Source: Ranitomeya imitator
Lineage: Eukaryota
Length of the DNA: 64,000 bases
Direction of reading: 5' to 3'
NCBI RefSeq assembly: GCF_032444005.1
Contig: NC_091282.1
Coordinates: forward strand, 184,698,001-184,762,000
Shown here in pieces: positions 1-64,000 of this stretch (its first letter is position 1; the number at the start of each line of letters is the position of its first letter). The notes below the pieces were generated by a model. It saw only the letters and a program-made list of their open reading frames with translations. It was not told the origin of the DNA and searched no databases. Both the position numbers and the translations under genes were made by a program.

Positions 1-120
1 GCCAAATTTTCAATATTTTCATAAACAAACGCAAATTATATCGATTAAAATTTATCACGATCATCAAGTACAACTTGTCACAAAAAAACAATGTCAGAAT
101 CACTGGAATAAGTTGAAGCG
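1..120 (-). mobile_element. Fragment of the piggyBac-like non-autonomous family also seen at 13789-18665
   Basis: Its reverse complement aligns by eye to about 13880-14000 (cgcttcaac...gattctga(g/c)attgtttt..gtgaca..ttgtact). Confidence 0.6.
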
Positions 121-900
121 GAATATCTGAATGTGCTACATCCGGTCTATGTTCCTGCATTTATAAGAGTATCTCTATATAGGAAACTTCCGTTTGTGTA
201 AATTATTATTATATCAAGATCTATTGATTAAAATGTACTTTGTTCATTAGGGAACCCCTTTAACCTCGTCTCGCAAAAAATCTCAACTAGTGAAGTTAAC
301 GTAACAAAATATAGAAGTATGACTGTTACAACTATGAACGAATGAACACAAAACATTATCTAGTTATGCAAATATATGCATAATAAAGTCATATTGTGCA
401 TATACGTGTGTAATGTATATGAGCATGTGTAATATTTTATGCTTCTGTGCATGATTTTTCTATGTAATTGCGTGCATAATGTGGGATTGCATATTACATA
501 TTAGAATGTGCACATTTTCTTATGTTGTACCTAATGTGAGTTTGCATGTCAATGTTCATGTATTTACATGGGTGTTGCCTGATGGTTGGGGTACACAAGT
601 TTTTCACACAGGCCCCGTACTATAGGTTTCCACCTATTCTCTGGAATTAGTAACTAGATCTATGCACTCTCTAATGCATTTTCTTTACACATATATTTTT
701 TTTCTACACTTTCATGTTTGGTGTATTTGCCACAGAAGCTGTTGGTTTGCACACTAAGTGTATCCATACACCACTCGTGCACCTAGTGTATGCCATAAAA
801 CTGTCCTTATGGCATGCACTGGTCCAGTAAACATCTACATATGTTTTTGTAATGCTTGGGAAAGAGTAGACAGCTGCACTTAACACGGTAAAGAAAATAT

Positions 901-2694
901 GTGGTATGCTTTTTAAAAAAACTTAAATGGAGACAATTTTTTCATAGAAACGACGTACAGAGGTGGCAGCAACTGGGCATCTCGGTCGAAGATTTGACTG
1001 ATCTCGATATTCTTACAGAACTTAGTGTGGAGGGTAGTAGAGTTGCGGGTGAGGGTCCTTTCTCTGATCTGAGACCCATCAGTAAGAGGATGCCACCATC
1101 TGGCAATTTTGGGAGTATTGATGTATTTCAAAAATTAGTGACAGACGAAATCAATAATATTGTTCCCAGTTTTGACTCCACCTATCCCAACTTGACTGCC
1201 TTAGAGAGGAAATCCCTGAGTGATCTTAAGAGTAATACTGCTATTGTCATTAAGCATTCCGACAAACGCGGCAATATAGTGATTATTGATCACACTAAGT
1301 ATATTGAGATGTGCATGTCAATTCTATCTGATAGGTCATCCTATGAGGTACTCAGAAATGACCCCACTGAGGGGTATACTTCGGAACTTAGGGATATCCT
1401 GACACGGGCACTGGGATCTAAGCTTGTCTCTCATAATGAATATAATTTCCTTCTACCCAAGTCACCTATGGTATCAACGTTTTATTCCCTACCCAAGATC
1501 CATAAAGGGTTAAATCCCCTCAAAGGGCGCCCAATCGTGTCAGGGGTAGATGCACTGTCCCAGAATTCGAGTGTATACCTTGATAGGGTATTAAGACCCT
1601 TTGTGACAGCTCTGCCCTCGTACATTAGGGACACGAGTGACCTTCTGACAAAACTTGAAGGGGTTTTGGTCGAACCGGATACCATCATAGCCTCCATAGA
1701 CGTGGAGGCACTTTATAGTAGTATTCGTCATCAGGATGGCCTTAGTGCTATGAGGCACTTTTTGAGTAGCAGAGGGATCCAGTGTGGACCACACAATGCA
1801 TTTTTGCTTGAGCTGCTTAATTTTGTGCTTCAGCGGAATTACTTCTTGTTTTGTGGGAGGTACTACCACCAGCTCAGGGGCACTGCGATGGGGAGCCCTT
1901 GTGCCCCCACGTATGCAAACTTGCTCCTGGGCTGGTGGGAGGACAAATTTGTCTTCAAGGACGAGGATGAGACGTGGTGCCCCAGGATTATTTTCTGGGG
2001 CAGGTTCATCGACGACATCCTGGTCCTGTGGAAGGGTGATGTAGGTTCCTTCACGGATTTTGTATCATACCTTAACACTACTCTTGAAGGTCTATTTTTT
2101 ACCTTTGAGGTTGGTGGACAGAGCATCAGCTTCCTGGATGTCCACATTAAACGACAGGAGGATGGCTCTCTAAGTACTACCGTCTTTCGCAAGCCGACAG
2201 CTACCAATAGTCTTTTAAGATGGGAGAGCCACCACCCCTTTCCGCTCAAGAGGGGGATCCCGAAAGGACAGTTCCTGCGTTTACGTAGGAACTGTTCATC
2301 TTTGAGTGATTTTAAGACTAAGTCAGTTGAACTCAAATATCGCTTTAAGGATAGGGGCTATCCGGATGATGTTATCAATTCTGCTTACTGTTCTGCATTA
2401 AGGTCTAATAGAACGACTCTCATGATACCTAAGGCCAAAACAGATTCATCCATTACACGTTTGATCGGGACCTTTGACGACCAGTCAAGAAGGGTGTATG
2501 ATATATTTAAACGACACTGGCAGATTCTCAGATCAGACCCTGAGATTGGGGGGTTTGTATCTTCACAACCGTCAATTACCTACAGTAGAGGGAAGTCCAT
2601 TAAGGATACTATTGTACATAGTCACTTTATACCTCCAGAAAAACAGAGCACCTGCTTGAGCAACAGGTCTACAGGTATATTTAGATGTAGACAC
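901..2694 (+). CDS. Penelope-like element reverse transcriptase, 5' part of an ORF interrupted by the hAT insertion
   Basis: Motifs LPKIHK, GRPIVSG, DVEALYSSI, GTAMGSPCAPTYANL, RFIDDIL, FLDV, VFRKPT and SHHPFPLKRGIP. The listed stop (TAG 2695-2697) is the first 3 nt of the hAT TIR. Confidence 0.93.
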
Positions 2695-3891
2695 TAGGGT
2701 TGAGCGACCTTGACCTTTTTAGAGTCGAGCCGTGTTTCGCGAAACCCGACTATCTTAGAAGTCGAGTCGAGTGGAATCGGCCGATTATCGCGAAAAGTCG
2801 GGTATCGCCCGAAACACGAAACCCAATGCAAGTCAATGGGGGAGCATAGTCGGCAGTGAGTGGAGGCCAGGAAAACACCTACACTGCCCATTTTAATGGC
2901 AAAAACATCCATTCTTGTTAAAGAAGCTTGTCAATCGTAATTTACCTTATAATAATTGGAAGGCATTTGAAATTGGGGGTCATTTGGCTAAAGTTGTGGG
3001 GGGTAGGGCTGGTTCAAGTAATTAGTGGGCCCAGTAAATCTGGACCACGTCACGGCAGTGGAGCAGGGAGAGGTAAGTATTTCAACTTTGCAAGTGCTGT
3101 GATCCTGAGCAAGCAGGGGGGGCCCACTTGTTGGCATTGGCACTGGCACAGGGCCCCTCAAAGTACAGCGGTGTGTTTGCATGGCGGGGGCGCCTCCCAC
3201 CGGCAGCAACACTTTTGCGTACTATGAGAGGCCCTGTGCCAGTGACGTCGCCAACTAGTATTCCTCCCCCCACCTGATGAAGGAACCTGCACTTTCATCT
3301 GCACCTTCCTCTTTGTCCCCGTGTAAGGTGGTATGGTATGCGGGAAGAGGAACCTGACTTTCAGCAGGGTCACAATCTTGCTGTGTAGCGTGCATGGGGA
3401 ATTTTGCGTTATGGGTCAATGTACCAGCAGACTCATCTATCACTGGCTGGGCAATGGGCAGGATGAGGAGGAAACACAGATATAGGCCCAAAGAATAAAG
3501 TTGGCTAAATGCAGTTCAAAATTGGTAACACAGGACTAACCAGGGGGCATTGCAGTGGAGGACAACTGGAATGAGAGGCTGACACAGAGAGTAGGCCCAA
3601 ATCAGTAAGTAGTCGAAATGCAGTTCAAAATTGGCAACCGTAGTAAACAGGCGGCACAGCTTTGTTCAGTGGAGAACAGCAAGGAGTGGCAGACACCGAT
3701 AGTAGGCCCCAACCCAACTAGTAGGCCAAATGCAGTCTAACATTAACAACTACTTAACGAGAGCCTGAAAATGGAATTTCAGGACAGGAAACCAGGAGAA
3801 CAGCAAGGAGTGGCAGACACCGATAGTAGGCCCCAAACCAACTAGTACGCCAAATGCAGTTGTTCCGTTTAACCACAATTTAATGAGAGCC

Positions 3892-4665
3892 TGAAGATAG
3901 AAGTTCAGGAAAGGCAACCTGGAGAACACCTTGGAGTGGAACACACCATCTCTCTACACCCCATACCCAATTTGTAGGCCTAATGCAGCGTAGTTTCCAA
4001 CAACTACTAAACGAGAGCCGGAAGATCGAAGCTCAGGAAAGGCAACCTGGAGAACACCTTGGAGTGGAACACACCATCTCTCTACACCCCATACCCAATT
4101 TGTAGGCCTAATGCAGCGTAGTTTCCAACAACTACTAAACGAGAGCCGGAAGATCGAAGCTCAGGAAAGGCAACCTGGAGAACACCTTGGAGTGGAACAC
4201 ACCATCTCTCTACACCCCATACCCAATTTGTAGGCCTAATGCAGTGTAGTTTCCAAGAACTACTAAACGAGAGCCGGAAGATCGAAGCTCAGGAAAGGCA
4301 ACCTGGAGAACACCTTGGAGTGGAACACACCATCTCTCTACACCCCATACCCAATTTGTAGGCCTAATGCAGTGTAGTTTCCAAGAACTACTAAACGAGA
4401 GCCGGAAGATCGAAGCTCAGGAAAGGCAACCTGGAGAACACCTTGGAGTGGAACACACCATCTCTCTACACCCCATACCCAATTTGTAGGCCTAATGCAG
4501 TGTAGTTTCCAACAACTACTAAACGAGAGCCGGAAGATCGAAGCTCAGGAAAGGCAACCTGGAGAACACCTTGGAGTGGAACACACCATCTCTCTACACC
4601 CCATACCCAATTTGTAGGCCTAATGCAGTGTAGTTTCCAACAACTACTAAACGAGAGCATTAAGA
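3892..4665. repeat. 120-bp tandem repeat (about 6.4 near-identical copies) in the hAT 3' region
   Basis: The unit gaagatcgaagctcaggaaaggcaacctggagaacaccttggagtgg... recurs every 120 nt. Confidence 0.95.
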
Positions 4666-5489
4666 TCGAAGCAATGGCGAGGAAACCTGGGGCACACCTT
4701 GGGGAGGTAGACACCGTTAGTAGGCCCTACCAAAGTTGTACCCCCAATGCAGTTTTAAAATTCCTAGAGGCTGAAAACAAGACTATTGACGCTCAGCTTT
4801 TTTCAAAGGAACACAGCTGAATTGAGTGGCGCAGACAGACACAGGTAGTAGGACTTAACCCAAAAATGTGGCTCACTGCAGCTTAAAAAAGTTACAGGGG
4901 TACACAAGCAGCAGTGCTCTGGGCAGTGGAGGACAATTTCAATAGTGGACCGCAGACAGACTTTGTACACCTACTATTAAAAAAAGGATGCTCTATGCAA
5001 TTAAAAATAGGTTCCAGGGGTCCACGGGCAGCAGTGGTGTGGTCAGTGGACGAGTATTGGAAGGAGGGACCGCAGACAGGCGTAGTAGGCCTAACATAAC
5101 AAAATTAGGCTGTAGACACTGTAAAATTGGTTCCAGGGGTACACGGGCAGCAGTGGTGTGGTCAGCGGAGGAAAATTGGAATTAGGGACTGCAGACAGAC
5201 TTTGTAGGCTGTCCCCTGTGGACCATGCATCCAACACATTAACCCAGTGCGCCGTAATGGACACGTAACTTTTTGTGGACATGCCTACTGGTCCATGCGT
5301 CTCTTGTCAGGTGCACCTTTCTACTGTTTGATTGCCTGAGTGCTATGACAATGCAGACTTTTTCATGCCGGTGGAGGGCTGGGATGGCTTTTCTCGCAAA
5401 AGAAATGTCGACTGGGTAGCTTGAACCGTTGCACAGCGTAGTTCATCTGGGCTTTCTAAATATAAAACAAAGAAAAAAAGGAGGCTACA

Positions 5490-6445
5490 TGCACTTTCAG
5501 CTGGGTTCCAGGGGTACACGGCCAGCATTGGTCTGGTCAGTGGAGAACTATTGGAAGGAGTGACCGCAAACAGGCATCGAAGGCCTAAAATAATAACACA
5601 TGGCTGTAGGCAATTTTAAATTGGTTCCAGGGGTACACGGGCAGCAGTGGCCTGGTCAGTGTAGTAGTAGTAGAAAGAACGGACCGCAGACAGGCATCGA
5701 AGGCCTAAAATAAAAAAATTGGGCTGGCTGTAGGCAATTTTAAATTGGTTCCAGGGGTACACGGGCAGCAGTGGTGTGGTCAGTGGAGGCATATTGTAAG
5801 GAGTGACCGCAGACAGGCATCGAAGGCCTAAAATAATAACACATGGCTGTAGGCAATTTTAAATTGGTTCCAGGGGTACATGGGCAGCAGTGGCCTGGTC
5901 AGTGTAGTAGTAGTAGAAAGAATGGACCGCAGACAGGCATCGAAGGCCTAAAATAAAAAAATTGGGCTGGTTGTAGGCAATTTTAAATTGGTTCCAGGGG
6001 TACACGGGCAGCAGTGGTGTGGTCAGTGGAGGCCTAGTGGAAGGAGTGACCGCAGATAGGCATCGAAGGCCTAAAATAATAACACATGGCTGTAGGCAAT
6101 TTTAAATTGGTTCCAGGGGTACACGGGCAGCAGTGGCCTGGTCAGTGTAGTAGTAGTAGAAAGAATGGACCGCAGACAGGCATCGAAGGCCTAAAATAAA
6201 AAAATTGGGCTGGCTGTAGGCAATTTTAAATTGGTTCCAGGGGTACACGGGCAGCAGTGGTGTGGTCAGTGGAGGCCTAGTGGAAGGAGTGACCGCAGAC
6301 AGGCATCGAAGGCCTAAAATAATAACACATGGCTGTAGGCAATTTTAAATTGGTTCCAGGGGTACACGGGCAGCAGTGGTGTGGTCAGTGGAGGCATAGT
6401 GGAAGGAGTGACCGCAGACAGGCTTCGAAGGCCTAACATAACAAA
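5490..6445. repeat. ~120-bp tandem array with two alternating subtypes (~240-bp higher-order unit) in the hAT 3' region
   Basis: Recurrent ggttccaggggtacacgggcagcagtgg...gaccgcagacaggcatcgaaggcctaaaataa; more diverged copies extend back to about 4900. Confidence 0.92.
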
Positions 6446-6903
6446 AATGTCAATACAATGGTATTGTCAGTGGCAGGCATTGAAGGATGTTAGCGCATAG
6501 ACTAAACATTGGTGGAGCTGTGAGATAATTTTGCAAGTGGTAGAGCACTGTTTGAGCTGGGGGGGGGAACTGTCTTGTGGCCGGCGGTACAGGCCCAGGG
6601 CCCCTCATATTACAACGATGTGTCTGACGTTGGGTGCGCACCACCACCGCCAGAGACACTTTATTGTACTAGGAGGGACCCAGTGGCAGTGCCGTCGACC
6701 AAAAGCAGGCACAACCACCTCTTCAGACAAACAGCACTCTCACGGGTGCTGTCGCCAAGTGTCGATACCACGGCCCCGTGTGGGGAGTTTGGCCATTTAG
6801 TGAGGTGTAAACATGTCGTATGCTGGACAATCAGGTGCAGAAAATTACGAGATTGGAAAAGGCATTCAGAATAGTCCACAGGCAAGACCTTTTCATAGGA
6901 AAG

Positions 6904-9900
6904 CTAGGTGTCAGCCGGGCAAGGTGGGGCAAAAGATTTCGAAATCCAGTTGTGGTTCATTTTAATGAAGGTTAGATCATCTACATTATGGGTAGCCAGA
7001 CGAGTCCTTTTTTCTGTTAGTATTGAACCTGCAGCACTGAATACTCTTTCTGATAGGACACTAGCTGCCGGGCAAGCAAGCTCCTGCAATGCATATTCTG
7101 CCAATTCTGGCCAGGTGTCTAATTTGGATGCCCAGTAATCAAATGGGAATGACGGTTGAGGGAGAACATCGATAAGGGATGAAAAATAGTTTGTAACCAT
7201 ACTGGACAAATGTTGTCTCCTGTCACTTTGAATTGATGCTGCAGTACCTGTCCTGTCTGCGGTCATAGCAAAATCACTCCACAACCTGGTCAGAAAACCC
7301 CTCTGGCCAACGCCACTTCTGATTTCTGCCCCTCTAACTCCTCTGGTCTGCTGGCCCCTGCAGCTCGTGTGAGAACGATCACGGGCGCTGTGTGCAGGGA
7401 ATGCCAGAAGCAAACGGTCAACAAGAGTTGATTGTTTGGTTGCTAATATTAGTTCCAAGTTCTCATGTGGCATTATATTTTGCAATTTGCCTTTATAGCG
7501 AGGATCAAGGAGGCAGGCCAACCAGTAATCGTCATCGTTCATCATTTTAGTTATGCGTGTGTCCCTTTTGAGGATACGTAAGGCATAATCCGCCATGTGG
7601 GCCAAAGTTCCAGTTCTCAAATCTGCGGTTGTGCTTGGTTGAGGGGCAGTTTCAGGCAAATCCACGTCACTTGTGTCCCTCCAAAAACCAGAACCCGGCC
7701 TTGCCGCGCCACCAATTTCCAGTGGCCCCGGAAAAGCTTCCTCATTAAAAATATAATCATCCCCATCATCCTCCTCGTCCTCCTCCTCCTCTTCGCCCGC
7801 TAACTCGTCCTGTACACTGCCCTGGCCAGACAATGGCTGACTGTCATCAAGGCTTTCCTCTTCCTCAGCTGCAGACGCCTGATCCTTTATGTGCGTCAAA
7901 CTTTGCATCAGCAGACGCATTAGGGGGATGCTCATGCTTATTATGGCGTTGTCTGCACTAACCAGCCGTGTGCATTCCTCAAAACACTGAAGGACTTGAC
8001 ACATGTCTTGAATCTTCGACCACTGCACACCTGACAACTCCATGTCTGCCATCCTACTGCCTGCCCGTGTATGTGTATCCTCCCACAAAAAACATAACAG
8101 CCCGCCTCTGTTCGCACAGTCTCTGAAGCATGTGCAGTGTTGAGTTCCACCTTGTTGCAACGTCTATGATTAGGCGATGCTGGGGAAGGTTCAAAGAACG
8201 CTGGTAGGTCTGCATACGGCTGGAGTGTACGGGCGAACGGCGGATATGTGAGCAAAGTCCACGCACTTTGAGGAGCAGGTCGGATAACCCCGGATAACTT
8301 TTCAGGAAGCACTGCACCACCAGGTTTAAGGTGTGAGCCAGGCAAGGAATGTGTTTCAGTTGGGAAAGGGAGATGGCAGCCATGAAATTCCTTCCGTTAT
8401 CACTCACTACCTTGCCTGCCTCAAGATCTACAGTGCCCAGCCACGACTGCGTTTCTTTCTACAAGAACTCGGACAGAACTTCCGCGGTGTGTCTGTTGTC
8501 GCCCAAACACTCATAGCCAATACAGCCTGCTGACGTTTGCCAGAAGCTGCCCCATAATGGGAGACCTGGTGTGCAACAGTGGCAGCTGCGGATGGAGTGG
8601 TTGTGCGACTGCGGTCTGTGGACGAGCTCTCGCTTCTGCAGGAGGACGAAGAGGAGGAGGAGGGGGTGCGAACGGCTACAGCCAACTGTTTCCTAGACCG
8701 TGGGCTAGGCAGAACTGTCCCAAACTTGCTGTCCCCTGTGGACCCTGTATCCACAACATTCACCCAGTGTGCCGTGATGGACACGTAACGTCCCTGGCCA
8801 TGCCTACTGGTCCATGCATCTGTTGTCAGGTGCACCTTTGTGCTCACAGATTGCCTGAGTGCATGGACGATGCGCTCTTTAACATGCTGGTGGAGGGCTG
8901 GGATGGCTTTTCTGGAAAAAAAGTGTCGACTGGGTAGCTCGTAGCGTGGTACAGCGTAGTCCATCAGGACTTTGAAAGCTTCGCTTTCAACTAACCGGTA
9001 GGGCATCATCTCTAACGAGATTAGTCTAGCTATGTGGGCGTTCAAACCCTGTGTACGCGGATGCGAGGCTAAGTACTTCCTTTTTCTAACCATAGTCTCA
9101 TGTAGGGTGAGCTGGACTGGAGAGCTGGAGATCGTGGAACTAGCGGGGGTGCCGGTGGACATGGCAGACTGAGAGACAGTGGGAGATGGTATTGTTGCCG
9201 CCGGTGCCCTAGATGCAGTGTTTCCTACTACGAAACTGGTGATTCCCTGACCCTGACTGCTTTGGCCTGGCAAAGAAACCTGCACAGATACTGCAGGTGG
9301 TGCGGAAAATGGTGGCCCTACACTGCCGGAAGGGATGTTGCGTTGCTGACTAGCTTCATTGGCCGAGGGTGCTACAACCTTAAGGGACGTTTGGTAGTTA
9401 GTCCAGGCTTGCAAATGCATGGTGGTTAAATGTCTATGCATGCAACTTGTATTGAGACTTTTCAGATTCTGTCCTCTGCTTAAGGTAGTTGAACATTTTT
9501 GACAGATGACTTTGCGCTGATCAATTGGATGTTGTTTAAAAAAATGCCAGACTGCACTCTTTCTAGCATCGGATACCTTTTCAGGCATTGCAGACTGAGC
9601 TTTAACCGGATGGCCACGCTGTCCTCCAACAGGTTTTGGCTTTGCCACGCGTTTTGGGCAAGATACGGGCCCGGCAGATGGAACCTGTTGCGATGTTGAT
9701 GCCTGCTGCGGCCCCTCCTCCTCCGCTTCAGAACTGCTGCCGCCTGCACCCTGTTCCCCCAATGGCTGCCAATCGGGGTCAAGAACTGGGTCATCTATTA
9801 CCTCTTCTTGTAGCTCGTGTGCAACTTCGTCTGTGTCACCGTGTCGGTCGGTGGTATAGCGTTCGTGATGGGGCAACATAGTCTCATCAGGGTCTGATTC

Positions 9901-10472
9901 TTGATCATTACCCTGCGAGGGCAATGTTGTGGTCTGAGTCAAAGGACCAGCATAGTAGTCTGGCTGTGGCTGTGCATCAGTGCACTCCATGTCAGATTCA
10001 ACTTGTAATGGGCATGGACTGTTAACTGCTTCACTTTCTAAGCCAGGGACGGTATGTGTAAAGAGCTCCATGGAGTAACCCGTTGTGTCGCCTGCTGCAT
10101 TCTTCTCTGTTGTTGTTTTTGCTGAAGAGGACAAGGAAGCGACTTGTCCCTGACCGTGAACATCCACTAACGACGCGCTGCTTTGACATTTACCAGTTTC
10201 ACGAGAGGAGGCAAAAGAGCTAGAGGCTGAGTCAGCAAGATAAGCCAAAACTTGCTCTTGCTGCTCCGGCTTTAAAAGCGGTTTTCCTACTCCCAGAAAA
10301 GGGAGCGTTCGAGGCCTTGTGTAGCCAGACGACGAACCTGGCTCCACAGCTCCAGACTTAGGTGCAATATTTTTTTCCCACGACCAGCTGATGCTCCACC
10401 ACTACCACTACCCTCATTACCAGCTGACAATGAACGCCCCCGGCCACGACCACTTCCACCAGACTTCCTCAT
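6904..10472 (-). pseudogene. hAT transposase of about 1190 aa (BED finger, DDE core, C-terminal dimerisation domain) with three single-base frameshifts
   Basis: ATG at 10472 (MRKSGGSGRGRGR). BED finger VWHFF..C-x2-C..HLTTMH. Core motifs TTDAWTS, SDNGRNF, CLAHTLNL, TRWNS, LLDPRYK and CPAASVLSERVFSAAG. Joins ORFs 10287-10472, 8428-10347, 8054-8407 and 6904-8160 through shifts near 10370, 8510 and 8090. Confidence 0.92.
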
Positions 10473-10649
10473 TGTTTTAAAAACGTAAACAAACTAACGG
10501 TATTTGTTGCTGTCACACAACTTACACGGTGAGCTGTAACTTCAGTATGATTTAGCTACCCCTTTACAGGTGAGTGAGACCACAACGAAAATCAGGCACA
10601 ATGTTACACACTCTGTTGTTGGTGGCAACAAATGAGAGAGATGCCACAC

Positions 10650-13400
10650 ACGCTGGACTGTCACTGAAGCACAAATGTAAATATTAATCTCCCACTGATT
10701 TTTTTTTTTTTTTTTTTTCAGGGAGACTTTAGGAAAAAAAAATTATAGAATAAAATGATTTTTTCAGGAAGAATTTAGAAACCAAATAAAATAAAATGAT
10801 TTTTTCAGGGAGAATTTAGAAAACAAATAAAACAAAAAAAGGCTTTCTATGGCCCACTGAGTGAGAGATGACGCACACAGGAGTCAGGAGTGGCACACAA
10901 GCCCAGAGGCCAATATTTATCTCCCACTGATTGATGTAGTGATTTTTTCAGGTAGATTTTGGAACCCAAATCAAGCTAAAAAAATTATAGGCTTTCTATG
11001 GCCCACAATTGGAGAGAGAGAGAGAGAGATGGCACACCCAGGAGTCAAGACTGGCACACAAGCAGAAAGGGCAATATTAATCTCCCACTGATTTTTTTTT
11101 TTTTTTTTTTCAGGGAGACTTTAGGAAAAAAAAATAATAGAATAAAATGATTTTTTCAGGAAGAATTTAGAAACCAAATAAAATAAAATGATTTTTTCAG
11201 GGAGAATTTAGAAAACAAATAAAACAAAAAAAGGCTTTCTATGGCCCACTGAGTGAGAGATGACGCACACAGGAGTCAGGAGTGGCACACAAGCCCAGAG
11301 GCCAATATTTATCTCCCACTGATTGATGTAGTGATTTTTTCAGGTAGATTTTGGAACCCAAATCAAGCTAAAAAAATATTAGGCTTTCTATGGCCCACAA
11401 TTGGAGAGAGAGAGAGAGATGGCACACCCAGGAGTCAAGACTGGCACACAAGCAGAAAGGGCAATATTAATCTCCCACTGATTTGTTTTTTTTTTTTTTT
11501 CAGGGAGACTTTAGGAAAAAAAAATAATAGAATAAAATGATTTTTTCAGGAAGAATTTAGAAACCAAATAAAATAAAATGATTTTTTCAGGGAGAATTTA
11601 GAAAACAAATAAAACAAAAAAAGGCTTTCTATGGCCCACTGAGTGAGAGATGACGCACACAGGAGTCAGGAGTGGCACACAAGCCCAGAGGCCAATATTT
11701 ATCTCCCACTGATTGATGTAGTGATTATTTCAGGTAGAATTTAGAACCCAAATCAACCAAAAACATAAATAGGCTTTCTATGGCCCACTATTTGTGAGAG
11801 AGATGGCACGCTCAGGACTGGCACACAAGCCCAGAGGCCAATATTAATCTCCCACTTTTTATTTTTTTTCAGGGAAAATTTATAAACCCAATAAAAAAAT
11901 AATAAATAGGCTTTCTATGGCCCACTATCTGAGAGAGAGAGATGGCACGCTTAGGACTGGCACACAAGCCCAAAGGCCAATATTAATCTCCCTTTTTTTT
12001 TTCAGGGAGAATTTATAAAACAAAAAAAAATAAATAAATAGGCTTTCTATGGCCCACTATTTGTGAGAGAGATGGCACGCTCAGGACTGGCAAACAAGCC
12101 CAGAGGCCAATATTAATCTCCCACTTTTTTTTTTTGTTCCAGGGAAAATTTATAAACCCAATAAAAAAAATAATAAATAGGCTTTCTATGGCCCACTATC
12201 TGAGAGAGAGAGATGGCACGCTTAGGACTGGCACACAAGCCCAAAGGCCAATATTAATCTCCCTTTTTTTTTCAGGGAGAATTTATAAAACCAAAAAAAA
12301 AAAAATAAATAGGCTTTCTATGGCCCACTATTTGTGAGAGAGATGGCACGCTCAGGACTGGCACACAAGCCCAGAGGCCAATATTAATCTCCCACTTTTT
12401 TTTTTTTTGTTCCAGGGAAAATTTATAAACCCAATAAAAAAAAATAATAAATAGGCTTTCTATGGCCCACTATCTGAGAGAGAGAGATGGCACGCTTAGG
12501 ACTGGCACACAAGCCCAAAGGCCAATATTAATCTCCCACTGATTGATTTATTGATTTTTTCAGGTAGAATTTAGAACCCAAATAAAGCAAAAAAAAAAAA
12601 AATGGGCTTTCTATGGCCCACTGAGTGAGTGATGATGCACACAGGAGTCAGGAGTGGCACACAAGCCCTGAGGCCAATATTTTTCTCCCACTGATTGATG
12701 TAGTGATTTTTTCAGGTAGATTTTAGAACCCAAATCAAGCAAAAAAATAAATAGGCTTTCTATGGCCCACTATTTGTGAGAGAGATGGCACGCTCAGGAC
12801 TGGCACACAAGCCCAGAGGCCAATATTAATCTCCCACTTTTTTTTTTTTGTTCCAGGGAAAATTTATAAACCCAATAAAAAAAATAATAAATAGGCTTTC
12901 TATGGCCCACTATCTGAGAGAGAGAGATGGCACGCTTAGGACTGGCACACAAGCCCAAAGGCCAATATTAATCTCCCACTGATTGATTTATTGATTTTTT
13001 CAGGTTGAATTTAGAACCCAAATAAAGCAAAAAAAAAAAAAAAAATGGGCTTTCTATGGCCCACTGAGTGAGTGATGATGCACACAGGAGTCAGGAGTGG
13101 CACACAAGCCCTGAGGCCAATATTTTTCTCCCACTGATTGATGTAGTGATTTTTTCAGGTAGATTTTAGAACCCAAATCAAGCAAAAAAATAAATAGGCT
13201 TTCTATGGCCCACTGACTGAGAGATGGCACACACAGGAGTCAAGAGTGGCACACAAGCCCTGAGGCCAATATTTTTCTCCCACTGATTGATGTAGTGATT
13301 TTTTCAGGTAGATTTTATAACCCAAATCAAGCAAAAAAATAAATAGGCTTTCTATGGCCCACTGAGTGAGAGATGGCACACACAGGGATGGCACTCTAGC
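10650..13400. repeat. Complex tandem array upstream of the hAT transposase, with 120-150-bp subunits and partial ~392-bp higher-order repeats
   Basis: About 17 copies of ggctttctatggccca...atggcac...ggactggcacacaagccc..aggccaatattaatctcccact. Confidence 0.92.
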
Positions 13401-14249
13401 AGAAATGTCAATCTTAATCTCCCACAAAAAAAACAAACAAAAAAAACAGGGAGTGTCCAACAATTACTATCTCCCTGCAGTAATCTCAGCCAGGTATGGC
13501 AGGCAGCAATAAGGAGTGGACTGATGCACAAATTAAATAAAAAGTGTGGACAAACAAACAAGATAGCTGTGCAGAAAGGAAGGAACAAGAGGATTTGTGC
13601 TTTGAAAAAAGCAGTTGGTTTGCACAGCGGCGTACACACAGCAATGCAGCTATCAGGGAGCCTTCTAGGGCAGCCCAATGAGCTACAGCGCTGAGGGGAA
13701 AAAAAAAATGTAGCTTCCACTGTCCCTGCACACCGAAGGTGGTGTTGGGCAGTGGAAATCGCTACAGCACAAGCGGTTTGGTGGTTAACCCCTTAGTGAC
13801 AGAGCCAATTTGGTACTTAATGACCGAGCCAATTTTTGCAATTCTGACCACTGTCACTTTATGAGGTTATAACTCTGGAACGCTTCAACGGATCCCGCTG
13901 ATTCTGAGATTGTTTTTTCGTGACATATTGTACTTCATGTTAGTGGTAACATTTCTTCGATATTACTTGCGATTATTTATGAAAAAAACGGAAATATGGC
14001 GAAAATTTTTAAAATTTTGCAATTTTCAAACTTTGTATTTTTATGCCCTTAAATCAGAGAGATATGTCACGAAAAATAGTTAATAAATAACATTTCCCAC
14101 ATGTCTACTTTACATCAGCACAATTTTGGAAACAAAATTTTTTTTTGTTAGGGAGTTATAAGGGTTAAAAGTTGACCAGCAATTTCTCATTTTTACAACA
14201 CCATTTTTTTTTAGGGACCACATCACATTTGAAGTCATTTTGAGGGGTC

Positions 14250-16600
14250 TATATGATAGAAAATAATGAAGTGTGACACCATTCTAAAAACTACACCCCT
14301 CAAGGTTCTCAAAACCACATTCAAGAAGTTTATTAACCCTTTACGTGCTTCACAGGAACTGAAACAATGTGGAAGGAAAAAATGAACATTTAACTTTTTT
14401 TTGCAAACATCTTAATTCAGAACCATTTTTTTTATTTTCACAAGTGTAAAAACAGAAATGTAACCATAAATTTTGTTATGCAATTTCTCCTGAATACTCC
14501 AATACCCCATATGTGGGGGTAAACCACTGGTAGGGCGCACCGCAGAACTTAGAAGTGAAGGAGCGCCGTTTTACTTTTTCAATGTTGAATTGGCTGGAAT
14601 TGAGATTGGATGCCATGTCGCGTTTGGAGAGCCCCTGATGTGCCTAAACAGTGGAAACCCCCCACAAGTGACACCATTTTGGAAACTAGACCCCTTAAGG
14701 AACTTATCTAGATGTGTGGTGAGCACTTTGAACCCCCAAGTGCTTCACAGAAGTTTATAACGTAGAGCCGTGAAAATAAAAAAATCGCTTTTGTTTACAC
14801 AAAAATGATCTTTTTGCCCACAAATTCTTATTTTCACAAGGGTAACAGGAGAAATTAGACCACAAAAGTTGTTGTGCGATTTCTCCTGAATACGTCGATA
14901 CCCCATATGTGAGGGTAAACCACTGTTTGGGCGCACCGCAGAGCTTGGAAGTGAAGGAGCGCCGTTTTACTTTTTCAATGTAGAATTGGCTGGAATTGAG
15001 ATTGGACGCCATGTCGCGTTTGGAGAGCCCCTGATGTGCCTAAACAGTGGAAACCCCCCACAAGTGACACCATTTTGGAAACTAGACCCCTTAAGGAACT
15101 TATCTAGATGTGTGGCGAGCACTTTGAACCCCCATGTGCTTCACAGAAGTTTATAACGTAGAGCCGTGAAAAAAAAAAAAATCGCATTTTTTCTACAAAA
15201 ATGATCTTTTTGCCCACAAATTTTTATTTTCACAAGGGTAACAGGAGAAATTAGACCACAAAAGTTGTTGTGCAATTTCTCCTGAGTACGCTGATACCCA
15301 ATATGTGGGGGTAAACCACTGTTAGGGCGCACCGCAGAGCTTGGAAGAGAAGGAGTGCCGTTTTACTTTTTCAATGTAGAATTGGCTGGAATTGAGATCG
15401 GACGCCATGTCGCGTTTGGAGAGCCCCTGATGTGCCTAAACAGTAGAAATCCCCCACAAGTGACCCCATTTTGGAAACTAGACCCCCCATGGAACTTATC
15501 TAGATGTGTGGTGAGAACCTTGAATGCCCAAGTGCTTCACAGAAGTTTATAATGCAGAGCCGTGAAAATAAAAAATATTTTTTTTTTCCACAAAAAAGAT
15601 ATTGTAGCCCCCAAGTTTTTATTTTTACAAGGGTAACAAGAGAAATTGGACCCCAAAAGTTGTTGTCCAATTTGTCTTGAGTATGCTGGTACCCCATATG
15701 TGGGGGTAAACCACTGTTTGGGCGCACGGCAGAGCTCGGAAGGAAGGAGCGCCGTTTTGGAATGCAGACTTTGATAGAATGGTCTGCGGGTATTATGTTG
15801 CATTTGCAGAGCCCCTGATGTACCTAACCAGTAGAAACCCTCCACAAGTGACCCCATTTTGGAAACTAGACCCCCAAGGAACTTATCTAGATGTGTGGTG
15901 AGAACTTTGAATGCCCAAGTGCTTCACAGAAGTTTAGAATGCAGAGTCGTGAAAATAAAAAATATTTTTTTTTCACAAAAAAGATTTTGTAGCCCCCAAG
16001 TTTTTATTTTCACAAGGGTAACAGGAGAAATTGGACTGCAATAGTTGTTGTCCAATTTATCCCGAGTACGCTGATGTGCCATATGTGGGGGTAAACCACT
16101 GTTTGGGCGCACGGCAGAGCTCGGAAGGGAAGGAGCGCCTTTTTGGAATGCAGACTTTGATAGAATGGTCTGTGGGCATTATGTTGCGATTGCAGAGCCC
16201 CTGATATACCTAAACTGTAGTAACCCCCCACAAGTGACCCCATTTTGGAAACTAGACCCCCCAAGGAACTTATCTAGATGTGTGGTGAGAACTTTGAATG
16301 CCCAAGTGCTTCACAGAAGTTTAGAATGCAGAGTCGTGAAAATAAAAAATATTTTTTTTTTCACAAAAAAGATTTTGTAGCCCCCAAGTTTTTATTTTCA
16401 CAAGGGTAACAAGAGAAATTGGACCCCAGAAGTTGTTGTCCAATTTATCCCGAGTACATTGATGCCCCATATGTGGGGGTAACCCACTGTTTGGGCGCAC
16501 GGCAGAGCTCAGAAGGGAGGGAGCACCATTTGACTTTTTGAGCGCAAAATTGGCTGTCGTGTTTGGAGACCCCCTGATGTACCTAAACAGTGGAAACCCC
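14250..16600. repeat. ~392-bp satellite-like tandem repeat (about 6 units) inside the piggyBac-like element
   Basis: ggaaactagacccc recurs at about 14681, 15076, 15472, 15861 and 16248. Confidence 0.9.
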
Positions 16601-16609
16601 CCAATTCTA

Positions 16610-17523
16610 GCTCCAACCCCTAACCCTAATCCCAACCTGATCCATAATCCTAATCACTAACCCTAACCATAATCACAACCCTTACCCCAAAACAACCCTA
16701 ATGTCAACCCTAACCATAACCCTAATCAAAACCCTAAATCCAACACACCCCTAATCCTAATCTCAACCCTAACCTCAAACCTAACCCTAATCCCAATACA
16801 CCCCTAATCACAACCCTAACCTTAACCCTAATCCCAAACCTAACCCTAATCCCAAGCGTAACCCTAATGCCAACCCTAACCCTAATACCAACCCTAATCC
16901 AAACCCTAAACCTAATCCCAGCTCTAACCCTAACTTTAGCCCCAACCCTAGCCCTAACTTTAGCCCCAACCCTAACCCTAGCCCTAAGGCTACTTTCACA
17001 CTTGCGTTGTTTGGCATTCCGTCGCAATCCGTCGTTTTGGACAAGAAACGGATCCTGCAAATGTGCCCGCAAGATGCGTTTTTTGCCCATAGTATTGCCG
17101 ACGGATCGTGACGGATGGCCACACGTCGCGTCCGTCGTGCACTGGATCAGTTGTGTTTTGGCGGAGCGTCGGCACAAAAAAACGTTCAATGAAACGTTTT
17201 TTTGTACGTCGCATCCGCCATTTCTGACCGCGCATGCATGGCCGTAACTCCGCCCCCTCCTCCCCAGGACATAGATTGGGCAGCGGATGCGTTGAAAAAC
17301 TACAGCTGCTGCCCACGTTGTGCACAATTTTCACAACGTGCGTCGGTATGTCGGGCCGACGCATTGCGACGGCCCCGTACCGACGTAAGTGTGAAAGAAG
17401 CCTAACCCTAAATTTAGCCCCAACCCTAACCCTAAATTTAGCCCCAACCCTAACCCTAAATTTAGCCCCAACCCTAGCCCTAACCCTAGCCCTAACCCTA
17501 CCCCTAGCCCTACCCCTAACCTA
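16610..17523. repeat. Degenerate telomere-like (CCCTAA)n array, interrupted by a MITE and running into the gap
   Basis: CCCTAA, CCCTAG and CCCCAA hexamers, including a 24-bp higher-order unit ccccaaccctaaccctaaatttag. Confidence 0.9.
16988..17402. mobile_element. PIF/Harbinger-type MITE (415 bp)
   Basis: TIRs ggctactttcacactt and aagtgtgaaagaagcc (one mismatch); TAA TSD at 16985-16987 and 17403-17405. Confidence 0.88.
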
Positions 17524-17890
17524 NNNNNNNNNNNNNNNNNNNNNNNNNNNNNNNNNNNNNNNNNNNNNNNNNNNNNNNNNNNNNNNNNNNNNNNNNNNNN
17601 NNNNNNNNNNNNNNNNNNNNNNNNNNNNNNNNNNNNNNNNNNNNNNNNNNNNNNNNNNNNNNNNNNNNNNNNNNNNNNNNNNNNNNNNNNNNNNNNNNNN
17701 NNNNNNNNNNNNNNNNNNNNNNNNNNNNNNNNNNNNNNNNNNNNNNNNNNNNNNNNNNNNNNNNNNNNNNNNNNNNNNNNNNNNNNNNNNNNNNNNNNNN
17801 NNNNNNNNNNNNNNNNNNNNNNNNNNNNNNNNNNNNNNNNNNNNNNNNNNNNNNNNNNNNNNNNNNNNNNNNNNNNNNNNNNNNNNNNNN
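17524..17890. other. Assembly gap (367 N)
   Basis: Run of N. Confidence 1.
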
Positions 17891-19059
17891 GCTGTTCTCC
17901 TGCCGGCCGGCAGATGGAGACAGATGGCGGGCGCACTGGGCATGCGTCCGCCATGTTCTTCTGCCGGCGGCCAGGAGGAGCAGCAAGAGGATCCAGGGAC
18001 CTAGGTGAGTATGCTAGGGTCCCCGAATCCCCCTATTTCTCTGTCCTCTGATGTGCGATCACATCAGAGGACAGAGAATTACACTTTACTTTTTTTTTTT
18101 TTTTTTTGCGGTCGCCGGTAAACAGTTAATTACCGGCGATCGCAAAACAGGGGTCGCTAAAACCGACCCCTGATCATGCTCTTTGGGGTCTCGGCTACCC
18201 CAGGCAGCCGAGACCCCAAAGATTCTCCCGGTGCCGGCCGGCGGGCGCACTGCGCATGCGCCCGCCATTTTGAAGATGGCGGCGCCCACCGGGAGACACG
18301 AGGAGCATCGGGGGAGCTAGGTGAGTATTGGGGGGCCACCTGGGACCCCTTTTCTCTGTCCTCCGATGTGCGATCACATCGGAGGACAGAGAAATTAAAA
18401 AGAGATCGCTTTTTTTTTTTTTTTTTTTTTTTTGCGATCGCCGGTAAACGGTTAATTACCGGCGATCGCAAATGCGGGGAGGGTTAAAAACCCCCCGAAT
18501 CATGTTCTCTGGGGTCTCGGCTACCCTCGGCAGCCGAGACCCCGGAGAAAATCGGCCTGTGGGGGGCGCTATACACTTTTTCCACAGCGCCGTTAATTAA
18601 CGGCGCTGTGGTTTAAGTACCCTTAGCGGCCGCCGTTAAAAGGCGTATCGGCGGTCGCTAAGGGGTTAATGGACCCTGCCTAACGCTATCCCTGCTTCTG
18701 ACGAAGCGGCAGCAACCTCTCCCTAAGCTCAGATCAGCAGCAGTAACATGGCGGTCGGCGGGAATGCCCCTTTATAGCCCCTGTGACGCCGCAGACAGCA
18801 AGCCAATCACTGCAATGCCCTTCTCTAAGATGGTGGGGACCAGGACCTATGTCATCACGCTGCCCACACTCTGCGTTTACCTTCATTGGCTGAGAAATGG
18901 CGCTTTTCGCGTCATTGAAACGCGACTTTGGCGCGAAAGTCGCGTACCGCATGGCCGACCCCGCACAGGGGTCGGATCGGGTTTCATGAAACCCGACTTT
19001 GCCAAAAGTCGGCGACTTTTGAAAATAAACGACCCGTTTCGCTCAACCCTAGTGGACAC

Positions 19060-19479
19060 TGTTCTCTTTGTAGACATGTTGAAGTATCAAGGACATTCAG
19101 GAGCTCAGTAACTGGCAGGATCTTCTCAATAAGACAATTTGCCAACTGTAGAACTGTGGGGGTGGTATACCTGTGTACATGTCCTTGCCCCAAGGATTAT
19201 GTCGGTAAAACAAAACGTGAACTTCGTGTTCGCATTCGCGAACACCTTGGTGATATCAAACATGGCAGGGATACCCCAGTTGCCCGACACATCAACACTG
19301 TGCATGGGGGTAACCCTGGATGCCTTTCTTTTAAGGTCATTGAGGTCAGCACGTCCTCAGTGAGACTTGGGGATTGGGATAGACGTATTTTACAGCGAGA
19401 GACAAGGTGGATTTATCTGTTAAAATCTATGAGCCCCCTGGGCCTCAATGAGCAGTTGTCCTTTGTTAGTTTTATTTAG
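19060..19479 (+). CDS. Penelope-like element linker Zn-knuckle and GIY-YIG endonuclease, 3' part of the split ORF
   Basis: (C)GHCSLC, GVVYLCTCPCPKDYVGKTKRELRVRIREH and RETRWIYLLKSMSPLGLN. In frame with 901-2694 once one TSD copy is removed. Confidence 0.93.
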   Translation, partial: CSLCRHVEVSRTFRSSVTGRIFSIRQFANCRTVGVVYLCTCPCPKDYVGKTKRELRVRIREHLGDIKHGRDTPVARHINTVHGGNPGCLSFKVIEVSTSSVRLGDWDRRILQRETRWIYLLKSMSPLGLNEQLSFVSFI

Positions 19480-20292
19480 CCGTCTTATGTGGTCTTACAT
19501 TTTGGAGCATCTCAAGTTAGCCATATATATTTATACATTTCTTATAAATTGTCGATCATATTATTTGATTGTGTAACATTTTGCACATATATGACTTTAT
19601 GTCTTCTTCTTTTTTATTTTTTGTCCAATTGTTATTTCACTACTTATTTCCCCCGTGTCTGGTATATTTTAAGACGCCATCAGCGCATTAAAAAATAAAT
19701 TAGTAGGGCGGGTGTGTGTGTTTTTTGTATCATTGGTAGTACAGTTGCTACCACACACTTAATGCCCCCCTGAATTATGAGAGCTCTAGGTTCCCGTTTA
19801 TAAACTATAATTTACAGCTTGTAACTTGGGGTATTGTCCCCGTTGTTCCTAGTGCGCAAGCGCAGCTGCTTCGGCCATGTTTTTGAGGCCGGTTCCATTT
19901 TCTCAGCTGCGCACCCTCTAGTGCATGGACGTTATATCCAGCTCCTGCACTTGCGCTGTGGGTCTATCACTATGAGCCGGCTTCAGCGTCGTAGCCACGT
20001 ACTCCTTAATGTGTTCATATCACATCCGGCTTGTGTATTAACACCGCCGGTCTCTTACTGTGGAGCGCATATTGCGTTCCAGGTGGCTTTGTGACGCCAT
20101 TTCTGGCTTGTGTATTAATGCGGCCGGTTTCCTAGTGTGGAGCGCATATTGCGTTCCAGGCGGCTCAGTGACGCCATTTCCGGCCTGCTCCACGTGGAAT
20201 TGGCGTTCTTTAACCATGGCATTGCTATAAAAGAGGGGAATGTGGTGAGTGCTTATTACCTCTACAGCTCCTGCATTTTCTGTGTAGCTGCC

Positions 20293-20349
20293 TAACCCCT
20301 GATGAACCCCTGTCATCCCCAAATGGGGGGGGAAACGCGTCGGGCATTA
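20293..20349 (+). ncRNA. Minimal type I hammerhead ribozyme of the kind associated with Penelope elements
   Basis: ccc-CTGATGA (20299-20305), C-rich/G-rich stem II, then GAAAC GC GTC (20332-20341) followed by ggg. Stem III is the palindrome ACGCGT. Located in the PLE 3' region. Confidence 0.75.
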
Positions 20350-21568
20350 CCTGGGGACTTACGGGCATTACCTGGGGACTTACTGACAGACTATGGTCAC
20401 GATGACATCCATTCTTCCACATGGACTTCTGGGTCTAATTGGAAAGGCCATAATACACCTCAACAAATAGATGAGTATAGCGGTTACACATCTTTATGCA
20501 TACTGTCTATGTGGTCAGAACGATTGTGTTCAAGTACCCTGAGGATTGTAAAAGAGGTGTATATATATGCTAAAATTATCTGCCTACCATGGTTTTCTAT
20601 TTATTACCTGGTGGATCCATGTCTTTAGGAGTATCTGTCCTATCATGATGAATGACATGCTGCCTTTTCACTGGTATATAAATATTGCACATTGATGTGG
20701 ATCCAGTGTTTTGTTGAAAGGCTATTTGGTGGCATTTAGCACTTGTCTCTTGCTGAATATTATGATAATTTGGGAGTAGTGTGACAAATACACATTTTTT
20801 GTCATCTTACATATTCTGTCTATTTTTTCATTTTTTGCTGGTCAGATTAATCCAATTTGGACAAGATATATCTTTACACTCCGTTATACCCAGTTATCTG
20901 TAAGGGTATTTACTGTGGTGGTATATATTGTTATGCGACACCCACCATATATTGCTATATAAAACTGTGATAGCAATCGATCTCTCTTTTTTTCTTTTTA
21001 TTATTTTTTTGTATTTCATTTCTCCATTTTTTTGTGTTTTTTTCACGGGTATCGGAGGTGTATGTGGGACATTATCTTTTGTCTATCCCTATTATAGGGA
21101 CTGTGAGGGACCCTAGGGTCAGCCGCCGAGGAGTGGGGGCGCCTACCGCAGAAAATTAGGGTGCCAACCTCCACTGGTAGGTAGTTGTCAGCATAGGATT
21201 GTACTTTAGGGCTCACTAGGTTTCCTGTATTACAGGCCTTTTTAGGGATTTAAAAGGGTGAGCCGTCGAGGAGTGGGGGCGCCAACCACGGTAAATTAGG
21301 GCGCCAACCTCCACTGACAGGCAGGATTTATTGTAGTCCGTTTTAGGGTTCTTTAGGTACACTTTGTACTTTTTTACTATATGTGATATATAAAGTCTTC
21401 TATTTTTAACTACTGCGATTAAAAGTTATTTTTTAGGGATCCTTGTTTTTTCTGGTTTGGTTTTCTATTGCTCTAGGGTTCCAAATTATTCAGTTGTTTG
21501 GTTTTCTTTAGTGCTTTTTTTTAATGTCTGATGTATGCAACTGTTTACCCTTAAAGTAGCATATTATA

Positions 21569-23100
21569 CAGTGCCTTTAAAAAGTATTCATACCCCGTGC
21601 ATTTTCCCTCATTTTTTCATGTTATAACCACAAACTTAAATGTATTTTATTATGATTTTATGTGACATGACAATACAAAGTAGCAAGTGTTTGTGAAATG
21701 TATAGGAAATTATACATGATTTTCTAAATATTTTAAAAATATAAATTTGAAAATTGTGACGTGCATTTGTATTCAACCCCCATGAGGCAATACTTTGTAA
21801 GACTGCCTTTCGCTGCAATTACTGCTGCAAGCCTTTTCGGGTATGTCACTACCAGCTTTGCACATGTAGAGGCTGACATTTTTGCCTATTCTTCTTGCAA
21901 AGTAGCTCTATCTCAGTAAGTTTGGTTGAAGAACGTCTATGAACAGCAAATTTCAAGTCTTGCCGCAGATTCTCAATGGGATTTAGGTCTGGCATGTGAC
22001 TGGGCCATTCACACACACATGAATATGCTTTTATCTAAGCCATTCCAATGTAGCTCTGGCAGTATGTTTAGGGTCATTGTCCTGCTGAAAGGTGAATCTA
22101 CGCCCCTGTCTCAACTCTTTTGCAACCTCTTAACAGGTTTTCCTCTAGGATTGCCCTATGTTTTGGTGCCATCCATCTCCCCATCACCTCTGAACAGCAT
22201 TCCTGTCCCTGCTGAAGAAAAGCATCCCAACAGCATGATGTTGCCACCACAATGTTTGACAGTGGGGATGGTGTTCAGTGTAATTTCCAGTGTTAATTTT
22301 TCACCACATATAGCGTATTGAATTTAGCCCAATAAGTTCTACTTTTGTCTCTTCTTACCAGAGAATATTCTTTCACATGGTAGCAGTGTCCCCTACACAG
22401 CTTTTTGCAAATTGCAAATGGCACTTTTTATGGCTTGCTTTAAAAAATGCCACCCTTGCATAAAGGACAGATTTGTGAAGTACTGTATGTGACAAATCGT
22501 TGTTCTGTGAGCAGGTTCTCCCACCTGAGCTATGGATCTCTGCAGCTGCTCCAGAGTGACCAGTATGTAGCTTGTCTAATTAGTGCTCATCTTGCTTGAG
22601 ATGTCAGTTTAGGTGGACGGCCATGTCTTGGGAGGTTTGCAGTTGTGCTATACTCCTTCCATTTTTGGATGATGAATTGAATAGTGCTCTGTGAAATGTT
22701 CGGAGCTTGGGCTATTAATTTATAACATAACTCTGCTTTAATCTACTCCATAACTCGATCCCAGACCTGTCTGGTGTGTTCAGTCGTTTCCATGTTGCTG
22801 TTTGATCCCTAATGTTCTCCAACAAACCTCTGGGGCCTTCACAGAACAGCTGTAGTTATGCTGAAAGTAAATGACACACAGGTGGACTCAATTTACTAAT
22901 AATGTCACTTCTGGAGGCATTTGGTCACTCAGAATTTTATTTATGGGTATCAGACTACAGGGGACTGAATACAAATGCAAGTTACAGTTTTCAGATTTAT
23001 ATTTTTTAAATACTTAGAAAACCAGTATCATTTCCTTTATACTTCACAATTACTAGCTACTTTGTGTTGGTATATCACATAAAATACATTTAAGTTTGTT
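21569..23100 (-). mobile_element. Decayed Tc1 element
   Basis: TA|CAGTG terminus at 21569; degraded FQQDNDP and [10 protein letters not shown]-like coding on the minus strand. Right boundary is approximate. Confidence 0.82.
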
Positions 23101-23254
23101 GGCAGATACTTTAATTGGAGGTGTACATCTCTCAATGTATGCCTTACTCTTAATACCTCCTTCCAAAAACAAGATGTAAACAGACCCTTAGAGAGGCTCT
23201 TCTAGGACATGACAGAATCAATAGATTGTCATTTTGGTCCTGGATCAATCTATC

Positions 23255-23926
23255 TGTCACTACACAGCTGTCGGGTGACCCGGGACCAGGGGTTCCTTCC
23301 CTGTCCTTAACACTAGGGAGTGCCCTAGCTCGTCGTACTCCCCGGGATACTTCTGAAAGTGAAGATGCCGGGGCTTCCACCCTTCCCTTATCTCCTGAGT
23401 TAGCCGTCTGTCTGTTCTCTTCCCCCACCCAGGGAAGAGGGGGCTTTACTGTGCATCATATTCAACCCAACCAACAAGGCAACACAATCAAAGGTTAACA
23501 GAAAACTCCAGGCATGCAAAATATTCACTCACATATAACAGAGGAGTGCACCGGGGTGTGAAGGTAGGGGAATAAACAAAAATAGAGAAGGATAAGGAAT
23601 TACCATGCATACAAACCAAGCAACAATCACTAATAACTCCTTCAACTCTCCTTCTCATACGAACTCCACTCCCACCGATAGCCATGCAGCAAATGCTAGC
23701 TCTGATGAGGATTACTAACAGAGCCCAGATTATAAAGGTAAAAGGAGAGGCTAACCGAGCACAGCTGTATGCACATGGATTTCCAATATGGCCGATTAAC
23801 CCCTGTTCTGCCAGAAGAAATAAACACATTTAAAATAAAGGAGAAGTGCTTCTTCTCAGCGCAGGAGTAGGAGCAATCAGACACTGTGGTCTTCTGACTC
23901 CACACTGTTGCAGTAACCCCATGACA
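23255..23926. mobile_element. Solo LTR (672 bp)
   Basis: TGTCA...TGACA termini; 5-bp TSD CTATC at 23250-23254 and 23927-23931. Confidence 0.88.
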
Positions 23927-24326
23927 CTATCAGAACAAGCCCTTTCCATGTGCCCTATTGAAGCATATGGACATTACAGAAGGGGTTACAGAAGGGAAAA
24001 CTCATGAGTACACATGAGCCGGACAACTTTCCCAGCTGTTTCCTTGGATCACAGAAGAATAGATATTAAATTGATTATCTATTATGAAACAACTATTTGC
24101 TATTTACTATTCTGAAATACCCAAGCGGTGGTGCTTTTTTATTAGCTGAAAATAAAGATTTATATATTTTTTATATCAGTAAGTTTAATTTTATATATGC
24201 TGGAAACACAATGTATTTTAGTTAACATTGCTGAAAAGGTGTGTATATGGCAGATATGTGCATGATGTAGACATATGGATTAAGAGTGCCAACATGACAA
24301 ACTATAAAACAGATTTATAAACTTAC

Positions 24327-24392
24327 CACACCAAAAATACCAATTCCTGATCCTATGGTCGTCATTGTTGGAATTATATCAAATTTTCCTCC
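24327..24392 (-). CDS. P2RX1: P2X purinoceptor 1, exon equivalent to exon 10 (66 bp)
   Basis: ag|GGKFDIIPTMTTIGSGIGIFGV|gtaagt, nearly identical to mammalian P2X1 at the TM2 entry as I recall it. Confidence 0.93.
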
Positions 24393-25067
24393 CTATAAGG
24401 TAAATATTGGAGATATTGTTTTGCTATGTACATCAGAAAGTTGCTTCCCCTGCTGCACATGACCTTAAACTGAGTTCCATAAACTACGTAGGCTCATTGC
24501 ATAATGTTAACAAGATATACCTACTCATGGTATGATGTCGTATCATTGATGGGTACAGCATGTATATTCATTTATCAACATTCAATATCAATAAATAACA
24601 TTTATGTGTAAGAAAATTGAAACCATTTTAATCCCATTACCAGAGCTATAGCTAGGCGTTCCTTCACATAGGGCAAAAGGATCAATGTGCTGCCCTTACC
24701 CTCACTAATTACCTTGGCCCATGCAGTGTGGCTTGTGGTCGCCCTGTTTACGCTCTTGCTGTCACAAAGCACATAGGTCAAATGCACCAGTTTTCCCCCC
24801 CCAGATATTGGAGTTCTATATGATTGGTAGGACAGCAATGACATTTTGATAATGCCAAAAAACTTTCATTAAAAAGTTAAAAAAAATTTCCTCGAATATA
24901 ATACAAATTCTTCTTTCCATATACAACAGCTGTTTTAAAGCAACAGGGGGAGAGGAGTGCAAGGAAGCAAAGATCATACACAATACTAGTTTTGTTCTAG
25001 TGTATTAGTCTTTGATGTGGGGTGTATTCATTTTCATTTCATTTCACCTAATTTGAGTAAACCTTAA

Positions 25068-25937
25068 AAGGGTTGTTTGCTCTAAAATGATAAGTCTGCA
25101 GTCACTCGTGTGACTGCAGACTTAAAAATCCCCTGTCACAGGAATACCATGACAGAGAGGGGTCAGAAGATTGCGGCATTTGGCTAAACTGGTTAGATCT
25201 GCTTTGCCAGTTAGCTGTGCAGATTTCCCTTGCTCTGTTGTTGCATGGGTTAATCAGTTCTGTTTGTCACCTACTGCTCTCCATCCTGAGTTATCTCAGC
25301 TGTTCTGATTTGTCCACTCCTTTCTGGTATAAATAGTCACCTCTTAGATTGAGTAGTTGCCAGTGATAGCTTGCTCTAACTTGGTTTGGAGCTGCAGTGT
25401 GCACTGTGTGAAGAGAGTTAGTCTAGGAGTCATCTCTGGAGATAACTAATTTGGAAATTTGGGTGTTTTTCTTTACCTTATCTTCTATTTTGTTTATCTG
25501 ACCTTTTCCTTCCCATTTCTATAGTATGGGAGCGCGTTGAGTTATTGCTGTTTCTTCTATCCTTGTCTGTTTTCCTTTGTGTCTTCATGTTAGAGCAGGA
25601 CTTGTGTTCCTGCTGCCCTACGTACTTGTCAGGGTCATTCTCAGGGATAGGAACATGATTGATGCATGGGGTGAAAGGACCTATCTAGAGAAAGAAAGGG
25701 AGCTTAGGGTTTTGTACGGCAAGTGTCAGGTTTCCCCCCTTTAATATGTCCCTAGTGGCAGAGTGCCCGTTCCCTTCTGTCTTGCCATGCACCCTCTTGC
25801 TTCTGGAAAAAGCATAACATCCCCCCAGCACTTGCACTGTGCGCTGCAAGGATTCACCGGTTTCTGAGCCGGGAACGGCAGTGATGTGTGCGATACAGAC
25901 TGACTGCAGACTTATCATTTTAATTGAGACAACCCCT
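25068..25937. mobile_element. T2/Kolobok-type MITE containing a solo LTR
   Basis: TTAA at 25064-25067 and 25938-25941; termini aagggttgt and acaacccct; subterminal inverted gataagtctgcagtc. Confidence 0.8.
25134..25819. mobile_element. Solo LTR (686 bp) inserted in the T2 MITE
   Basis: TG...CA ends; 5-bp TSD TCCCC at 25129-25133 and 25820-25824. Confidence 0.78.
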
Positions 25938-26500
25938 TTAAGATTTTGTAATGAAAGTTATATTATTAACCTTACTTTCATGCTATGCGTTAAAAAAATG
26001 TTCTATGAAACCTTTGGAAATTGTTCTTGTGTTCAGTGAGATATTGATTAAAATCTTACTTTCCAGAAGGATGTACTCATTTATGCCGAGCACTGTATAT
26101 GGAATAATGCTTTTGGCTTGTTCTATATGTGTGAATTACTGTTAAGCTAATAAAGCAACACCATCACTAATGGGTTCCACTTGGGAAGATGTTTCAAGCC
26201 TGTTGGAGTAACAACAACCTGTTGGCTGTCTTTATTGTATGGATTATCACATTATTTTTCATCTGAACATGAATGTCAATTACAACTGCTTTCTAGGTAG
26301 AGCTGCTCCTATGCAGAAGAGGACTTTTTCTGTAAATAAGGGGGCGCGTTTACACTGGTCAATTATCATGAACAAGTATTCGTAGGAAAGCTAGTTTAAC
26401 GGTGCCAGTCGACTGGTGTAAACCTGGCTTAAGTGATCTTTGTAATGAACCTCAAATATAAGATACCAAAGGTAAATCAACAAACTAATATTTATATTAC

Positions 26501-26591
26501 CTCTCCATTCACTAGAATATCAAAACGAATGCCAAAAACCTTGAATAATGTCCGTTTCTGTATTCCTTCCTCTTTGTAATACCTTGCATGC
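26501..26591 (-). CDS. P2RX1: P2RX1 exon 9 equivalent (91 bp)
   Basis: ag|(R)[30 protein letters not shown]|gtaata; the conserved ATP-binding Lys lies in LFKVFGIRF. Confidence 0.93.
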
Positions 26592-26833
26592 CTTTAAAAG
26601 AAAATATAGGCAGCATTTATAAATTCCTATTCTTAAAGTTATAGAATTGTAAAGCTTGTTATTGTGAATATTGTATAAGAGCAACTCAGTGGTTACCACA
26701 TTTATTTTAAGGTACTTATCGGGTACTTATTGAACTCATGAGCATTTTACAGAATTAGCATATTATTTTTAAAGCGGCTCCATCACCAGAGTTCAGGGTA
26801 TAAACTGTTCATACTATTAAATAGATTTCTTAA

Positions 26834-27394
26834 AGGGAATCTGTCAGCAGGTTTTTGGTACCTCATCTGAGAGCAGCATGGTGTAGGTAAAGAGAAGCTG
26901 AATCCAACGATGTATCACTTAGATTACTGGGTGCAGCCGTTCTCGCACAATCAGAGCATTTAGATTTAGAATGAAGCAGAGCTGAAGAAGCTAACTCCGC
27001 CCCCACCAGGCTCTCAGTGTACAAAGTCCATAGACCAGTGTTTGTCAACTCCAGTCCTCAAGACCCCACAACAGGTCACGTTTTCAGGATTTCCTCATAA
27101 TTTCATCACCTGCTCAAGCATTAATTCCATCGCCTATGCAATACTAAGGAAATCCTGAAAACATGACCTGCTGTGGGGTCTTGAGGACCGGAGTTGAGAA
27201 ACACTGCCATAGACAGTGAGCTACTTATCACAGGAGGAGGCGCTGCCTGACTATTGTAGTCCAGCAATGTTAATCTTAGTGATAAATCCTTCACAGATAG
27301 TAAACAACAGTGACACATCCCTGAATTCTGTGTTTCATTCACTATCTCCTGCTGCCTTTAAATTACATAGCAAAATCCTCCTGATAGTTTCCTT
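26834..27394. mobile_element. T2/Kolobok-type MITE with a nested hAT MITE
   Basis: TTAA-flanked; ends agggaatctgtcag and ctgatagtttcctt. Confidence 0.75.
27036..27206. mobile_element. hAT MITE (171 bp)
   Basis: TIRs cagtgtttgtcaactcc and ggagttgagaaacactg; 8-bp TSD CCATAGAC at 27028-27035 and 27207-27214. Confidence 0.9.
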
Positions 27395-29841
27395 TTAAAT
27401 GTTCTAAGTAAGTACATTAGCCTCATCAGGTCCATATATGAATGACTATATGAGGCCTTCACGCATGTTTAGACACCCAATTTTTAGTTGATCTGTCCAT
27501 GTAATTAACCGATATGTGCCCATTATAGTCCATGGGCATGTTCATATGTCTGTTTTTGTTTTGTGACCAAATGTCAACAAAAACAGAGACAATAATAAAA
27601 AATGGAGCCAGTGATAAAAACAGTTAGCACTTGGACAGTTAGCACTGTTGTGTCTTTTTACTGTATAATGGGTAGTACAAGCTTGGAAATGCATGAATTT
27701 ATTTATATATTAATGCATTTTACAAGCTCTACCCATTAAACATTAAAAAAATAATGTATATGAGAAAAACATATGCCACACTGATGGTGAAAATGGACAC
27801 ACAGTCAAAAAAATAGATGAATATCGGATCAAGAACAATGATGATAAACAGTCTGTTTTTTCTTGTTCGCAAAACCCCCATGCATAGCCAAATGGACTTA
27901 GTTCTTTTTTTAAGTTTTCATGCCTGATATTAAAATGAACATTTTAACAGTCTAGTTTTGAGTCCAGCTTATTTTAAAAGCAGAATTATACAACAGTTCT
28001 AACATGGATTTTCAAAGTAAGTACAACATTCTCAACAGGTCTAAGAGGCCTATTTAATAATATGCATTCCATATCGTTAAATCTAAAGCCTGATCCACTG
28101 TAAAAAGGTTTTTGAGGATTCTATGATATTTGCCTACCAGCAGCTGGTCATGTGTCGCACATTACATTATTTCTACACCTGCTGCAGCTAATCACTGGCC
28201 TCAGTGGTGATAAAGGCTTGTACAGCCCATGACCACTAAGGACAGTGGTTTACTGCAGTAGTTGGGGGAATGATGTATGGCACCTAAAGGATCAGGGGGA
28301 CCACCAAAGTGCAGGTGAACTATAATTTCATAAGATCTTATAAAACCATATTTTATGAATTTCTTGTGTTATTTTATTAAAGCAAAAATTGTCTATTTTC
28401 TTTTCAGAAACAAACTATGAAGGTATTTTGCTGGAGTTGAAGAAAATGTTCCTCACCATCAAAGCAGTTGAGCGTGTGTGATGTCTAATGAGACGTATTA
28501 GTTAATACTAGTAAGGGCTCCATAAAAATGTGTGTGTGTTCATATACAGCGGGTATGGAAAGTATTCAGACCCATTTAAATTGTTCACTCTTTGTTTCAT
28601 TGCAGCCATTTGGTAAATTCAAAAAAGTTCATTCATCACATTAATGTACACTCTGCACCCCATCTTGACTGAAACCCCCCCCCCAGAAATGTAGTCATTT
28701 TAAATTTAATAAAAAATAAAAATTGAAATATCACATGGTGATAAGTATTCAGACCCTTTGCTCAGACACTCGTATTAAAGTCACATGCTGTCCATTTCCT
28801 TGTGATCCTCCTTGAGATGGTTCTTCTCCTTCATTGGAGTCCCGCTGTGTTTAATTAAACTGATATGACTTGATTTGGAAAGGCACACACCTGTCTATAT
28901 AAGACCTCACAGCTCACAGTGCATGTCAGACCAAATGAGAATCATGAGGTCCAAGGAACTGGCCAAGGAGCTCAGACAGAATTGTGGCAAGGCACACATC
29001 TGGCCAAGGTTACAAAAAACATTTCTGCAGTACTCGAGGTTCCTAAGAGCACAGCGGCCTCCATAATCCTTAAATGGAATAAGTTTGGGACCACCAAAGT
29101 CTTCCTAGACCTGGCCGTCCAGTCAAACTGACCAATTGTGGGAGTGCCTTGGTGAGAGAGGTGAAGATGAACCCCAAGATCACTGTGGCTGAGCTCCAGA
29201 GATGAAGTAAGGAGATGGGCGAAAGTTCCACAAAGTCAACTATCACTACAGCCCTCCACCAGTCGGGCCTTTATGGCAGAGTGGCCCGACGGAAGCCTCT
29301 CCTCAGTGCAAGACATAAGAAAGCCCGCATAGAGTTTGCTAAGAAAAACACATGAAGGACTCACAGACTATGAGAAATAAGATTCTCTGGTCTGATGAGA
29401 TGAAGATAGACCTTTTTGGTGATAATTTTAAGCAGCATGTGTGGAGAAAACCAGGCACTGCTCATCACCTGCCCAATACAATCCCATGGTGAAACATGGT
29501 GGTGGCAGCATCATGCTATGGGGGTGTTTTTCAGCTGCGGTGACTGGATGACTGGTTGTCATTGAAGGAAACATGAATGTGGCCAGGTACAGAGATATCC
29601 TGGATGAAAACCTCTTCCAAAGTGCTCTGGACCTCAGACTTGGCTGAAGGTTCACCTGCCAACAAGACAATCACCCTAAGCACACAGCTAAAATAACAAA
29701 GGAGTGGCTTCAGAACAAGTCTGTGACAATTCTTGTCTGGTCCAGCCAGAGCCCTGACCTAAATCCAATTGAGCATCCAGACCTGAAAATGGCTGTCCAT
29801 CAACATTCACCATCCAACCTGATGGAACTGCAAGGAAGAAT

Positions 29842-30338
29842 AATGTGAAGTATAGTGTGGCACTACCTTGAGGTGCTCTAGTAAGTTACCAAAAACAATG
29901 TGCAGTAAAATAAAGAACTTGGCACTCAACTTAGTATGTCATTGCAAAAGGATTTTTTATTATTTTTACAGTCTGTAAACGTTTCGGTCTTATCTAGACA
30001 TTCATCAGTCTGCAGTTAAACATAAAACAGTAAAGGACAAAAATAAATGAAGCAAAATACAAGTCATCATACAAAATAGAGAAGCAATATCAACATTTCA
30101 TTATGCAACATAGTGACGTAACGGATGAACGTGCAGAACCCGTGATTATCCATAACAATAACAATAGTGATAAAGTGGCAGGGAGTCGGAGGGAGAGGGG
30201 GAAGCGGGAGGAGGAGTAAGGAGACCTACCCGACTGCTTGTCACAGAAAGAATATGGTGTAAAATTGTATACATAGGATTGGAGTAATGAGCTCCTAAAT
30301 AGGAGGAATACATGTATACATGGAGTTATTATCGAAGC
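29842..30338 (-). mobile_element. 497-bp non-LTR insert, probably Penelope-derived, with a degenerate hammerhead-like core
   Basis: 11-bp TSD CAAGGAAGAAT at 29831-29841 and 30339-30349; minus-strand CTGATGA..GTCT-AGATA-AGAC-C-GAAACGTT. Confidence 0.6.
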
Positions 30339-30466
30339 CAAGGAAGAATGGCAGAGGATCCCCAAATCCAGGTATGAAAAACTTGTTGCATCATTCCCAA
30401 GAAGACTCATGGCTGTACTAGCTCCAAAGGGTGCTTCTACTCAACACTGAGCAAAGGGTCTGAATA

Positions 30467-30957
30467 ACATAGTAACATAGTAACATAGTAACATAGTTAG
30501 TAAGGCCGAAAAAAGACATTTGTCCATCCAGTTCAGCCTATATTCCATCATAATAAATACCCAGATCTACGTCCTTCTACAGAACCTAATAATTGTATGA
30601 TACAATATTGTTCTGCTCCAGGAAGACATCCAGGCCTCTCTTGAACCCCTCGACTGAGTTCGCCATCACCACCTCCTCAGGCAAGCAATTCCAGATTCTC
30701 ACTGCCCTAACAGTAAAGAATCCTCTTCTATGTTGGTGGAAAAACCTTCTCTCCTCCAGACGCAAAGAATGCCCCCTTGTGCCCGTCACCTTCCTTGGTA
30801 TAAACAGATCCTCAGCGAGATATTTGTATTGTCCCCTTATATACTTATACATGGTTATTAGATCGCCCCTCAGTCGTCTTTTTTCTAGACTAAATAATCC
30901 TAATTATTTCTAGACTAAATAATCCTAATTATTAAGTATTAAGTTAGTAAGTTACTA
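30467..30957 (-). mobile_element. 5'-truncated CR1 LINE (ORF2 C-terminus and tail)
   Basis: YKYIRG..TRGHSLRLEERRF..RRGFFTVRAVRIWNCLPEEVV..FKRGLD; (TAACATAG)n tail on the plus strand; TSD TGAATA at 30461-30466 and 30958-30963. Confidence 0.92.
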
Positions 30958-31533
30958 TGAATACTTATGACCATGTGATATTTCAGTTTTTCTTTTTTAA
31001 TAAATTTGCAAAAATTACTACATTCCTGTTTTTTTTCCAGTCAAGATGGGGTGCAGAGTGTACATTAATGAGAAAAAATGAACTTTTTGAATTTACCAAA
31101 TGGCTGCAATGAAACAAAGAGTGAAAAATTTAAAGGGGTATGAATACTTTCCGTACCCACTGAAAGAGTTAACAGTCTGAGGAACAAGTTGTGCCGAAGC
31201 CTGTGGGAGCCAACATGAGAAATGATCTAGACAAAGGCCCTGATTTATACAGACTGACGTTTTGTATGGCCGTCTTAATGAGAGGCGTGTAAGAATAAGA
31301 TGCGTCAAATACATTAACATGCAGATGCCACTTATTGATTCGCCATATCTTATTAGTGGCATGTGCCTCACCAGAATTGTTAACTACAGTTAGAGACCGT
31401 AGTATTATTTCTGGCATAATGTATTACGCCAATTACATATAATTTGATAGGTGGGCATAGCCTAGTTCCGCCTTAAGATTTTCTTAAGGATATTGATGTA
31501 ATTTCTCCTAGCATATAAAATAAAATGACCTAC

Positions 31534-31661
31534 CGGAAGTTGAAGCCTTGTGAGACTGAGTTCTCATCATGCAGGGCATGGAAAAAATATGTAGGCTTGC
31601 AGTATTTCAAGGGCCAGTCAAGATCACAGTGCCAGTCTATTATAATACCAATTGTTCCTCC
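31534..31661 (-). CDS. P2RX1: P2RX1 exon 8 equivalent (128 bp)
   Basis: ag|GGTIGIIIDWHCDLDWPLKYCKPTYFFHALHDENSVSQGFNF(R)|gtaggt, containing the NFR motif. Confidence 0.93.
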
Positions 31662-32968
31662 CTGTAGCATAATACATTTTTCATTAGAATTATTAATAAT
31701 GGTTATATGGTTTAAAGCACTATTCTTATATTGGGCATAGGAAAAAGGAAATGATCAGAAAATTTCATATTATTGAAATCATGATAAACATTATATCAAT
31801 CACAAACACACGGTATGTATACAAAACATGTTTTAAACTTGGCGTGAGTTTTTAAAGTGGAGCCCGCTTTAGGAAATGCTGCAGAATTGTTAAATAGCTA
31901 CAAAAGATGCCGGACATCTTCTGTCTGTCTTTTGGGGCTGCTCCTGGACTTCTTTATTTTGCTAATGACATTTAACAAGTTGAAGAATGTACACGTCACT
32001 TCCTTTAACCGCTTCGCGCCTTTTGACACACAAAGCAGATAAAAGACAATCAAGAGACTGAACATATGCACAGCAAATCATTTTGACATAAAAATCCTTA
32101 TGTTCAATCTCATGACAGTTTTTAGGGTGTTTTTTCAAGGGTACGGTCTGACCCCTGTGCACTGAAATCTAATTAAAAGAACATTTCAAATGGTGATTAA
32201 AGAAGAACAACAAAGCAGATTTCTTCACTAAAGGGGAGGAAGAAAAAGAGAGGATACAAACATTACAGTATAAGATCGCAAAAATCTTTCACTGCTTGTT
32301 TTTAAGCAATGTTTTAAATCAAATAAAGAATTATTTGCGATCCCTTGCAGTCCTGTCTGTATACTCTTTAGCTTCTTCCCCTGCCCAGGACCTGTGGTAT
32401 GATCAGACCATGTTCCTGTACATTCAGACACGGCCATTACACAGTACACAGCAGGGGCACATTTATAAGATTATCTCAGCACAGGAACATTTTTTTAAAA
32501 CACATCCAATTGTGAAACTTATTATTCAAAGATCTATTGATTAAAATGTTGATTAAAATTAAGTTTATTAATCGAAAAACCCATTTAAATGGTAAGCTAT
32601 TCTGGCCACTGCAAGAGACATGAGTGGCCAGGCTTAGCTTCCTCTGCTGATATTGACTGCCTGCAGGTTTTACTGCAGCAAGAGTATAATTATTACATTG
32701 ATTTCGTGAATATTACACTCATGAAATGAGTGGGTTAGTTAACAATCCACAGCACCAAATTATATACAGTACACATACAAGTATATATATGCTCAAGAAT
32801 ATCATTTTCTTGCTAGGACCGCTCCTTTTCTGTGTCTGGGCATGAAAAGTTGTAGCCATTTTAATGGACATGACATTAGAGTAGTAAAGCACGCAGTTTT
32901 TAAATGGTAAAATGGTAACACGCTGAGGTGCACAACGACCAATAACTAAAGCTGCCCAGTAATATTAC

Positions 32969-33110
32969 CTTTCGTGCTATGTCACTAAACTTTTGTCCTG
33001 TTTGCTCCACAATGTATCCCAGTCGAAATACAGGACACAGTGGGTCTGTATCTTTATGATAAGTACAAGTTTTCAGGTAACTGCTGGTTACTGATTCCAC
33101 CAGATTCTGT
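32969..33110 (-). CDS. P2RX1: P2RX1 exon 7 equivalent (142 bp)
   Basis: ag|QNLVESVTSSYLKTCTYHKDTDPLCPVFRLGYIVEQTGQKFSDIARK|gtaata. Confidence 0.93.
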
Positions 33111-33504
33111 CTGAAAAATATAGGTGCATTATGGCAATATCAATTCTAAAGGCAATTAGAACTTTGCAATTTGTTTCTGTACTTAATGAATCACAGCTAA
33201 AAATATTCTCTGTACAGGTAGGATGAGACAGTTGATTCACCGTGTGAAAATACTGTACTTATAAATGTAACCTTTATTAATGTCTTGACGCAAAAATTGT
33301 GATATTAAAAGAGACCACTACCACCATTAAAAGGATTGAGATAGAAACCAGGAGATGCCTGTACTTATTGGATAGCTAGACAACCCCTACCTGCCAATGG
33401 AGGTTGGCACCATAAAACCTGCAAGCTGGCGCCCCTGCTCAGTGTCGGCTATCCCTACTCAGCCCTGTGGGAAATGGGAAGAGATTAGAAAGGGGGAGGC
33501 GCAA

Positions 33505-34310
33505 GCAGTAAATTGTTTTGGGCCTAGGAACAGTGTCTGCACACCTGTGTATCTAAATTTTTAGTGCATCTAACCCAGTAAATTGTTTTGGGCCTAGGAG
33601 CAGTGTCTGCACACCTGTGTATCTAAATTTTTACTGCATCTAACCCAGTAAATCATTTTGGGCTTAGTAGCAGTGTCTGCACGTCAGCGGAGTAGCCCGC
33701 CTGTGAAGCTAGCTACACCGCCTGTGTATCTAAATTTTTACTGCATCTAACCCAGTAAATAGTTTTGGGCCTAGTAGCATTGTCTGCACGTCAGCAACGT
33801 AGCCCGCCTGTGAAGCTAACTACACCGCCTGTGTATCTAAATGTTTACTGCATCTAACCCAGTAAATAGTTTTGGGCCTAGGAGCAGTGTCTGCACGTCA
33901 GCAACGTAGCCCGCCTGTGAAGCTAACTACACCGCCTGTGTATCTAAGTTTTTACTGCATCTAACCCAGTAAATTGTTTTGGGCCTAGGAGCAGTGTCTG
34001 CATGCCTGTGTATCTAAATTTTTACTGCATCTAACCAAGTAAATTGTTTTGGACCTAGGAGCAGTGTCTGCACGCCTGTGTATCTAAATTTTTACTGCAT
34101 CTAACCCAGTAAATTTTTTTGGTCCTAGGAACAGTGTCTGCATGCCTGTGTATCTAAATTTTTCCTGCATCTAACCCAGTAAATCATTTTGGGCTTAGTA
34201 GCAGTGTCTGCACGTCAGCGGAGTAGCCCGCCTGTGAAGCTAGCTACAACGCCTGTGTATCTAAAGTTTTACTGCATCTAACCCAGTAAATCCTTTTGGG
34301 CCTAGTACCA
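33505..34310. repeat. Subterminal tandem array of the second hAT (55-120-bp units); a related array lies at about 38380-38660
   Basis: gcatctaacccagtaaat..ttttgggcctag repeated; the 3' array has gcatctagcccaggaaatccttttgggcctag. Confidence 0.88.
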
Positions 34311-34402
34311 CAGATTGGCCACTCAGTTCTGCTCGGTTTTCATCCATCGTTTTTTGTGCCAACAACTACAGATACAGAGTTGCCAATTAGTTAAGCACCA
34401 AA

Positions 34403-37400
34403 ATGAGTGGCAAAAGGCCAGCTGCTGGTGGAAAGGAGAATAGGTGTGTTGGAAAGGGAAAAAAAGGTTGTGTCCATGGGGTAGGTGGTAAAGCAACAGT
34501 AACATCTGCAGAAGAAAAACCATCTTCCAGCCAAAGTAAGATGTCTACTTCTTTTCGTGGACAATCTGTTATGATCCCTTTCTTACGAGCATCGCTACGA
34601 GCATCGCCAAAAATTCCAGATGAGGCACAAAAACAGCAGGTGCTTGAACGGATATCAAGTGCTCGTTCAAGTGGGCTCTCCTCCATGTCAACTTCAACAT
34701 CACAACTACTCCAGTCCTCAGAGTTGTCACCCTAATCGCACTTGCTTCCTCACAGCTCCCAAGTCTCCTGCCGCCCGTCTGAGTATGAGGTAACACAGAT
34801 GGTTGAGTCTGTAGAGCTGTTTACTCATACTATAGCCTGGGAATCAGAGGTCTGCTCCAGAGCTTCTGTGAATCCAAATGAGGAAATGATCTGCACTGAT
34901 GCCCAGAATCTTTGTGAGTAGGATCCAGGCCCAGATGAAGAAGGTTCTGAGCATAATGTAGACCCTCGTTCCCAAACTGTAACTCCTGTTGGTGGAGACA
35001 ATGAGGAAGATGATGATGAGACTGAGATACCTGATTGGAATGAAAACTTTACTTTTCGGTCAGGGCAGGAAGAGGTTGGCTCTGAGGACGATGGGTGTGA
35101 GAACACACAGGATGATGATGACGAGGTTGGAGACCCCACTTACTGTCAACCCACAGTCCGCCAGTCCATGAGGTCAGCAGAGGAGGTGGAAGAGGATGTT
35201 AGTGATGAGTCTGACGACGAGGTTAGGTTGCGCCTTCCTGGACAGAGACGGAGTACTGGAAGCACGTCAACAACTGCATCCTCAACCCCAACTGTGCCTC
35301 TGAGCAGAAGTCGTGGTGGCTCTTCAAGTCGCACGGGATCTAAGCCTTGCATAGCTTGGGCATTTTTTGACATCACAAAGGATGACCCAACTCATGTTGT
35401 CTGTAAGATTTGTCACCAAAATCTCAGTAGAGGCCAAAAAATGACTAGCTTGAGTACTTCATGCATGAACCGTCACATGGATATGAGGCATAAGTTGCAG
35501 TGGGAAGCTCACTGTGCTACAATGCGGCCTAGTGGGCTGGGTCAACCACAGTCTGCCCCATCAAGTGCATCCACGTCCTCTTCATCCTCTGTGACTGTGG
35601 GGACAGCAGTCGCACATGGTTTTGGACGCAGACCTTCCACCTCTTTACCTGCAACAGCCAGTGTGATTGGGAGGTCGTCAGGACATTTGCAAGTGGAAAC
35701 ACCTGCTGGTGCTGAGCGCTCTCCAATACCGAGACCACATTTTGATCAAAGCAACATAACATCTCCGCCTGCACCTTCCTCACAGACCAGCAGTTTGCCG
35801 TGGACACCCTACTCAACTTCATCTAAGCACGGCAGCTAGTCCTCAGTCCCTCAGATGTGGACAAGTAAAAGACCATTTCCTCCTAGCCATGACAAAGCTA
35901 AGAGGTTGAATTTCACCATCTGCAAGCTGTTGGCTACAAAAATGCTGCCTTTCCGCCTGGTGGACACAGAGGAATTTCAAGACCTTATGTCCGTCGCAGT
36001 GCCCCAGTACCAGATGCCCAGTCACCACTACTTCTCAAAGAAAGCTGTGCCTGCGCTACACCAGCATGTCGCCCACAACATCACCGCTTCCTTGAGAAAC
36101 TCTGTGTGTGACAGGGTGCATTTCACCACAGACACTTGGACGAGTAGACATGGACAGGGGCGTTACATGTCGGTGACTGGGCACTGGGTAACTATGGTGA
36201 CATCAGGAGAAGGGGCTGCTGTCCAAGTCTTGCCGTCCCCACAAGTTGCTCATCGATCCTATGTATCTAGAAGTTCCTCCACTGCTTCTGCCTCCTCAAC
36301 CTCCTCTAGGTCCTCCACCTGCACCCAAAGCCTGTGTGGTAATGCCACCCGCGTTCCAATTGCGCAGAAGGAATCCTACACACCTCCTTACCATGCTGTC
36401 ACCCGGGCTCAACAGCATCAGGCGGTGTTTACATTGAAATGTCTGGGAAATGTAAGTCACACAGCTGAGGAGTTGTGGTCAGCTCTGGAGACCGGGTTCC
36501 ATCAATGGTTGTCTCCACTCAACCTGCAGCCAGGGAAGGCCAAGTGCGACAATGCTGCAAACCTGGGTGCGTCCCTTCGCCGGGGCAATGTCACACACGT
36601 GCCTTGTATGGCTCACGTTTTGAACCTGGTTGTCCAGAAATTTTTATCCAACTATCCCGGACTAGATGGGCTTCTGCAGAAGGCACGGTCGCTGTGTGCT
36701 CACTTCCACCATTCGCATCCCGCAGCTCAACGACTTAAATCTCTACAGAAGTCGTTGGGCCTGCCAGTTCACCGGCTGAAATGCGATGTGCCCACATGGT
36801 GGAATTCAACTCTGCACATGTTGCAGCGACTGTCGCAGCACCGACGGGCCGTGGTGCAATACGTTATGACGTATAGCCTGGGCCAACGAGATCCAGAGGT
36901 GGGACAAATCACGCTGCAGGAGTTGTCTCAGATCAGGGACCTATGCACCCTTTTGCACAGTTTTGAAATAGCGACGAAGATGTTTAGTGCTGACGATGCC
37001 ATTATCAGCATGACTATTCTGGTTATTTACATGCTGGAGCACACCTTAAACAGTATTTGGAGTCAGGTGGTGGAACAAGAGGAGGAGTAACAGGAGGAGT
37101 CGTATGCAGAAGGGATAATATCTCCAAGGTCCACACAATCGGCAGCACCAAGGCGGCTGGCATTGGAGGCTGGGGGAGAGGGATTACCGAGGGCGCATGG
37201 TAGCAGCCAAACTGTTGAGGAAGGTGCAGGAGGCGAAGAAGAAGTGGAGGATAAACTGGCGCTGGGCATGGAAGACTTATCAGATGAGGGAGACCTTGAT
37301 CAAATTTCTGTTGTGCGAGGTTGGAGGGAGAGGGCAGAGGAAGGAAGCATGATTCTCACCTCGCCGCCACCAAGGCAACAAGGATGAGTGCCTCCTTGCT

Positions 37401-38107
37401 GCACTACTTGCAACATGACCCTCGGATTGTCAGAATCCGAAGTAATTCCGACTACTGGGTTGCCACACTCTTAGATCCCCAGTACAAAAGTAAATTTGGC
37501 AAAATAATTCCTGCCATCGAAAGGGATTCACGCATGCAGGAGTATCAGCAGAGACTGCTACATAATCTTACATCTGCTTTTCCACAAAACACCAGTGGTG
37601 CACGTAGTGAATCTCTGAGTTCTAACTTGCCAACCATGGGACTATCGAGTCATCACTCAAACCGTAACAGTAACATCGTATCTGGTGGTAACAGCAATTT
37701 TTTCCAATCGTTTCAAGATTTTTTTTAAACCATCCTTTGCAAGGCCACAGGAGACAAGAAGTCTGACGCACGGCCAACGCCTAGAGAGGATGGTACAAGA
37801 GTATCTCCAAGTTAACATCGATGCCATGACTGTGGAACTGGACTGTTGCTCTTTTTGGGCTTCCAATCTTGAAAAATGGCCTGAGCTCGCCACTCACGCC
37901 TTGGAGATCTTGTCGTGCCCCGCAGCCAGCGTTCTCTCTGAACGTGTGTTCAGCGCTGCTGGTGGTGTGCTGACAGATAAGCCCACGCGGCTGTCCAGTG
38001 ACAATGTAGACAGACTAACGTTCATCAAGATGAACAAATCCTGGATCCGCAAGGACTTTTCTACCCCTGCGTCATCCTGGGGAGACTCAAAGCTTGATGA
38101 TTTTTGA
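34403..38107 (+). pseudogene. hAT transposase pseudogene (BED finger, DDE core, dimerisation domain) with several stops and frameshifts
   Basis: AWAFF..CKIC..HMDMRH, TTDTWTS, CDNAANL, CMAHVLNL, TWWNS, LLDPQYK and CPAASVLSERVFSAAG. Confidence 0.9.
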
Positions 38108-39667
38108 AAATCACCTCACCAGCCTTTTTAAAAAACTCTGGCGAAATTGATGCCACTGAAGTGGTGTCTGTTTGCCGAATTTTTGGACAAAATGGAGACT
38201 CTTTATTGAGTCCCCTTGCTGTGTTTTACTTGACGTTGCCATCGTCAATTCCATGTGGGTGGGGTCGTCTGCAGAGTTGTTTACTCATACTATGGCCTGG
38301 GATTCAGAGGTCTGCTCCAAAGCTTCAATGTCTGCTAGTCAGCAGAGTAGCCCACCCACCCACTGCCCGTTTATCGAAGTAATAATTTTTAACTGCATCT
38401 AGCCCAGGAAATCCTTTTGGGCCTAGTAGCATTTTGTGCTACTCAGCAGAGTACCCCACCCATAAAGCAAGCTACACTGCCTGTTAACCTAACTACTATT
38501 TTTTAACGGCATCTAGCCCAGGAAATCTTTTTGGGCCTAGTAGCAATTTCTGCTACTCAGCAGAGTACTCCACCCATAAAACAAGCTACACCGCCTGTTT
38601 ACCTAAGTACTAATTTTTAACGGCATCTAGCCCAGGAAATCCTTTTGGGCCTAGTAGAATTTCGTCGAACACACCCCAGTTCGACTAACCGAACTCGAAC
38701 ACTAGGGGGTGGCTCAACACTACCCATGACTATTTTATTTTTTTTACTATGTGTCTAAGAACTAACAGGCAGGTAGTTGCTAACTAACAGCCTGTTCTAA
38801 GGGCCATGTTTATTGATTTAACTTTGCACTGGTTTATGCAGTACGTTTTAATAAACCAGTTTAAAACTTAAATGTAAAGTGTTCCTGTGACTACCTCTTT
38901 AAGCAGCAGAGGGACCACAGTACCCCAAAAGGTTCAAATAACAAGTACAGCGTGCCAAATACCTCAAATAGCTCTATTGATGAAAAAAATAAAGTTGTGG
39001 TTTTCAAAAAATGCTGACACAATTCAATTTTTATACACAGTTCTGATTTTTTTTAAAGTCAGGGAAATCTAAAAAATGCTAAGTTTAGTATTGAAGAATA
39101 CAAAAAAATAAAAAAAATGGCAGTAATGCAGTTTTTTCCCATTTCAACCCACTTTGATTTTTTTCCCATTATTCAGAATCTTATATATAAATGGAATCAG
39201 TGAAAACTAAAGCTCTTCCTGTAAAGAAACAACCTCCCTGTGACTATGTCTTCAGACAATCAGACAAATAAAAAAATATGGCTCTAGGAAGGGGGAAGAA
39301 AACTGAAAGTGCAAAAATGAAAAATCGTTGTAAATGAAAGGGGTTAAGAATCTCTGTAGGAACTATTTGCCATTATGTGCTATTCGCACAACAGATTAAG
39401 CTATTTTTTGTGAGTCTGTTTGGAAATAACCCTCATTGGTCAGGGAAAGGTCCGTATGCAGTTAATTGTACATACGCATAGGGCGCTGACCAAAAATATG
39501 TGAACATCGCCTAAGAGAGAAAATAAATTACCGTAGATATTTTAGATGTTTTGGTTCAAAAAGTCTGAATTAATGAATGTAATGTATCGACAGTGCAAAT
39601 AATTTCTTTTACAACTACAAAAATTATCCATAATACAAATGATTGTTAATATGTTGGTTATACATAC

Positions 39668-39748
39668 CTATTAACTTTATGCTTAGGAAAACTAATACTG
39701 TTTTTTATAAATAAAGTGAAGTTTTCTGCCTGCAACAATAAAGGAGGG
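39668..39748 (-). CDS. P2RX1: P2RX1 exon 6 equivalent (81 bp)
   Basis: ag|(N)[26 protein letters not shown](R)|gtatgt. Not in the ORF track; found by reverse-complement reading. Confidence 0.93.
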
Positions 39749-40193
39749 CTGGAAAAAAAAGTAGCAATTAGACTGTAATATCAACCAAGAATATGAGACC
39801 ACAATGCAGAAGCATTCAGATGTTACATTAGAACAGAAAAACTATTTGGAAAAACAGTACTGTATTTCAGAAACATAAATTACAAGTGGACACTTTGTCC
39901 CAGGACGGTGACTGTGATAGAAACTCCATATTACCCATATCACACTGTGTATTCCTGTACAGTGCTGCGATGTTGGCACTGAATGCTGCAGAAATTGGTG
40001 TGTACAGAAGCCACTGAATGCCATCCTAGCTGGTGAGTGGTGGCCACAGTGTCCACTACAGTATAAATAATTGGATGGCAAGTCCCTACTGGCCCACATA
40101 TATAAAATGCCTTAGCATGTCAAGTGATCATCACACCACATGGTGCCAGTATTTAGGTTACAAATTGACACAGGAGATGCGAAGGCATACATA

Positions 40194-40263
40194 CAGTGGG
40201 GCAAAAAAGTATTTAGTCAGTCAGCAATATTGCTGACTGACTAAATACTTTTTTGCCCCACTG
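40194..40263. mobile_element. 70-bp perfect-palindrome mini-Tc1 made of two outer 35-bp TIR ends
   Basis: cagtggggcaaaaaagtatttagtcagtcagcaat followed by its exact reverse complement; TA-flanked. Confidence 0.92.
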
Positions 40264-40273
40264 TATATATATA

Positions 40274-41880
40274 CAGTGGGGCAAAAAAGTATTTAGTCAG
40301 TCAGCAATAGTGCAAGTTCCACCACTTAAAAAGATGAGAGGCGTCTGTAATTTACATCATAGGTAGACCTCAACTATGGGAGACAAACTGAGAAAAAAAA
40401 AATCCAGAAAATCACATTGTCTGTTTTTTTAACATTTTATTTGCATATTATGGTGGAAAATAAGTATTTGGTCAGAAACAAAATTTCATCTCAATACTTT
40501 GTAATATATCCTTTGTTGGCAATGACAGAGGTCAAACGTTTTCTGTAAGTCTTCACAAGGTTGCCACACACTGTTGTTGGTATGTTGGCCCATTCCTCCA
40601 TGCAGATCTCCTCTAGAGCAGTGATGTTTTTGGCTTTTCGCTTGGCAACACGGACTTTCAACTCCCTCCAAAGGTTTTCTATAGGGTTGAGATCTGGAGA
40701 CTGGCTAGGCCACTCCAGGAACTTGAAATGCTTCTTACGAAGCCAATCCTTCGTTGCCCTGGCGGTGTGCTTTGCATCATTGTCATGTTGAAAGACCCAG
40801 CCACGTTTCATCTTCAATGCCCTTGCTGACGGAAGGAGGTTTGCACTCAAAATCTCACGATACATGGCCCCATTCATTCTTTCATGTACCCGGATCAGTC
40901 GTCCTGGCCCCTTTGCAGAGAAACAGCCCCAAAGAATGATGTTTCCACCACCATGCTTTACAGTAGGTATGGTGTTTGATGGATGCAACTCAGTATTCTT
41001 TTTCCTCCAAACACGACAAGTTGTGTTTCTACTAAACAGTTCCAGTTTGGTTTCATCAGACCATAGGACATTCTCCCAAAACTCCTCTGGATCATCCAAA
41101 TGCTCTCTAGCAAACTTCAGACGCGCCCGGACATGTACTGGCTTAAGCAGTGGGACACGTCTGGCACTGCAGGATCTGAGTCCATGGTGGCGTAGTGTGT
41201 TACTTATGGTAGGCCTTGTTACACTGGTCCCAGCTGTCTGCAGTTCGTTCACTAGGTCCCCCCGCGTGGTTCTGGGATGTTTGCTCACCGTTCTTGTGAT
41301 CATTCTGATCCCACGGGGTGGGATGTTGCGTGGAGCCCCAGATCGAGGGAGATTATCAGTGGTCTTGTATGTGTTCCATTTTCTAATTATTGCTCCCACT
41401 GTTGATTTCTTCACTCCAAGCTGGTTGGCTATTGCAGATTCAGTCTTCCCAGCCTGGTGCAGGGCTACAATTTTGTTTCTGGTGTCCTTTGACAGCTCTT
41501 TGGTCTTCACCATAGTGGAGTTTGGAGTCAGACTGTTTGAGGGTGTGCACAGGTGTCTTTTTATACTGATAACAAGTTTAAACAGGTGCCATTACTACAG
41601 GTAATGAGTGGAGGAAAGAGGAGACTCTTAAAGAAGAAGTTACAGGTCTGTGAGAGCCAGAAATCTTGATTGTTTGTTTCTAACCAAATACTTATTTTCC
41701 ACCATAATATGCAAAAAAAATGATAAAAAACCAGACAATGTGATTTTCTGGATTTTTTTTTCTCAGTTTGTCTCCCATAGTTGAGGTCTACCTATGATGT
41801 AAATTACAGACGCCTCTCATCTTTTTAAGTGGTGGAACTTGCACTATTGCTGACTGACTAAATACTTTTTTGCCCCACTG
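40274..41880 (-). mobile_element. Full-length Tc1 transposon (1607 bp) with ~200-bp IR/DR-type TIRs
   Basis: TA|CAGTGGGGC...GCCCCACTG|TA; near-identical long TIRs with inner (aataagtatttggt) and outer (aaaagtatttagt) direct repeats. Confidence 0.96.
40491..41513 (-). CDS. Intact Tc1 DD34E transposase (340 aa)
   Basis: Paired-like HTH N-terminus, GAPR linker, WSDETK, HDND-x-SPDLNPIE with exactly 34 residues between D and E; no stops. Confidence 0.95.
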
Positions 41881-41890
41881 TATATACACA

Positions 41891-42262
41891 CAGTGGGAAA
41901 AATCAGTATTTGATACACTGCCGATTTTGCAAGTTTTCCCACCTAAAATGAATGGAGAGGTCTGTAATTTTTACTGTAGGTACACTTCAGATGTTAGAGA
42001 CAGAATATGAAAAACAGAAAATCACAAGGTATGATTTATAAATAACTTATGATTTATAAATAACTATCAAACACTTATTTAATGCAATAAAATGCAAATT
42101 AATTATGTAAATATCACGCAATGTGATTTTCTGGATTTTTGTTAAGATTCTGTCTCTCACAGTCAAAATTTATCTACTATAAAAATTACAGACATCTCCA
42201 TGCTTTGTAGGTGGGAAAACTTGCAAAACCGGAAGTGTATCAAATACTTACTTTCCCCTCTG
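41891..42262. mobile_element. Non-autonomous Tc1 remnant with related TIRs
   Basis: cagtgggaaaaatcagtatttgatac ... gtatcaaatacttactttcccctctg. Confidence 0.72.
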
Positions 42263-42833
42263 GATAAAATATTAGTAAAATCAAGTAAAGTGACATTTTG
42301 ACAACCAGAAATTGAATGTAAAGAATAATGATTTTGGAAATGAACAATACTAGTAGCAAACCTAAGTTAAATATGTATGGGTACCAGGGTTGTCAATTTT
42401 TCTGAACAGCATACATGTCTACAGCCCATAATTCTGATAATTCTGATATGACGCCATCAGCTACATTCACTGTAAACTGTAACATGATAATGATTAAAGT
42501 CAAATTATCTGTATAATGCTTCTGCATCATCAAAAAAATAATGGACACCTTACTTTTTTTTTTCAAGGACAGGGAAAAAAAGTGCCCTATTTTTAAGAAC
42601 TGTCTTGGAATTTCTGGATGGTTGGCAACTTTGATGGGTACACCAATGTGACTGCAGATTGATGAATCCTGTAAGTGTTCCTTATGCTTTCAGGGTCACC
42701 CTCTATGTCAATCTCGATCGAGTGGTCAAGTATGTTGACTAACAACTTTTCTTGTCTCTATCAATGTTCTATTCTGTAAAGCAGATGAGAAGCTACTCTG
42801 CATGTGACCGCATCAAAGCAAATCACATACTTA

Positions 42834-43349
42834 GGCCTCTTTCACACTTCAGTTATTCGGCGTCAGTCTAAAACCGCCATTTTCCTCAAATAACGGATCC
42901 GTCATTTTTTTTGACGGATCCGTTATTTTCCCATAGACTTGCATTAGTGACGGATTGTGACGGATGGTCGTCCGTTCCATCCGCCATGCGACGGATCCGT
43001 CGACATTTGGCGGACGTTTTCTGAAAATAGACGGACATTGGAACGTTTTTTGTCAACGCCGAAATGGCGGATCGCGACGGATCCGTCGCGTCCGCCATTC
43101 CATAGAATGGGCGCCTATGGGCGACGGATCCGCCGCAACCGTTTTTTCGGCGGATCCGTCGCCCCAATCCGTTTTTTCAATTGCGCATGCTCCAAAAAGT
43201 AGATACTTCTCCCAGACAACCCCCAAGTAACGGATCCGTCAAAAAAACGGATCCGTTAGAACCGTTTTCGCAACAATTGTGACGGATCCGTCAATCCGTC
43301 ACTATGTCGGTAGTGACTGACGCCAAAAGACTGAAGTGTGAAAGAGGCC
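42834..43349. mobile_element. PIF/Harbinger-type MITE (516 bp), highly palindromic
   Basis: 20-bp perfect TIRs ggcctctttcacacttcagt; TTA TSD at 42831-42833 and 43350-43352; many gacggatcc subterminal motifs. Confidence 0.9.
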
Positions 43350-43590
43350 TTACTGTGACATTAAAGGCTCCTCTCGCAGGCAATGCAGCAGAATCCTGAC
43401 AGTGTGCATATTGATCACTGGCAGGGTTTGCAAAGCTGCAGTCATATATAATCACTGCAGATATTTATGGTCAGCCTTTCTAGGAAGGTTCCCTCACAAA
43501 TGATCGGTCCTATAGATTCAAAAATTCTCATAAGATACATACAGAATATTAAGGTATGTTAAGAAATTTTCATAATTGACAAGAGCATAC

Positions 43591-43687
43591 TTAGGAACAA
43601 CATAGTCATTTTCCACAGGACACCAAGCATAGACTTCACAAGACTTGATTTCATTGTTGATAGGTGTGCAATTTCCAGTAAGGACAC
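43591..43687 (-). CDS. P2RX1: P2RX1 exon 5 equivalent (97 bp)
   Basis: ag|GVLTGNCTPINNEIKSCEVYAWCPVENDYVVP|gtatgc; phases of all six exons join in frame (97/81/142/128/91/66 bp). Confidence 0.93.
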
Positions 43688-43909
43688 CTGAAATAAATAT
43701 AGTGAAAATGTAATATAGGAGAAAAATATAAGTTACTGAATGTTTTGTACTTTTTATTGGCATGCATTTATGGTCACATTTTCTTGTGTTGTCACAATTA
43801 ATTTGATTTTTAAAGAGAAAAATTCTAAAATTAGGAGCATTTCCAGTACTGTACAGAAAATTGAAAGTATTAATTTCTAGTAAAAAAATATGCCTTCAGT
43901 TTTATTCAT

Positions 43910-44304
43910 GTGTTTGAATGGACCAGTCAAAATCCAGACCTAAATCCCATTGATAATCTGTGACAAAACTTGAAAATTGCTGTTCACAGATGTTCTTCAT
44001 CCACTTTCACTGATCTAGAGTTAGTTTGCAAAGAAGAATTGGCAAAAATTTCAGCCCCTTGTTGTTCAAAGCTGGCAGAGACATACCCCAAAGGACTTAC
44101 AACAGTAATTGAAGTGAAAGGTGGTCCTACAAAGAAGTATTGCTATTTTGAAACCATGTATCATTTCATTTACACAACAAAAATAGTTGCTACTTTGTGT
44201 TTGTATATCACATTAAATCCCAATAAAATACATATACATTTGTGGGTGTAATATGAAAAAAACATGGACAAGTTAATGGAGTATGAATACGTTTTAAAGC
44301 ACTG
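43910..44304 (+). mobile_element. Tc1 3' fragment
   Basis: SPDLNPIDNL-like remnant, ..VCKEELAKI..ETYPK.L..VI..KGG.TK and a terminal gtatgaatacgttttaaagcactg|ta. Confidence 0.75.
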
Positions 44305-44672
44305 TAGTAATCTTTACCTTCCGAGCCCTGCCAGGTGCCTAAACAGTAGTTTTTTCCCATATCTGGGGCATCGGTGTATGAAGTAGAAATTGTTCAACAA
44401 ATTAGCTTTTCTATTATATCCTGTTACCCTTGTGAAAATGAAGCATTTGGTGCTAAAGCAACATTTTTGTGAAACCCCAAAACGTTTCATTTTTATGGTC
44501 CTATGTTTTAAAATTCTGCGAAGCACCTATAAGTTCAAGATGCTCACCGTACCCCTAGATAAATTCTTTGAGAGGTGTAGTTTCCAAAATGGGGTCTGCT
44601 CTTTTGGAACCTCTACAGCTCTTCAAATGTAACGTGGTGTTTGCAGTCTATTGAAGCCAAATCTGAGCTTAA

Positions 44673-45492
44673 GGGTATGTGCACACGATGCAGATTTAGT
44701 GCAGAAAAATCTGCTGCAGTTCTGCACTAAATCTGCATCTCCTGGCAGAATCTGCAGGTGCGTTTTTTATGCGTTTTTTATGCGTTTTTTGAGCACAAAT
44801 AACGCATGAAAAACGCATGAAAAACGCATGAAAAACGCACCTGCAGATTTCTATTATGGAGGGGTGCAGAAACGCTGCAGAACTGCACAAAAGAAGTGAC
44901 AGGCACTTCTTTGAAAACTGCAGCGTTTCTGCGCAGATTTTTCTGCACCATGTGCACAGCTTTTTTTTTTCACATTGATTTACATTGTACTGTGATCACA
45001 GTGCAGTTCTGCAGCGTTTCTGCTGCAGAAAAATCTGCAGCAGTTCTGCACTAAATCTGCATCGTGTGCACATACCCTTATGTGCACACGATGCAGATTT
45101 AGTGCAGAACTGCTGCAGATTTTTCTGCAGCAGAAACGCTGCAGAACTGCACTGTGATCACAGTACAATGTAAATCAATGGGAAAAAAAAAAAGCTGTGC
45201 ACATGATGCAGAAAAATCTGCGCAGAAACGCTGCAGTTTTCAAAGAAGTGCCTGTCACTTCTTTTGTGCAGTTCTGCAGGGTTTCTGCACCCCTCCATAA
45301 TAGAAATCTGCAGGTGCGTTTTTCATGCGTTATCTGTGCTCAAAAAACGCATCAAAAACGCATCAAAAACGCATCAAAAACGCATAAAAAACGCATAAAA
45401 AACGCACCTGCAGATTCTGCCAGGAGATGCAGATTTAGTGCAGAACTGCAGCAGATTTTTCTGCACTAAATCTGCATCGTGTGCACATACCC
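44673..45492. mobile_element. Inverted dimer of a Harbinger-type MITE forming an ~820-bp palindrome
   Basis: TAA|GGGTATGTGCACAC...GTGTGCACATACCC|TAA; central junction gtgtgcacata-ccct-tatgtgcacac at 45064-45089. Confidence 0.88.
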
Positions 45493-46939
45493 TAAAAGTC
45501 AGGTAGCACTCCTTTCCATCCAAGCTCTGTAGTGAGCCAAAACAGTAGTTTTCTCCAAACGTGAAGCTTCAGTGTACTCAGAAGAAATTGAACAACAAAC
45601 TGGTGGCCCATTTTCTGCTGTCATCCTTGTGAAAATGAAAACTTTAGAGCTAAAACAACATTTTTGTGAAATTTTTTACATAATTTTTTTCCACTTTGTT
45701 ATTATTCTTGTGAAGCATCGGAAGGGTTAACAAACTTCCTGAATGCAGTTTTGAATACTGTGAGGGGTGCTGTTTTTACAGTGGGGTCTTGTTTGAGGGT
45801 TTTCTGACAGATAGGATCCTCAAAGTCACTTCAAAGGTGAAATCTTTAAAAAAATAGGATTTGTAAATTTCCTTAGAAATATGAAAAATTACTGCTAAAC
45901 TTTTAACCCTTCTAACTTCCTAACAAAAAAAAATGTTTAAAAAAGGATGCTGACTTGTGATGAGCGAATATACTCGTTGCTCGAGTTTTCCTGAGCACAC
46001 TCGGGTGGTCTCTCAATATTTGTAACTGCTTGGAGATTAGGTTTTCATCACCTCAGCAGCATGATTTGCGGCTATTAGACAGATTGAACACATGTGGGTA
46101 TTCCCTAGCAACCAGGCAACCTGTTATGATACGGTGGTCTAGGAGCAACATGGAATGAGCTCTGAAGGAAATGGTAACTGTACTGACCGCAGTCCCTAAG
46201 CTCAACACAACACTAGAAGTAGCCGTGGAATGCTCCTAACTCTCCCTAGGCATCTCGTCACAGCCTAATAGCTAACTTCTCCTAAAGATAGAAGCAGGAA
46301 AGCTATCTTGCCTCAGAGAAAATCCCCAAAGGATAGATTAGCCCCCCCACAAATAATGACTGTGAGTGGAGAGGGAAAAGACATACACAGAATGAAACCA
46401 GGATGAGCACAAGAGGCCAGTCTAACTAAATAGATAGGACAGGATGGAATACTGTGCGGTCAGTATCAAACACTACAAAAATCCACGCAAAGTTTACAAA
46501 AAAATCTCCACACCTGACTAAAGGTGTGGAGGGCAAATCTGCCTCCCAGAGCTTCCAGCAAGACAGAATTAATTCACACTGATAAGCTGGACAAACATAG
46601 AAAGCACAGAATGGATAAGTCCACAATCTATGAACAGAAAAGGGCAAGCAAAAACTTAGCTTAGCTGAACTGGTCAGGATAACAGGGAACTCCAAAGAGA
46701 TGTGAATCCAACCAGGAACCATTTACAAGTGGCACAGGCTGAAGATAGAGCCAGACTTAAATTGCCGAGCAGAAGAGACGATAAGTGGAGGCAGCTGATG
46801 ACAGCTAAGTCCAAGGAGCAGCCATAACACTAGAAACCTCAAGAGGGAGCCCAAGAGCAGAACTCACAAAAGTGCCACTTACAACCACCGGAGGGAGCCC
46901 AAGAGCGGGATTCACAACAGTACCCCCCCCCTTGAGGAG

Positions 46940-49900
46940 GGGTCACCGAACCCTCACCAGAGCCCCCAGGCCGATCAGGACGAGCCAAGTGAAAACCACG
47001 AACCAAATCGGTGGCATGGACATCGGAGGCAACAACCCAAGAATTATCCTCCTGGCCATAACCCTTCCACTTGGCAAGATATTGAAGCCTCCGCCTCGAA
47101 AAACGAGAATCCAAAATCTTTTCAACCTCATATTCCAACTCTCCCTCAACCAACACCGGGGCAGGAGGGTCAACCGAGGGAACAACGGGCACCACAAATC
47201 TCGGCAACAAAGATCAATGGAAAACATTATGAATGGCAAAAGAGGCGGGAAGAGCCAAACGAAAAGACACCAGATTAATAATTTCAGAAATTTTATAAGG
47301 ACCAATAAATCGAGGCTTAAACTTAGGAGAAGAAACCTTCATAGGAACATGACGAGAAGACAACCAAACCAAATCCCCCACACGAAGCCAGGGACCAACA
47401 CACCGACGGCGGTTGGCAAAACGTTGAGCCCTTTCCTGAGACAACGTCAAATTGTCCACCACATGAGTCCAAATCTGCTGCAGCATGTCCACCACAGAAT
47501 CAACACCAGGACAATCAGAAGGCTCAACCTACCCAGAAAAAAAACGAGGATGAAAACCAAAATTACAAAAGAAAGGTGAAACCAAAGTAGCCGAACTAGC
47601 CCGATTATTAAGGGCAAACTCGGCCAACGGCAAGAAAGACACCCAATCATCCTGATCAGCAGACACAAAGCATCTCAAATAGGTCTCCAAGGTCTGATTA
47701 GTTCGCTCAGTTTGGCCATTAGTCTGAGGATGAAACGCCGAAGAAAAAGACAAATCAATGCCCATCCTAGCACAAAAGGCCCGCCAAAATCTAGAGACAA
47801 ACTGAGAACCTCTGTCAGACACAATATTCTCTGGAATGCCATGCAAACGAACCACATGCTGAAAAAAAAATGGAACCAGATCTGAGGAGGAAGGCAACTT
47901 AGGCAAAGGTACCAGATGGACCATTTTAGAGAACCGGTCACAAACAACCCAGATAACAGACATCTTCTGGGAAACAGGAAGATCCGAAATAAAATCCATG
48001 GAAATATGCATCCAGGGCCTCTCAGGGACCAGCAAAGGCAAAAGCAACCCACTAGTGTGGGAACAGCAAGGCTTGGCCCGGGCGCAAGTCCCACAGGACT
48101 GCACAAAAGCACGCACATCGCGCGACAAGGAAGGCCACCAAAAGGACCTGGCATCCAAATCTCTGGTACCAAAAATCCCAGGATGCCCAGCCAACACTGA
48201 ACAATGAACCTCAGAAATTACCTTACTTGTCCATCTATCAGGAACAAACAGCTTCCCCACTGGACAGCGGTCAGGCCTATCAGCCTGAAATTCCTGAAGC
48301 ACCCACCACAAATCAGGGGAGATAGCAGAAAGAATCACCCCCTCCTTAAGAATGCCAACCGGCTCAAGGACTCCAGGAGAATCAGGCGAAAAACTCCTAG
48401 AGAGGGCATCAGCCTTAACATTCTTAGATCCCGGAAAATACGAGACCACAAAATCAAAACGGGAGAAAAACAGGGACCATCGAGCCTGTCTAGGATTCAG
48501 CCGCTTGGCCGACTCGAGGTAAATCAGATTCTTATGATCGGTCAGGACCACAACACGGTGTTTAGCTCCCTCAAGCCAATGTCGCCACTCCTCAAACGCC
48601 CACTTCATAGCCAACAACTCCCGATTGCCGACATCATAATTGCGTTCCGCAGGCGAAAACTTTCTGGAAAAACAAGCACACGGTTTCATCAAAGAACCAT
48701 CAGACTCCCTCTGAGACAAAACGGCCCCTGCCCCAATCTCAGAAGCGTCGACCTCAACCTGAAAAGGAAGAGAAACATCCGGTTGATGCAACACAGGGGC
48801 AGAAGTAAATTGGCGTTTAAGCTCCTGAAAGGCCTCAACAGCCTCAGAGGACCAATTCATCACATCAGCGCCTTTCTTCGTCAAATCAGTAAGGGGCTTA
48901 ACCACACTGGAAAAGTTGGCAATGAAACGGCGATAGAAATTAGCAAAACCCAAAAATTTTTGAAGACCCTTCACAGATGTGGGTTGGATCCAGTCATGAA
49001 TAGCTTGGACCTTAACAGGATCCATTTCTATAGACGAGGGAGAAAAAAATAAAACCCAAAAAAGAGACCTTCTGAACTCCGAATAGGCACTTAGACCCCT
49101 TCACAAATAAAGCATTATCATGAAGGATCTGGAACACCATCCTGACCTGCTTCACATGAGACTCCCAATCATCGGAAAAAATCAAAATATCATCCAAATA
49201 TACGACCATGAATTTATCAAGATAATTGCGGAAAATATCATGCATGAAAGACTGAAACACAGATGGAGCATTAGAGAGCCCAAATGGCATCACAAGGTAT
49301 TCAAAATGGCCTTCGGGCGTATTAAATGCAGTTTTCCATTCGTCACCCTGTTTAATACGAACAAGATTATATGCCCCTCGGAGGTCAATCTTAGTAAACC
49401 AACTAGCCCCCTTAATCTGAGCAAACAAATTAGTAAGCAAAGGCAAGGGGTATTGGAATTTGACCGTGATCTTATTAAGAAGACGATAATCAATACAAGG
49501 TCTCAAGGAGCCATCCTTCTTAGCAACAAAAAAGAAACCCGCTCCCAATGGTGACGAAGAGGGCCGAATATGCCCTTTCTCCAAAGATTCCTTAACATAG
49601 CTCCGCATGGCTGCATGCTCTGGCACAGACAGATTGAAAAGTCGGCCCTTAGGGAACTTACAACCAGGAATCAAGTTAATAGCACAATCACAGTCCCTGT
49701 GCGGAGGAAGGGAACTGGACTTGGGCTCATCAAATACATCCTGGAAATCCGACAAAAACTCAGGGACCTCAGAAGAGGGGGAAGAGGAAATTGACATCAA
49801 AGGAACGTCACTATGTACTCCTCGACAACCCCAACTAGTCACTGACATAGTTTTCCAATCCAGCACCGGATTATGTTCCTGTAACCATGGAAATCCCAGT

Positions 49901-51102
49901 ACAACAACATCATGCAGGTTAGGGGAACACTAGAAAACGGCAATCTTCCTGATGTGCAGGAGCCATGTACATAGTCATCTGTGTCCAGTACTGAGGTTTA
50001 TCCTTGGCCAAGGGTGTAGCATCAATGCCCCTCAAAGGAATAGGGCTCTGCAAAGGCTGCAAGGAAAAACCACAGCGCCTGGCGAATTCTAAGTCCATTA
50101 AGTTCAGGGCAGCGCCTGAATCCTCAAATGCCATGACAGAAAAGGACGACAATGAGCAAATCAGGGTCACAGATAAGAGAAATTTAGGCTGTATAGTACT
50201 AATGGTAACAGACCTAGAGACTCTCTTAGTACGCTTAGGGCAATCAGAGATAACATGAGCCGAATCACCACAGTAAAAACACAGCCTATTCTGACGTCTG
50301 AATTCCTGCCGTTCTATTCTAGTCAAAATCCTATCACATTGCATAGGTTCAGGAATTTGCTCAGAGGATACTGCCATATGGTGCACAGCTTTGCGCTCGC
50401 GCAGACGCCGATCAATCTGAATGGCTAGAAACATAGATTCGCTCAAACCGGCAGGCGTAGGAAAGCCCACCATAACATCTTTAAGGTTTTCAGAAAGACC
50501 TTTTCTGAAAATAGCAGCCAGAGCCTCTTCATTCCATTTAGTGAGCACAGACCATTTTCTAAATTTCTGGCAGTATAACTCTGCCGCTTCCTGACCTTGA
50601 CACAAGGCCAACAGTGTTTTTTCTGCATGAGCCACAGAATTAGGTTCGTCATACAATAATCCGAGCGCTTGAAAAAATGCATCTACATTCAATAATGCCG
50701 GATCCCCTGTTTCAAGAGAAAAAGCCCAGTCTTGAGGGTCACCACGCAGCAAGGATATGATGATTTTTACTTGCTGAATGGGATCACCAGAAGAACGAGG
50801 TTTCAATAGCAAAAAACAATTTGCAGTTATTTTTAAAGTTCAAAAACTTGCATCTGTCCCCAAAAAAACAAATCAGGAGTAGGAATTCTGGGCTCTAAAG
50901 CCGGAGTCTGGACAACATAGTCCTGGATACACTGTACTCTTGCAGCAAGTTGATCCACACGAGAAAACAAACCCTGAACATCCATGCCAAAGCACATATC
51001 CTGAACCACCCAGATATCAAGAGGAAAAAAAAAAAAAGACAAACTAGAGCACAGAAAAAAAAATGGTTCAGAACCTTCTTTTCCTTCTTTTGAGAGATGC
51101 AT
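46940..51102 (-). pseudogene. Gypsy gag-pol with frameshifts and a premature stop
   Basis: Gag CFYCGDSAHVISDCP knuckle; PR DSGA; [10 protein letters not shown] and YLDDILIFS; RH DASEIG and TDHKNL; IN HISMDF, SDRGSQF and GQTERTN; chromodomain YEVEKILDSR..YLAKWKGYGQEDNSW. Confidence 0.93.
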
Positions 51103-51762
51103 TTAATTCATTTTTGGCCACTTGTACTGTTAAGATACGGTGGTCTAGGAGCAACATGGAATGAGCTCTGAACGAAGTGGTAACTGTACTGACCGCAGTC
51201 CCTAAGCTCAACACAACACTAGAAGTAGCCGTGGAATGCTCCTAACTCTCCCTAGGCATCTCGTCACAGCCTAAGAGCTAACTACCCCTAAAGATAGAAT
51301 CACGAAAGCTATCTTGCCTCAGAGAAAATCCCCAAAGGATAGATTAGCCCCCCCACAAATAATGACTGTGAGTGGAGAGGGAAAAGACATACACAGAATG
51401 AAACCAGGATGAGCACAGGAGGCCAGTCTAACTAAATAGATAGGACAGGATGGAATACTGTGCGGTCAGTATCAAACACTACAAAAATCTACGCAAAGAT
51501 TACAAAAAAATCTCCACACCTGACTAAAGGTGTGGAGGGCAAATCTGCCTCCCAGAGCTTCCAGCAAGACAGAATTAATTCACACTGATAAGCTGGACAA
51601 ACATAGAAAGCACAGAATGGATAAGTCCACAATCTATGGACAGAAAAGGGCAAGCAAAAACTTAGCTTAGCTGAACTGGTCAGGATAACAGGGAACTCCA
51701 AAGAGATGTGAATCCAACCAGGAACCATTTACAAGTGGCACAGGCTGAAGATAGAGCCAGAC

Positions 51763-51769
51763 TTAAATA
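51763..51769 (-). promoter_or_regulatory. Putative TATA box (TATTTAA) of the Gypsy 5' LTR
   Basis: Lies 30 nt upstream of the 10-nt LTR segment complementary to the PBS (51730-51739). Confidence 0.6.
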
Positions 51770-52472
51770 GCCGAGCAGAAGAGACGATAAGTGGAGGCAG
51801 CTGATGACAGTTAACTCCAAGGAGCAGCCATACCACTAGAAACTACAAGAGGGAGCCCAAGAGCAGAACTCACAAAAGTGCCACTTACAACCACCGGAGG
51901 GAGCCCAAGAGCGGAATTCACAACAGCAACCCCCACATGTACTCAGCCTGGCTAATAGCTGTAAATCATTCAGCTGCCGTGATGAAAACTAAATCTCTGA
52001 ACAATAACAAATACTCGGAGACCACCCGAGTGTGTTCGGGAAAACCCGAGCAACGAGTACACTCGCTCATCTCTAATGCTGACATAAAGTAGACCTGTGT
52101 AAAATGTTATTTCATTATTTTGTGTGGTATAACTGATTTGAGGGCATAAGAATTCAAAGTTTAAAATTAAGAATTTTTCAAAGATCTAGTCAAATTGTCT
52201 ATATTTTCAAATTTTTAAATCATATTGTATGATCCATTGAAGTGTTCCACAGTTTTTACCACATAAAGTGACGGTGGTCAGAATCGAAACATTTGGCCTG
52301 ATAGGAAAGTGAAAACAGGCTTCGGTTGAAGGGGTTAAAAAATATTATTTCAGTAAGGCAGCCATTTTATTGCAATGCTATTTACCTATAGATTGATCCT
52401 ATATCTGCAGATAAATAGCATTTTCCAAAATGACAGGTTCCCTTTAATCCAAACCTTTATTACTTATTTGCC

Positions 52473-53244
52473 TGTTATGATCAGGTGACCTTGGAGCAGC
52501 ATGAAAACTTTCACTGGAGTAGGTGGTAACTATACTGACCGCAAATCCTGATCTTAACACCGCAACTAGAAGTAGCCGTGGGGTGTGCCTAACAAATCCT
52601 AGACACCTCGACACAGCCGGAGGACTAAATACCCCTATAGATGGAAATAGGAATTCTACCTTGCCTCAGAGCAGAACCCCAAAGGATAGGCAGCCCCCCC
52701 ACAAATATTGACTGTGAATAGTAGAGGAAAAGACACACGCAGGCAGGAAACAGGATTTAGCAAAAGAGGCCACTCTAGCTAAAATAGGAAAGGATAGGAC
52801 AGGATACTAAGCGGTCAGTATTAAAATCCTTCCAAAAATATCCACAGCAGAAAATACAAAAACTCCACCATCTTACTAAAGATGTGTAGCGTATATCTGC
52901 AACTCCAGAGAATTCAACAAGACTGAGAAAACACTGACACAGTCTAAGCTGGACAAGAGAAAACAAATGAATAGCACAGAATATAAGCACACAGCTTGTG
53001 TGCCACAGAAAAAGAAACAGACACTTATCTTTGCTGAATTGGCAGCTAAGCAGGAGAAGCCAGACAAAGATCCAACACTTCCCAAGAAACATTGACAACT
53101 GGCAAGGACCAATGAGTCCAGCAAACCTAAATACCCCAGTCAGAATTGCAATCAGTAGATACACCTGTCCAAGACTGCAGCCCAGGAACAACTGCATTAC
53201 CACCCACAACCACCGGAGGGAGCCCAAAAGCAGAATTCACAACA
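52473..53244 (-). mobile_element. Solo LTR (772 bp) of a sister subfamily of the Gypsy element
   Basis: Ends tgttatgat...gaattcacaaca are shared with the Gypsy LTR; flanked by TTTGCC at 52467-52472 and 53245-53250. Confidence 0.9.
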
Positions 53245-56200
53245 TTTGCCCATTCATTAGACTGTATGCTATAATTTAAACCAACAGTTCAGCATTTTTT
53301 TTTATTTCAGCATGGTGCCACTAACCCAAGTTCCCTGACTTTAGTATTATACTTCAGCCCCTGTGCCGCCATCTTGTGACCCCAACTTCTGACTGATCGG
53401 AAGTCAGAGGTAAAGGTCACAAGTTCTCAATGCAAGTCTACGAGATCCTCGTTCTGGCCTCGTTTTGGCTCTGATTGACTTACAATACATTTAGTTGAAG
53501 CATTTCTCCAGCGGGTTTTTCTTATTTTAGTTCTGGATTGGTACAACTAATGAAAGTGCCCTGCCCCTAGCAACATACGGTACTTCCATCCATTGTCCTG
53601 TGACTGCAATTTCTGAATGACCAGAAGTTAGAGATAACGGTCACGAGCTCTCAATGCAACAAGTATAAATTTGCCCTCAGCACTCATCGAGGACACATTA
53701 GGAAACCGGATCATCATACTCACAGGAGGAGGCAGCATCGAGGACTCCAAGGAGCTCACTGGGAAAAAATTGCTGCAAACTAAGTGAAAGAACGTGTCCA
53801 AGCTTGGGTCAAGCAAATACATTTTCTTTTATTGCGCGCCAAATACAGTGCAATGTTTCGACCACATACAAGTCATGCTTGACAAAGATATGTATCTGGT
53901 CACAACATTGCACTCTATTTGTAGCGGAATAAAAGATTCATTTAATTCACCCAAACTTGGACATTGTCTTTCACTTAGTTTAAAGTACTCAATGTAAATC
54001 TATGAGAGCATGGTTCTGGCCTCGTTCTGCCTCTCATAGACTTACATTGAGAAGTAATCCCCGGCTCGCCCAGCTAACACCAGACTGATCCAGCAGGTCA
54101 CAATCTGCATGAGGGGACTGTTTTGGCACCAATAACAGATGAATACAGTGAAAGTTACAGCTGAACCGCGCATAAAGGGACCAAAGGGGCTGGACAGAAC
54201 CACCCAAGGTGCGGATAGGGCCGTAGCTGTGATGTCACACGCTGAGTCTTCTGTCGGCCATCTTCCCCCTGCTCGTATCCAGGGACGCCACCGGCCGGGG
54301 CATTCCCTGGCTCTACGTAGCGTCCACACAGCGATTCTGTGCCCGCTCCCCTGCAGGTTCGCCTGCGCGTTCAGCCCTTTCTCGCCTTAGGGCTTCCCGG
54401 TACAGCGCCCACGTGCATCCATTCATTGATCCTCCTCTCGGTGCAGCTCAGCGCCGCAGCCCCTCCAGGTTTGCTGGCCGGCACGGTATTCTATCCACGA
54501 GGTTCTGGGCTTCTCACCGTAGAACTACATGTTTGCCCATTCTGCTGCCGCTGCGGCATCCATGTTCCGGTAAGTCCGCCAGCTCCACATTTATATGTTC
54601 CCATTTTATATTTTTACATTTACCATCCTATACTTTATATCTGGTAAGGGGCCGACTGTACTATCAGTGTAGGTATTTAGTCATTCCTGCACAGCTGTCC
54701 TGGTTCCATTTTTGCGGCCCTATCCGCACCTTGGGTGGTTCTGTCCAGCCCCTAGTAGCCCTCTGGATATTAGTTTTAGTGGCTGTACTAGTGTTTGCTT
54801 ATTTGCTTTATTCATTTTTTATGTGGTTTTGGTCCCTTTATGCGCGGTTCAGCTGTAACTTTCATTGTGCATACTTCTATAGCAGGATTGGCACTTACCT
54901 GCCCTGACTCCAGCTGCTAGGGACCTTGGGGTTTGATATTAGCGCTTGTGTGTTTCCTTCTTCTAGATGAATACAGTGTCTGGTAAGCATAAGACTGGGG
55001 GTAGGGACCTTACATTGGTGACACCATTTTAGTGGAAAAATATAAAAAAGTGGTGCTTTAGGACTGAGATTACGTGTATCATGAAAAGTGAAAAGGCTCT
55101 TAATTTCTAAAACTAAACTTTAAAGGTAGAAAAACATTCTTGCAAATTTATTTTGTAAAAAATAATAGTCTTCCAAAAGGAAAAGATAGTATAATTAAGG
55201 CAAATGGCAGATACAAAAAGTACTGAAAAATGGTATTATGCCTAAAAGGGTTGTCTGAGAATGAGATAAAATGGTGTCCCTGGTATAATTCAAACTGCAG
55301 CCTGTCTTAGTCACATACAGACTGAAGATATGTAGTTCCCAAGACCCGTGTGTCAAGTGACAAGAGCTGTATCACACATATACCTCAGTCAGGCTGTCAT
55401 ATGTGAAGAAATATAAATCTTTGTTTTCAGAGGCATAGCTAGGGGTTTTGGTTCAGGGGGAGACGAATCTTCTGAGCGGGCCCCAACCAGGTAACCCTGA
55501 TTACAACTATGGTGGCACACCCTAATAGTGGAGGTGGGAGAACCTTAGCAGATGACTCGGCCGTTACTGAAAATATTCTCTATACATAGACCAACACTGA
55601 TATTACCGCCACAAGGTGACATATAGTGGTAGATACCAGTCCTGCAGAACATATAAGAGATTACAGTACAGTTATTGATGGTGACTTACAACTTATGTTC
55701 TTTCTGATGGAATCGTTCACTTTTCCCGTCTTTTCCATCAGGTCCAGACCAGCATGACAAATTCTCCCAGCCCAGACTCGTCTACAGAGATTAAGACACA
55801 TTTGACTTCTCACATTTCTAGAACAGCCCCATCTATTCCCAACCCGCACAAATGCCTCATCCTGCTGATATTCCAATACTGATCCACTACTATTACTATT
55901 ACTGCTACTGTACTGTGTGCACTCTAGATAGTAAAACAAACCTCTTGAATATATTAATGCCCTGTGCAAGTGCCCTAGAAAACAGTGCCCACATTTTTCT
56001 TCTTAGAAAGTAATAATGCCCTCTGTCTGCCAATTTGACAGTCACAATAAACGGAGTCTCCCTATAGTAATAAGTGTCCACTTTTCATTTAATAATGTCC
56101 CGAGTCTCCCCCATGATCAGCTCTCCTCTACACAGGATGATGCTCTCTTATACACAGTATAATGCCCCCTCACAGTATAGTACCCCACACACAGTATACT

Positions 56201-56339
56201 GACCCCTTAGTAGCCCCTAAACTTTTTGATGGCCCCAACAATGTATGATGGCCCTCACATTGTAAAAAGACCCCATATTAGCCCCCCCCCACTGTATTTT
56301 GACCCCCTTGCTGTAATTCCCACACTGCATGATGGTCCA

Positions 56340-57100
56340 CTAAATAGCCTCCATATAGTATAATGCACCACATATTTCTCCATATAGTATACTGCACTCC
56401 TCATATGCCTTTATATAGTATAATGACCTCCCACTAGTCCTTCATATAGTATAATGCACTCCCCATAGGCTTCTATATAGTATAATGAACTCCCCATACC
56501 CCCATATAGTATAATGCACTTCCCATAGGTCTCTATATAGTAAAATGTACTCGTTATAGGCCTCCATATAGTATAATCCACATAGGCTTCCATATAGTAT
56601 AGTATAATGCACTGTCCATAGGCCTCTCTATAGTATAATGCACTCTCCATAGGCCTCTATACAATATAATGCACTCCTCATAGGTCTCTATATATAGTGT
56701 AATGCACTCTGCATTGCCCGCTATATAGTAAACTGCATTCCCCATAGGCCTCCATATAGTATAATGCACCCCCATAGGCCTCAATTTAGTATAATACACT
56801 CCCCATAAACCTCCATATAGTATAATGCACTCTCCATATGCCTATATATAATATAATGCACTCCCCATATGCCTCTATATAGTATAATGAAGTCCCCATA
56901 GGACACCATATACTAAATGAACTGTCCATAGTCCTTCATATAGTCTAATGCACTCCCCATAGTCCTTTATATAGTATAATGCACTCTCCATAGACCTCAA
57001 TTTAGTATAAGGCACTCCCCATGGGCCTCTATATAGTATAATGCACAACCATAAACCTCGATATAACGTAATGCACTCCCCATATACCTCCATAGAGTAT
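56340..57100. repeat. ~30-bp minisatellite, probably inside a hAT-type MITE starting near 55428
   Basis: ccatatagtataatgcactccccataggcct repeated; cagaggcatagctagg at 55428 resembles a hAT end, but no matching right end or TSD was confirmed. Confidence 0.85.
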
Positions 57101-58099
57101 AAAAAAATACAATACTCACCTCTCCTCTGAGCACCCGCACGTCTCAGGACTGCGGACGCCAAGTAATGACATCATCGCACCCACTGACAGTGTCTGTGTC
57201 AGTGACGTCAGATGCAAAGGGGAAATGATGACAGAGAGAACGTGACTTTTCCTCTCTCATCACTGCTGGCACCACCCCGCTCATGGACCCCATAGTGGTT
57301 GGGTGGCGGTCTCCCTGCTCTGCCACAGAGTAGCACAGACATGCTCCTCATTATAGAGACAGAGAGAAAGAGACAGACTATTTGTGCTTCGGGGTGGACC
57401 TGTGAGCAGGTTTCTTCTTGGTTTCTCTGGCCTACAGCACCAAGGTAAGCCTCTGCCTTCAGTCCCGCCCCGAGCATGAGCATCTCATTAGCTGAAAACT
57501 TCACTGATTACACAAGAACCACTGAGACGCGAGTCACGACAGTATATATGTACACTACGTACTGTAAGTAAAGGGAGGTCAAACAATCTGAGGTCAGGTC
57601 CAGGAAATGGCGCAGTACGACAAAGGGAAGTCAGAGCCAATGTCCAATACATGAGATTAGGTCAGGAAAGCCAGAGAGACAAGAGAGATTACAGGGAGCA
57701 GGTACAAGCAAAGTCAGGTCACAAGTAAAGGGTCTGAGTCCGGATAGAGAATCAAGTCAAGCTGGGTCAGGCACAGAGCACAGAGGGATCAATTTTCCCC
57801 AGGCAACAGCAAGTGTACAATTGACACTGGGGTGAGAAACTAGCATGCTTAAGTAGCAGCCTGATTAAGGAAAATGAACACAGATGATTGCAGCACAGAC
57901 CCAGCACAGACTGACAGCACTGACACAAAGTAACAAAAAGACAGAAACAGAGTGGAAATCTTGATAACCACAAGATGGATTTCTTCACCCCAGGTATCAT
58001 TTTAATCAGTGTAACAGTGCCAACCTGACAATGCTTGTAGTTTACTTAGCAAAGTCCTGCTGACAGGTTCCCTTTAAAGATTACACATTTCCTTTGTAT

Positions 58100-60790
58100 T
58101 TTACGCAAAAAAAAAATATTGCCATTTTTAAATTCTAAATATTACAAAAAGGAAATGCTAAAGTTTGGCTACCTTGCATGATTTGTACTTAGTAGCACGC
58201 CCTTTTGCAAGTATCACAGCTTGTATATGTTTTTCGTAGCCAGACAAGAGTTTTTCAATTCTTGTTTGAGAGATTTGCATACATTCTTCCTTGGAAAATT
58301 CTTCCAGATCTGTGAGATTACTGTGTCGTCTTGAATGCACTACTATTTTGAAGTCTAGCCACAGATTTTCAATGATGTTCAGATTAGGGCACTGTGAGGG
58401 CCATTGCAAAACTTTCAGCTTGCACCTTTTGAGGTAGTCTATTGTGGATTTTGACTTGTGTTTAGGATCGCTATCCATTTGAAGAAGCCATCCTCTTATC
58501 AAATTCAGCTTTTATACTGATGGTGTTATATTTACATCAAGAATTTGTTGAAATTTCATTGAATCTGCAGCGCCCCAGAGTCCTGGTCGTTGCAGTAATG
58601 TCGCTTTTCTACCAGGTGGAGTGATGTTACGTCTGATGGCACCAAAGGAGTCCACCTTACCAGGTATCACAGCCACACACACACTTCACACTCCAGTCCA
58701 CCAGGGGGAGCTAAGGGTTCTATTCACTAGGCCTCTCCTCACATAGGGTAAAACTGGTGGGTTGGTCAGGAAGTTAGGCAAAAGAAGCTGACTGGAGGGA
58801 GAAGGAGATAGTCGGAAGGAGGAGAGGAGAGTTACTGGCTGGAGACCGACGAGGAAAGGTCTCCAGGTCGAGCTGGCTGGGGTGATCCCTGGTCAGATCC
58901 AGACTGAAGTCTGAGGAAGTGAGAAGGAAGGAAAGAAGGACACGGAGATGCGCCTGCAACCCATGCGGCAGCATCCTAAGAAAGGACAAGAAAGGAATTG
59001 TGCTGTAGTGAGTGAGAAAAGAAGTCATAGCAACAGGAGTGAAACATCGGTGGGAGACCAGCTAGGAGCAGGCTGCCTCCTTCCGAAGCGCAGACCCGGT
59101 GGCCGGACCACCGAGGGAGTAATAGACTCTACGCTTTACTTCAGAGACCGGCAGGGCAGTCAATTCCAAGTTGGCTGTCCGACCTAAACACCTAAGCAGA
59201 CACGGTGGCAATTGTGGAGGAGGGGCGTCGCTCGGGTCCCTATAAAATGGCCTCAGGCCACCACCGTCATACGGGTTTGTCCTATCCATCTCTTGGGGAC
59301 AGAGAGAGAGAAGTAACAACAGTGAGGACCTTATGGTAGCTAATGCAAGTAGGGACCTACTACGTTACTGTGCGCAAGGGGAAGGCTACTGATTTCCACC
59401 TGGATAAGGGGACTCTGGAATTGCTATCAGACCAGCTGAGCCCTGCCTACCCTGTGATCCAGCACTCTGGACTGTGGATGCTGAAGCCTTCAGTAAAGGT
59501 GAAGAGACTGCACCCATTGTGTCCTCGCTATTTGTCGCGCCTTGCATCATCCACCATCATCATCTACACTTCTGGGAAGCCCTGGGGAAATACTTCACCT
59601 GTGTGAAGGTATACCATCTAGCTGCCATAACACCACCCCAGCGGACCCGTGAGCAGCGTCGGTCACTCTGACCGAATACCTCAGGTGGCGTCACGAACAC
59701 TATCATTATCTACGAACTCTGCCTTTTAGTTGGGCGCCCCTCATAGGGCCACGGTCCGGGTCGGGCCAACGTGACATTCTCGCTGAGGGAACTGAAGGAC
59801 CCGGTACCGAGTACCCCATTGCCCTTACGTGGGGGTGATTCAAATCCATTCTTTCCTCTTCTTGTGAAATATTCCCTGTGCTAATGGCTGCAACACAACC
59901 CCAAAACATGATTGATCCACCCCCATGCTTAAGATTGGTAAGATTTTCTTTTCTGGAAAGTCTGTGCCCTTTTTCCTCCACACATACCTTGGATCATTGT
60001 GACAAAAAAGTTCTATGTTAGCCTCATTGGTCCACACGTCTTGTTTCCAATATGCATCAGACTTATTTAGATGTTCTTTTGCATACTTCTGACTCTTAAT
60101 TATATGATGAGGACGCAGTAGAGGTTTTCTTCTAAAGACTCTTCCATGAAGGCCATGTTTGTGCAGGTGTATCTGAACAGTAGAATAATGTACCACAAAT
60201 CCAGAGTCTGCTAAATCTTTCTGAAGGTCTAAGATGGGGGTTCTGATTTGCCTCACTAGTAATCCTACAAGCAGCCTCTCAGTGACAATTTGTTTTGTAT
60301 TCCAGACCTTATCATGACCTCCGATGTTCCTGTTAACTGCAATTTCTTAATTTCATTTTTAACTGAGAAAAGGTAAACTTGAAAATCTTCTTATAGCCTT
60401 CTCCTGCTATGTGGGCCTCCACAATTTTCATTTTCAGAGTGCTAGGCAGTTGCTTAGAAAAATCCATGGTTGCTGTTTTTTGGCACAAGGTTAGAGGAGG
60501 TTGGGTTTTTATAAAGTTGGGAAATTTTCAACTCTTGGACTTTCCTAACAATGAGAGTGAACAAGCCAAAACCCTAACAGGCTAATTAAGGTCTGAAACC
60601 TTGGTCAAAGTTATCTGAGCACACAAATCTCCAATGATGCTCAAAGTTTTGCATCTGCCCATTTTCCTTTTTGTAGTTTTAAAATGTAAAACATTACAAA
60701 ATATTTTAGTTGTTGCATAAAATACAAGGGAAATGTGTCACCTTTAACATTAGGCCTTTTAAAGATCATTTAATCTTCAACTTGCTTAAC
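58100..60790 (-). mobile_element. Decayed Tc1 element interrupted by a solo LTR
   Basis: Minus-strand remnants [39 protein letters not shown] and KGRATKY. Boundaries are approximate. Confidence 0.82.
58566..59842. mobile_element. Solo LTR (1277 bp)
   Basis: TGCAGCGCCCC...GGGGGTGATTCA; 4-bp TSD AATC at 58562-58565 and 59843-59846; removing it restores Tc1 sequence attgaatccattctt. Confidence 0.82.
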
Positions 60791-61026
60791 TGTTACGTGA
60801 CTAGGATGGAATGCAGTTTGAATTACCGGTATATCAGGGACACTATGTTATCTAATTCTCGGAGAACCCTTTTAAAATCTTAGGCTTCTGCTTGGTCTAT
60901 CAACTTGTTAAATTGGTGTTAAAAACCTGTGTAGGACTTCATCCTCCAGAAGAACTGTATTTAGAATAAAAATCACGAAAAAGGCATGAAAATGAGCCTT
61001 GGGCAACAAAACCTGTTTTACAAACA

Positions 61027-61065
<39 letters not shown>

Positions 61066-61067
<2 letters not shown>

Positions 61068-62120
61068 TATATAATTGTCTAAGGGTCACTTCCATCTGTC
61101 TGTCTGTCTTTCTGTCACGGTTATTCATTCGCTGATTGGTCTTGGCAGCTGCCTGTCATGGCTGCCGCGACCAATCAGCGACGGGCACAGTCCGGAAGAA
61201 AATGGCCGCTCCTTACTCCCCGCAGTCAGTGCCTGTCGCCCGCATACTCCCCTCCGGTCACCGCTAACACAGGGTTAATGCCGGCGGTAACCGACCACGT
61301 TATGCCGCGGGTAACGCACTCCGTTACCGCCACTATTAACTCTGTGTGTCCCCAACTTTTTACTATTGACGCTGCCTATGCGGCATCAATAGTAAAAAAT
61401 GTAATGTTAAAAATAATTTTAAAAAAATAAACCTGCTATACTCACCCTCCGTAGTCCGCTGAGGCGCTCCCGCCGGCCGCCATCTTCCGCTGCAGTTTCC
61501 AGTGGCAAAGATGGTATGGCAGAAGGACCTGCCATGACATCACGGTCATGTGACCGCGATGTCATCACAGGCCCTGCGCGCTTGCGCTAGAAAGAACTGC
61601 CATGACGTCACGGTCATGTGACCGCGACATCATCACAGGTCCTGTGCTCTGATACCAACCCTGGGACCGCAAGCTGCCATGGACTACAAGGGGCCTTTGG
61701 AAAGGTGAGTATATGTTTATTTTTTATTTTTTCACCTGTGACAAACCTGACTGGGCAATATACTACGTAACTGAGCAATATACTACGTGGCTGGGCAATA
61801 TACTACGTCACTAGGCAATATACTACGTGTCTGTGCAATATACTACGTGACTGGGCAATATAGTATGTAACTGGCCAATATACTACGTGGCTGTGCAATA
61901 TACTACGTCACTAGGCAATATACTACGTCACTGGGCAATATACTACGTGTCTGGGCAACATACTAAGTGGCTGGGCAATATACTATGTGGTTGGGCAATA
62001 TACTACGTGGCTGTGCAATATACTACGTGGCTGGGCAATATACTACGTGGCTGGGCAATATACTACGTGGACATGCATACTCTAGAATACTCGATGCGTT
62101 AGAATCGGGCAACCATCTAG
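61066..62120 (+). mobile_element. Non-autonomous Helitron-like element with an internal 20-bp minisatellite
   Basis: 3' hairpin ctcga-tgcgttagaa-tcggg (62090-62109), then CTAG (62117-62120) followed by T; no TSD; inserted in (TA)n; gcaatatactacgtggctgg repeats at about 61750-62070. Confidence 0.7.
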
Positions 62121-62160
62121 TATATATATACATATATACTGTATATTATATATATATATA

Positions 62161-63410
62161 TGCAGTGCCCCAGAGACCTGGTCGTTGCAGTATGACGCTC
62201 TGCCACTAAGGGGAGTGATGGTACGTCTGAAGGAATTCTCCTGACCAGGTATCACCAGAACACATTACACTTCACACTCCGGCCTCTAGGGGGAGCAAAA
62301 GGCTTTATTTATTGGGCCACTCCTCACACTGGTAAAACTAGGGGTTGGGGAGGAAGTTAGTTAGAAGCTGACTGGGTTGGATTCAGGCAACATCCCTTGG
62401 CAGGGGGTGTTGCAGGGAGAAGACACAGGGGGTCCCTGTCAGGCGTGGGAACCTGGCAGGTGCCTAGCGAACAGAGCAGAACGTAACGGAACCGTGCCTG
62501 CACACCCTGAGGCGGTATCCAAGAGAGAGACACGAAGGGAAGGATATTGTGGAACAGTGTAAACGAGATCAAGCACAAAGGAGTACCAGTAGGAGTCGTA
62601 CCGTGAGACCGAGGCAACATCCTACTGAGGCGCGTAGCCGGTGGCCGGAACACCGACGGAGTAACTGACTCTAGGCCTTACTTCGAACTCCGCAGGACAG
62701 TTAATTATAGGTTGGCTGTCTCACCTAAACACCTACAAAGACATAGGGGGCAACAGTGGGAGAGGGGCGTCTCTAGGGTCCTGGAAGACCTCCAGGCCTT
62801 CCCGTCATACGGGTGCGTCCTAGCCATAACATACCTGGGGACGTTGAACTAGAAAGATCTGGAACCAAAGAACGAGAGAGCTGTAGAGAACGACGAACGA
62901 GAACAGCAGTTGTGAGGACTATTCCGAATGCTCAGCAGGGTAGGACTACAACACACAGGCGCTAGTGGTAGGCAACGATTTCCATCTGCGAAGGAAACTC
63001 TGGATGTGCCCATCGGACCGGCCGGTCTCAGATAGCCCTGTTAAGCATGCTCTAGATTGAGGATCCTGAAGTCTTCAGTAAAGAGGTAAAGAGACTGCAA
63101 CCCTGTGTCCTCGTTATTGACTGCACCCTACACCATTACCATCTACCTTACTGGGAAGCCCTGGGGACATACTTCACCTGTGGGAAGGTATACCATCTAG
63201 CTGCCATTCCATCACCCCAGCGGACCCCACAGCAGCGTCGGTCACCCTGACCGAACACCACAGGTGGCGTCACAAACCCCTGACAGACTGCACCACCTTT
63301 ATTGGACGCCCCTTAGCAGGGTCGCGGACCGGGTCTAGCCACCATGACAGCCTCAGAACCGAACCAGAGAGGCCCGTTACCGAGAACTCGTGGCCCTGTG
63401 TCTGGGGGCG

Positions 63411-63413
<3 letters not shown>
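62161..63413. mobile_element. Solo LTR related to 58566-59842, inserted in (TA)n
   Basis: tgcagtgccccagagacctggtcgttgcagta...gggggcgctc, collinear with the 58.6-kb copy. Confidence 0.8.
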
Positions 63414-63473
<60 letters not shown>

Positions 63474-64000
63474 AACCTTGGACTCAAAATAAACAATCTA
63501 CACAATATCCCTTTGCTGTATCAGCTTCCTACATGTTTCACAGCTCTCCAGACATTCTTGTGGGACACATGCTATAGGAACGTCTAGCCACTATATAGCA
63601 ATTTTTCAGCCTGGGTGTAATGTAAACAAAAGCCTCCTGTACACATGAGAAATTCATTGCCACTGAAGAGTTCCAGATTGTCTGAGTGGTATGTGGAGGA
63701 AAATCCCCCAGCATTTAGTAGACAGAACACAGGCTTTTTTAGATGTCTCTCTTATTCCAAGATGATTTAATTATTTGCTAAAGACTATAGCTTTAGCAAA
63801 ATAGAGGAATGCCCTTTTTAAGTTGTGTGTTAGGTGTTGGGATTCTCCCTCTGCGCAGGATAGATCCCAAGCATCATCTGGTGGTGCTGTGGTCCCCCAT
63901 TCTGGTCGGGCTGCTGGGATTGCTGTTCAGTGCAGACGTCGGTCCCAGCGTCTTGCTCAGGCTTGTGGTATACATTTGGCTACTGCTAGCTCTCCAGTCA

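Follow-up and report, generated by a model that had tools for sequence, protein, structure and literature searches.

Organisation of the element

The stretch of Ranitomeya imitator DNA analysed here, referred to as the window, is 64 kb long and carries on its minus strand a broken, 5.8-kb copy of a Ty3/gypsy chromovirus (Table 1). The two LTRs are 97.6% identical, with 19 differences and no gaps (K2P 0.024), and between them lie gag, protease, reverse transcriptase (RT), RNase H and integrase in that order, the Pfam match of the protease being weak. This domain order, together with a polypurine tract and a flanking direct repeat, identifies the element as a Ty3/gypsy LTR retrotransposon. A chromodomain follows the integrase (PF00385 Chromo, E 8.2e-12, 45 bits against a cut-off of 25), and by this C-terminal domain the element is a chromovirus.

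Table 1. Features of the window (positions are those of the 64-kb stretch).
Feature	Position	Strand	Remarks
5' LTR	51128..51925	-	798 nt, TG...CA
3' LTR	46122..46919	-	798 nt, TG...CA; second copy of the primer sequence at 46733-46724
Predicted primer-binding site TACAAGTGGC	51117..51126	-	one G (51127) between LTR CA (51128) and site; no TGG start
Predicted self-primer GCCACTTGTA, the predicted RNA 5' end (9 or 10 nt used)	51730..51739	-	exact complement of 51126-51117
TATA-like box TATTTAA	51763..51769	-	begins 30 nt before 51739
U3 site pairing with the primer region	51878..51890	-	13 bp (2 G-U); 3' LTR copy at 46884-46872
gag, in frame into a protease-like region	49922..50985	-	Pfam; Retrotrans_gag and CCHC knuckle (weak); start codon inferred
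Reverse transcriptase	49015..49929	-	RVT_1, E 7e-38; YLDD present; frame differs from both adjoining pieces
RNase H, integrase zinc finger and core	47529..49100	-	RT_RNaseH, Integrase_H2C2, rve; stop codon at end
Integrase tail, SH3_Tf2-1 and chromodomain	46934..47528	-	Pfam, translation; stop near 47215 between the two
Polypurine tract	46923..46933	-	sequence; AA and 9 G, then TAC, then 3' LTR
Left flanking direct repeat GGTTGC	51926..51931	-	6-nt target-site duplication if LTR ends at CA
Right flanking direct repeat GGTTGC	46116..46121	-	sequence
Solo LTR of a related family	52473..53244	-	GGCAAA flanks both sides; 70% identity to element LTR
Palindromic MITE-like repeat, abundant	45959..52071		arms 45959-46098 and 51932-52071, 81% complementary
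Other mobile elements	6904-10401 (-), 34922-37090 (+), 40491-41591 (-), 892-2697 (+)		Pfam
Tandem arrays, many	3747-4814, 4969-6491, 10600-16556, 56337-57102, 61685-62124		periods 128, 243, about 390-396, 31 and 20 nt

The reading frame of gag is broken near 50836-50839, with further frame breaks near 49925 and 49050, and stop codons interrupt the integrase part near 47530 and 47215. Because of these frame breaks and stops the window copy is non-autonomous, being unable to supply its own enzymes.

The element has inserted near the centre of the MITE-like palindrome and splits it. Both LTR insertions in the window, the full element and the solo LTR (repeats at 53245-53250 and 52467-52472), have 6-nt direct repeats outside TG...CA, and both repeats start with GG. 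These can equally be read as 5-nt duplications around an LTR that ends in CAG, and two insertions do not decide between the readings. The terminal inverted repeat reaches 4 nt beyond TG/CA, as GTAC-TGTT at the polypurine-tract end (46920-46923) and AACA-GTAC at the binding-site end (51124-51127). The other mobile elements of the window include a hAT transposase in two frames (zf-BED, hAT dimerisation), a second zf-BED open reading frame, a Tc1/Sleeping Beauty-like transposase open reading frame of 366 amino acids, and a weak RT match.

The closest RT and gag proteins are from R. imitator itself (up to 99% identity over part of the length), followed by those of other amphibians and of fish at ∼50–65%. 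An RT tree of 37 stretches places the window in a group with Ranitomeya, Pristimantis and Phyllobates (100/98), and in it 21 amphibian, fish and vertebrate-type rows, the window among them, are split (99/95) from 15 fungal and plant-type rows; one long branch, L066, is unplaced. The tree holds no named sushi-ichi, Amn-san, V-clade or Tf1 reference, so the name vertebrate Tf1/sushi rests on the chromodomain and on the vertebrate kin, and it is in this sense, as an assignment made without a named reference sequence, that the element likely belongs to that branch. Contigs from four runs, aligned to the window, indicate a family that is very abundant and variable, abundance here referring to depth and not to copy number.

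The predicted priming site and its partner in the LTR

The first-pass annotation of this locus described a vertebrate chromovirus with a primer-binding site at 51126-51117, 1 nt from the 5' LTR, an exact complement of that site at 51739-51730 within the LTR, and a spacing of 30 nt between this partner and a TATTTAA box (51769-51763). All of these statements agree with what we find. The LTR ends in CA at 51128 and a single G precedes the site; the complement is exact and above chance level in shuffles; the box and the partner lie at the distance described; and Pfam places both Chromo and SH3_Tf2-1 after the integrase.

The complementarity extends over exactly 10 nt and no further, with a duplex energy of -15.0 kcal/mol, and the predicted primer begins at a T|G pyrimidine-purine step. 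The sequence GCCACTTGTA recurs at the corresponding position of the 3' LTR, where the box reads AATTTAA as against TATTTAA in the 5' LTR. Among 20,000 dinucleotide shuffles of the LTR, a complement of at least 10 nt was found in 73 (rate 0.0037, with the word allowed to start 0–3 nt after the LTR), and within the element 4,143 internal positions were compared with the real LTR, none of which reaches 10 nt. A tRNA gene search of the 64-kb window found none, an Rfam search gave no match, and a PDB search with the gag-protease part yielded nothing informative.

Two other arrangements were considered. A second TATTTA, at 51438, was set aside as a candidate box because most aligned contigs differ at 51435, and a primer assembled across a splice junction is not needed since the LTR partner is contiguous. 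No splice-type joint was present in the leader among the joints listed for the contigs of the four runs.

The solo LTR of the related family preserves the same arrangement. Here a variant of the primer site, GCCAGTTGTC, lies at 53103, the same 30 nt from a TATTTAG at 53133. Relative to the element LTR, the TATTTA, the 30-nt spacing and 8 of the 10 primer letters are kept, whereas the spacer has diverged. Full-length members of this family are predicted to carry a correspondingly changed binding site, the complement of GCCAGTTGT(C), after the CA.

Pairing is kept with different letters among relatives

Two scans with an RT alignment yielded 81 loci, 2 from viral contigs and 79 from metagenome sequence (the best 80 matches in 4 of 64 parts); a scan of the viral contigs with the single window RT as query gave no match. 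No LTR pair accompanies 54 of these loci, and 27 have a direct repeat around the RT, of which 18 leave the LTR end unfixed. In the other nine the repeat pair placed the end of the LTR at CA ahead of all pairing tests, and with the window copy added these relatives make up the ten elements compared here.

The complement found in the element's own LTR is 10 nt long in the window and 9, 10, 11, 9, 9, 12, 10, 8 and 8 nt in the relatives. It is thus at least 9 nt in 8 of the 10 elements, compared with 0 of 90 non-cognate pairs. Matches of 8 nt, the length to which the own-LTR match of L068 and L079 is limited, occur in 5 of the 90 non-cognate pairs, two of them following from the fact that L068 and L079 share a site. 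Over the first nine letters of the site the relatives share only 0–4 with the window. Since the letters of the site change while the pairing with the element's own LTR stays, the comparison adds support to self-priming of the Tf1 type.

These counts bear directly on whether the 10-nt match in the window might be coincidental, or the by-product of a local duplication. Matches of 9–11 nt are common if any CA in several kilobases is allowed as a starting point, and a similar word in U3 indicates that the family does contain a repeated motif. The LTR ends, however, were fixed before pairing was assessed, and with the ends so fixed neither the difference between own and mismatched LTRs nor the low rate in shuffles would be expected by chance. 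The controls largely refute this explanation, which we regard as exceedingly improbable. Scanning every CA in several kilobases was dropped as a test because it gives so many chance matches of this length, and a number of tidy loci that had been chosen by pairing (L001, L005, L012, L013, L030, L038, L040 and L046) were left out of the counts.

For five further loci the LTR ends were guessed by an inverted-repeat rule. They show matches of only 5–6 nt and were not counted; the rule is taken to have failed, visibly so for L005, in which the end it chose is not the end seen by eye. In this fish-type locus (891-900, 1130-1139) the 5' LTR apparently ends in TA rather than CA, and a 10-nt self-match that starts with GCCA, like that of the window, lies ∼30 nt after TATTTATA.

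A second explanation is that priming at this site, or close to it, falls to a small RNA such as a host tRNA or a tRNA half, and that the LTR match serves only in RNA folding or packaging. No TGG occurs within 6 nt of the LTR CA in the window; the first, at offset 7, could be cited in favour of such a primer, as could the half-tRNA priming reported for other LTR groups (PMC6317226). A tRNA 3' end, on the other hand, needs TGG at the start of the site, and this is absent in 10 of 10 elements; moreover the letters are specific to each family and are matched each time by the family's own LTR, which one host primer cannot explain. Priming by a host RNA is therefore very improbable.

The surroundings of the LTR partner resemble those of a transcript start. 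In 8 of the 10 elements a pyrimidine-purine step marks the start of the partner (background 0.23). A TATA-like word lies 27–35 nt upstream of it in 5 (background 0.027), and the other 5 lack a strict word of this kind at that distance. The ten rows are not independent and the patterns are general consensus sequences, so that nominal p values overstate the significance. Three of the nine relatives, L003, L006 and L007, are placed among fish proteins in the RT tree, and the fungal or plant-type relatives L002, L049, L051 and L052 also show the own-LTR pairing signature. Vertebrate-type and fungal-type relatives alike have matches of 9–12 nt in the same layout.

A model for self-priming

We conclude that the element family very probably used the 5' end of its own RNA to prime reverse transcription, in the manner of Tf1, and self-priming of this type, which the earlier annotation had put forward, is the best reading of the locus, backed by a pairing that is kept with different letters and by its promoter-like context. 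Direct observation covers the complementarity and its persistence with changed letters, the promoter-like surroundings, and enzyme domains that include an RNase H recognised by Pfam; the course of the reaction would be as follows. RNA polymerase II would start at about 51739, 30 nt after the TATTTAA box, and the first 9–10 nt of the RNA would fold over ∼600 nt of R-U5 on to 51126/51125-51117, the complementarity itself being evident in the DNA. By analogy with Tf1, the RNase H of the element would then cut just 3' of the duplex and free a 3'-OH, from which the reverse transcriptase would extend into U5 and R.

A primer of 9 nt is slightly favoured over one of 10 nt. The match starts 2 nt after the CA in 6 of the 10 elements, so the tenth pair of the window may be incidental. 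A 9-nt primer would also leave CA-GT at the DNA end, mirroring the AC-TG at the polypurine-tract end.

Predicted folding of the leader depends strongly on its length. The primer helix has a pair probability of 0.87–1.0 for RNA truncated at 51100 or 51085, but only ∼0.2 at 51060 and 0.01–0.02 when the RNA is extended to the gag start or beyond. Forcing the helix in these longer leaders costs 1.8–4.8 kcal/mol (3.8–4.8 kcal/mol at the gag start or beyond). The relatives behave unevenly, with L051 and L052 keeping the primer helix, L002 and L049 losing it as length increases, and L005 never forming it; in the window and the relatives alike, whole-leader folding shifts with the chosen RNA end. As to the flanking helices of the kind found in Tf1, a 5-bp helix appears beside the primer in one constrained fold, and partners for the flanks of the site are weak or scattered.

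Other features were seen in the leader and the LTRs. Upstream of 50985, the likely start of gag, there are eight ATGs. An acceptor-like pyrimidine tract followed by CAG is common to both LTR families (about 51370-51390 and about 52716-52735), and no conserved splice donor was found for it.

The presence of GCCACTTGTA in both LTRs raises the question of which copy would act as primer. The copy in the 3' LTR (46733-46724), supplied from the opposite end of the molecule or by a second packaged RNA, could in principle replace the capped 5' end. A search for 13 poly(A) hexamer variants found none on the element strand of either LTR family (51128-51925, 46122-46919 and 52473-53244; A content 17%), a negative result that fits such a primer. 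Several observations argue against it. In the window, the solo LTR and several relatives the match has a sharp beginning at a pyrimidine-purine step, with a TATA-like word ∼30 nt upstream, which is what one expects of a transcript start. Three fish-type relatives have AATAAA or ATTAAA 53–87 nt before the LTR end, and in these the signal lies more than 250 nt downstream of the partner. The 3' copy is, in addition, predicted to be tied up by the site in U3 (pair probability 0.57–1.0). We consider a primer from the 3' LTR quite improbable and retain the capped 5' end as the predicted primer.

The U3 site itself is to be viewed with caution. Its pairing with the primer region is matched in 2–4 of 1,000 shuffles, a figure that applies to a word picked after the fact. 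The word lies inside the first of two tandem units of ∼47 nt, of which the solo LTR has one, and a site complementary to the primer is absent from U3 in the solo LTR and in 7 of 7 relatives. It is predicted to mask the 3' copy of the primer, but may be a chance occurrence. One may imagine a layer of control beyond that of Tf1, in which this U3 'anti-primer' (46884-46872), present only at the 3' end of the RNA, would pair over 13 bp with the second primer copy, so that only the capped 5' copy would reach the site; an RNA end formed without a poly(A) hexamer and target-site duplications of 6 rather than 5 nt would complete the picture. We think this unlikely.

Comparison with known systems

Several accounts, which cite Butler et al. 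2001 and Lin and Levin 1997, describe self-priming as something that the Tf1/sushi elements of fungi and vertebrates have in common (bioRxiv 10.1101/2022.12.06.519325; PMC6317226; PMC4600332). The earlier annotation was thus right to name S. pombe Tf1 and the proposal for the vertebrate Tf1/sushi group as precedents, self-priming being in print for the group according to these sources. Its further claim, that the spacing gives unusually clean evidence in this family, is not supported. The vertebrate-type and fungal-type relatives are equally clean and the feature is already in print, so the signature in the window is not unusual; it is the one expected for the Tf1/sushi group.

In the literature covered, proof of self-priming comes from fission yeast, and vertebrate elements are the subject of predictions only; a literature search, with subscription papers mostly outside its scope, found no experimental test in a vertebrate element. 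Against this background, an abundant frog family now offers an exact base for the predicted capped RNA start, and the vertebrate prediction becomes cheap to test by RNA-end mapping. Chromoviruses of the vertebrate Amn-san type are reported to be the commonest LTR elements in Xenopus (PMC4131045), and Gypsy elements to amount to ∼1 Gb in a poison frog (PMC6278860). Should the prediction be true, control by tRNA 3' fragments would not extend to a repeat class that is among the largest in these genomes.

A close parallel to the proposed mechanism is that of Tf1 and Tf2 of Schizosaccharomyces pombe (also Tj1, Tosmo1-3 and Tcry1), in which the RNA 5' end pairs with a site after the LTR, as predicted from sequence for the window element, and the integrase likewise has a chromodomain. 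The Tf1 duplex is 11 bases long, its primer is released by an RNase H cut between bases 11 and 12 (PMC7175516), and a pretzel of three helices is needed (bioRxiv 10.1101/2022.12.06.519325). Apart from the fact that Tf1 is proven by experiment whereas self-priming of the window element is predicted, the two differ in primer length (11 nt compared with 9–10 nt) and in the position of the site, which in Tf1 is apparently right at the LTR flank (PMC11042837) and in the window begins after a gap of 1–2 nt following the CA. The gag of the fission-yeast elements lacks the CCHC knuckle that is present in the window gag. Members from outside fission yeast are reported mostly to use a -1 frameshift (bioRxiv 10.1101/2022.12.06.519325), unlike the window copy, in which gag runs in frame into the protease-like region.

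With the vertebrate Tf1/sushi elements the window element shares the chromodomain after the integrase, the CCHC gag, the lack of a tRNA-type (TGG) start to the site, and post-LTR bases complementary to its own LTR. Its TG...CA LTR is close to the end motifs given for Sushi (PMC3601003), but it has no AATAAA near the LTR end, a signal that is clear in the Sushi LTRs described in the same source. It differs from its fish-type relatives in the length of R-U5, which is 612 nt in the window element compared with 316–415 nt in the latter. Finally, the plant Tcn1-clade and fungal chromoviruses (Tcn1, MAGGY, skippy and kin) have been predicted to self-prime from the same signature (PMC6317226), although chromoviruses of the Tcn1 clade and of fungi fall on the other side of the 99/95 split in the RT tree from the window element.
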